Source: Lytechinus pictus
Taxonomy: Eukaryota
Assembly: GCF_037042905.1 (NCBI RefSeq)
Contig: NC_087251.1
Coordinates: forward strand, 17,734,001 to 17,798,000
DNA: 64,000 nt
Reading direction: 5' to 3'
In this document: piece by piece, positions 1 to 64,000 of the stretch
How the letters are laid out: each line of letters begins with the position of its first letter
Numbering within the stretch: position 1 is the stretch's first letter
The notes under the pieces: model-generated
Database searches by the model: none
The model's input: only the letters and a program-made list of their open reading frames with translations
Told to the model about the DNA's origin: nothing
Translations under genes and position numbers: made by a program

Positions 1-9
1 GAATCTAAA

Positions 10-3000
10 TCAAAAGTTCTTGCTTTTGCCCCTACTGAAGAATGTTTCTGATTCTTCTAATCCTCGTGTGCTGTGAATGACAGATGCTACAAGACCAAGT
101 GTATGTCCAGACAGAGCCCCGATACAGCAAGAGACAGGCCATTTCTATAGGAAGGAAGGAAACAGATGTGAGATTTTCATATTCCACATAGATAGAATAT
201 TGCTGTGTGATCGGTCATACATATGTATGTGAATCATGTAAAGAATAGTAGATTCGCCCAAACAAAAGATGGTGTTTTGCTTTTCACTAATATCCTTGAA
301 GCTAACAGATTATGATGATAATGCAAAATAAATGTCACACATTGTTAAGGGCTCGGTTACATCGTTCTGTGCAAGCCTTGCGTGTGACCTGAGGGTGACT
401 ATTTTGGCTACCCGCAGGTTGCCCGCATTGGAAAGTATCTCATACATATCTCAAACACAGTTGCCCAAAGGAGCACACGCAAGTCTGATTTGCATGCAGA
501 AAAGTTTTGAACATGCTCAAAACCTGTTGACGGTGAGTTGTGGGTGATTGCCCGCAACTCATCCATAAGGCTTGCACGGAATGATATGATAGGGCCTTAA
601 GTAATGTGAATATACCACTTTTTTGCACCAGACTATCAGGATGAGATGGGGATTCAAATATTGGTTAAGGATGACATTTTACATCCATTCCAGGGACCCC
701 AGTGAGTTGGATTGCAAAGCAGACTTTTGTCTGAAACACATTTATACCTTCAATTTGTACAATATTGTGACAGCTGATATGAACATCAAGAAGCCAATAT
801 CAACCGAATATTCATTAAGTTTCGATGTCCTGATATTTCAATGTTGTGCAGCCCCCAAAAATTGTGGATTCACTTTTTAACATAGAGAGCTGGGATTTGG
901 AGGATAGATTTTTTTTATATAGATTATCTCATTATCAAAACAAAGCAACATTTCACAAAATGTTCAGATACAAGGTCTTGCCACCTATGAACAGAAGCCA
1001 TCCTTCATCAACAAAAAATATGTTCTTTCAATGAAAAAAAAAAACAGTATTTTTTTTAAAACAAAACATTATTCTAAACCATGAAGACAAAATCCAGGGG
1101 CCCATCTTACAGAGAGTTGCGATTGATCCGATCACTTGCAACTATGGAAAGTCAGCAAAGTCTACAAATAAAATGCATGTTTGTTCAAAAAAAATTCTAG
1201 ATATGAATGTATATCCATAAATTTATTGATTTTGTGAGAATTTGGTGTGTTCTCCTTTGTTTATAAAGGACATTTTGCAAATTTCCTGTAGAAAAAATTA
1301 TTACACCGATGGATTTCCATAGATTTATAATTGATCGGATCAATCGTAACTCTTTGTAAGACAGGGCCCAGGTCTTACCTGCCATGGTCTATCCCAATCA
1401 AGAGGTATAGGAAAAGCACCAAGCCACGCACCAAGTAGACTGAAGAATACAATGTATGCTAAACACGTCTCAACACCAGCATGTGGCCTAGGAACATAAA
1501 AGATAGAAAAATAAATGTTTTAAAACTATCAATATTCATCTCACACATGGCTCACCTCATCACTGAAAGCATACATGCACAGCTTAATAATATTTTGGAG
1601 GAGGATCTAATCTTGAAGAATTAGCAACTATGAGCAATTTGAATAATGTTATACAGTGTAATACAACGTAATATAGGTATAAATGACCATTCAGACCACG
1701 GGAGAAGAAAGTGATCATAACAGGCAGGTAGCCTCTAAGAACAGGTTTCTATAGTACATGCTTAATTACAAAAGAGAGAGAGAAGAAAATGGCACTCTTA
1801 GAGATAAGTGGTAGTTTTAATTGGGGATAAAGTAGGTTTTACTGTGTCAACCTAGTCTAAATAATTATATCTTATCTGAGCCTTGTTGCATAAAATCTAC
1901 TACTGCTATTATGGTAATAACTTTACCATCCAACGGCAACTACCATGGTAACAATGCTCAACAGCCAATCAGAAGCATTGACTTCATGGAAGGTACCATT
2001 AGATGACAAAGTTACTATAATAGTCCTTATATTACCTTCTGCTACCTATGAGCCTGCTGTAACACTCGGCATTGGTACCCAATACACACAGAGTTGGAAT
2101 GGTTACTATCGTTGTCAGCAAAACACCAAACGTGGCTGTTTCTGTCACAGTTCTGTGTAGATTCAATTACATTGAAATAAATCAAAATCTTACCAAGAAA
2201 ATAAATTCTTATCAGTGAGTCACATAACAAAGTTTATACTAAATACATTTGAAAGTTAATTTGTGGAATTATTTTGTGTACTGCTACAAGTTAATCATTT
2301 AATTAAAAACACCTAAAAGTATTTAACATACAACGAATTCAATAAAGAGAGTATCTAAATGTTAGGGGAATAGAATGAAAATAAATTTCATTACTTGGCT
2401 GAGCATTATTACAGAAGCAGCAAAGAAGAGGCCGCCATTAATTTCAAGCTAAAACGCTTTACAATGGCAGTCTCCTGCATTCATAAATTCAAATATTTCT
2501 AATAAAAGAAAACTCTATACTTCAAATAGTTATTTTGAATTCATTATATATGACTACTTATTGCTTATATATGAATTATATTTTAACATGTATATTGTAG
2601 AGTATGTAAACACATGTTATACATGTAATATTGTATTATATTAAATGCAGAAATGAAAAACAAACAAACAATAATCTCATCACTGGGTGATTGAAAAATC
2701 ATCACACACTGCAAAATGGCACAGGCAATTGCATTCTAGCACATGAGCAGTTATACAGTAATTGCATAATGACACTAAGTCTGAATGACTCACTCTGTAA
2801 ATGGTGCACCATACAGAACTGCAATTATATGGAATGCAATAGAACTGAAGAAAATAAGTAATCCATATTTTATACTGGACACAACCTTAGCTGAGACATT
2901 GTTGATTATCGTAGAACTTGCCCGAGATCTCTATGGGGGAAAAAAGGACAAAAAAAGTTCGGTAAAGCAAACTGAACAGTGTTATGCACTGCATCCAACA

Positions 3001-5784
3001 ACAAAAAAGAAAACCTATTTTGAGGGATATATAATAATGTATATATATATATATATACAGTGCGTCCGAGAAAAAACTAAACCGAGATTAAGCAATGATT
3101 TATCATAATTTAATCACAAATACAATAGACAAATGACCTACCAATGTAAAGCTTAGAATCTCCCCTTTCATCTGATATTACTTAGATTATTCCTCATTCA
3201 CACATCAGTGAGCAAAAACAATTTGAAGAAAGGATACCAAAAACTCATTTGGCGGGGGGTATCTGAATTTCAAAAAGAAAATCACATGACTAAAAAGTTC
3301 ACTATCTGCTCTTTTATTTGATACCTTAATCACAAAAAATGGTCAAGAAGTAAAACAGTTATGTTCCTTCGAAACAATGCTTGTGTTTCCATAATTTCAT
3401 TAAATAAACGTATTTTCACCGGTTTCCCACAGAAGCTATCGCATGATTAACAAAAGGCTTAATGCATGGCTGATGGTCAACAAAACGGAGTGTCGAGTGA
3501 GTTTGAACGCTAGCCTGTAAAACCTCTTCATTTTATGAAATCATTGAAATTCAAGCCTTATTTCAAATAACCAGAACTTTGTTATTTCCTGACCATTTTC
3601 TGTAATTGAGGTATCAAATTAAAGAGCAGATATTGAACTTTTTGAAAATGTGGTTTTCTTTTTGAAACCCAGATACAGCCCGCCAAATGACTTTTTGGTA
3701 TCCCCTCTTCAAATTGTTTTTGCTCACTCATGAAGTCCACAAATTTTCGACGAGTACATACCGTCTTTATCAAGTGAATGACAAAAGTACCGCGTTTCCA
3801 TGTACAATTGCCTTGTGTAACTAGGCGTATTGTAATGGAGACGCATTAGGCTAAAAAACATAGACCTACATGTAGTTACACAAGGCAATTGTACATGGAA
3901 ACGCAGTACTTTTGTCATTCACTTGATAAAGACCGTATGTACTCGTCGAAAATTTGTGGACTTCAATAAATTTTGTTGGATTAAAGCATGAAAGTTTCAA
4001 CCTTGTTTCTCTCTCTCTCTCTCTCTATGTATACTATGTATATAAATATGTATCAAAATCATCAATTAAACTTTGATTTAAAATTAATTTTAAGTGAAAT
4101 CTCCTCTTTGATTAGAGTTCTGAATGGGCTGGTCACACATGACAAACTCCTACCAATGAAAACTGAGAAATGAGAAGAAGGATTTGCATGGAAATGAATC
4201 TGCATCCCCATGCATGTATAGACCGAGTGAAAAAAAAAGCAATCAACACAAAAGAAATGTACTTATTAATAACTTGTCCATTTTGGAATAAGATAGTGGT
4301 ATCCAGTATCCTGCACAAATCTTGATTTATTTGTAAGTTTATTTGCCAATTTCTTGTTGATTTTAACATGGTGTAAATTAAAATTTCAAACTCTTCTTCA
4401 CTCATGGATCTAGGATAAATTTTTAATATCATATCAGACATCAAAATAAAATGGATGAACAGAACTTTACATGTATACAAAATGTTTATCAAATACCATA
4501 AATTATTTGAATAAGCTAAAAAAATTACTGGTTTCCTTTTTTGGCATTACCTTGTCCATTCACTGCCGTTTATTTCGTCAGCGCTGGTGACTTCTTTCCT
4601 TTTCCATTGACTTTATACACAACGAGTGCACAGACACCGACACACACATGACATACATGTACGAGGAGAAAGGTGACTAATTTCACGACAAGGCCAATTT
4701 ATTTGAAGAACCTAGTTATATGACTGTGTGAACTATGATGAATAGTTTCAATGGAAACTGACAATGTCAAAAAATCAAGCATTTGGATCCAAGGCAAGAA
4801 CAAGACAGAGAAGAAAATAAGCCAAACATTACAACCTTATTAATTAATATTATAACATGTATATAGGCTTATTTCACCACACAGGGAATGAAAACAGAGA
4901 TAGAGAACAAGGTTATATCATAAACTTCTCATTGATCCATTGAATGAATGGTTCATTCGTACGTACTACCACTCATTCAATGAACTAGGCACTCATTCAT
5001 GTACTCATTCAATGAACAAGGTTATGATATAACCTTGTTCTCAGTTCTAACTTCTATCTCCATGTGTGGCAAAATAAGGATGGCAATGTTTGGCTTATTT
5101 TCTCTTTTTCTTTGGGACAAATGCTTGATTTTTTACACTGACAGTTTCCATTACACCTATTCGTCATACAACTTGGCCCTTAAGTAAATTTGATCCTTTA
5201 AATTATTTTTTCTTAATTGAAAATAGAGATAAAAAATGAAAGTTTTCTTGCCATATTATTTTCCACCAATAGAGGGCGTACACAAAAACATGCCCAAAAT
5301 TCAAGTTTTTGAGCGCTCTAGTGAATACAAAAATTATTCTCAAGTTACAAATGAAAAATAAATTGCAACTGTATGGAAATTAGTAATTTTGGTCGCAAAA
5401 GTGATATTTTAATCAGTTTTTAAAGTGTGTGCTCTGTACAGCATTGGCATGCCATAGTCCAACCTGTAGATTCCCCACAGGCAGGGTGGTTGCAGTTAAC
5501 AACATTCATGTAGGTTAACGTACCTTGCCCGCCGATGAAGCATCAAAATCAGATTCCATTCCACATAACAAACTGTATCCGCATAGTTCCAACACGCCGT
5601 AAGAAATACACCATATTTTCAAAGTATTTACCGGGCCTTTAATAAGATTGGTTGATGGATTCGGGTGAACCATCAAAACGATTGTGGAAAGCAGAAAAAC
5701 AAGTAAAAATATCATCAAATAAAGCAAAGATTTTCTATATCTTCTTGAGGTACCAGAATTTAGTGGTACACTGGAGGCTGCCAT
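10..5784 (-). CDS. PIGF: GPI-anchor biosynthesis class F protein (PIG-F/Gpi11), 5 exons, 252 aa
   Basis: Exons complement(5524..5784, 2794..2930, 2036..2152, 1379..1487, 10..144). All introns are GT-AG with compatible phases; 759 nt in total, ending TGA at 12..10. The translation includes FHIIAVLYGAPF, ETATFGVLLTT..PTLCVLG and the PIG-F signature [25 protein letters not shown]. Confidence 0.93.
349..596. mobile_element. Degenerate TIR MITE (PIF/Harbinger-like), PIGF intron 4
   Basis: Imperfect inverted ends GGGCTCGGTTACATCGTTCTGTGCAAGCCTT ... AAGGCTTGCACGGAATGATATGATAGGGCC, with TTAA on both sides. Confidence 0.6.
1098..1368. mobile_element. MITE with CAG target duplication (Harbinger-like)
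   Basis: TIRs of about 35 bp (GGGCCCATCTTACAGAGAGTTGCGATTGATCCGATCA / TGATCGGATCAATCGTAACTCTTTGTAAGACAGGGCC); CAG at 1095-1097 and 1369-1371. Confidence 0.8.
3058..3730. mobile_element. Tc1/mariner-type foldback MITE, right end missing (same family as 50413-51234)
   Basis: Starts CAGTGCGTCC after a (TA)n run. Arm and central spacer are near-identical to 50413-51090. Truncated where the palindromic element at 3731 begins. Confidence 0.85.
3731..3965. mobile_element. Palindromic MITE with ~90-bp near-perfect inverted arms
   Basis: TGAAGTCCACAAATTTTCGACGAGTACATAC...GTGTAACTA at left is mirrored by TAGTTACAC...GTATGTACTCGTCGAAAATTTGTGGACTTCA. No TSD is visible. Confidence 0.75.
4745..5430. repeat. 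Interspersed repeat with two inverted arms, PIGF intron 1; related copy at ~47740-48150
   Basis: AGAAAATAAGCCAAACATT and CAAGGTTATATCATAA (4812-4925) recur inverted at ~5015-5105. TTCCACCAATAGAGGGC..CACAAAAA.ATGC.CAAAAT matches the reverse complement of 47815-47890. Confidence 0.7.
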
Positions 5785-5806
5785 CTTGAAAGTTTCCCGT
5801 TTCGGT

Positions 5807-5819
5807 CACTAGATGGCGC
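5807..5819 (+). promoter_or_regulatory. CTCF-like motif immediately upstream of the PIGF start codon
   Basis: CACTAGATGGCGC matches the CTCF core CCAC(C/T)AG(A/G)(G/T)GGCGC. The ATG context AAGATGGC also resembles a YY1 site. Confidence 0.45.
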
Positions 5820-5899
5820 AGTAGCTCAGTTTTAGTTAGTTTTAGTGATGCCAGTGTCTGCAAACAAATTTTCTGCTGTATAGAATAAAATATATACCC

Positions 5900-6361
5900 C
5901 GGGAATATACCTTTGCTGAAACAGGGCTGAAATTATGGTCTGAAATTTATGAGAATTTAAAAAAAAAAGTTGTTAGAATTTTAATTATTTGATTTGTGAC
6001 GTCACATGCGAGCATCTTTCAGTGGACTACATAAAGTATGGTTAAAAATCAATGAAATGCCTTTTTCTCAGAATATTGAAAACGGTTTTGATTGTACCCT
6101 TCAGTATATCAATACACAAAAGATTTATTACCCCCTAAAAAGAAAATAATTAATAAGTCATCATACCATTAAAATGAAATTTATGCATTTTATATTACAT
6201 AGGTCAATTATGGGACAGCTGCTCGTTTATGACGTCACAAATAAAAATTTAAATTTTGATAACTTTTTTAATCTTTTATGAATTTTTTTCAAACCTTCAC
6301 TAAAATTTTTAAATCATTTTTTCTGCTATTGTTACAACTTTCGTCGGGGTAAACTTCCCCT
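5900..6361. mobile_element. Partial TTAA-targeting (Kolobok-like) MITE
   Basis: Right end GGGGTAAACTTCCCCT|TTAA. The body resembles 25901-26292 and contains two TGACGTCA sites. Left boundary is approximate. Confidence 0.55.
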
Positions 6362-7419
6362 TTAAGTTGTCGACGCAATTGTCGCTCTGTGGATTATGAT
6401 GCGAAATCAGACATTTTTACAAGAAAGTGTAAAGATTTCGCTTCCAGCTGCATGCAACCCGACATAGTCCTATATACCTATTTCACAGAATCATTAGATC
6501 CCATCAGCCTCTCCCAAACAAAATGAGAAAGAGAGAGAGAGATATCAGGCCTACGCTTTGGGGTGAAATATAAATACGATAATTAAATGGTACAATATAT
6601 GAAAACCTTTCCATGATATTCAAGAAAATTTAATTACTTTGTAGAATTTATCAGATCTCTGTGGAAGAAAATATAAATAGGCCTACTCAGACAGAGCGTT
6701 CATATGTAAAATCGTTCAAAATGAAAGTAGAACCACAGGCGTCGGCAGCGAGTGGGGCGGGGGGAGGGGGTGTCAGAGGGGGCACTTTCTCTCACCCCAA
6801 AATAAAGTATTGAGGGCAAAGCAAGCATCCCCCCATGTACCCACTAAAAGAAAAAAAAAGTAATCGATTATTTTGAAGGGAAAATAAATTATGAAGCATA
6901 TTCTTGTATAAAATTTTCAATTTCATAACTGAAAAAAATGAAAGAAAAATAATTGCACCTGACGGGGCAAGTTAAAGGGTAAACCCTTTTATTTTCCCTT
7001 AATTCTTAGTTTACATGCAATGTAAGGATATTTTTTATTGCTTGCGTATAATGAAATAAATAGTTTTCTTAAATATTTGTTTTCATCCTTCACTGTGAAT
7101 TTTGACTATTTTCGAAGAATTTTGTTTTTAAATGCTTTCTAAACGCGACTTTTATATCCAATTCTTGACAAACTCCCGGGGGGCGGGGGGTCATAGGCGG
7201 ATCCAGGGGAGGGGACGCCGCTTTGCAGGACATCTCCCGAGGACCTGTGTGTGGCTGTGAGATTGTTCCAGTCATTTTTAATTTTGATGTTAACTTCGTA
7301 GCTTCTTTGCGATTGAGCCAATCACTTAAACATGCCTGTGAAGGACATGTGTTAGTTTAGGGTTTAGTTTCTTTTTTTAATAGAGTTAATATAGTGGCGC
7401 CATTCGAGTATATTACTTG

Positions 7420-8010
7420 GCAAATCCACCCTAACAAAAATTTAATTTGAATAAAGAGATAAAATTGAACAAGAATAACACTGAAAATTTCATCAAAATC
7501 GACTGTTTTGATATTCTAAATGTTCACAAAACAGTTGAATGCACATCCTGGTTAGTACGTAAACGAAGGGATTGATGACATCATCCACTCAATATTTCAT
7601 TTATTATTTTTATTCTATTTTATGAAATTTGATATTACTAAAATTTTCTCTTTATTTTCATGCCTGGTTTTCATGTGAATCAGTTTTATTCCTCCCTGAA
7701 CCTGTAGAATTACCATTATTTTATTTAACATTTTGTGTTTCAATCAGTGCCCTTATTGTCAAATCTATATATACAGAAATTAAAATATTGTATTACAATA
7801 AAAACATAAGAGAGTGACATCATTGACTCTCTCATTTGCTTATCACTGAGTTGTGAATATAAATGTGAAAAATACATTTGTAAAAAATAACCGAAACTTA
7901 AAAAATTTTACTTTACATCCGATTTTAATAAAATTATTAGCATATGTCGCTTGTTTGACTTTCATCTGGATCTATATAGGTCAACTTTTTTCTTTCGGGG
8001 TGGACTTGAA
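7420..8010. mobile_element. Degenerate Kolobok-like MITE (family of 21147-21716)
   Basis: CAAATCCACCC ... GGGGTGGACTTG ends. Internal blocks (CTGAAAATTTCATCAAAATCG, TGCACATCCTGG, TGATGACATCATCCACTC) are shared with 21147-21716. Confidence 0.7.
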
Positions 8011-8121
8011 TACATTACATATACCTTGATTTTTACACTATTCCCCCTCTAATTTTATTCTTGTTTTGGCATCAATATACCCAAGACCCCCCCCCCCCTT
8101 CTGCCACGATGATTAAAAGCA

Positions 8122-8237
8122 GAGTGACGTCACTCCCAAACAAAGATCAGCTGGCCCACGCTTGTCTGCATACAGACAGAACACAGAACCTTGCACACGT
8201 ACCGTAAACTGGGAGCGCGTTCGTGAATTTTGTTTAC
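8122..8237 (+). promoter_or_regulatory. Candidate LC3C proximal promoter elements: palindromic CRE and FoxO site
   Basis: A 14-bp perfect palindrome GAGTGACGTCACTC (8122-8135) and TTGTTTAC (8230-8237) lie within 250 bp of the ATG, in non-repeat CpG-containing sequence. Confidence 0.45.
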
Positions 8238-8368
8238 TTTAGCTTGCTGAGGAACTGTTTCACCGCCTGACAGTCTGGATTTTATTGGAGCTAATATTTA
8301 AAATTTCAACCTTATCTTGCAAATCGCTGCTAACGTTCCCCGTGGATTTTTAGAGGTGTACTGCCACG

Positions 8369-15846
<7,478 letters not shown>

Positions 15847-18495
15847 GAGACCGCATCCGTGAGCTCATCTCTTTATCACGTTGCTTTCTACTCGCCTTTA
15901 TGTCTTAATATTCCAAATATTTATGTACTATTCTATTTTTCAGCATTGCTTTTTTTTTGTCCTTGAATTGTTTTGCCTGCCTGAAGATGAGCAAATGGAG
16001 AGAAAATCTCGCATGAACTCAGAATGCCAAAGCGCAAAGCATGAAGCAAGATGTGTGTGCATGAATGGATGTACATGTATGTATGTACATGTACATAGGT
16101 GTATATGAATTAAAGGGGTCTTGCCGAGCATCATGCACCAGTGCTGGAACGGAAAACATGTACGGACTGAACAAGATGTCAGTCAAGAATATCAGCAGGT
16201 CTCCAATTATGTACAGAGTATGTGAAGATGCTCCCAGTTGATGCAACGTTGTTATTATGTAACACACATGTAAGTAAACATGATTGAAGCTTCAATTTTG
16301 TACCTGGCCATTGTGTATGTTACCTTAATACCGAGCATTCAGTATGTTCATGATTAAGTTTCAAAACACACTGAATGTTTTGAAGTACCGTATTAAAGAC
16401 ACAATTCAAAATTGCAGTCCACAAGAGTATCGCGTATGCTAAAGAAATTATTTTGCTCAAGAGGGTGCTGTTCTGTATGAAAAGCCTAATCAGCATTAAT
16501 ATTTTGAACTTGAAAGGTATAAGTTTATGATAGATGTCATTGAAAGCCAAGGTGTCATTGTCTATTCCTATCTTAAACTTGGGATTTTACCCAAGAAAAT
16601 AGCTAGGAATGCATCAAATTGGTCCACTTGACTTTTCTAGAGGTCCTCTAGAAACCAATATTTATGATTTGGTACATTTATGTCTACTGATGGGGGAAAA
16701 TATATTCTACAAGTAAGTCTGTTTTGGTGCCCTAATGCCAGCCATCACATAAATCTTTTGAACATTTCAAAATACCCCACTTATTCGTTATGGGAATCTT
16801 TCTAGTCAGAACTATCAATCTGTTTTGTGAAAGTACATTGGCCTGCTAATTAAAAGATGAAGATAGTCTAATGATTTGGCGTGGGTTGAATTCTTCACGG
16901 TACCAGGCTTTTATTGCATGCTGTCGAAAACGTGGAGCTCAGAATGGGCATGCTACATACTTAGCATCATAAGCCCAAGCCGGTATATTCCATGTGAATC
17001 GCCCCACTTAGGTTGATGAAAACAGGGTTTATTATCAAAACTTTTTCTAGAAGGACTGATTGAGCTAGAATCTTGATGAACTTGTCAAACTTGGACCAAT
17101 GGAAACACACATGTTGAAACAGATTAACACTGGTGTTAGTATGTAGATAACCCTTTTACAAGTAAAAATCCACCTTTAATATGTATTTATGGGTGAAGAT
17201 TGTTGGTATAGGTTTGTTTGTGAAAAAAATACTAAAAATTAAAGTGCTTGTTTTTGTATTTTATATTTTCATATTCATATTTGATTGGTTGACATTTTTT
17301 TTTTCTTTTTGGGGTATTTTTTAATTTCTTTTTCAATTGAGAGTAGAAAATTGCATAGTACAGTACATGTATAAATATCATATATATGCTTTGATGTACC
17401 ACATACCGTAGCTGTCATTAGTTTATGTTTCATTTGGAAATTGTGATTTCTCCTTTTTCCTTTGGTTAGAAAAGTTTGACAGTAATGGATCTAAATGTAT
17501 GTATATTTTCAGGGTACCGTACATCACTACATGTATGCTTTTCCCAGCAATATAAGACATGTGCAATTTTCGCTAGGTTTTGCACTTTATTTTGTACATT
17601 ATTTTCATTGCCACCTACATAAAGAGAATACCATCAGCATGGTATGGAATTCCAATTTACAGAGTTGCTTGGTAAGTAAAGATTGAGAAAGTCATTTTGA
17701 CTTCTCTATTAAAGACTATTGATTTGATATTAACCTGCGTGGATGGTTAAAGGATTTCCTTTTTTAGAGGACTTGCAAAACCACCTGCCTTGCTTTAATC
17801 ACTTTATTGTTCCTATCAATCCACCATGAAGTAAGGAAAATATTTCTCTGCCATTGACCTTTCTATTCAATCAGGTCAGATGATATCTTATCAGTTGTTT
17901 GTGAAAATCAGAGTCTACATGTAGCAACACCATTGTTATGGTGAACTTGTTTGTTTTCAATACATTTGAATGTACATTTGATTTTCATTTGTAAGAAAGA
18001 CCAATGAAAACATGAATAATAAGCTTATTGTTGTTATGTTTTGTTGTAGAGAACAATTTAATTTGTTCATTGAAATTTGCTTCAGGGAAATGGTAAAGTT
18101 GAAGACATCAGCCTCCCACTCCCTCAAAACATAAATGTCACTTGTGAAGTCTGTCGGATTCAATGATTTGATTTAGTGAAACAATTTTCAATAGATCTCT
18201 TTCCATGTAAATATGTTGGATAAGTAAAAAAAAAATCATGAAAACATCTTTGATATCACAGAATATTCTATACCACAGCGTGAAAGAAAGAATGTTAAAA
18301 TGATAATCTGATTCACCCCCCCCCCAACTGTCTGAACTCAACTCCAAGACAAGGTGCTAAAACAACATGCCAGAAGTAATTTTGATGAAGGGCATATCTC
18401 CAAAAAGAAGAGTCAAATATTTGTATAAAGCATTGTGAATTTCAAAATATGTATACGAAAGATTTTCTCCAAAGTCAATTAAAAAAGTTTTTTAA

Positions 18496-18773
18496 GGCCT
18501 GGTCCCACTGGGCGACGTACACAAAATGTACTCATAACGAATACAGCGGACAGGCAAAATTTTGGGGTGTCTCCATCCGTTTTCATCCGCTCCAGACAAT
18601 GGACAAAATGGGCGAACAATGAAATCACAGTGGACAGATGCTCTATGGATATAGAGCGTATGAAACACGAATGCAAAGAGTACACATCGGATACATAACG
18701 TTTTCCAACTGATAGCAAGATTCTTCTCCATTTTACATCTTCTCTGCATCCGCAAGTGCAGTGGGACCAAGCC
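18496..18773. mobile_element. TIR MITE flanked by TTAA
   Basis: GGCCTGGTCCCACTG ... CAGTGGGACCAAGCC, with TTAA at 18492-18495 and 18774-18777. Confidence 0.75.
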
Positions 18774-21146
18774 TTAAAACATGATAGAAAGGATGATGGT
18801 ACATGAAATCTTTGTATGTTCAGAACAGGCAGTCCTCAGCATATCTTGGACTGAGCAGCATGTGCAGCATTTATTAATTCTTCTGTGAATCATCATCCTC
18901 TAAGTTCCTTTTGGTCATTGTTTTTGATAAGTCCCTGATGTGATTAAATGTACATGTATATTGGTGTCCAGGGAAAGGGAAAACAGTTATACTGTATCTC
19001 ATTTAAAATTAAATGCATGTGAATTTTGTATGAGAACATGGAAAGAGAATGAATCAGAATTTTGTGAGGATTCTGTAGTTTTATACTCTTATGTAATCAA
19101 CTCACTCATTGATTAATTTACGTGTGTCATCTTGGCTTAATTTGTAACTGGTTTTATGTTTAAACTGACTTTGGACTGTGATGAAAATTTTCATTGTATA
19201 CATGTAATGTACATTACAGGCACCCAGTCCCAGTTTACATCATTAGTGATATTTCCTCAACTTGTGCATTGCAAAAAGTAGTGTTGTGGGAGTACTGCAT
19301 CAAGCATTTTACATGAGTGTTAAATTCAAGGTGCTAGTTCAACACCAATTATTGGTGTTATGATAACACATTATATACACTCTTCGGTGTTGTATTAGCA
19401 TTATTCAGTGTTGATAATGGAAATTTCAAGCTAGCTTTGCTGCTAGCTTAGTGAGATCGTAAGTGGCATGCATAGAATTAATCGAGCGATCTTTTACATG
19501 TAGCTAGCATTTACTGTTCGCTACCTTGCGATTGCTTATTAAGTGAGCCACCGGCTAGTCGCTAGCACACTTAAATTTCTAAAAGGAATATATTCAACCT
19601 CCTTGGTGTACTTTGGTGTGCTTCTCTCACAACACCAACTGATTGCTATTCTTAACATAGAATTTATCGTATGATTATGCAGTACTACTACTACTAAACA
19701 ATGATTTTAAAAGGAAAAATCTGAAAATTAACATTTCTGTGCTCTACAAGTTGATTTCCTGTAGTTTTCTCGATAATTTTGCTCTATTTTCTTTGAGAAA
19801 TGTTGAATTCTGAGTTCTTAAAATAAATTTTCAACTAGAATCATCCACAATTTTGATTGGAAAGGTTTTAGAGGTCTGTTATATTATATATTTTTTTAAT
19901 CAATATTATCAAGAATTGATAGAAAAGAAAGAAGAAGAAGCTAATCATGTCTAGTCTGTTCATATGGCATTGCCTATTTACATGTAGATCACTAATGATT
20001 AGTAGTTTCTTCCAGAATGTATCGTACAGTACATATAATAGAACGTAAGATTTCATATACATAGCTTTCAATGTACATTGCATTTGGGTATATTTTTGTC
20101 TGGATTATAAAGCATAATAATTTGAATGTATACCATGTTGCATTTATTGGTGCTGGTAATTTTGATGTCTATTTACAAAGGCTTCCATGATCATAGTTGT
20201 ATGCAGCCAGTAGAATCCACGATGCCGCTATTGCATTGCAGTACATGTATGTATATAAAGACAATGACATTTAGAATATTATGCCAGTTCAGAAGAAGAA
20301 ACTTAATTTATTTAATGATGGCATTTGGCAGTTGAGACATTTTTCTGTTGTTAAATGCCTTTGAAAATTGTGTAATATTTGATCTGGCCTGTGGAAACAA
20401 GTTAGACAAACAACAAGTCATTACAGTTTTGACATCATTTGCCAACAGAAGTACTGAGGTATATTGTACGGTCAGATGTGGTCTATTACTGTATAGTAAT
20501 TTTTATGCAGAATACACTCTGTGTAGAGTACATGTATATTGATAATACAGCCCCCTGCTTTAATAGAATCTGAATCCAGTAAAATGGTTTCTAAAGGAAT
20601 TCATGAGTGAATGAACACTTGCATACATGTACATGTAGGCACAGAGTAATAGCTCTATGATGTAGGCATTAAAGGGAATCCCTATATCCCCTTTGGATGT
20701 TTGGACAAGATGAAAGGAAGAAATAGTATCAATGTACATGGAGTATCAACTACATGTATTACCAGATTAATATCATACCAGTACCTACTGTATTAAGTCA
20801 CAATGACTATATGTATATCAGCGCATTATAGTCCTACATGTACACTACTTCATTGGCCTCATAACAGGTCAAGTACTACTAACAATATCCAACTTTTTGT
20901 TCTGTCTGTCTTATATTTTTTATATAAAATACAAGTATGTGTGTACATGTAGGCCTACGTGGAGCTAACCTTTGTTTGATAAAATACTTAACACTCCACA
21001 AAATAATGAAAATATTCTTTGATAATAACAAGGGGGTGTTTCCCTGCACTCTTCATATAATATTTTCTTGTAATTCTACACATTGATTATAAAAGAGCAA
21101 ATTTTTGTAAATAGAATGCATCTTCCTTTCCTAAAGGGGTCGTTAA

Positions 21147-21716
21147 AGGACAAGTCCACCCCATCAAAAAGTTGATTTGAATAAAAAGAGAAAATTCCAA
21201 CAAGCATAACCCTGAAAATTTCATCAAAATCGGTTGTAAAATAAGAAAGTTATGACATTTTAAAGTTTTGCTTAATTTCACAAAATAGCATATGCACATC
21301 CTGGTCAGTGTGCAAATGAGGAGACTGGTGATGTCATCCACTCACTATTTCTTTTGTATTTTATTATATGAAATATGGAATATTCTCCTCATTGTCAAGT
21401 GAAACAACGATAAATTCCTCCCTGAACCTGTTGAATTAGCATTGTTTGATATTATTTGGTTCAGTCAAGTTGGTCCTTATTGTCAAATGTGTAAAAAAAT
21501 GAAATATTGTATAATTCAAACAATAAAAAACAAAAATAGTGAGTGAAAGACATTGACTGTCTCATTTGCATGTCACTGAATTGTGCACATCACTGTTTTG
21601 TGAAAAATAAGCAAAACTTCAAAATGTTATGACTTTTGATGAAATTTTCAGCAGGATGCTAGTTTGATTTTTCTCTATTTATTCAAATCAACATTATTCT
21701 GGGGTGGACTTGACCT
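21147..21716. mobile_element. Complete Kolobok-like MITE (TTAA TSD, AG...CT termini)
   Basis: TTAA|AGGACAAGTCCACCCCA ... TGGGGTGGACTTGACCT|TTAA, with subterminal inverted blocks. Confidence 0.85.
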
Positions 21717-23935
21717 TTAAATATACGAGTAAATATTTGCCTATGGATTCCCTTTGAATTGGGACAGTCAACCAACACACCTTTGCAAAGGCTGTAAATG
21801 CCAAACTTTTCCTTCCAGCTCAATTGAATAAACATAGTAAACAACATTTTGAATTTTGTTGAATGGTGTAATGATCACATGTTTAGCTTGGCTCATCCTA
21901 TTGCATCATTACATTCAAATCAGCCATGGTCCATTGAGTATACCCCCCAAAAAATAGATAAAGTACAAGAACTCAAAGATATAAATTAGATTTCATTTCC
22001 TCTTCCAGGAATACTGCAGTAAACATCACAGCAACCATATTTTTTTTTTTTTTTTGAAATTGTTATCTAGTAGTTTTGTTAACCCTGACAACTGTCCCCT
22101 GTTTTTGTACATTGCCCTTGGACTTGAGCACTCTTGAGTGAGATCTCAAATGATGTTTAAATGACATTTACTGACATTTGTTGTTGATTTAGTTCAGTAC
22201 TATTAAAGGAGCAGTATTTTGCTCGAGACTGCATGACAGATATATCAAGACAGATGCCCAAGCACTATACATGTAAACAATATCTCAACTTGTGATTCAC
22301 AAGTAAATTAACAACCATCTATTCCTGGAACAGAATTGTATGTAGATGTCAACTGCTGCATACTTCTATGTTTTAGACAATGTCTGTTGTTTACATGTCA
22401 GCAGACTTGCAACCTTTAGGAGCGTGCAACCTTGGATCAAATGTGTCAAGGTTTGGAACAAACATGATTTCTGCTGTCTTTACCCATCTCATTGTTCATC
22501 TTACTTGGTAAACAACTCCACCTACATTTAAAGTTTGTTGTGAAAAGTTTTTTTCAATTCATATCTCAGTAAGTATGCCAAGAAATATAAGTTTATTCTG
22601 GAATTTATTAACAAGTAGTTGGGTACAATATTCATGTATTTTCTTATGTTATAATGCAAGTGTAATTGAGATATATATGTATACAATATAAACTTGTAAA
22701 TAGATATTTTTGTACTGCGAAGTTCTGTGTGTATCTAAGATCAAGGTTATGGAACAAAGGCTGGCTATATGTGTACCTGAAATAATATTTCAATGTAAGT
22801 TATGATAGTTTTCTGACTGATATATTGGTCTAACAGAATATTGGCATTTAATGTTAAAATCACTGCTCCCTATTTTCAATCTGTTCAATTAAAAAAAAAG
22901 AAAAAAGAAAATCTCCAATCCACTGTTTGGTATGCTATGCACCTGCCCATATTCTTCTGTTTATTTACTATATTTTATTTACATTCAAATTGAAAATTAA
23001 TGAAAGGGACTGCCATCTCACTTCAGATTTAGATTGAAATATGTGGTTAGAGAGGGAAAAAAAATTTGTTGTTATAATGTGAGGCAACTTTTTTCATAAT
23101 TTTCAAGTATTTCTTGCCGGTAGAATATTCTCTGTTATATGTGTCACTGTGATATTATGCAGTTCTAAGGCACCCTCCATTAGTTTTTTTTTTTTTTTTA
23201 TCATAGCTTGTAACTATCCTTTGTCTCATCCAATGTAGGTTTTGAATTTCAGCCTTAAAAATCCTGAAATCATGTTTCTCAGGTTCCAAGTAATAGGGGC
23301 AGTAAATTATTTAATTTGTCAATTTTCATATGAACAAAGAAAATGCTGTAATGATACAAGGATGTATGGAAATATGAGTAGTACACATTGTAGTACCCAG
23401 TGTTAGTGAAGATGGAAAGTGGCCTCATATTTCACTGTCAAAACATATTTTCCATGTCACAATCATCTAACCAGATATTTGCCTGTCGTCAGAAGAAATA
23501 TGTTTGGACTCTATCCTTTTTAGCAAAAAAAGAAACCATAATTTCAGATCACTTTATCACAACTGCTCAATTTAGAAATTGCTCATATCATTGCCCCCAC
23601 CATCACCACGCTAACGTTGAACATATTCATGATATTTGCTACATCTATTTCAGTGTGGGTTGTTGCCTTAGACAATACCTTGAAAATCAGCATTTTTTTT
23701 CCTTTGAGTAAAATGATCATTATTACAAGATAACAATGTTTCATGTAAGTACGTAGAGTCAGTGGTGTGAATATTATGTTTGTGTGGATATGTATATGGT
23801 CATGAATTTGTTGTATAACCCTATAGATATAAATTTTTGTAGAAGTTGTCGATAACCAAACTGAAAAAAAAGGAATGTATGTAAATGATCTAATGTGGCA
23901 TTGAATTGGTTATAAAAATATTAAATCCCTTTTTC

Positions 23936-23941
23936 AATAAA
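23936..23941 (+). terminator. Candidate distal poly(A) signal of LC3C
   Basis: AATAAA followed by a T/GT-rich downstream element (TTTTTGTGTC), at the end of a long exon-free AT-rich stretch. Other AATAAA hexamers exist upstream. Confidence 0.3.
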
Positions 23942-24657
23942 AAATATTAATATATATTAAAGTAATTTTTGTGTCACTGACGCTTATTTCCTGTTAATTT
24001 CTGTTAGCTGCTTTCCTGAGCGACATTCAGTAGGCATATCTCTCTATGCCTATATAGCACTTTGAGAGCATTGTGTTGTGCCCAATTTCTGACCACAAAA
24101 CAACCTGAATAGGATTTTCCAGGTCAATTTTCCCCAATTGGCCTTGACAAGGTAGGCCCCAGAGGAAGAGGTTTTTTTAAAACAGATATATGCTTATTAT
24201 CTGCATGGACCTAGGTCCATGTTATCTGTGACACCATTAGGTCCATGATAATACCATGGACCTACTAGAACAACCCCATGTTGTGTCTGTTCACCTCTCT
24301 CTCTCTTTAAAAATAAAATATAAAATCTTTGATAAAATCATATTACCCAGCAATGTTAGATATTCCAGATGAATGCTGAAAACATACATGTAGCCCTACA
24401 TTGGTTTCCATAAAATGAGTTCATTTAATATTGTTTCTTGAATATTTTTTTTTTAAACCTGCTTTGTTTCTAATTCTCTTTTTCAATCTAAGTACAAATT
24501 ATTATTTTCAATTTTATTTACTTGAAGGTAACAAAAATAAATCACAATAAATCATTTAAATTAAGATCTAAAAAAACAACAAGAAATAAGTGAAAGAAAA
24601 CTTGTATACAAAAGTCCCCTCCCATGAAACGGGTTTTACAGGTAAAAAAAATGGTTA

Positions 24658-25130
24658 CACTTCGTAATTCCGAAACACGCAAATTGCCTATACCTCGATG
24701 TTTGTTAATCCGAAAACGTAAAAGGGTTCGTTAATCCGAACATTTGTGGCGCTATTCCGAAGGTTCGATAATCCGAAAACGAAATAAGGTTCGATGTTCC
24801 GAAGGTTCGTTAATCCGAAAACGAAATAAGGTTCGATGTTCCGAAGGTTCGTTAATCCGAAAACGAAATAAGGTTAGTTAATCATTTAGTTTTCGGACTA
24901 CCGAACCTTCGGAATTACGAACCTCATTTCTTTTTCGGATTAACGAACCTTCGGAATTACGAACCTCACTTCGTTTTCGGACTAACGAACCTTCGGAATT
25001 ACGAACCTCATTTCGTTTTTGGACTAACGAACCTTCAGAATTACGAACCTTCGGAAATACGAACCTTCCGAATAACGAACCTTCCGAATAACCGAACCTT
25101 CGGAATAACGAAGCTTCGGAATTACGAATG
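24658..25130. mobile_element. TA-flanked foldback element built from short tandem modules
   Basis: TA|CACTTCGTAATTCCGAA ... TTCGGAATTACGAATG|TA. About 42-bp units on the left arm are inverted relative to ~42-bp and ~14-bp units (CGAACCTTCGGAATA) on the right arm. Confidence 0.8.
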
Positions 25131-25900
25131 TATGCGAAAAAAACAACTTGAGTCTTGGTCAGTCGGTTGAAATATATTAACAGAAACCATCTAACTTGAA
25201 TGCAACAATGGCTGTTGGGTGGAACATTCTCGCTCACCAGTGCTAAAAGTACTGTCAGGGAATATATATTCCTTCCTTTGAAAAGAAGCTTGAGATGATC
25301 AAAACTGAATGCAAATATGTTCTTGAAGAGTGAAGACAAGAAAAAAGTGTAACATCTTTAACTAATTACAGTATAACTAAACAGAGAAAGGGGGCAAGGA
25401 AGGGAGAGAGAGGGGGGGGGGGGTGCTGGAAGAGGGAGAACTAGTGAGAGAGATATGAATTTAGAGTAGTCAATTATTCCTCTATATTATTGGACTGCAA
25501 TTCACTAATTCAAATAGAAATTACAATTCTTTGGTAGTTGAGGTAGAGGGTGGCAATTCCCCCATTATCTTGCACCCTGAACCATTCTCGCTATCATTAT
25601 CTAACAGTTATGAGATTTCTATATCATTGTCATATTCTATACGTAGGCCTCCTACTCATTTCCTATTTTCTTTCGTAATAGGATGTTCCTGTGCGTTATG
25701 TTTTCCAAGAGTGAAAACATATTGGTTAGATTGTCTATTGGTTCATTTACTTTCTATTATAAACCCAACATGAATCATTTTTTTTCTGGTTTAAGCTGGT
25801 TTTGTGGACCCTATCTCCCACATGATATTCAGGCATACAAATTGTCCTAAAAGCTCATTAAAAGAAACAAACTAGGAAAAATGATGTTTCTACCCTTTAA

Positions 25901-26292
25901 AGGGGAAGTCCACCCTCAGATGAATTAATCATGTCGATAAGAGCAATACAATGAGAGGATCATATCCATCAAATAATGGTAGGTCAAAGTTTTGATTTTG
26001 TGAGCCAAATTCTTTAAATGGATGAAGTGCCCTTATCTATAAAAAGAAAATAACAAAATTTTATATAAGCTTTTGACGAAGGCCTGTAAATAGAAACCTT
26101 AGTACACATGATTCTATCAAAAATATATTGGATCATGATCACAATTTATTGATTTTACATGGCATAATAATGAGAGCTGATCGCATGTTGTGTCACAAAA
26201 TGATTAACAGCTTTGCTAATCTTTGTTGGACTTAGCTGGTTTATTTACTCCTTTTATTAAAACGAAGTTGAGGTCTAGGGTGGATTTCCCCT
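25901..26292. mobile_element. Kolobok-like MITE
   Basis: TTAA|AGGGGAAGTCCACCC ... GGGTGGATTTCCCCT|TTAA. Confidence 0.75.
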
Positions 26293-26453
26293 TTAAATAA
26301 AATTATTTCTCTCTAACATGGGTCATGACATTGCAATTGTGGACCTATGAATTTAAAGTATGGTCAAAGTATTTTTATACTATATATTTAATATGATAAA
26401 TACAAAAGCCCCCCCCCCCCCCTGCATAATTGGCAACCTCCAAAATGGTTCAG

Positions 26454-26618
26454 GGGGTCGTTTCATAAAGCTGTTCGTAAGAGCGACTTTAAGAACGACT
26501 GGTGATCCTTTCTTGTGGTAAATTATATTTTCATTGGCGATGGTTTAGCGCGTAAGAAAGCTTCACCAGTCGTTCTTTAAGTCACTCTTAACTTACAAAT
26601 AGCTTTATGAAACACCAC
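26454..26618. mobile_element. Short palindromic MITE, CAG TSD (Harbinger-like)
   Basis: GTTTCATAAAGCT...GAACGACTGGTGA is mirrored by TCACCAGTCGTTC...AGCTTTATGAAAC; CAG flanks. Confidence 0.75.
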
Positions 26619-28199
26619 CAGGAGTGAAGTGAACTTGCTACCCTTATGTTATTTATTACACTACAAAGTAAAGACACATGAAAAGATAATAATTTTATCT
26701 GTTGTCATCATTGATCATTTTACATCTAACTATTACTTAATAAAATAACATGCAGTTTTGAAAAAAAAGAAAAGGGAACAGAAGAAACTTGAATATCCTT
26801 CTATTCTCTAAATATCATGTCGAAATCTATCACAAAATTATATTTTTGTATAAAAGAAAAATCATTTTTTGCCTGACTCGCTTTGATCAGAGAGCATTCT
26901 AGAAATTTTGCCCAATACACTGTGACTGGCCCCCTCAAAATGTTTGGCTCATTGCGCCACTGCACCCCATCTCTATTTATTTCTGTCTTTCCCTCTCTTT
27001 CACACACACACACTCTCCCCCTCCTCTCTCTGAGACTCTGTCCCTTTCTCATCTGCTCTCTCTGGAATAGAACATTTGCTCTGAAGTGGAATTTGGTACC
27101 TTAAAATGATCTCATGATTATTTATAATAATAATCACGAGTTCATACCTCATTTCAAGAATCAGTAGAAGTGCTGGTATACAGGGTTAAAGAGTTGTTTA
27201 CTTAAAAAGAAAATGTCTATCATACTCATTGCTACATTCATCTACTCTCTAGAATAAAAAAAAATGCCTTACAAACTTGCATATATGTCCCCAAAATACT
27301 TGAATAAGAAAATTAATAATTACATTAGATATTTTAAATACTTGATTCATAATTCTCTGGTAATGATAATCTAAGAAATTCAGATTAATGTCCAAAATGA
27401 AAAAAATTCTTCATTTGAAATTGAATCTGCCTAAAATCACAAGAAAGAGAATCATGAAATTTATGTCTGTTCTGGCCTACAAGCAATAATTAATGCCATC
27501 AACCAAAAACTCCCCCCTGAAAAAAAATGAAAAAAAAATGAAAAAAGATGTCTTGGAATAACTCTCCATTGTAATTAGGTGATTAATTCAACATGTGGTC
27601 TAATTTTCTCTCCCTCTCTTCTTCCAGTGTTTTGGAGAAAAGAAATGGACAGAGAAAATCTATAGGAACTGACAAAAAATGAGCTATGAGGCAATATTAA
27701 CATGCACTGTAATAAAATATTTTGACATTTACACAGGGTTTACATGTCAACATTTACATCTTCGCCTAAAGTCAATAATAAGCTGGCTTGATATTGGTAA
27801 TAAGAAGAATCAGATTCTGATACTTATCATGATGTTTACTTTTTTCTACACAAAGGTGTCTTCTCCATTTTTTGGGCCAGATTAATAGGTTCTACTTTGT
27901 CTCAAAATAAATAGATAATGTGTACCTTTAAATCACAATTAAAAATTATCATAAATGCATATTTTAGAATAATAAGAGGATTGGGACCTGTAAAAAAATT
28001 AGAAAACTTTTAACTGTCAATATTATAGGATTTTTATAGTCTTGAATATTTTTTAAAGGCTGATATTGTTTTAACACATTGGAATTTTGGATTAACTTAC
28101 ATCTCACCTGTAAAAATGGGAGAAAGGATAGGTCATGAATACTAGTATACAGGCTCAAGGCAATTTAATCTGGGTAGTGAATTGTTTGAAAGCAGAAAG

Positions 28200-28713
28200 A
28201 TATGATGGCAATAATAAAAAAAACCTGATTAAGTTCAGAAAAAGAAGATTAAAGTTATGACATTTTAAAGATTTACATTATTTTGGTGAAACAGTTCTAT
28301 TCATGTCTTCATGAATATTCAATGGGCAAACTGATGATGTCATATCCTCACTTGTTCTTTTGTATTTTATTATATGATATTATGCTTATTCAATTTTTTC
28401 TCCTCCAAGAATTCAAAAAAATCTATTAACAAGTTATTGAATGCATTAGATATTCATTGCTGCAACTTATTTTAATATAAAGGAGACATATACACACGTA
28501 TGAAAATATGAAATAATTAAATAGAGGGGGCATGACATCATCAGCCCACCTTATGAATATTTATGATGTGCATATAACTTTTTCACAAAATATTGCTAGA
28601 ATTTTCAATTCAATAACTTTTTGTTTGTTATCAGATTTTTTCCCCAGCATTTTGCTAGGTGAAATTTTACTCTATTTATTTGGATATCATTATTTACAGC
28701 CTGGAGTACCCCT
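28200..28713. mobile_element. Partial Kolobok-like MITE
   Basis: Right end CCTGGAGTACCCCT|TTAA; internal TGATGATGTCAT / ATGACATCATCA inverted pair as in the other family members. Confidence 0.5.
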
Positions 28714-31383
28714 TTAAGATTTTCATGGCTGTCAAAAATAATTCAGCAAAGTAACAAAAATGCTTGAACATTCCCAAAGATCATACCACTCCTTAACTAT
28801 GATAACATAGCATTGATATCATGACACATTTATAATAATAGATTCCTGTTAATTCCCAGTGATCTTTGGAACCAAGAATGACAATGAAACATTCCTACAG
28901 GAAGAGGAAGGAGAGGGGAAGAAGGGAATAGAGAGATACGGGGGGGGGGGGGGGGGGAGAGAGAGAAATGTAGAGAGTGGAGGGGGAATAAGGAGGTGAA
29001 GATAGGCGATAGCAATCAATTAGCTATTTTATTTTCAGCCTCGATTGCACCCCACATTAATGAGTTTATCATATTAAGACATTCACACATTTATTGTCTT
29101 CCACCAGCTTCAATGTCAGACAATGTGAATAGTGGGCATGAACTGCCACCATAGCATACTTTAGCTTACAATATAAAGCAAGAAAAGCCAGACCCATAAC
29201 CCATTTCTGAGCAAAGCTGTATACCAGTTCATCCAGAGATTCAGCTTAATTTTTTGAAAAGACAAACAACCATTTTGAATGGATATGCATTATGTACATG
29301 ATGTGCCCGAGGCTCAAACCATTGTAATTTTTTGTGAAAATGTCAATTCGTGGGCAATTTATTACCAGTTGAATGGCGCTGAATTCAAGGTGATAGCCTG
29401 GATATCAGATTTCAGTTTCAAGAGCATGGCTTAAAGGGTATCCATACCCTCATTTTTTTCTTCATTTTCTTGACAAAGTCAGTTTTGAAACAAACAGGAT
29501 TAAAAAAAAAAAAATGGCCAGAGCATTAACACCCCTTACATGCATGTCACTATTCCAGTCCTATAGTAGATTACAAGAATGTGTATGCCCTAAAGAATTA
29601 TGATGTGGAGGATATGAAAAAAAAAATGTTATTGGATAAATTTTGTGATTTCGCATGTCATCATTTTAGGTAGGGAAGCTTACAAATTTGTTCCAATATA
29701 AAAAAATGACTAATTTTTCTTTTCTCAATGCGTTTTACTCAGGTTTTTTTTAAAGAGGACATATAACAATATACTATATATCTTATATTTTGACTTGGCT
29801 GAAGAAAAACATACTGGTACATTGTTTTTAGGAGAAAACTACAAACTCCTGAATATTAAGTACATGGATGAGCTATTACAACTTGACAATTAATCTACTC
29901 GCCAATTTGCCAGTTGGGATTTACGTAGTCATAGGTCGACCTCATATTTGAAAAAGCTGTTTTTCAAACTTTCACCATTCCATTTTCCCTATTTTTAATT
30001 CTTCCAAACATTTTATGATAATCATCAAAGCTGGTAATGAATTAATATTGTCACATGTGAACAACAACATCAAAAATAATGATAACAACAATAAAAACAA
30101 GAGATATAATAATGATAACAACAGAATAATGATCATAACTTTCACCAACAAACCCAAACACCATTGTATCCACCTGCACACCATCACAACCCTTACCCCA
30201 TGATAAAACCTACAATATCACTAAAAAATTAACACCTTACAAACATCCTACCAACAATAGCAACATGTCACTGAAACATCAGGATGTAATGGCAACAACA
30301 CATATGTACAGAATACAATACGGATAAGGCATTTAATCTTTCTTTTTTTTAATTAAACAATACAAAACTTATTTTTTATACAATTCTTTTGCTGTACACT
30401 GCTTTCAGTCTATAATACATATATATATGGAAGGTCATATAACTAGTTCATAGTGAATCCAAGGTGCATGAAACCACACATAAAATAATTCAATCAAGCA
30501 ATTCCATATACATGTACCTTTAATATGGTATACAAAAGATATGGACATAAACAATTTGAAAATACATTGCTATAATGGACCTTAGACCCCCCCCCCAAAA
30601 AAAAAAAAAAAAAAAAAAAAAACAACCTACAAACAAGGCACCAAAACTACTCTTTTAAGTTTGTATCAACCATAAAACTGAATCCTTCAGTCAAGCAGCA
30701 AAAAGTTTTATTGTTATAATAGCAGCCAGGATTAGATCCAATAGTTTGGACTGAATAACACACCCACTGCACTTGTGATTGTTTACCATCCCTTAAAAAA
30801 TAGACATGATTTTGAAAAATGATAAGGGAGTAAAGAAATGATAATTTTGTATAGTACTTTGGATAACACAGATTCAGACAACCTTGCAAAAGTAACAAAA
30901 ATAACATGTTGAAATGTTGATTAAAATAGAAGTATTCATTAATGATGAACAATGAAAAATATCATCATATATTTATTGTTTTGTACATACGTACTTATGG
31001 CTTGGACATTTCCAAATATATATTTTTATCTCTTGAATTAATTTTCTAAGTTATTGGATTAAAGCTAAATTTCCTCAAACAATACATAGATTTATATGAA
31101 AGTTTGATGACCTTTTTCCTTGGCATTTCTCACCATGTACTGATTTTTAACTGGAGTGCAACTTTATGATAGCATGTTTTTATCTAATTTATTTTATTGT
31201 GACACATTTTAGATGGTGCCTTAATGCCAACCCAGCCATGAAAAATACATGTAAATCACATAAAATTGAAAAAATTCACGATAATTAGAATTTGAATAGT
31301 TATGACCAGGCAACAAGAATCTTGCATTCCTATAGAAAAGATGTTAATTCTTCATAGCTAGCATGCCTAAACTTCTTGTAATT

Positions 31384-31770
31384 TATTATTATTATTATTT
31401 GACGTCACCTGTGCCTGGGAGGCAAAAATCGAACTGAATCACTATGACCTGCATGTATCTCCTCCCAAAATAACTTATTGGGGGAGTGCAGGTGGACCAC
31501 TACACTGGGGTTTCCCCCTTCTCTTCTACGAATAGTGCAGTGGGTTCTTATCGTGCAAAGGTGGTGACTCTCCTCTACACGAGGCCTCCATTTAACATCT
31601 TATCCGAGGGATGGAGTGTTTTCCACTGTAACATAGCCTGCATCTATGGAACAGGGGAGAGACATTTATACACAACACATGCTTCAGTCATCTGCCCGGG
31701 TTGGACTCGAACCCACGACCATTGGTTCGACAGGCAGATGCTCCACCAACTGAGCCAACTTCACTCTCAC
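31384..31770 (-). mobile_element. tRNA-derived SINE with (AAT)n tail
   Basis: On the minus strand: A box TGGCTCAGTTGG and B box GGTTCGAGTCC in a tRNA-like head, a ~300-bp body and an (AAT)n tail at 31384-31400. Confidence 0.8.
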
Positions 31771-32859
31771 ACATTTGCTTTCACACTGCAGAAGTGACTT
31801 TGACCTTGACGAGATCACTGCAAACAGTTCTTGTAATATTTAAGAGAACTTGTATTTTCTTTCAATGCTTTACAAGTACTTTGCTTTTATACAAACAGCA
31901 CACCATCTATTTTTCTGATCTGGGTAAGAATTCTTGTTCAGAAAATACCAGGTATTTTTTGGGTGTGATTTGGAGAGTATGAAAGCTCCTGATAAAATGG
32001 GTGTCTGTGGTTGAACTGATAATCTCTAACCATATGGAAAATTATTTTATTTGAATCAAGATAGGATTGAAAATGACATCGCATGGTAGGCAGCAGTAAG
32101 AATAAATTTCTTTACTAAGGGAATACATTAAATAATTTCAAGGTTTAGTAATGCATGCATAAATTGACCTTAAATTATCGCTATTAAAATCAGAGCAATT
32201 TTTCAGACCAGATTGTGCAAAGCATGTGTTATTTCCCCCTTTTTTCAAACAGGTTTCAGTTGTCCCAAGATATTCCACTTAAAGGGGAGAGAAGTGACCA
32301 ACACTGCATGGTATCTATTTGACTGTGTGTTATAAAAAACTAAAGTATACATTTTGAGATAACTATTAGTATTAAATACAGAGAATTTTTTTTTTTCTAT
32401 TTGTTAAGAGAAACCAAAATGTTTTTAAAAGAAAAGTACTTATTATGCTTAGTATAATTAATGAGAAATAAATTTATTGAGTAGTGATTTGGTGTGTTCA
32501 AGTGGGCCTATATCACATGGCTACATGTACTGCTCAGAATATTGCATTATGGGTAATGAACCTGCCTATATATGAGTAGTTGAGAACAAGAGGTGGGGCT
32601 ATTAAAGCGATTGAATTGTACGCCATTTTAATTGGCAGAATCATTTGTGTTTGACTAACTTTGACTACAATACACAAGTGTAAACAAAATACTCGACAAC
32701 ACCCCTTGCCACTCCCCATCCCTCCTTCAATTAACTGATTTTGGATAATCAAATATTCAATGTTCAAATAGCCTATTTCTTTTAGAAGGCAGCATGTGAC
32801 TGACTTGGTTTGAGAAAATCTATAGGATTGTAAGAAGTCTCAAAGTGGTCTACAATAAT

Positions 32860-33018
32860 TCCGCATTATTACCCTGCCAGGCACCCATTTACCTCTCCTG
32901 GGTTGAGTGCAGCATAATGTGGATAAATTTCTTGCTGAAGGAAATAATGCCATGGCTGGAATTCGAGCCCATGATCCTCTGATTGAATAGCAAAGGGTCC
33001 TAACCACTAGACCGTGAC
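32860..33018 (-). mobile_element. tRNA-derived SINE fragment (SURF/Deu-SINE-like)
   Basis: Minus strand GGTCTAGTGGTTAGG...GGGCTCGAATTCC head followed by the body TTCCTTCAGCAAGAAATTTATCCAC...CTCAACCCAGG..GTAAATGGGTGCC. Confidence 0.7.
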
Positions 33019-33280
33019 ATACCTACAAAAGCTCATACAAGAGCTTGCTATCTCAATAAATGGGTTGGTAGAACCTGTAACATTTCATAATTTATGAATA
33101 TTTGTTGCTATTATATAAAAAGATTTTGTTGACAATGAGTTGGTGAGCCAGACAGAATCAATGCAATGATAAACCCATCATAACAATGAAACAAAAATCC
33201 TTGTGCTCATACCGGCATGATATGGAACAAGAGGAATGGGATCAGACAATTATGACTGAAACTTGCCGAAACTTAACCTG

Positions 33281-33409
33281 GGCCCTGTAACACAAAACTT
33301 ATTGCTTGATCATAGGGCTGATTTTATGCTTGATTACAGTGAGCATTTTGTGCAATCAATTGTATAAATCACCTGTAGGATTAATAGCTAAGCTTTGTTT
33401 TACAGGGTC
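33281..33409. mobile_element. Degenerate short CWG-type MITE
   Basis: GGCCCTGTAACACAAAACTTA ... TAAGCTTTGTTTTACAGGGTC inverted ends. Confidence 0.5.
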
Positions 33410-35116
33410 TTGATGTCTTGATTTCATGTACATAAATACTTGACCTCGTTTGAGAGAGAGAGGGAGCACACCTGTTTTAGAGTTCTGATGTAATAATGAT
33501 GTCAACAATTTTTTTCCTGTATTGGATAGTGTCTCAGCGGAGCATGATGAAAAACATCCACAGCCGAATTGCAAGTTTCATGTGACTGCATGTAGAGCAT
33601 TGCATGCGACTAGCTGTGACTGTTGATAAATTTGAATGATTTTTGCTGAAAAAGTATGTGAGTGGAAATGTTGAATAATGTTTTGTTCGATGTTATCATG
33701 CAATTTAGACAATATGAGATCACAGTTTCCCAGTTTCATGCCAGTGCCGATTATCCTACAGTTGAGGCTCCTTACAACCTCAAAGTTTGGTGTAAAGCTT
33801 CATGTAAAGATTTTACATAGGAGTCATCATCACTGGAACAAAAGTTTTTGAACCAATCTCCCATTCCGACTTGCCATTCATCAAAAGGGGTTAATAAATA
33901 TAATAATCATTGAATGGAATTTGGAAATTGAATGTTTCTGATTTTATGAGGTTGAGAATTATTTTACTAAAACGAAATTTGACTTTGAAATAATTCATTG
34001 ACCATATATACATATAACACATAAAATGTTCACCCTTATCCCCCTCCCTTCAAAAGGAGAGTAGGAACAACAGACATAGCAATGAGATTTTTACCAAGGT
34101 ACTTGCATAATCAATCGTTGGATTACACTTCATCATGGGGTGGCCCTGGACACTCATTTCTTCATGAATAAACAATGGACCATAACAAGAGCAGTGCCTA
34201 GACATGTTTTCCAGCTTGTGACCAGTGGATGAATGGATGAATAGAACAGAGAAAAGAGTGAGGCAGGCCTTGTTACGGTTGAAGAGTTCCACTGAGCATT
34301 GAATAGGGGATCCAGTGATACATGACGATGTAATCATGTAAACAATGAAGCATGAGTGAATGGTTTAACAGTCGACTTCTGAAGAAAATACATCCTTCAG
34401 GATTTTGTTTATTCATGGTCTGGTAGTCTTCAATATTAATAAATAACATTACAGCTCTGTTGAAAGTATGAAAATCAGATTAGCTAGGCTACTCAGGTAA
34501 TCCCTGCATTGGACACACATGGTAAAAATGAATGAATAAGCAATATACAGGCACTGGAAGATTTTTTTGTTCCTCTTTATTAAAAACAAAAAAAATTGAT
34601 CAAGAGTTAGTGCTTGTTCTTTTCATTTTTTTCCATAATTGTGTTTAGTACAAGGATCCACTTGCGTTGATTTGAATGGTATTGTTGCAATTGAAAAAAA
34701 AAGAGAATGGAAAAGAAATACCAATCTGATCATGAAAGATTAGAATACAGTTTCACTAATACAAATTTCCTGTTTCAGATTTTAAGAGCTTACCTACTTT
34801 ATTATTTTGGTGAATCATTGCACTGTGAAAAAAGGATTTATCACAAGGACAGATAGATTTTGAGAGAGAGAAAGAAAGAAAGAAAGAAAGAAAGAGAAAG
34901 AAGGGCGGCACCACAGGGGGCTTGTGATCGACTGCCCCCTGTGCCTATGATTTTGCAAGTAGGGGAAAAAAGGGGGGAAAGGGGAGAAAAAGACAAAAAG
35001 AGGAATAAAAATAAAGGAAGAAAGAGAGGTCTCGGCTGTGTAATTCAATCAAGTACTTGTTTGGATTATTGTTGATCAGTTTTGCTGTTTGTAGCATGTT
35101 TACTTTGTAACCTTTA

Positions 35117-35188
35117 TTGTAAAGCGCGTAGAGAAACTTACAGTTTATTATACGCTATATAAGAAAAGTATTATTATTATTATTATTT
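35117..35188 (+). mobile_element. L2-type retroposon 3' tail remnant
   Basis: TGTAAAGCGCGTAGAG...ACGCTATATAAG followed by (ATT)n. Confidence 0.55.
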
Positions 35189-36757
35189 ATATATAATTTT
35201 AAAGCTTAGTATGTGGGTTTTTTTTTAAACTCAATCAAATTGTTAAAACTCACTTTGGGCAACTTATTGTTGGTTTTGGAGTGGCTGTCACATATTCATT
35301 TTATATCCTTCTTTTACATGTATAATATCCCTATAATTCTATTGAGAAAATATGTGACATATGTGCTCTATTCTTTATGATGGCTAAATCTAAAGTCTGG
35401 GTCTCAAATTGATTATGTAACACCAGTTCAGTTTTACCTGTGTTTAAAGATGGCTCAAGGGAAACAGAAAAAGTTGCCTATATAAACAGGTTTTCTTAAG
35501 TATGTATTCCAATGAGAAACAATAATCAAGGAAATAGCAACAAGTGGCCTTCCATGATAAGTTTCCTTTAGTATTACTCCAATAAATAAACATTAAGCTA
35601 AACAGACAATGGCGCCTTATATGAAGTGGCCATGGGAAACAGTGGGATTCTACAGCAAGTTTCACTGTTTTCCTTTATAGTCAAGAAAATGGATTAAAAA
35701 AAACAAGTGCATGAATTTATGAATTTCACTCCTGAAACCCACACTAACTAAAACAGATTCTTTTCAAGAGCATAAATTTCTATAATGTGATTTCTAATAT
35801 TTATGATATTCCTTTTCTATCAATGTATTTTCTTTACCTGTCAGTCAAGAATGAGGAAACTCCTGTGTTAAAAGCCAGTATACCACATCTACTTTGAACA
35901 GCACTATCTCAAGATCAACGAAACTTAAGCAGATCATGGTTCATTACAAAGGATGCAACATTTGATCTTATAGTCTTATTATATATATATATACACACAC
36001 AATAAATTAGGTAGACAAACTTTTTTGTGACAACTTTCATTCCACAATATTTGCAATATAATTAATTTCCAATTTACTTCCAATTGTTTTATGATAAGGT
36101 GAACATATCAAGACTATCAATAAAGCACATGTGCCTATGGGAGGATGACCACAGTGTCATTGAGCTACTTGTTGAAAGTTCCAATCTGAACAAGAGAAGA
36201 TGAAACTCTTTTTTAGAGAAAACTCACAATGCATAAATCGAGCACTCATATGTAAATTAATTGGATTGCAACTCTTTTTTTTAAAGAGCGAAACATGATT
36301 GAGAGCAAAATAAAGGAAAACACAATGCTTAAGTCAATTAGGTATACATTACCTACGAAGAAATTTATCTAAGATAATTTGTGGCAACAATTTACTGTTC
36401 CACAAATTTTCTCTTTTACACTATTCCAGGAATACACAAATTCAATAAATCAAAGTGTTACTGCTTTAGTGTATTGCCATAAAACATTTTTAAGTTTGAA
36501 AAGAATTTAAATATGACACAGAATATGATTCCACTTTTACAGCACTCCAATTTGGTATTCAAATTTCTTTACATGTATACATTCACAAGTCCAATGCCCT
36601 TAGCACATAGCTTAGTACTTATTCACAATGCTGACTTTTATACTTGATTTTCACTGATCATTATGTGCAGTCAAGCATTGAATTCAACTCATCTGTTTGC
36701 TAAGCTTTGTGTTACAGGCCCAATGTGACATTTTTTTTATTTCAAGACCTTACTATA

Positions 36758-39700
36758 TCAGAGGGTAATTTCTGAGACATCACTTATTGTCTCCCCTCCA
36801 TGCACCTCTCCTTCACTGACACTCTCCTCTTCCTTTTCATCCAACCCAGCAATAGAGGGCAGAGTAACTTGGAATGATCTCTGGGTCATACGCTCCTCCC
36901 TCCCTCTCATACCAGCTCCAACCTCCAGAGAGTCTTCAGAAAACATCCCGCTCGTCCCAAAGAGACTCGAGCCTCTCGGAACGGCACCAGAGGCGTTCAA
37001 TCCCGTGATGGAGTTGTTGGTCTGGCCGAGTAACCGCGATCCTTCAAGGTCGCTGGTAGCTCCGCCCACACCTCCTTCTGATTGGCTGAAGGTTTGGCTG
37101 AGGTAACCCGACTGGAGGTAGGCATCCATGTTCATAGCATCTGGTGTCATGGTACGTGTGCCTGGATCACTGAGCATGGTGGAGTATAAACCTGATCAAC
37201 AGACAAAAAACAATGAATGATGTGGTAAAAAGGTGGAAATCATGACCCAATAGCAAACAAACTTGGTTACACCGTGAATCTAAAATGTCAATGCAGTTAG
37301 CTGTTAGATATAAAGGAATCTGCCTTCAGATCACTTCAACTTAATGGCGGACATAACTGGGGGGTTTCCAAAGTAGAATAAAAGCACTTTCAATGAGTTA
37401 TGCAATGAACCAGGTGCGTTGCTATGTCAGTACAATTGCATACATTATCCTTTGTTAGGTATACTTGAAGCCTCCAAATTAGAAATTATCATAAATAACA
37501 GCATCCAAACTGAATTGGTCTATAGGCATAAGCAATATCGGTCTGTTTTCTGCTAAGGGGTCCTTATTACATGACATTGGATATTGCACATTTGGCATCA
37601 AAACAATCTATTCATATCAACTGGATAATATCTAGACTTATATTATTTAATAATGACATGTATGAAGAGGAGTAAGTTTTCTCTGAGAATTACAGAATGC
37701 AAAGAACAGAGAAGAATGTTTCCTACTACAATGAATATCTCATGTATAGTCAGGTAGAGTGACATCTTCTTACTTGGTGGTATTGGTCTATCTATGAGTG
37801 TACCTCCAGCAGTCATATCAGCCTCAGCCAAGTCTCCTTCTCCTTCCACTTCCTCATCCTCTACCTGTTCTGGAGACCTTTGCCTTCCAACCTGAATCAC
37901 CCTTGCTACCGGACTAGGTGCCACTATCGCCTGGGAGGAACTGGCCTTTGGAGAATGGGATAGGAAGCTTTGATTGGAAGGTACTTCATTCGTCCTGATG
38001 CCATCTCCTGCAGGTGAGACAGGTCGTTCTTGCTCTTCGCCGTTGCTTCCGATTTCACCAAGAGATCTTCTATGGTCCATAGCACCCTTAGGAGGCTTTG
38101 ACTGGTAGGCCTCCTGGTAGAGGAGACGCTCAGCAGGTGGCATGAGGCTTGGACGTTGTCCCTCACTCACCTCCCCTACGCTGCTGCTGCTTGCATTACT
38201 GATGCTGTGTGGGGAGGAGGTAGCGCTTGGTTGCATTCCTACAGGATGAGGAACACCAGAGGGCACTTGGCGAAGCCTAGAGAGGAGGGCTACAACCGGA
38301 TCTCTGGTCAGCTTTAGACGGTTTGGGTCAACCTCACCTTCACTCCTGGGTTCCTCCTTAGAAGATAAACGATACAAAAAAATTGAGGAAAATCAATACC
38401 CTTAAACTGCAAGCAAGGCACCTGTGATAAATTGGAACACAATTGATAGACTTAATTGCAATTGCTAATCCAAATTGTTTACCAGTTCAATGATGAAAAT
38501 ACAGGTATAACTTTATCCAATGATGACGATGATTCACAGCACTGTAAGGAGCTGAAAATCCGTTTTTAAATTAACATAGAAAGGATTGAATCATTTATAT
38601 AAGGCAGTGAATGAGGTGAAATAAAAGAAAGAGAGGTAGATAAATGAAGATTACTAACTTTTACACACTATAATAGTGAAAGCATACCTGGTCTTTATCA
38701 GGGTCAGTTGGTCCTTTGACAGTGCTGGTTGTACTGCTCTGTGAACTCTCATCAAATGCTTCCATCTCTGGAACACCTGAGAAATTTTGAGGCAAAAACA
38801 ATATTATTCACTTCATTCAGTATTTGTTGATTTTTTTTTCTTTAAAGGCAACCCACATCCCAAAACTTTATGATGTACAGTAAGTAGACCCCCTAAGCGG
38901 ATTTGTTCAATACAATTGACACAACACTATTGCATTAATGATATGGAAAAGTTGAGGATATCATACAATATAGTGTGCAAATAATTTTATGTGGTGAAGA
39001 TGATGGGACACACCATTACTTTTTAGGTAATGTGGGACTTGTTTCATGAAGCAAATTCATTGACTATTGTTATAAACTATTTTCGGTAGGTAGAATATAA
39101 CACATTTAAACTAGAAAATTTTCGCAAGATTGTCTCTCACCAAATAGGGTTTCATCTGGTACCCTTCCCTCTTCCCTCTCACTGACAAGCCATTCTCCCT
39201 CAGATATATCCCTCCCCGTAGTCTGCGTAATGGTAGAGTCCGGAGGTGTTGACTCGGTAGTGGTGGAAGATTCCACACTGGGTGGAGCAGGGGTGGCAGC
39301 TTTGGGAGGGACAGGTAGAGGAGATGGTGTAGGGGATGGAAGACGTGGCTCGGGACTAAAATAAAAGTAGGAAATTAAAAAATACTCGCAAATGAAAGTT
39401 TGGGTAATAGCACAAATACACTCGTAGATGGAAGCATGTGACACACAACCATATTTTAGTTATTGATTGATTCATGTTTAACCTAGCAGGTTTCGAACAA
39501 TCCTACGGAATGAGATACATCAGGCAAGTCATTATGGTATTACATTGAAGTCACTGTAGACAACAGATTCATTTGGCTGTTTCATGATTAATATGAACTA
39601 GAAATAATCTTGAATTAAAGCAGCTAAGAATCTTATACCTCTTTTAACAAACTGACAGAGTTTTACTTACAGTCGTGTATTTTCAAATTATTTGTAGGGT

Positions 39701-42700
39701 ATGGGCCAAAGTCCACTCAATATCTATCTGCCACTTACAATTAGCACAAGCAATGGGCCAAGAATTCCCAAAATTTTTGCATGGTCAAAAGTTAAAAGTA
39801 TGACACACACTGAAACTTGTAATAACAATGGCAATTGCTCCTTTTTAGGCCAATTTATTGAAAGCATTTATGTTAAAGAGGTACAGATCCTCAGTAAATA
39901 TCTGAATGTAATCTAACTTGGTATGGACTTTGTTTTATCATGGGCCAAACTTGGAAGAATTGCATAAAATATTATGATCAACCCACCTTGGAGTACGCAA
40001 AGTCGTCTGGAAAGTATCCTCTTCTGGTTCTGATGCTACCGGACTCCTTGGCTCTGGGGTAGGAGTAGGTGTAACCATGGGCTCAGAGGGTACACCTACC
40101 AAGGGTGTGGGAGAGGATGGGGGTGAAGGGACCGGTGTCTGGGGCTCCTCCCCTGGAATTTGGGGTGGTGATTGGATGCTGACTGGGGGTGGGGTGGTGG
40201 GAGGGGTTGTGACAGCTTCTGGGCCTGGTGCAGCAATAGTGTTTGCCTCTGGTGAAAGGAAGGTGAGAAATAAAACATCTTGATTAATGTTAAGAAGACC
40301 AAGTAGAAAGTAGAAGCATATGTAGTATTAAAAGTATTACCTAATAAGTAGGACCTTTCAAAAGTTCATGAGGGACATATATTATGGCACAATGACAGTC
40401 AATCTACAATTTCTTGCTTTTCTCTCAAGTCAATGTATTTGCACTCAAAACATTACATGACAAGTATCACTTCGTTTTAGCCCCTTTCAGGAGAAATATT
40501 ATTATTATCAATAATATTATTATCCCATTTGGGATTTCAACAAAAGCCATTTACAAGACAACACATAAAGACAAAATGAATAGATGATGTGTACAATACA
40601 GCGCCATTTTACCTGAGAAAAGAGAAAGTAGCATAAAAAGTTTTTTTCCTCCAAATTCTGAACATTTGAAATCTCCTCACCTTCTTTGGAAGTATCTGAA
40701 TCTTTCATGAGATCTTTCCAGCTCTCTGTCTCAGACTCTGCTCCTCCTGATGCTGCCTCAGCTTCCCCTACCTCACTAGCCTCTGGGGTAGGGATTCGAT
40801 CCCTGGGGGTGGGGGATGGCTCCCTGGACAGAACTACAATGGGTGAGGCGGGTGGGGTTGGCTCTGGGGTGGGGATGGGTGAATGCCGGCCTAACTGCAA
40901 GTAAAAACATTAAATGGCAAGGTTGAGTGAGGATACACTTTCTTAATACTAATTTCTCTGTTAACTAGAGCAGCCTTCTGAATATATCAATCTTTCAAGC
41001 CTCGATTCTAAAAAAATTATACTTGGTGTATCCTATAAGAAATATTAATTACTAATGGGATATGTGTCAATTTAAGTTCAAAGTTTTCCTTACATACTGA
41101 TAAAATGAAAGTACATCAAATAATTTCACTTAAAATCAAAGCAAAAATTAATTAATTTGAATTGTAGCAAAATGTACACTTAGCCCGAAAATGTGTGAAA
41201 GTATTACATCTGCATATTTCAACTTTGGTATGCAATAAATGCAATCAAGACCCAAATTGGCTGGTGATATTCCAATCTTTTGTAAAGCTGTAGGCACCTT
41301 GACAAACAGTATTAAACCACAGCCCATGACCAATATGCAATATGCATAACAAACATCCAGATAAACTAGAACCATTATGGCACATCATTCCCTTCATATC
41401 AATGCATCATCTATATACTTACAGGCTGTGGGGTAGGCTGTCTGGCATCTTGAGCAGTCGGCATGGCAACAGATGACCTTTCTCTTTGATGTTGACCTAG
41501 ACACAGGGAGATCTTTTCTTCCAGAACCTTCTGGACGAGACTATTCACTAGGGTGGGGTCTACTGGTTGTCCAGCATCCACAAAAAACTGCAGACCCCCT
41601 CCACCAAGTGCACCAACTACGGAAATAAAGGGGAAAAAGTAGTTGCATGTGTTGCTGAAATTTATGGTGAAATATATTCATGAGTAAAGTAAAATGTTTA
41701 CGAAAATGTTATAAAACATTTGCTGCTTAATTCGTTGAAAGTTTTAGTTGGGCAGCTCTTCACTTTTCAATTGGGTCATGTTGTAGTGGATGTGTCTACG
41801 GATGCAGAGCTCAAAGTGTTGGGTTTGAATCCCACTGTGGTATAAAGACACTGATCTACATTCCCAACACCACGTCACGTAAAGAAAATGGGTACGCGAC
41901 AGAATCATAGACTGGCTAGAGCCCTTAATTTGCAGCCATGTTATTAAGCATGGAAACAATTCTGTGTTGCAGTCCCAGCATTATGTAGGATCCAGAGAAT
42001 CCTCTAGGATGATAAGGCACCTTGTCAAGAGTTTCCAATCATCAAAGTTCATCATGGACAACATAACAGGGAATACCAGAATGCCGCGATGAAGATTCAT
42101 AAAAGATGGATTCCTGTTAGAAGACTTTTGACAAGTTGCCTGAGTAAATCCCTGTAAATCACTATATCAAATTTGTTTGTGGAGTATATATCTAATGATG
42201 ACCATAAGTTCAGGACATACTTAAAAATATTATTTACAACAGGTCCTTTTGTACATAATAGAGGTATTTGCTATCATTACATATATGACAAAAAGTAGAA
42301 ACCCCTACACTGGCTGAAAAGTAACATCCATAAATTCTTGAGAACACCCTTTAATAATCTTACCAACATGATCCGAGTTTTCTGAGGATGATGGACTAAC
42401 AGGCCTGGCTTCATGACTGGTGCTTGGCTGTTGATGTCTCTCTGACTGCCTAAGATGAGTCCCACTTATTAATCGAGACATCAACTCTTGCTCAACCCTG
42501 CAAATAAATCAGAATATAAAATTATTTCTCCTCTGATCTATGTTTATTTCTTTTCATGATATATATATATATATTTGTTTAATGACTTTCATGTTCATAT
42601 TTTTTCCAAGCATTACAAACAACATAAATTTCAGATTGTGAAATGCATAAATGATAAGTACAAATTTTCAAGAAATAAAAGAACATATTTTCAAGAAATA

Positions 42701-45700
42701 AAAGAACATAAAGATACTCTCGACAATCTGTATCTGTGTCAAAGGGGTCATGTTTGCTTAAGAGATACAATTTACAAAGAAATCAAAAGGAAATATGTGA
42801 ATGGAAATAGCAAGGTGACTGATAAACTATACATTAAGGGGTGGTTTGGAAAAGCCTCTGTCACTTGGATGTACAAAAATAAAGTCAGGTGGGTATTTCA
42901 TCAAAAGTCAAGGCTGTGCCTTTCCACAAGCAGCTTTTCATTGGAATTACTTTCTTTCTCTTCCCTTCTTTTCACTTTTTTTTAAAGACTTAAATCTATA
43001 TTTTTCATTGGAATAACTTTCTTTCTCTCCCCTTCTTTTCACTTTTTTTAAAGACTTAAATCTATATTTGTGATATGCAGTATTAATGAAGGAACCATTC
43101 ATTACCAGTCTACTGCTCTTGTCTGGAGCATCTCCATGCGTCTGATACCCTCTGCTAGCTGACCTGATGATGACTGGATACCAGCTAATGGGGGTTGGGA
43201 TGGGGGTAACTGCTGGGGTGGAAATGGTGGACCGTGGTAGGAGGGTTGTCTTGCTGCATGCATTCCTTCCATTGAGATACCAGGGATCTCTGGTGATGAG
43301 GGTTCCTCTTCCTCCTCCTGTTCTTCTTCAGGTGGCTGAATAGAATGTCAAAATAGAGTCAAGGTATGACTTCAAACACAATCATTTATAGTACATTTTT
43401 ATTTTTATGTCAAATTGTATCTATCGTCATATTGTATATTCATTTGTATATTTGTCATATTGTGCATAAATTGCTTTGATGTTGAATTGAGTTCAAATAA
43501 ACAAACAAAACTAGAACTTGAACTTTCATTCAACATGTATTGTAGAGGCTTACTGATACATCATGCATTCTTCCTTAGACCATGAGTGGTCCTGCAAAGG
43601 ACCTACTACCAACATATTTCTCTTCAAAATTCATACATCCTGCTATACTTAAAATATGGCAAAAAGAAGCTGCTGAAAACTGCTTATCTAATAAAAGAGA
43701 GCCAATGGAGTAAATTACAAAGTCAAAAGGGGTCTAAGCTTTTGATCCTAGCAGAATATAAATGGTATGGTATTTATTATATCATGCATCGCAGTAACAA
43801 AGACTGAATTGCACATGGATATACAATATTAAAATGTACAGTCTCAAAACAGTGGAATTATTTACATAATTAAAAAGTACACATATATCACAAACTGAAT
43901 GCAATAAATAACATACTACTGCGTATTAAACCATACATATTACTTACGATAAAAAAGTAATGTAAAACACACCCATAATTAAAACAACAAAGAGGAAGAA
44001 GAAGAAAAGGAATAAGAAAACGAAGAAGAGGAGAGAAAAAAAAGAAGAAGAAGAAAAGAAAAAGAAGAAAAGAAGAGGGAGAAGGAGAAGGGGGAGAAGA
44101 AGGAGGAGGAGAAGAAGATGGAGAAGAAGAAGAAGAAAAAGAAAAAGAAGAAAAAGAAGCAGAAGAAGAAGAGAAAAAAAGAAGAAAAGAAGAAGAAGAA
44201 AAGAAAAGGGAGGAGAAGGGGGAGAAGGAGAAGATGGAGAAGAAGAGGGAGAAGGGGAAGGGGGAGAAGAACAAGGAGAAGAAGGAGGAGGAGAAGAAGA
44301 TGGAGAAGAAGAAGAAGAATAAGAAGAAGAATAAAAAAGAGGGAGAAGGAGGAGGAGGAAAAAAGGAAGATGAAGAGATGCTATAAAATAATTAAAAAAA
44401 ACTTATGCACATCTGATCCCCATGTTTCTATATTTCTATTTCACTCCACCAACTGATCAAACCATAGAAAGCAGACAAATAATTTCAGGAAGGCCCACCA
44501 TATAGGGCATCAAACATTCATTATTTTTTTTTTAATGTTCATGTCAATTTAAGTTTTAACAAATAGAATATATTAATTGTTGGATCTCAAAAAGATTCCA
44601 CAATATTTAGTATTGAAATATAAAGAGAAACTAACCTTTGCACTTGCTAGTCTGCTCTCTTCAGTCACTTGGCCATGGGATGGTATGTCCTGTATATCAC
44701 ATAGAATAAAGATGGGTAAAAGAGCTTTTTCACAGTCACCATCATTACAAATACTTCTTACACATTTATATCAAAATCATTCTTAAATTTTCACTATTAG
44801 AATACCATATGAAAAGCACGTTGTGAACACATAAGGTGCATTGATATCATATGCATGTTGATAAGGAGTTTAAATTTTTATATAATAAATAAATAATCTT
44901 TTCTAAACATTCCAAATCATAAGGTTCTAATACTAGAATAATGGTGTTGTGTAAAATATAAGTCATATGCAGTATATTTACAATTCTTCTCAAAATACTA
45001 GATATGGAATATGAAGTTTAAAAACAAGTAGACTTACAGGTGTTAAAATATCACATTCATTACAAGATAGACAAAAACATGTACCTTGTCTAGCCGATTA
45101 GGTTGTTGTGTTCCAGGGGAAGCCCTTTCTTGAGATGGAGCTGGAGTAGCTGGAATGGAATCGATGTCCACATTGGGTAATCTCTGAATAGAAAAGAAAG
45201 ATATAAAAAAAGATATCCACCGATATAAATAATATATGCAAATCATCTTTATCAAAAACAGAAATATACGAACAAATACAGAAGAATAATAATATTGAAC
45301 CAAGGTCCATGGAACGATGAATCACTACGGGAGAACAGTTCAAAGATTCCTTGTGTGAGATATTGTTGTTGTGGTAAATAAAAAAGTTATCTAAGCTTTA
45401 CTACAATTTTTACTATGAGAATGAAAGTGAATACTCAGTAAAAGTGACAGTCACATTTATGAACAAAATTGATATTGAAAGGCATATTGTCTTCATCTTT
45501 CACAGGCAGTTGATAATGTGCTGACCCCAGGGTAATTGAAAGAATCAGCAGGTGGAGCACAGCTAACTCACTCTCCCATCTCTGCATCAGGAATCTGTTC
45601 AGGAAAGTGAGATGATAACTTTACAATATGTGGAAAAAGTTTTGGATATACAGTGCAAGGCATCACATTGGTTTATAAGAAAACTTTTTCTACCCTGGAT

Positions 45701-48700
45701 GATGGACAACAGCTGTTACATGATAGCCATCCTAATATGAAATAAAATTAAGTCAAATGAAAGTTAAATATAATATGCCAAATAGAGGTACATTAAACAC
45801 ACATGTACATTGCACATTCCATGATATCTCAACTCACCTGCACAGTAAGGTCCTGTTTCTTGGTTTCCTCCTTGTTCTCTTCCTCATTCCTGACATCGAT
45901 CAATGCCACGTTGGGCAACTCTACCGGTCTAGCAGGTGACCCTCTCCCATCACTGATAATGGTAACAGGATGGGCCATCCCTACCCCTAACCTTGGCTCT
46001 CTAAGGGGTATGGCCATGGGGATGAGCTGGCCGTCTGCTGGACTGGTGTGCTGGGTGGGGCCAGGACCCGTTGGGTAGGGGTTGAAGTAGTACTGGGGTC
46101 CAGAGGTAAAGGGTAATTGGGTTCCTACCCCTGCACTCCTAAGTGTCTCTGCTTGCGGTCTGTTTGGTCTTTGGGCTATGGTGTTCAAGATATCAAAGAG
46201 ATGAATGGCAAATTTGTGTTGAGATTAGTTGCCAAGGAATTCTGCCATAAATGTACTAGAAATTGAATAAAGTTTAAAAGTGATTTTTTTTTGTACAATG
46301 CTAGTCTTGTACTTACATTTTTAATGCCATGAGCAACATGCCTGATAGACTTGAGTGCTCTATTTCAATTTGCTGCCATCAGCATAATAATAATATCATT
46401 ATCAACAGTATCATGATCAACATCACCAATGCCATCTTAATGGTCATCATCATCATCATTGTAATCATCATCATCACCATCACAACTATCATTGTCATCG
46501 TCATCATCATCATTACCAAAATCATCATCATGAACTCCTCTCTTAACAATATCATACTTGTATAAATTGCATAAATAGAATTGATGATACAGAGATATAG
46601 AGGCATAGACAAGCATGAACAGAGAGAGAAAGAGACTTGTACCATGAACAGGAGAGGCATGATGAGCAGCCATCTTCTTAGTCTTTGTAGGCGTCCGGTT
46701 GGCAAAGTGGAGATAGGGTGCATCCTTCAATGTTGACCTTTGTGACTGGAGACGGGTGTGGCCATAGATGTGTTTCAGATAACGTTCATCATCCTGCTGT
46801 GTACTTCTTGGTTTGGAAGCTGGTTGGGGCTATGGAGAGAATAAATCAGAACAAGTAACATTAGGTTTATAACTCTATCTGGCATAAAAACATTTGTTTT
46901 GTGTGAAGGATGCTACTACGAAGATAAAATAAAAAATTGAACGATCTCTGCTTACATCATTACTGATGTTTGATTGGTCATCCAGGTTTTATGACTATTT
47001 GAATAATTACCCTACGATAATATTAATAGAAATTGTACTCTCTTTTTTAGCAAATAAACAACAAATTCATAAGTAATTAATTGGAAAAGAAAAAATATTG
47101 TGTTCAAAATAAGGATATTTACTGGAGATTTTGGGACAGTTGTTCTTTCTCTCAAGTTCTCCTTGTTCCTTTCAGTCACATCCTCTACTTGCTCCTCCTC
47201 CTTTCTAGGTTTGCGTAAACCTGTGTCTATCTTCGCCTGGACCTTCTTCTTGCCAAACTTCCCAAGGACTTGCCCAGCTGATTGTTGGCCAACTGGCTTT
47301 CTTGTAGGAGGTTGTTGGCCTTTTGGCAGTAGAAGGTGTGGTCTTTGAGAGCTTTTGTCTGGAAGAAGCTTAGTTGGAGGTGATTGGCGACCACTTGGTT
47401 TGCTGATGTGATGTCTTCCTTGATGAAGTTCTCTCTGTGGGATGCATACAATAAGAAAGTACAAATAAAATTTGTATACAGGCAGTATTTTTCATTTTTC
47501 TTTATTAACCACATGCATACCTGCCAACCTTTGGTAATAAAAAATCAGTATCAAAGTTCCGAGGGCACCGAGCGGGTGTCCGGTCCGCTCCAACGGTATA
47601 GGGACTCTTTGCATTTTCAGCATGTAAAAGTAGCATTTCCCTACACTTTTTAAAGCAAATTTACCCTCATTACCACACCAGAGGATGACCTACATGTAGG
47701 GTCTACCTTTATTTATCAATTCAAAATTTAAAAAAAGTCTTTAAAATATCACTTTTGTGACATATAAACCACCCAGTTTCATTCAGGTGTGATATATCTA
47801 TATAGATTTAGGGATAATTTTTCTTGTTCATCAGAGCTCTCTAAAAACTTTGATTTTGAGCATATTTTTGTGAGGCCCTCTATTGGTGGAAAGTGAGATT
47901 GATGCAGATCTTCATCTCCACACATTCTATTTTCAATTAGACAAAAAAATAATTTCAAGATTTTATGATGAATTTAGATTTAAGTTATCCCTACTGTATT
48001 AAAAACTTACGAGCCAAAAAATCAAACATTTATTATCCAGCCTATCAATCATGAATCAAGAGAAAATAAGCCAAACATTGACATTGTCTTATTCATGTTA
48101 TTTCACCACACTGGGGTTACTGACTGAGGACAAGGTTATATCATAACCTACATTTGATAAGTGCTTGTTGGTAGAAGAAAGCAGATTTTCAACCATGACA
48201 AAAACGGAGCCGAAACTAACGGCTGCATGCGCCTGACCCGCACCCACCACTGCACTTGCGGTGCGCTGGTATAAGACGGGGAGGCTGAGGCGCAGCCACT
48301 GGGCGGGCGCCGGGAGTTCAGGCATGGTTTAGGAAAGCGAAGCAAGTAAAGTAGATTTGGCGTTCGGCTCCGAAGGCTCAACCCGAGATCGAAAGTTGAT
48401 CATCTTTCTTCCTCAAAAAATTGACAATTATTCGAAAAATAAAGTACAGATCAATGTTAAAATTGCGTAGGGATAGATCTAACTTAATTGCGTCGGTACG
48501 CGGCCGGCGAGCGGGGGCCGGTGTTCAACGACCTGCCGTTCATATCATCAGCAGACTCAGCGATATACCACTGTAATCACCAACACACTCTAGATATGTA
48601 CGATACATCACTAACTCACTCCCACACTACAAAATCATTCGGCGACATGGGCAAAAACCTCAAATAAAAAGTGAAATTTTCTTACCTAAATCACCTTGTT

Positions 48701-51700
48701 TCGCGTAAAAAATATCACCATCGGTGATTCTTAACATCGTAGTTAGGAAACAAGGGGTCTAAAAAGGTTACTCTTTCACGGTTTTTCCGATGTTCGTGGA
48801 TTATGAAAACATGTCCTCACTAAAAACTGGCTCTTTCGCTAGCCAATGTCAGCCGCCATTTTTTTTCGGAAGTCAACGCTTACGACAACGCCTCAAAATG
48901 TAGCGCCCTAAGTGCTGCCGTTGCGTGTATGCTCGTTAATTTTCACATGTATTTGCAATGGAACTGCGCACGTTTAAAGTCGCTCTCTGTGTATATCGTG
49001 TAGCTAGCGCATTTGCGTAGCCATGCGCTCCAGTCGTTTATGCGTTAGTCGCATCTTACAGCCGTGCATATGTTAGTCGCATTATACAGCCGTTTCAATA
49101 ATTTCAACACTATATTGATTAACCCAAAAATCTGAATTTTGGTTTTAAAATTCGGAATTCGGAATGGAGGTCGAAAAATCGGTATATTTCCGCCAAAATC
49201 GGAATGGTTGGCAGGTATGCACATGTATATGTAATAAATGTCAGTTTATAATGTAGTACATAATTTAACTTTAGTATTGTATCTATGTACAATATGGAAA
49301 GAAAGTTGCTTTGCTTTAGATCAAATAACTTGTTTACCAACTAAGTATTAAGTTGGAAAGCAGTTATGAAACTGCCAATGCTACCCTGTATAAATAAAAC
49401 TACAAATAAATAAATAATTACGTGATGGCATTCACGATATCTTAATAATCTTGATGAAAAATCTGTCATAATTGAGATAAAATATTAAGGACAGACCTGA
49501 AAATACAAGTAGGGAAAGAAATGGTGAAGTAGGGATGCATATTGAATGAGACGTTAAAGAAGTGCAGCATGAGAAAACCTGCAAACTAGATCAGATGGAC
49601 CACAAGCGAGTACACTACAACAAACTGGCTCGTTAGGAATGTACAAGCTGTTTAATACCAGGGTGCTGGTCCACTCATCTAATCATTTTATATGTTGAGA
49701 ACTAGCCTAAATTATACCTAGTATATCCCATGTGGACCGATTGTAATGAATTCATACCTTGATCTCTGCATCAATAGCAGCTATTTGTTCATCAACAGCT
49801 TGCTTTATTCTTGTAAAGTCTGAACCATCTCTGCAAATGGAAAAACAAAGTGTATCAAGTTTGACAGAACTCACACACTTGAAGATGAAGGGCCATGAAA
49901 CAGCTTAGTGACTGATTGTTAATCATGATTGATTGTACACAGCAGCCAATGCGATTAATTCTACAAATTGCTACATTTGGGTTAAAAAGTCCAGGGGGTG
50001 TTTCACAAAGATTTATGTATGACTTAGAGTCGCACTTAAATGTCTAGTTGCGCGTGGTATAAAAGACATGCCAAGAGGACGTGCACTACTGCGTATTGAC
50101 CAATAAGGTTGTGCATTGCATATAATGTAATTGAATCTTTGTGAAACACCCCCCAGGATTGGCATTTTGTGAAAAAAAATCAGCATCAAATCCCTAAACA
50201 TAATTGTGTATATATTCAAAGTAATAATAATGACATAATCAATGAGCACTACCTTGGAGTGGAAAGATACACAATGAAAGAAATAATAAGACAAGAGGAA
50301 AAAAGGGAAAGAAAGACGATGGATGAAGAAAATGGTGAGCAAGACAAAGAGGAAAGAGGATGTGAGAGAGAAATAGAAAAAAAGAGAGAGAGAGAGAGAG
50401 AGAAATACTCTACAGTGCGTCCCAGAAAAAACGAAACAGAGATTAAGCGATGATTTACCATAATTTAATCACAAATACAATAGACAAATGACCTACCAAT
50501 GTAAAGCTTAGAATCTCCTCTTTCATCTGATATTACTTAGATTATTCCTCATTCACGCATGAGTGAGCAAAAATAATTTGAAGAGGGGATACCAAAAAGT
50601 CATTTGGCGGGCTGTATCTGGGTTTCAAAAAGAAAACCACATTTTAAAAAAGTTCAATATCTGCTCTTTAATTTGATACCTCAATTAAAGAAAATGGTCA
50701 AGAAAAAAACAAAGTTCTGGTTATTTGAAATAAGGCTTGAATTTCCATAATTTCATTAAATAAACGTGTTTTCACCGGTTTCCCACAGAAGCTATCGCAT
50801 GGTTAACAAAAGACTTAATGCATGGCTGATCGTCAACAAAACAGAGTGTCGAGTGAGTTTGAACGCTAGCCTGTAAAACCTCTTCATTTTATGAAATTAT
50901 TGAAATTCAAGCCTTATATCAAATAACCAGAACTTTGTTTTTTTCTTGACCATTTTCTTTAATTGAGGTATCAAATTAAAGAGCAGATATTGAACTTTTT
51001 AACAATTTTGTTTTCTTTTTGAAACCCAGATACAGCCCGCCAAATGACTTTTTGGTATCCCCTCTTCAAATTATTTTTGCTCACTCATGTGTGAATTAAA
51101 AATAATCTAAGTAATTTCAGATGAAAGAGTGGATTCTAAGCTGTACAATGGTAAGTCACTTGTCTATTGCATTTGTGATTAAGTTATGAAAAATCATCGA
51201 TAAATCTTGGTTTCGTTTTTTCTGGGACGCACTGTATATTGTGTGATAGAAAAATAGAAAGAGAAAGAGGGAGTACAAAAAAGAAGAATGTGGGGGCATA
51301 TCCCAGAAGGAAAAATGGAGAATGATTAATACCTATCTACATGTACTTACCCTTCCCTACAGATGCTCTGGATAACTTGGTAAAATTGTTCATCATCGCG
51401 CGTCCTAGCAACCGTCTCCTGGTTAGTTTCCAGCATCTCCTTTGATGTCTGTACTTTCTTGAGTAGTGCCTGAGCCTCGGCACACATTGGTGTGAGGACG
51501 GGGGCATTGTGCTGGGAGGGGGACATTGTGATATGGGTACGGGGTAGAGGTAGGAGTGCAGGTGCAGTCATCTGAACGTCATGAGTTCTCCTCTACAGTC
51601 AAAACCAAAGACCACATATTTACATTAGATCATATGATAACAGTGTAAAAAGCTAAATGTTAACATTTTCATAAATAGTTGAATACTGCATTTATAGTAG

Positions 51701-54700
51701 TTATTTTCAAGGTGGCATTATTTTTACTCATTTTGTGAATCGATCCTCACTAATTTCCAATTTCAACAGAATGATACAGAGAAAAAAAATCCTTGCAAAG
51801 CAAATTGTGTGGCACATTCAGTAAGTGGTTTTCTGTGTTTATTTCACAAAATTGGATTGCTTTATACAAGGCAACCATCAATCTGTAATTATTTTCAGTA
51901 TTCTTATGTAATCTTGAAAAGGGGAGATTAATTAAGACAATATTGGACTCAAGATGAATCCAGGTTTGCTAGTTGCTATATATCCTCAATAGAAGTGCTC
52001 TACCAGGTAGTGTACAAATGATATTCAAGTTAATTACTACTGTGTGTCAATTTGCACATACCTAAGTCTGACTTAAGGACGTTCCACAGTTAAGTTTGTG
52101 CGCATCACGATCTGCGCATATTTTACACATTGCGCGCTGACGTCACAATGGATGAACTTGTGATTTAATCAGCTGGGCATTTTCACGGTAACTGACATTA
52201 CACGGCACAATGTTTCCACACCTTTCATTGTGTGTATCTCTAAAACAACAAATGATGGGAGTTTGCTTTTGATAGAGTTAATAAAGTGAACCTTGCTGTA
52301 TACTCTGATACTAAGTTTTTCTATGTAACCACATTTTTTTACGCATCAGCAAGCAAAAATGTGTCGGTAACTGACATTACGAAAAAGGACATGCAATTTT
52401 AGGGTGTTCATTAAAATTGGAATATCTCATGTCCCTGAGTAGATAGAGTAATAATTTGAATATGTAAATATACCTCCGTTACTAGGTTAAGATGTGTCAA
52501 AATATTAAACCATTTGTTTTTGTCTTTTGGGGGCTATGATAATTTTTCCGCAACCATGCTGGTAACTGACATTACGGTAACTGACATTACACTTAATTTG
52601 CCATAGAGATAACACATGGAAGTCAAATGTGTGGAATCATTGCATTGTATCTTCTGTGCAGGGCTTCACATGAAAGTGAGCTTGGTGTGGAAGTATACTC
52701 GAGTTTCTAGGAACATTTCAATGAAATTTTTAAATCTTTTTCTTAATTCCTTTCTTTGATTTGAACATTTTTATCATTACTTGTCGGTAACTGACAATAC
52801 ACATTAACACTTACCAGTGCTATATGATTTTCAAAGGCATAATTTTCTTCGTACTTATATGTGAGGCTTTTTAAAATCATAAAAGTTTCATAATACTTCA
52901 CATTTTGAATTATCAAAAGATAAGAAATGTATGTTTTACTTACTCGGGGGGGGGGGGGGGGTCATAGCAGCTACATGTTTTCCTATAGTAATTTAATATT
53001 GCATTGACTGTACACATGGATTTTTCTGACTATACACCCATAATATATTCATCAGTTTTATATTGAATTTTTAAACCTTTTCCTTCTCCAACCTCCCCCT
53101 CCCCTCAAAAAAGGCAAAATGAATAAGGGTCTCCTCCCCTAGGCTACACGTACCCCTCCCCCGAATCTCATGCAGCCATGTAGTTTTATTGATTTCTATT
53201 CTGGTCAGTGCAAGCAATGCTTGTTCATATCTGTCAGATTTCTATTCTCTTCATAATTTGTTTAATCATTTTCTTTGCTAATTTCTTTTTTAAGCTGTCA
53301 ACAAAAAATAAACTCCAGCTTCTAAACTGAAACTGAACTATTTGTAAATTAGAAAAAAAGAACACAGTTTTAGTAGATCCATGCAACATTGATCAGAACT
53401 GTCAAATTTCACTTTTCATCTATACTTGTATATAATTGTATCACACATCCACACTACTAACAGGCATAAAAACCAGGGGTGGTATTCTGAGATCCATTTT
53501 ATCTCAGATAAAATAAAACATTTTATCTCCGTTAAAATCAGTGAGATAAAATACCCTTAAAATCTCTCCGAATTGCTATTCTGAGAACAATTTTATCTTC
53601 ATTTTATCTCTGTATAAGACACACCTATTTTTTAATCAATATCCAATTAGAAATGCGCTTTTATAACTCTCTCATTTCACTCAACCAATGGAAATCCATT
53701 CCGCTAGGAGGTGTGGCGAAGGAGTGAGATTGCGTCAAATTTGTTGACTTCAATACCCTTGCACTATACGCTTGCGCATCTTTACAGAGATTTCTTTTTA
53801 ACAAAAATGGCAATACTCTCATCTTTTTTTCGAAGTCTATATCGCATCTTTTCAAGCATCATTTCAAAGCGCAAGCACATCACCCGCGTTGCAATGGCCA
53901 GATACGCGATGGGTATGTCTACGCAGCCACTGCTCTGTTGCGTATCATCATAAATACGCAAGATAAAATTTTGGATTTTATCTGAGAGATAAAATGTCAT
54001 CTCAGAATACCAATTTCATTTTAAGAGATAAAATAAAATATTTTAAAGATAAAATGACCTCAGAATACCGCCCCAGGAATTTACTTTTAGCGAGGCAATG
54101 CTCAAAAGAATCCTAGAAACTAAAAAAGGGACCCTGGAAATCCCCTTCATCACAATGTTAAGCTTAAAAAAATATTGCAGATTTAGGCAATACAATAGCA
54201 AGCTCCTTCTAGTGTGACTTGACTTGAATAACAAGTATACAATACTTCTTCACCATAAAATTGACCACATATTTGCATTTCAATATTGGTAACCAACGTT
54301 TTATCATGGTAACTGACATTACATCTCGGTAACTGACATTACATTTTCCACTTGGTAACTGACATTACATATATTCGATGGTACCCTATGGCTTCATTGT
54401 TAATTGGTAATCTTTAATTTTGGTGTAGAAGGGAGGGGTGTTACCTAGAGAGGAAATCTACCAAGTTTCATATAATTTATCCTCTTTTCCAAGAAAAGAG
54501 AAAAAAAAGTTCATGTTTTCGGTAACTGACATTACATACCATATCAAATATTTCATCAATGTTTTTTTATCAGATGAATGAATTACTGGTGTTTCTTTCT
54601 GTGGGATTTTAAAAAGTGTTATAATAGCAAGCTAAATCACAGGCGAAAACATTATGATCAAACCTGTTCTTTAAAAATCTGTCAAAACAAATTATGTATC

Positions 54701-57700
54701 AATATACTATTTTCAGCACTAATTTGTATCCATACTTTGGCAGCCATTTTGAAATAAAAAATGGCTGCCAGAGTCGGAAAAAAATTTTGTCTCAGAAACT
54801 TCAGGTCTTGTATTATTAAAAAACATAAAGCATTTGACATGAATATCAACTTGATTTTTTTGCCTCTGTGTCCATCTGTGGTGAAAATGCCCAGCTGTAG
54901 GTAATGTGAGCTGATTTTCTCCTTATCTACATTAACTGCAGATCTGATGTGTTATTTGGGTTATCTTTTAAGCTCTATAGCAAAAAATCAAGCGCATGGA
55001 CCCATGTTAATTTTTGCATATTTGGAATATTTAGGTGCTAAGATATCTATGTGCAAAGTATGATAAAAACAACATGGATTTTCAATGTTTGGGAGCAAGA
55101 CTACGGAACCACTCGCATTTTAGACGGTATTAACAGACTTTTGCTTGTTTTCGGTGCATTTTGGGCTGTTTCAAGCCAATGCGCAATACTTTGGACACTG
55201 ATAATTTGAAAACGAGCACATGGACCCCAAATTTGTAATGTCTTAACTTCTTTAGAATATATTTCTCTACAAATCTAGAGAGTATGATGAAAATGACATG
55301 GATTTTGAATGTTTGGGAGCAGGACTAAGGAACCATTCGTATTTTAGACATTTTGGACGGTATTAGACTTTTGCCCGTTTTAGGCGCATTATAGACTGTT
55401 TAAAGCCAACTCGCAACACTTTGGACACTGATAATTTGAAAACGAGCGCATGGACCCCATAATTTAATCATCGTAACTTCTTCAGAATATATTCCTTTAC
55501 AAATCTAGAGAGTATGATGAAAATGACATGGATTTTGAATGTTTTTTAACAGGACTAAGGAACCATTTGTATTTTAGACATTTTAGACGGTATTAGACTT
55601 TTGCCCGTTTTAGGCGCATTATAGACTGTTTTAAGCCAACTCGCAACACTTTGGACACTGATAATATGAAAACGAGCACATGGACCCCATAGTTTAAACA
55701 TCTTAACTTCTTCAGAATATATTCCTCTACAAATATAGAAAGTATGACGAAAATGACATGGATTTTGAATGTTTGGGAGCAGGACTAAGGAACCATTGGT
55801 ATTTCAGACATTTTTGGACGGTATAATCAGACTTTTACTTGTTCTCGGCGCATTTTGGGTTGTTTCAAGCCAACTCGCAACAGTTTAGACACTGATAGCT
55901 TAAAAACGAGCACATGGACCCCATGTTTTTAATATTTTAACGTCATCAGAATATATTCCTCTGTAAATCTAGAGAATATGATGAAATTGACATGGATTTT
56001 GAATGTTTGGGAGCAAAACTACGGAACTATTCGCATTTTAGACGGTATTATTGGACTTTTGCACGTTTTCGGCGCATTTTAGGTGGATTTCAATATTTTC
56101 AAGCCAACTCGCAACAGTTTAGACACTGATAGTTTAAGAACGAGCACATGGACCCCATAATTTTAATATTTTAATGTCTTCAGAATATATTCTTCTACAA
56201 ATCTGGAGAGTATGATGAAAATTACATGGATTTTGAATGTTTGGGGGCAAAACTACGGAACCATTCGCATTTTAGACGGCATTATTAGACTTTTGCACGT
56301 TTTGGGCGCATTTGGGCGATTTTCATGCCAACTCGCATCACTTTGAACACTCATAGTTAAAAAACGAGCACATGGACCCTATATTTTTAACTTCCCTACA
56401 CCTTCGATATGCATTCCTCTACAATTTAGCAGAATTTGATGAAAATGACATGGATTTTGAAAAAAGTGCAGCTTACAAAATACTTTTTTATTTATTTTTG
56501 AGTAGATTCACGTCTTTGAAGATTTGCTTTTTCCAAGTTTTTGCACCATTCTTGCCAAATGAGGGCGCTGCTTACTCCAAATATATATAGTTCTACCAAT
56601 TAAAAGACTTTCTCTTTCTTTTGTATACACTTTGTTATATATCTTGAAAATTTGATGAAGTTTGATGAGGTATCTACTGAGTAAAGATGATTTACACTCA
56701 TTTGGTGAATTCGTGAGGTCTAAGAGAGGCATAATTCTCTTGATTGCGCAAGATTGCATATCATTCAAATACGGCGACTTTTTTTTTTTGGCACTTTCAT
56801 TATGCATAGATACCAAAGTAACTCTCTGCAAAATTTGGTGAAAATGACATGGACTTCATTTTAACTGTGGAACGTCCTTAAATCTTAAGAAAAACCCCTA
56901 CATATAATATAGTTACCAAATAATCATCCAGAGGTGCTGGTTCAAGCCAGGCTTGTTTCCTTCTGTCCATATCCCTCTCTGCTTCCTGCATTGTGTAAAT
57001 AGAATTATAAACATTAATTTATGTATGAAATGTTACACATTTCTAACAAAGATATAATCTATTACCTAATTTCTGAGTTTCTGTATTTACAGGAAAGAAT
57101 CTGTAATATTCAGATGAAATGCCTATCAAACAGAGATTTCATACAAATTTGGAGCAATTCGAGCAACAGAAGGAAAGTGGATGTTTAAATGGCTTCAAAT
57201 GATAAAGGAACAGATGAGAGTAGTATGAATGGGGAAAATCCTATAATAATAATAATTATCATGATTGACATAGCAAGATTGAAATAACACTTCAAACAGA
57301 AGCTTGACCTTGTGATTCATAGCCTGGAGATTATTTATCAAGCTCATCTCCCACCCATTCTTTACCAAGCTATTTTAACTTTGGGAGATTTCAATGCTTT
57401 GAACACTACAGAAAAAAACCAAATGAACAAATCCAAAATTTTCTTCTTTGCGAGGATCATAATGTGCCCCAAAAACTTTACACTCAAGATTACAATCCTT
57501 CAAAAACTTTAAAACTTTACATTTTAATTAATATGTGGATTACCTGTCTTAGTTTCTTGGATATTTCTTTGTAATGCCTGTCAGGTGATACTTCTTGAAC
57601 AGCAGTCTGCTTCCTTGCATCATCTTTTAATCTACCAGTCTGTTAGGATGAAAAGAAGAATAATATTATTCATCCACCTTCTTGACAAAGTTTGGGGTGA

Positions 57701-58036
57701 TTTAAAACTGTGTAGACACCAAAGTAAAAGTTTTGATGGGCCAACTATTGTGCACCAAAAATATGGCGTGTGAAATGGTATTATATCTAACCTGCCTGGA
57801 TCCTCCACTGAAACTGCTGACATTCACACTTAAAGATTGATTGGTGTATATGTGTCTAACCAAATCCCTGGTCAAAATCAAATTTGAAACACGAAGAGGG
57901 AAGAGGGATGATACAAACCTGTATAGTTTGTTTGACTTGTTGGTTAAGTTCTCCAAGTTGTTGGGCTACCCTCTGTGCTCTTTTGACTGCAGGGCTAGTG
58001 GAGCCTTCTGGTTGATGATGAGACCCATTGTTTGGC
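36758..58036 (-). CDS. KIAA0586: TALPID3 (centrosomal/ciliogenesis protein), 3' 19 exons, ~1313 aa in window, 5' partial
   Basis: Exons (minus): 57919-58036, 57544-57639, 56917-56985, 51351-51592, 49758-49830, 47123-47434, 46643-46829, 45838-46175, 45085-45183, 44636-44689, 43106-43335, 42364-42497, 41423-41616, 40681-40894, 39987-40248, 39141-39355, 38688-38776, 37774-38356, 36758-37191. All are GT-AG and phase-compatible. TALPID3-like motifs: YLKHIYG..QRSTLKDAPYLHF, LIPMAIPL, LPNVDIDSI, YHGPPFPP, WVEQELMSRLISG, GLQFFVDAGQPV, a PTP-rich region and repeated SEGE. Confidence 0.88.
42935..43067. repeat. Tandem duplication, 2 x ~67 bp
   Basis: TTTTCATTGGAAT.ACTTTCTTTCTCT.CCCTTCTTTTCACTTTTTT.TAAAGACTTAAATCTATAT occurs twice. 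Confidence 0.85.
43990..44378. repeat. Polypurine (GAA/GGA)n tract
   Basis: About 390 bp of almost pure A/G in a TALPID3 intron. Confidence 0.9.
46380..46532. repeat. Degenerate (CAT)n microsatellite
   Basis: ATCATCATC-rich run. Confidence 0.8.
47516..49219. mobile_element. 1.7-kb non-autonomous TIR element with 6-bp TSD
   Basis: CACATG|CATACCTGCCAACC ... GGTTGGCAGGTATG|CACATG (14-bp perfect TIR). The interior is CpG-rich and has no transposase ORF. Confidence 0.85.
49995..50153. mobile_element. Short MITE, CAG TSD (Harbinger-like)
   Basis: CAG|GGGGTGTTTCACAAAGATT ... AATCTTTGTGAAACACCCC|CAG. Confidence 0.8.
50413..51234. mobile_element. Complete Tc1/mariner-type foldback MITE (TA TSD, ~340-bp arms)
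   Basis: TA|CAGTGCGTCCCAGAAAAAACGAAAC ... GTTTCGTTTTTTCTGGGACGCACTG|TA; long inverted arms around a ~130-bp spacer. Confidence 0.9.
52175..54892. mobile_element. Nested 2.7-kb TIR element with AGCT duplication (Sola2-like, tentative)
   Basis: AGCT|GGGCATTTTCAC ... GTGAAAATGCCC|AGCT; contains nine copies of GGTAACTGACATTAC. Confidence 0.75.
53477..54073. mobile_element. Innermost nested MITE, CAG TSD (Harbinger-like)
   Basis: CAG|GGGTGGTATTCTGAGATCCATTTTATCT ... AGATAAAATGACCTCAGAATACCGCCC|CAG. Confidence 0.8.
54985..56460. repeat. Tandem array of ~230-bp units (~6.4 copies)
   Basis: Marker CATGGATTTT at 55073, 55297, 55527, 55757, 55991, 56225 and 56449 (spacing 224-234 bp). Confidence 0.92.
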
Positions 58037-59105
58037 CTGCATGAACAGATAAAAAATGGTTGGAAATCATTTTGCTACTTGCAAAAACAAATTTCAATTG
58101 TTATTTATGATTATTTACCTGGGAAACCCTATTACATCAATTTTTTTTTTTTTAATTAATCTTCTATTACTTTCATTTCTTTGTAGAAGGGGAGGGGCAT
58201 TTAATTCTCCCCTACAACCAATCTGCACCCCCTCCACAAGCTACAAGTCTCCCCAGCCATGTTCCAAACATGGCCAGCATTATGTGTCTGTCCCTTTGCA
58301 AGAATTCCACAAATTGATACACACATGTATATTCAAGTAATTGTATTTGATTTATCACATTTCCTCAAATGTATTTTCAGTAAGTGTAGCGTCTATCTTA
58401 ATTCTCCTCATGAATATTAAAATCTTTTTACCAACCTTATTTTCTAACTAGTAAGTATAATAATATATCATATTTATGAAGAAAGAACTTAAAACTGGAG
58501 ATATGTTTTCAGAGTGCAATGCAACATTCATACTCAATGTTACATCCTGGCTGAGCAGTTCAAACAGACACTGGCTGATTAGAACAAATAGCACCCTCTC
58601 TTGGTCAAATATGCAAGTGCATTTTCCCCCGTTATGTACAAGACACAAAAGACCATTCTAGTTCTAAAATCTTATATATGGGCACAGAAAGATAACAATT
58701 AGAATTGCCCCCCCCAAAAAAAAAAAAATTGGACACATTATATAATTACCTATTCAATTAAAGGTCAATTCCATCCCAGAAAAATGTTGATTTGAATCAA
58801 GAGAGAAAAATCACACAAGCATAATGCTGAAACTTTCATAAAAATTTGATAAAAGTTGCGGCATTTTAAAGTTTTGCTTATTTTTCACAAAACAGTTATG
58901 TGCTTATACTCAGAGATATGCACATCCTGTTCGGTATGGAAATGAGGGGACTGATGACATCACACACTCACTATTTCTTTTGTATTTTATTATATGAAAT
59001 ATTTTAATTTTCTCCTCATTATCATGTGTATCAAAGTTTTATTTATCCCTGAACATGTGGAATTACCACTGTTTTAACATTTTGGGGTTCAATCAAGTTG
59101 GTCAT

Positions 59106-59811
59106 GGTTAATGAATAAGTGTTTGGTACCGCAAAATTGTAAAATAGCCTTAAAAACGGATATACTGAAGCTTTTCGACATGCACTCATCGGAGTAAAAT
59201 TGCATGAATGACTTAAACGCTAGAGAAAAACAATATATAATAGAACCAAAATAGACAATGGACGCTAAATAGCGAGCCGTGATTGGTTGTCAAGTAAACA
59301 AGTTAGGCTTGGTACCAGCCGTATATTGAAGCGAAGCAACAAAATAACGCAATGGTTCTTACGAACTCCTTGTGGCGGCACAGAATCGGGTCTGTTAGCT
59401 GGATATATGTTCCCTCGAGCATGCGCAAATGAGTGAAACACCTTGCTCGGCTGAGCACCTTAAACCAAGATGAACAGTATTGTTCAGCAAGTGGTTAGCA
59501 ATATAGCCAAACTACTACCACCATCTGTCGCAGTACTAGTGGTACGTTTTCTGCATGCGCGCCGAGGTCGTGAACGCGCGCTAATTCGACAATTTCGGAT
59601 AGAGGCGGGCACATGTTGGCTAATGCGGTCTGCTAAACGTTGGGTTGTACTGTAAGCCCTATGTACCGAGCTTCACAACGGCACTTAAACTCGTAAATAA
59701 CATTACTGCTATGAGAGATAGGGAGCACGTCCTTTCGAATAGACGAGAACATTCTGTGTGTAGTAAATACCACACATGCTTCAACGCTAGGGAAGGCACT
59801 AGATATTGCTT
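59106..59811 (-). mobile_element. 5'-truncated Penelope-like retroelement: frameshifted GIY-YIG endonuclease plus 3' region
   Basis: 8-bp TSD TTGGTCAT (59098-59105 and 59812-59819). Minus-strand translation across frameshifts: KDVLPISHSSNVIYEFKCRCEARYIGLT / TQRLADRISQHVP / IANHLLNN / FKVLSRARCFTHLRMLEGTYIQLTDPILCRHKEFVRTIALF. Confidence 0.85.
59163..59196 (-). ncRNA. Minimal type I hammerhead ribozyme-like motif (U4C variant)
   Basis: Minus-strand RNA UACU-CCGAUGA-G(UGCAUGU)C-GAAA-AGCU-UC-AGUA: stem I UACU/AGUA, 1-bp stem II, palindromic AAGCUU stem III, UC cleavage site. Confidence 0.65.
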
Positions 59812-60352
59812 TTGGTCATTGTTGTCATATCTGTATTAATTGAAATATGGTATAATTCAAACAATAAAAAAAAATAGTGAGTGAGGAACATCATCAACTA
59901 TCATTTGCATATTACTGAGTTGTACATATAATAATTTATCCCATTTTGATGAAATTTTCAGCGTTATGCTTGTTGGATTTTGTCTATTCTTCGAATTAAC
60001 AGTTTTCTGGGGTAGACTTGACCTTTTAAGTGTGGTTATATTTTGTGTTGCAGTTCCCCTCCATATCTCAATAGAACTTACTTTGTAGATATACATTTAT
60101 ATTTATATTCATTGTGATTACATAAGTCCATTATTATATTTCCCTTTCTTTATTAATTTTCATACAATATATCAATAATTTTGTCTTTAAATATATATTT
60201 TCTACATCAAGATTTGATTAGGGCTGTTCAAATTGATATCTTTATTGTTTTCATGAGAAGTATTATCATTACAATTAGTTCATCATAATTAATTTTTCCA
60301 TATTCTTTGTTTTCATTCAATCATTATTTTATTCCAATCATTGACAGCCATT

Positions 60353-61232
60353 AATTGAATTGAATTGAATTTATTCAAACCAGTCAAAAGGATGCAAAGT
60401 ACAAACAAAATAAATGGTTACATAATAAAGAACTGAAAATGACAGGTTTGGGACCCCAAAGAAGCACAGCTTGTAATCAGGGGCTCCTGCAAATGATATT
60501 TTACTCAAACATGGAATGACTATGAGAAAAAAAAATTACAAGGTATTTAAAGATCACAACAGGAACATTACCCACACGCAAGCATACGCACAATCACCCA
60601 GACAAACACACACATTCACACTCCAAACGTGTCATCCCCAGGTGCAACTAACAACTGGTCTTAAATTCATCAAGTAGGTATTTATGACATAATTTCTTAA
60701 ACCGAGACAGGGTACTGCTCCTTCTTATATCAGCAGGACACATATTCCATTCTTTAACGCAAATTGTTCTGAAGGATTTCAATGTAGCATTAATTCTAGC
60801 AAAGGGTTGGTGAATAAGATGTCTCTGACGTGTGTTATAATTATGAATCTTAGAATTATCCACAAAAGTGTCTTGTAAAACAATTCAGCAAGACCATTTC
60901 ATTAAATGGTAACATATTCAACTGCAAAGAAAGTGGGGAACTCGGAGCCAGATAATTTGAATTTGTTACATATCTTAAAGCTTTCTTTTGAAGAACTTGT
61001 AGTTTACTTACATGAGTCCTATATGTATGCCCCCAAGCAATATTGCAATACATTTAATGTGGCACAATTAGAGCATTATATAAAGAAACCAATGTTCGTT
61101 GAGGTAAGAAATATCGTACTTTTGATATCACACCAACATTACGAGATACTTTAGAACATACATTATTAAGGTGATAATTCCATGACAAATATTCATCAAC
61201 TGTGACACCAAGAAATTGCACACTTGAACTAA
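60353..61232 (-). mobile_element. 5'-truncated, frameshifted LINE (CR1/L2/Crack group): end of RT, C-terminal domain and 3' UTR
   Basis: Minus strand VQFLGVTVDEYLSWNYHLNNVCSKVSRNVG, YCNIAWG..LQVLQKKALR, HNYNTR, KEWN..P.DIR...FKK. The 3' UTR has a stem-loop (GAGCCCC..AAGC..GCTT..GGGGTCC) and AATAAA plus a (TTCAA)n tail. Confidence 0.85.
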
Positions 61233-63209
61233 ATTCCCTTGCCAGGGAAAAAAGCCTAAAGCTACCAAAGTCAACGAACTATATAATTGAAGCTTACACA
61301 ACTAAAATCAAGAAATAGAAAGTTCAAGAGAATAAGGCTGCTCATGTAAGCAGGTAATTAAACACGAGCTGAAAATACGAGTGGCATAGTGAATGAGCAG
61401 GGAGGGGGAGACTCTTATACAACAAGGCAAACCGGAACACCACATCCATTAAAATATTTTGTATACATAACTTATTTTAGCAAAGAGAAGTGTAGTTGAT
61501 ATTGATTTGAATATAAGTTTTACGAGTGTATTGGAAAACATTATGAAGTGTATTGAATACAAAATGAACGGGAAAAATAGAATGAAATAAAAAAATAGAA
61601 TGGGGGAAAAAAATGTTTCATATCATACTGTACAGTTTTTTATAATTTTTTTCCGACTTCGGTAGAGAAGGGCAAAACTGAATTATTCCTTTTAGTTTTG
61701 TCTTTAAAAACTTTGTTTTAGATGTCCTCTGAGTATGAAGATAATTCAGGACAAGATGCCCCCTAAAGAGACTCATTGAAAGGGTTCCATATGGGATATA
61801 TCTAAACAGAATAGGGCATGTGCACCCCCTCCCACCACTGGCACTCAAATATTCATTACTAAAATATTAGCATCATTTCAAATCATGCAAAAAATCCACC
61901 ATAAACATCAACTTTTTTTCATTCTTCAGTGATATTTTACATGAATAGGAGATATGATTCCCTTTTATGCCCCCCTCTCTTGAAAAAAAAAAAATTACCC
62001 GCCAATATCTTAATTTTTACAGTTCATGAGTACTCTCAAGACACTACTCATCATGAACCAAGAGCATCCCTCAGAATAATGTGCTCCCTTCATGTGGTTT
62101 GTGTTTGAATGTCTCCAAGAAAGCTAGCCTGGATGACAGACAGCCAGCAAGCCAAGCAGAAACAGGGACAGAGTACGCTGTTTAACGACATTAAAGAAAC
62201 TGCATAATACATGAAGCCGAGGAGCCCTGCCTGGCTTTGAGGATGCTTCATCTTGTCAATGGAGAATAGCAAATGAGCATTTGGGGGATTTAATCAGGTT
62301 CAAATAGAATGAATGGTTGACGGCTGATCAGCCTTGAGGGAAGAGTGGATGAACAACGCAAGTTATTAAATTGAGTTGTTTCACTGTGCAGACACGTGTA
62401 ACTGAATTCATTTCAAAGTCTTCATCTGGGTGGTGATTTATTTGGGCTTTCTTTTAAATGGAATAGAGAAACACGTATGAAGCTATTGATGATTCACATT
62501 ATCATGGATTAAATCTTCTTCCATGTAAGCAATGAGAATTATTAATGCACAGCTGGATCAACTCTCCAAGTTACCCATGATTTTATGAGTAACTATTCTA
62601 ATGTTAAAACTTAAATGAGATACCCCGATCTGTCCCGTTTGAACATACTGGGAATAAATTTCTTTCATACTTCCTCATAACCTTGCATTAAGATGCTTGA
62701 AAAAAAAATGGAATCCACAATTGGTCTTATGGGAATAAAAATGACTGAGAGGCTAGAGCGGCACCTAAGATAGATCACCAGTTGTTCATGAATTTGTGCA
62801 ACATTCAGTTTAACCTGGTTTAATCAAACACTGCCCTAGGACTATTGCATGGAAAGGACACAACAGTGACAATCTTCCTAAACTTCTTGCAAATGAAATT
62901 CATTCAGATGCTCTTACTGCTATTGAACTTGTTCATGTATATAAATGTCATTGTGATTGTAACATTTAAGTTTGTGGTATGAATGTTGTACAGAGGAGCA
63001 GAAAAACTGTTATGATTCTTGTATATCAAAAGACTGCATGATCAAGGAAGGAATTCCAGTACAATTTCAGTAGCTCAAGACTGGAGGTGGTAATATACAA
63101 GGTGGTTGTGACATAATGGCTTTAATGCAGAGGAACATGATATTAATTGAAAATGATATAAATAACACTTGCTACATGTAAAAAAAAAATCCAAAAAAGA
63201 TGTTGTTAA

Positions 63210-63601
63210 AGATAAATACCAGTTGTGGTAATGATCTCAAAATGAGTTCAAACAGAATCCAATGAAATTACCACCAAAGAGTTTGTATGTACATAATAAA
63301 AAAATATGTGCCAAATAGCTGTGGATGAAAATGCATAATTGCTGAGAAATGAGCAAAATAAGCATGGAATTCCATCAAATGTCGGGTATTTTTCAAGGGA
63401 ATATTAATACACTGTCCCACATATGCTTTTTTGGGTTAATGATCATCATAATTATTTTTTGAGCTAAGATTTCATGATTTAATACAAAGATAGGTTTACA
63501 TTAAAGTACCAGATCTATATGTATCATAATATTTTGACAACCTTGATTTTAAAAGACTTTCTCATGATATAATTGTTTGCTGCAACTACTGTCTTTTACC
63601 T
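63210..63601. mobile_element. Kolobok-like MITE
   Basis: TTAA|AGATAAATACCAGTTGTGGTAA ... TTGCTGCAACTACTGTCTTTTACCT|TTAA imperfect TIRs. Confidence 0.6.
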
Positions 63602-64000
63602 TTAAATGACATACTGTATAAATCAATCCAGTGTATCTCCAATAAGTCGGAAGTTATGCAAAGGTAACTTAATCAGTGCAATACCCTTTAGATATCTTAT
63701 ACCCCAAAACATCACTTTCTTACATGATAATAAGCTTGGTTTGATGTCTCAAAGTTGGATTCGAAAGACAACCCCTTTTTTTCTGGTTCATGACCAACAA
63801 GTTAATTTGGACGAGTGGGCGGTTCCTCCTCCCAACAAAATCTTCATTTCAAAACATGTCCTCAATTAAGGATGAACTACAGCATCAAGGTCAGAGCTTT
63901 GTCAAGTCACAAGTGGGCAGCATCTAATTGATGATACTGCCTCTGGGGGGAAGTCCCGACATCCTCCAACAAGCAACAGAGTAGATCAGCCAGGCATTAT

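Follow-up and report, generated by a model that had tools for sequence, protein, structure and literature searches.

Probable endonuclease-primed insertion of a truncated Penelope-like copy into a Kolobok-like MITE near TALPID3 in Lytechinus pictus

The stretch of Lytechinus pictus DNA that we analysed, hereafter the window, is 64,000 nucleotides long and carries the TALPID3 (KIAA0586) gene on its minus strand. Over the 60 residues searched, a minus-strand exon was identical (100%) to the TALPID3-like protein P0151 of L. pictus and 97% identical to its L. variegatus counterpart. P0151 mapped to the minus strand in 17 pieces (77-100%) between 56970 and 36761. The public models of TALPID3 begin at 56970 (P0151, L. 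pictus) and at 58097 (P0152, L. variegatus). The subject of this work is a retroelement insert that lies upstream of every modelled coding exon, about 1.0 kb from the 5′-most (58097), inside a MITE. As the first-pass annotation had stated, the insert and TALPID3 have the same orientation, both being on the minus strand. The features of the locus are collected in Table 1.

Table 1. Features of the insert, its host MITE and the neighbouring gene, in window positions
Feature	Position	Strand	Basis or remark
Coding exons of TALPID3 (KIAA0586) according to public protein models	36761..58097	-	Pfam PF15324 on 7 exons; exon map
Empty paralogous MITE, pre-insertion reference	21147..21716		whole-length alignment, single site
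TTAA, left target site of host MITE	58758..58761		sequence; 350-387 contigs per DNA run with loose ends before 58758
Host MITE, left part, AGG... terminus, long imperfect TIR	58762..59097		76% to 21143-21475
8-bp target-site duplication, copy 1, TTGGTCAT	59098..59105		single TTGGTCCT in empty MITE copy
Insert 3′ terminus, predicted first ~19-20 codons of the element's own ORF (pseudo-LTR end and 'tail')	59106..59163	-	N-terminus profile E=1.4e-4
Degenerate minimal type-I hammerhead-like motif	59163..59196	-	descriptor match, position in relatives
CCAAT box and TATA-like element in pseudo-LTR (weak)	59234..59286	-	1 match in window; 17/100 shuffles do as well
GIY-YIG endonuclease, C-terminal piece, catalytic E region, P.LC..KEF end	59342..59488	-	42/49 identical to P0154 593-641
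Endonuclease middle piece, catalytic R, first H of CCHH	59505..59645	-	32/47 identical to P0154 536-582
End of RT-EN linker and GIY-YIG core (VIY..CxC..YIG at 59701-59657); 5′ truncation point 59811	59651..59809	-	43/53 identical to P0154 483-535
8-bp target-site duplication, copy 2, TTGGTCAT	59812..59819		sequence
Host MITE, right part, ...CCT terminus	59820..60024		71% to 21470-21721; T then TTAA at 60026-60029

The TIR arms of the host MITE (58760-58853 and 59935-60026) were 81% alike. When the insert was taken out, the entire MITE aligned to 21143-21721 (73.7% over 605 columns, E=1e-101). A second paralogue at 7421 was more decayed and also lacked the insert segment, such that the near-full paralogues in the window were empty in 2 of 2 cases. 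Both the TTAA duplication and the 5′-RR..YY-3′ termini that define Kolobok elements (PMC9587614) were found in the host MITE, and the non-autonomous Kolobok transposons described in the available text of that paper share its TIRs, its length of about 570 bp and its very high copy number. The empty copy reads TTAA-AGG...CCT-TTAA, whereas the filled copy departs from this pattern by one extra T before the right TTAA. We refer to the host as a Kolobok-like MITE. Another element of this kind probably occupies about 63206-63590, a high-copy, TTAA-bounded segment with purine-first inverted ends and a depth of about 1e5 in organism A, the relative of the window species, ~5.5-7% apart in single-copy DNA, from which the sequencing runs used for comparison were derived.

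Contigs of three organism A DNA runs were placed on the window at 85% likeness, which yields depths that are not true copy numbers. In these data the MITE bins reached 1e5-1e6 (the left MITE bins 0.5-1.6 million) as compared with 1e2-5e3 for the insert bins. Organism A contigs also joined 59063/59103 to 59825/59850 with MITE-like letters between. The far deeper MITE bins and the two empty paralogues indicate that the MITE normally lacks the segment, as the first-pass annotation had supposed. One contig (record 3) ran from the unique flank 74 nt into the right TIR, and thus at least one organism A sample carries the MITE at this site. Another contig (record 17) stopped at 60054; organism A contigs break inside the MITE, and none of them shows an empty or a filled orthologous allele. 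Farther along the same flank, the minus strand at 60345-61263 holds the 3′ part of a LINE-type element that carries an (ATTCA)n tail, has no Pfam match and by its motifs is taken to belong to the L2/CR1 group. This fragment is absent in organism A, in which the same two contigs (records 3 and 17) jump from 60344 to 61264 with about 49 letters between.

The insert itself (59106-59811) comprises 706 bp enclosed by two exact copies of TTGGTCAT. The empty MITE copy carries the insertion site once, as TTGGTCCT at 21470-21477, and contigs and reads of organism A likewise read ..GGTCCT at this site. Thus both copies of the duplication contain one letter that is foreign to the MITE family, which argues for a genuine local duplication made on insertion. 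The chance of finding the exact TTGGTCAT 8-mer at one fixed place is about 2e-5. By comparison with the empty paralogues the duplication was clean and the target had suffered no loss. The GC content of the insert was 43.5% with a CpG observed/expected ratio (o/e) of 1.14, as compared with 35% and 0.42 for the window and with CpG o/e values of 0.25 and 0.48 for the two MITE halves. No inverted pair linking the insert ends was present among the 25 longest of 129 repeat pairs between 58500 and 60200, and no poly(A) was found on the insert. These results uphold the earlier description of a CpG-rich, 706-bp segment without terminal inverted repeats or poly(A), flanked by an 8-bp duplication, whose removal restores the host MITE, and they confirm that the insertion is nested in the MITE and that its target-site duplication is local.

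The minus strand of the insert contains the last ~160 residues of a Penelope-like ORF in frameshifted pieces, with 117 of 149 aligned residues identical to positions 483-641 of P0154. This protein is the closest intact relative (641 aa, 79%) and carries RT and GIY-YIG domains in one ORF (RVT_1, E=8.5e-7). The peptide read by the first-pass annotation exists and is split over three minus-strand frames. Frame breaks occur near 59650, 59502 and 59489; two organism A contigs (records 15 and 16) were 5 letters shorter than the window near the first of these, and a few codons of P0154 are absent from the insert at the third, a loss that appears to have arisen between short repeats. A phmmer search with the first piece (59651-59809) identified 452 proteins at E<=0.001. 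When 14 of these relatives were scanned with Pfam, 3 carried RVT_1 and 6 carried GIY-YIG, two of the latter (P0088 and P0089) at or above the curated cut-off for PF01541. The four raw insert pieces matched no Pfam family. The earlier identification of this sequence as the C-terminal GIY-YIG endonuclease of Penelope-like elements is supported by homology, the similarity to such endonucleases being strong.

The CCHH motif was recognisable in the insert as VIY..CRC..YIG followed by His residues in RI.QH and in HLLNN. The last conserved Asn of the nuclease is Cys in the insert and likewise in 51 of 54 long relatives, a difference of this subgroup from the Penelope/Poseidon clade. A Foldseek search with a structure model of the relative P0045 (pLDDT 78) returned no match at E<=0.001; the GIY-YIG domains of UvrC and I-TevI matched weakly (E 0.19-0.83, with a probability of up to 0.77 for UvrC). 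Sequence search of the PDB gave three weak RT matches and no structure of a Penelope-like element. Metagenomes scanned with P0154 alone gave 72 pattern matches, none of which was confirmed, and a scan with an alignment (A4) gave no locus near the insert in DNA (best, 67% over 121 nt). The insert encodes no RT and no intact nuclease and cannot mobilise itself, and most likely it is without function.

We compiled 54 long relatives, consisting of the 52 proteins of 820-890 aa among the 120 matches listed together with P0154 and P0053. CxC between GIY and YIG was present in all 54 and each of the two His residues in 52. The endonuclease was located behind the RT in 52 of 54, [YF][VI]DD was found in 52 and DKG in 50. 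A linker zinc finger of the Neptune/Nematis (CX2-5CxxC) or Hydra (CxCX5C) type was present in 0 of the 54 and in 0 of 86 among the first matches with enough upstream sequence. The clades of Penelope-like elements are defined by endonuclease position, linker finger, CCHH and DKG/DKT (PMC8557442). By these definitions, as given in the available text, the combination of CCHH, a C-terminal endonuclease, no linker finger and DKG points to Penelope/Poseidon, a clade to which the Perere10-related families of rotifers and flatworms described in PMC3846280 also belong (PMC8557442). We therefore regard the insert as a putative EN+ element of this clade, assigned by motif only, and the insert itself retains just the last ~35 aa of the linker, the RT being absent from it. 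Neptune and Nematis were rejected because their CX2-5CxxC finger between RT and EN was found in 0/54, Naiad and Chlamys (N-terminal endonuclease, no canonical hammerhead) because the endonuclease is C-terminal in P0154 and in 52/54, and Hydra (no CCHH, CxCX5C linker, DKT) because CCHH was present, CxCX5C occurred in 0/54 and DKG in 50/54. A Naiad selenoprotein reading was also rejected, as the endonuclease is C-terminal and the stop near 59495 is a frame break at which P0154 has Cys-Ala.

Like members of Penelope/Poseidon, the insert or its relatives have a C-terminal GIY-YIG domain with CCHH, no linker finger, DKG and (in the relatives) an ORF of ~840 aa, as well as a pseudo-LTR of ~200 bp that includes the first ORF codons, an optional tail of ~30 nt, an 8-10-bp target-site duplication and heavy 5′ truncation. 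In contrast to these elements, the insert lacks the RT and a second or inverted pseudo-LTR, and its frame is broken.

Truncation at the 5′ end, which the first-pass annotation had proposed, was apparent from homology and also from organism A. Mean depth in its three DNA runs, again no measure of true copy number, was 5310/2777/4686 over 59210-59450, 933/352/604 over 59451-59691 and 78-271 over 59710-59762, as compared with ~26-100 for single-copy contigs. A depth that falls from 3′ to 5′ is the pattern expected from 5′-truncated retrotransposition. Moreover, two contigs of organism A (X7) matched up to 59812 and continued for 53 and 103 letters unlike the window. The nuclease region amounted to roughly 8-17 single-copy depths. 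The insert differed by 10-13% from organism A contigs, which exceeds the divergence of single-copy DNA (~5.5-7%), and the family may therefore predate the species split.

At the other end of the insert, the 3′-terminal frame is open to the target-site duplication and extends back to an in-frame ATG at 59181. From the 10 full-length relatives with the best scores we took the N-terminal 45 residues to construct a profile, which was searched against 2903 six-frame window peptides. This frame ranked best of the 2903 (E=1.4e-4), followed by a peptide with E=0.063. An earlier, broader profile from all 52 long relatives also ranked the frame first, at E=0.21 only; the profile of the 10 closest relatives was made afterwards. 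The match indicates that the insertion terminates in the initial ~20 codons of its own ORF. Thus a pseudo-LTR containing the start of that ORF forms the 3′ end of the insert, a feature absent from the first-pass annotation. The start codon is uncertain, as the insert has ATA where relatives have ATG. Counted from the codon that corresponds to this ATG, the insert extends for 58 nt, which exceeds the long end of the relatives by 3-6 nt, and its last 4-6 nt before the duplication are unexplained. Direct and inverted pairs of pseudo-LTRs (194-218 bp) were found in the relatives L002 and L047.

We also scored 3′ ends at 10 ATG sites in the larger family of relatives among the metagenome loci. Two read on into the ORF, and the others ended at +15, +23, +25, +26, +26, +44, +47 and +56; the relatives ending at +44 and +47 were mutually alike to about +55. 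Rotifer Penelope elements have pseudo-LTRs without and with a 'tail' (PMC3846280), and two internal reverse-transcription starts account for two end classes of an Anolis element (PMC11167929). Our two end classes, ~30 nt apart, match the tail as described in the available portions of these two papers, and the 3′ end of the insert agrees with the 'tailed' site, as predicted by internal priming of reverse transcription.

Adjoining this terminus is a hammerhead-like motif, also absent from the first-pass annotation, that consists of a TACT/AGTA stem I, a core with U4C, a palindromic AAGCTT helix III and a UUC site. Its stem-loop II of 9 nt is closed by G-C and contains mismatches. A descriptor, written after the motif had been seen, gave one match in the window and 0 in 5000 shuffles. 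Rfam search of 58700-60100 gave four chance-level matches and no hammerhead, and free folding of four stretches over the motif gave no hammerhead fold (z-scores 0 to +1.2). A covariance model (stem II only) built from the hammerheads of 17 relatives, with the window excluded, showed covariation of 0.671 (0/500 shuffles) in sequences chosen by hammerhead pattern; the window motif scored E=0.69 and ranked 2 of 27. Position in the relatives was better evidence than these scores. The same N-terminus was found on the expected strand in 6 of 80 metagenome loci (L001, L002, L003, L005, L038 and L047), and in all six CTGANGA ... GAAAA(AA)GCTT directly precedes the ATG; the six represent about two independent families, five being 83-99% alike. 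A further weak match on the minus strand of L001 lacked the motif and was taken as chance. Hammerhead motifs occurred at 16 places in 13 of the 80 loci. Head-to-head hammerheads in L044 (2958-3054) and paired direct hammerheads in L014 and L016 mark pseudo-LTRs of Penelope-like relatives.

The motif resembles the minimal type-I hammerheads of metazoan Penelope-like elements described in PMC4209133 in its core boxes, its G10.1-C11.1 pair, its short helix I and its palindromic helix III, which suits dimer folding. It differs from them, as far as that text describes, by U4C, by a helix II of 9 nt in all with mismatches (typically 4-8 bp) and by its presence as a single copy with no cis partner. 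Since U4C lowers hammerhead activity (PMC3088659) and single minimal hammerheads are reported to be inactive in vitro (PMC4209133), cleavage by the motif would be unlikely; the Anolis hammerhead needs protein for cleavage (PMC11167929). In PAc, the Poseidon element of Anolis carolinensis (PMC11167929), the hammerhead likewise overlaps or adjoins the ORF start, and genomic 3′ ends lie within the ORF start at two sites a tail's length apart, as in the family of the insert. PAc initiates at about +111-118 with its ORF starting at stem II, as stated in the available text, whereas the long end here falls at about +55-58 from the codon after stem I, or +76 from the ATG in loop II, and the hammerhead is degenerate. 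The insert is not one of the tandem retrozymes with which bioRxiv 10.64898/2026.07.22.740005 is concerned.

Taken together, we estimate at about 0.92 the probability that the insert is a dead, 5′-truncated EN+ copy of the Penelope/Poseidon clade that arose by endonuclease-primed insertion and subsequently decayed. According to this model, the RT-EN protein of an active copy would have nicked AT-rich DNA inside the MITE, and priming would have occurred within a tandem transcript at a point ~55-60 nt downstream of the start of the next unit's ORF, which corresponds to the distal, 'tailed' start site. Reverse copying would then have traversed the pseudo-LTR and the endonuclease region, ending in the linker once ~700 nt had been copied. 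A second nick at a distance of 8 nt, followed by fill-in, would have generated the target-site duplication, and small indels would have accumulated afterwards. The 4-6 unexplained letters at the 3′ junction would also fit a piece of such an element, captured as cDNA or genomic DNA, that was inserted during repair of a DNA break, with fill-in of the staggered break producing the duplication, and a palindromic, high-copy MITE may be prone to breakage. Nevertheless, we consider break repair very unlikely, as the 3′ end coincides with the long terminus of the family in relatives, the duplication is clean with no loss of target, and duplications of 8-10 bp have been reported for Penelope (PMC3846280).

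Two further readings were considered. Target-site duplications of 8 bp are typical of hAT elements, and the insert could in principle be a non-autonomous hAT-like DNA element that carries a Penelope-like fragment by chance. Its ends, however, lack terminal inverted repeats, homology to Penelope-like elements extends to within 2 nt of one end and a few nt of the other, and the depth gradient across the insert already largely refutes this reading, which we regard as highly improbable. That a longer variant of the MITE regularly contains the segment internally is barely credible. Only two near-full paralogues were available in the window, but both lack the segment, the MITE bins of organism A are 100- to 1000-fold deeper than the insert and its contigs bridge the site, and a locus-specific letter is present in both copies of the duplication. 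Insertion of a truncated Penelope-like copy by its family's own machinery thus remains the reading that we favour.

We also considered the position of the insert with respect to TALPID3. The match of TALPID3 to its Pfam profile covers nothing before position 317-376 of 1261, and an acceptor-like AG is present at the exon at 58036; upstream exons are therefore probable, as is an intronic position of the insert. The N-terminal ~20 residues of P0152 resemble intron read-through. Thus TALPID3 5′ exons are probably missing from the annotation, and it is reasonably likely that the insert lies in a 5′ intron of the gene, being otherwise just upstream of it. Its transcription within the TALPID3 pre-mRNA, which the first-pass annotation held to be probable, is plausible. 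No upstream TALPID3 coding exon was recognised in 60600-64000. Within that interval, 63617-64000 is single-copy, present in all three organism A DNA runs and without a long minus-strand frame, and 63789-64000 has an RNA trace on the TALPID3 strand in organism A (0.31 v 0). This segment may be a non-coding or short upstream exon.

Lying in sense orientation and ~1 kb ahead of the first modelled exon with coding sequence, the insert could have been co-opted, such that sense transcripts extending into TALPID3 initiate in its pseudo-LTR or the pre-mRNA of the gene is cleaved by its hammerhead. The CCAAT and TATA-like motifs are present, and CpG o/e remains at 1.14 despite the 10-13% difference from organism A copies. 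A looser promoter pattern occurs just upstream of the hammerhead in L002, L005, L015 and L038, with any match in 18 of 80 loci. We nonetheless give co-option a very slim chance. The promoter pattern is at chance level (17/100 shuffles), and the same exon is the first in the gene models of two other sources. The core carries U4C, which lowers activity (PMC3088659), in addition to a mismatched stem II, single minimal hammerheads are reported as uncleaved in vitro (PMC4209133), and the Anolis hammerhead is protein-dependent (PMC11167929). In an RNA run of organism A, coverage of the exon bin 57764-58004 was low and strand-specific (0.61 v 0.09), whereas the RNA of this relative covered the two strands of the insert bins about equally (16.7 v 18.5; 3.3 v 3.8), as would be the case for reads derived from other copies. 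If co-option were true, the pseudo-LTR would have been domesticated as a sense-strand promoter or self-cleaving element at the 5′ end of a ciliary gene, resulting in an alternative start or a truncated transcript in this urchin, and an open, promoter-like state would be reflected in the CpGs that it has kept.

Animal genomes frequently contain nested and truncated copies of transposons, and as a decayed Penelope-like copy the insert represents an ordinary event of limited biological weight and modest value as a clean specimen. Because the host MITE is high-copy, both ends of the insert are fixed to the base, and its 3′ end agrees with the internal-priming model reported in vitro for the Anolis element in the available text of PMC11167929. 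The insert marks a sea urchin Penelope/Poseidon family, the ends of which could test that model in an invertebrate. We found no literature on hammerheads of sea urchin Penelope-like elements, and the family was undescribed in the titles or abstract beginnings among the matches listed for Lytechinus, Penelope and Kolobok; Repbase, Dfam or the supplements of PMC8557442 may already hold it.

Several other features were observed in the window. A tandem array at 55057-56461 has a period of 230 with 6.1 copies and 82% matches. Two copies of a long palindromic element (3053-3732 and 50411-51236) were 92% alike over 679 nt, and further palindromes occur at 3731-3965, 24754-25041 and 4734-5168. Other CpG-rich islands are located at 24001-25000 (o/e 1.19) and 48001-49000 (o/e 1.17).

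Follow-up and report, generated by a model that had tools for sequence, protein, structure and literature searches.

Results

A 64,000-nucleotide stretch of the Lytechinus pictus genome (G000:C7:17734001-17798000, here referred to as the window) contains a hammerhead ribozyme motif in which the U expected at core position 4 is replaced by C, and the question raised by this locus is when and where that replacement arose. A first-pass annotation had offered two answers: an inactivating change at this one copy, plausibly favored because the motif has the sense orientation of a host pre-mRNA, or a natural core variant shared by a whole family of mobile elements. To decide between them, we compared the window copy with its genomic copies, with related families, and with the gene in which it was said to lie.

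A minimal type I hammerhead motif with C4

The motif occupies window positions 59163 to 59196 on the minus strand, and its assignment draws on the sequence, on the family alignment columns, and on cross-family covariation. Its RNA is the reverse complement of these positions; the first-pass annotation had quoted the RNA correctly but had left the strand unstated. Read in this direction, the motif consists of a 4-bp stem I (59196-59193 paired with 59166-59163), the core C3 C4 G5 A6 U7 G8 A9 (59192-59186, with C4 at 59191), a stem II reduced to the single pair G10.1-C11.1 (59185/59177) followed by a U·U mismatch, the 3' core G12 A13 A14 (within GAAA), and the palindrome AAGCUU (59173-59168), which contains A15.1-U16.1. 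The non-G nucleotide C17 lies at 59167, and the motif parse puts the predicted cleavage point at the junction of C17 and 59166. Nucleotides C3, G5, A6, G8, A9, G12, A13, and A14 of the type I core are all present, and the required U4 is not. The motif sits 53 to 86 nt from the 3' end of the element that carries it (59110), close to the 60 to 90 nt given previously, and its earlier description as the minimal type I motif of a Penelope-like element (PLE), in which stem II is a single pair, stem III is palindromic, and position 4 is C, was borne out.

A genome search with a 34-place pattern, allowing at most one mismatch, returned 196 matches, compared with none for the reversed control, which argues that the motif is not a chance occurrence and that the original call at 59163..59196 was real. 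The hammerhead-model check suggested by the annotation, in contrast, came back empty: an Rfam scan of 57000-61000 at E ≤ 10 gave three chance-level matches and no hammerhead. As the scan covered the window copy alone, its miss may reflect the models rather than C4. Folding of 59100-59300 indicated a stability that is not unusual (z of +1.6), and three raw-read runs (~6/100 of each) showed no listed accumulation of read starts or ends where cleavage is predicted; the depth there was 4 to 5 reads per strand, drawn from many copies, too little to bear on cleavage.

The motif lies in a truncated Penelope-like element

The motif is part of a 5'-truncated PLE (59110..59811, minus strand) that comprises the end of the endonuclease (EN) open reading frame (ORF), a 3' pseudo-LTR with the hammerhead, and a tail. 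The EN portion (59342..59811, minus strand) is a broken C-terminal GIY-YIG endonuclease frame with stops and frameshifts. It ends near 59342 and the motif follows ~145 nt further on, a placement shared with related elements that corresponds to the pseudo-LTR downstream of the EN ORF where PLE minimal hammerheads are found. The element is bounded by a likely target-site duplication, with its 3'-side copy at 59098..59109 and its 5'-side copy, read directly from the sequence, at 59812..59823 (11 of 12 bases match). Its insertion target was another repeat, whose empty-site form is present at loci L004 and L044. The repeat around the element (58916-59103 and 59812-60030) is abundant, and at L028 a further copy of the element has inserted in this repeat, close to the equivalent point and in reverse orientation.

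For the Penelope/Poseidon clade, the criteria given in PMC8557442 include the CCHH and DKG motifs and the lack of a conserved zinc-finger linker. P0001, a protein of 641 residues with reverse transcriptase (RT) and endonuclease domains, shares 79% identity with the less broken EN frame of copy L014, and it is through P0001 that the element groups with the EN-bearing PLEs of the Penelope/Poseidon clade, the Pfam scores being below the curated cut-offs. In an alignment read by eye, the CCHH motif in EN and the DKG motif are present and no conserved zinc-finger linker between RT and EN was seen; because of this combination, the family is probably an endonuclease-bearing Penelope/Poseidon family. 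Neither an RT-bearing nor a full-length copy was found among the 69 scored of 821 candidates, a lower bound, and the RT matches among the scored candidates belong to other families (30 to 41% identity). No relative was found in viral contigs. Non-CpG divergence from the family majority is ~3.0% for the window copy and has a median of 4.7% for long copies, and the family looks old and inactive.

Comparison with the N-termini of P0013, P0016, L155/L156, and L079 identifies the tail (59110..59165, minus strand) as the start of the element's ORF. Most copies carry the start AUG at 59163-59161, in the 3' strand of stem I, where the window copy has AUA; an AUG in stem I also occurs in L079 and in a sister family of the same genome (described below). 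The 3' ends of the copies form two clusters, 59132-59144 and 59110-59117, both past the cleavage site. All 66 of 66 scored segments extend past this site, although the set was chosen for motif coverage and is therefore not independent support. The family majority is in frame through the whole hammerhead (59205-59110, minus strand), with AUGs upstream, in loop II, and in stem I. In this frame U4C falls at a third codon position and is synonymous, and the frame is also open in the sister family, which has U4.

C4 is the majority state across the family

The survey pattern had N at core positions 4-5 and at a control CpG (positions 11.1-12). A hand tally of the 100 matches listed of the 196 yielded 84 zero-mismatch rows, among them the window copy and a small number of inverted duplicates. 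Among the matches listed, C4 occurs in 65/84 of these rows, and positions 4-5 read CG in 53, TG in 15, CA in 12, TA in 2, and AG in 2. C4 is also the majority among the listed copies on C1-C21 and C37. Because C4 and G5 form a CpG dinucleotide, we examined the minority states for signs of CpG decay. Copies with U4 (TG) and with G5A (CA) are balanced (15 versus 12; P = 0.70). The control CpG in the same 84 rows reads CG in 60, TG in 9, CA in 10, and other dinucleotides in 5, and C>T changes are not significantly more frequent at position 4 than at this control (17 versus 10 of 84; P = 0.21). Other CpGs in family copies, when pooled, show 12% and 13% decay, and the derived changes of the five long U4 copies are shared no more than in random sets (P = 0.59). 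Considering the TG/CA balance, the similar behavior of the control and other CpGs, and the lack of clustering, the U4 copies look like products of CpG deamination. A hidden U4 subfamily was also considered and was ruled out by the same lack of clustering among the five long copies.

A BLAST-selected set of 29 copies, from 30 loci with one near-duplicate dropped, has C4 in 26/29, U4 in 2/29, and a gap in 1/29. Aligning genomic copies at position 4, as the annotation had recommended, thus gives a consensus of C. Derived changes held in common split the family into three or more subfamilies, each with C4 as the majority, and the window copy matches the family majority at 34/34 motif positions. 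The other core positions, the palindrome, and the four stem I pairs are intact in the majority of the 29 copies. These sequence comparisons indicate that C4 is the ancestral state of the window element's family. The proposed family-wide variant is supported by the counts in both sets, while inactivation favored by the host at this locus is contradicted by a C4 that predates the insertion and is the majority genome-wide.

Rare changes are equally frequent in the motif (3.2%) and its flanks (3.1%), indicating neutral decay after insertion. Recurrent, subfamily-level changes were found at 0/30 non-CpG motif columns compared with 13/203 columns outside, a difference that is not significant (P = 0.38) and that hints at purifying selection on the motif in the active lineage. 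Such constraint could come instead from the overlap with the ORF start.

Stem I covaries across families, and no tandem partner is found

The fold was assessed in a cross-family alignment of 9 rows, of which L117 was misregistered by the aligner and two row pairs are close kin that inflate covariation. Over these rows, 5/6 stem I pairs are changed on both sides, giving a stem I covariation of 0.41 that was reached in 0/500 shuffles and compares with ≤0.14 in slid controls. This covariation across families marks the fold as an authentic hammerhead that has been selected for in the group as a whole. G10.1-C11.1 is GC in 9/9 rows, and U10.2-A11.2 is paired in 7 rows, gapped in 1, and broken only in the window element's family. 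Stem I has 4 pairs in this family compared with 6 in the sister family and the L075 family. The window motif has neither the additional nucleotide at the A9/G10.1 junction nor the long helix II that occur in other families of the genome.

In the monomer, the forced hammerhead fold (+8.5 kcal/mol) is modeled as less stable than a competing hairpin (-3.1 kcal/mol), a preference expected for dimer-type motifs. The palindromic stem III, AAGCUU, can pair in a dimer, with a modeled duplex energy of -4.3 kcal/mol. The stem II/loop II segment (59185-59180, minus strand) is also self-complementary and its pairing is stronger (-6.7 kcal/mol), and unconstrained cofolding of two copies preferred the loop II dimer over stem III. 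In the sister family, this segment corresponds to a perfect 6-base palindrome. In our reading of these models, the loop II register is not common to the families and would compete with G10.1-C11.1. Among 58 loci of 1.6 to 5 kb, none had a same-strand partner (10 inverted, 45 single, 3 without a called motif), and the window holds a single motif copy. The earlier statement that the motif works as a dimer is therefore not possible in cis here.

C4 is derived from U4

The sister family (L154-L158) shares the same 3' end design and has U4 in 10/10 matches, six of which, on C26 and C61, are possible duplicates. It is represented by short pseudo-LTR stubs only, without EN sequence within 900 bases. 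Seven other families in the same genome keep U4, as shown by L068-L072 and by a set of 10 loci in which 8/8 of the motifs called have it. No motif was called in L161 or L167, and L073 lacks one. More distant relatives came from metagenomes (80 loci, 36 to 56% identity), where 33 distinct motifs were called in the 63 downstream stretches inspected. U4 is present in 32/33 of these, and the lone C4 is in a visibly decayed copy. A narrow genome pattern designed for any further C4 family whose stem III reads GCUU gave 4 matches, compared with 2 for the control, and so none beyond chance; three of the four are decayed copies of the window element's own family.

A tree made up of unnamed EN regions grouped the window family with P0001 (100/100) and did not resolve the order of the families. 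Because U4 is general among the relatives, a polarity that does not depend on a rooted tree, we conclude that C4 is derived and that U4 changed to C before the family spread. C4 was then retained through at least three subfamilies. The family spread to a few hundred copies with C4 in its hammerhead motif.

The element is likely in a TALPID3 intron

A TALPID3-like gene is on the minus strand, as is the motif. Its most 5' mapped coding exon (57919..58036, minus strand) is preceded by an AG acceptor, and the motif lies 1.1 kb upstream of its boundary at 58036. None of the 15 splice joints listed of 65 spans the element. The annotated TALPID3-like proteins have their 5' mapping limit at 58097, and one protein model begins in intron sequence and continues across the acceptor into the 57919-58036 exon. 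The longer annotated homologue lacks PF15324 positions 1 to 316, and in a spliced contig the mapped exons account for all but ~1,000 of the 1,623 nt upstream. Eight candidate frames for upstream exons, from 63.9 kb of the window to 8 kb beyond it, had no Pfam match, and none of four other homologues mapped upstream of 56988. Given the AG acceptor, the missing PF15324 positions, and the uncovered contig sequence, the motif is quite likely within a TALPID3 intron. The sense orientation given by the annotation is correct; the intron it had stated as fact is probable.

The TALPID3-like protein models of two sea urchins look 5' truncated (window 56917-58097, minus strand). Further upstream, at 60648-61301 on the minus strand, are fragments that we take to resemble the C-terminal part of a LINE reverse transcriptase. 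RNA reads over this interval have a strand bias opposite to that of the TALPID3 exons.

Discussion

On balance, we favor the reading in which the motif is a pseudo-LTR hammerhead whose U4C change occurred in a source element and left a weakened but tolerated ribozyme. U4 changed to C in that element before the spread, and the lineage then split into subfamilies that all kept C4. A cytosine lacks the imino proton that U4 uses in the U-turn contact of the core. Loss of this contact, in a motif that also has a single-pair stem II, just 4 bp in stem I, and no peripheral tertiary contacts, would make the ribozyme much weaker than those of its relatives. Cleavage after C17 would be slow if it occurred at all, and would require dimerization through AAGCUU or assistance from the element's protein. 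In an active tandem element, two motifs would pair through AAGCUU. Weak cleavage would be tolerated if, as we infer, new copies arise from internally primed reverse transcription of uncleaved RNA; under this model U4C would carry a low cost and hence be fixable. The window copy would be an inert lone passenger undergoing neutral decay, and appreciable cutting of TALPID3 pre-mRNA by it is improbable.

A natural U4C hammerhead was reportedly described by Ambrós and Flores in 1998 in a viroid, PLMVd. Natural U4C lowers hammerhead activity in vitro considerably, an effect that tertiary contacts are proposed to offset; the viroid variant stayed infective, which the authors credit to such contacts (PMC3088659). 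The natural core substitution is the same as in the window family. The viroid case, however, is a sequence variant of a full hammerhead in which the contacts are proposed to compensate (PMC3088659), whereas C4 here is fixed in a retroelement family, in a minimal hammerhead without recognizable tertiary contacts. PLE motifs usually lack such contacts (PMC6155905). In a mutational scan, CUGA-turn mutants had low activity, except for the C3-G8 swap (PMC9901934).

Compared with the PLE hammerheads of Cervera and de la Peña 2014 (PMC4209133), the window motif shares the pseudo-LTR after the EN ORF, the short helix I, G10.1-C11.1, the palindromic 15.2-16.2/loop 3, and the occurrence mostly as lone truncated copies, and family-level core variants (U3-A8) exist there as well. 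It differs in having C4, no extra nucleotide between A9 and G10.1, and a one-pair rather than a long helix II; the searchable supplement text of that paper contains no CCGA core. The small PLE hammerheads of Lünse, Weinberg, and Breaker, judging by the title and citing reviews, likewise have a palindromic stem III and cleave as dimers, and variants at position 4 may already be present in their alignments. The Poseidon element PAc of the green anole (Frangieh et al. 2024, PMC11167929) resembles the window element in the overlap of its ORF start with the hammerhead and in a tail produced by genomic copies that terminate at either of two points beyond the cleavage site. The published PAc hammerhead has C3 and G8 and cleaves with protein assistance, and the element has been reconstituted, whereas the window family has no intact copy among those scored. 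Hammerhead mutations did not affect insertion by the anole PLE in vitro, and its new copies arise by internal priming on uncleaved RNA (PMC11167929). PLE hammerheads, their dimer logic, and family-level core variants (PMC4209133) are therefore already known, as is natural U4C (PMC3088659). A retroelement family with fixed C4 was not found in the literature searched, which on PLE hammerheads included accessible parts of PMC6765202, PMC6466107, and bioRxiv 10.64898/2026.07.22.740005 and did not extend to the alignments of Lünse et al. CCGAUGA is likewise absent from the 10 best-ranked literature matches on hammerhead retrotransposons.

It is possible, but rather unlikely, that the ribozyme was already dead in the active lineage and that its sequence was kept only for its overlap with the start codon, an in-frame N-terminal extension, and the protein-binding or RT-initiation signals. 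The AUGs in stem I and, in frame, in loop II, the third-codon position of U4C, and the three separate departures from the fold of the relatives all fit such a loss, as do the dispensability of cleavage for insertion in vitro (PMC11167929) and the success of Naiad/Chlamys PLEs without canonical hammerheads (PMC8557442). However, all other core positions are kept across the subfamilies, the open frame through the motif is shared with the U4 sister family and so is not specific to C4, and natural U4C retains activity in the viroid (PMC3088659).

We consider it unlikely that C4 is instead a competent core variant in the tandem transcript, helped by a protein chaperone or by loop II pairing and cleaving at a U4-like or a selected lower level. 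The anole PLE hammerhead, which cleaves only with protein (PMC11167929), and the viroid precedent (PMC3088659) would be consistent with such a core, and so would the fixation of C4 in three or more subfamilies whose motifs show no recurrent change and the greater strength of loop II self-pairing over stem III. Against it, the selection signal is not significant, a second fixed-C4 lineage was found neither in the genome with the narrow pattern nor in the metagenomes, where the one C4 among 33 motifs is in a decayed copy, and the loop II register is not one that the families share. Least credible, to the point of being very improbable, is an origin of U4C at the window locus favored by its sense orientation to TALPID3 pre-mRNA: the strands do agree, but C4 is the majority genome-wide and in all subfamilies, the window copy matches the majority throughout the motif, and the 1 to 17% divergence and unrelated flanks of the C4 copies exclude recent duplication of this locus.

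The C4 family is a natural experiment: it multiplied and split into subfamilies while carrying a change that should reduce activity, and the same genome holds a sister family that has U4. Its spread fits the idea that PLEs need no efficient self-cutting; it has also been proposed that hammerheads may simply parasitize PLEs (PMC8557442). A C4 motif that proves weak or dead would support the dispensability of cleavage in vivo, and an active one would widen the accepted hammerhead core. Descriptors fixed on CUGANGA would score the C4 family as hammerhead free. For TALPID3 itself, there is probably no consequence.

A related PLE family in metagenome contigs (L082:1961-2002, loci L085-L153) has U3 opposite G8 in 21/25 distinct motifs, which suggests that relaxation of the core is not unique to the C4 family within this PLE group. 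L079, a tree neighbor of that family, has U3-A8, and the U3/G8 family may represent a wobble state, now fixed, on the path linking C3-G8 and U3-A8. A broader proposal, which we regard as doubtful, is that this PLE group repeatedly fixes "defective" cores, either because a protein-assisted dimer compensates or because slow cleavage is selected to spare template RNA; if true, these cores would be natural, tuned, and protein dependent, and CUGANGA descriptors would miss them. A young family with a canonical core is also present in the genome, as an array of seven RT-bearing PLE copies spaced ~2.8 kb apart (G000:C10:11885065-11903204), with four copies on one strand and three on the other, most of them with long open frames.
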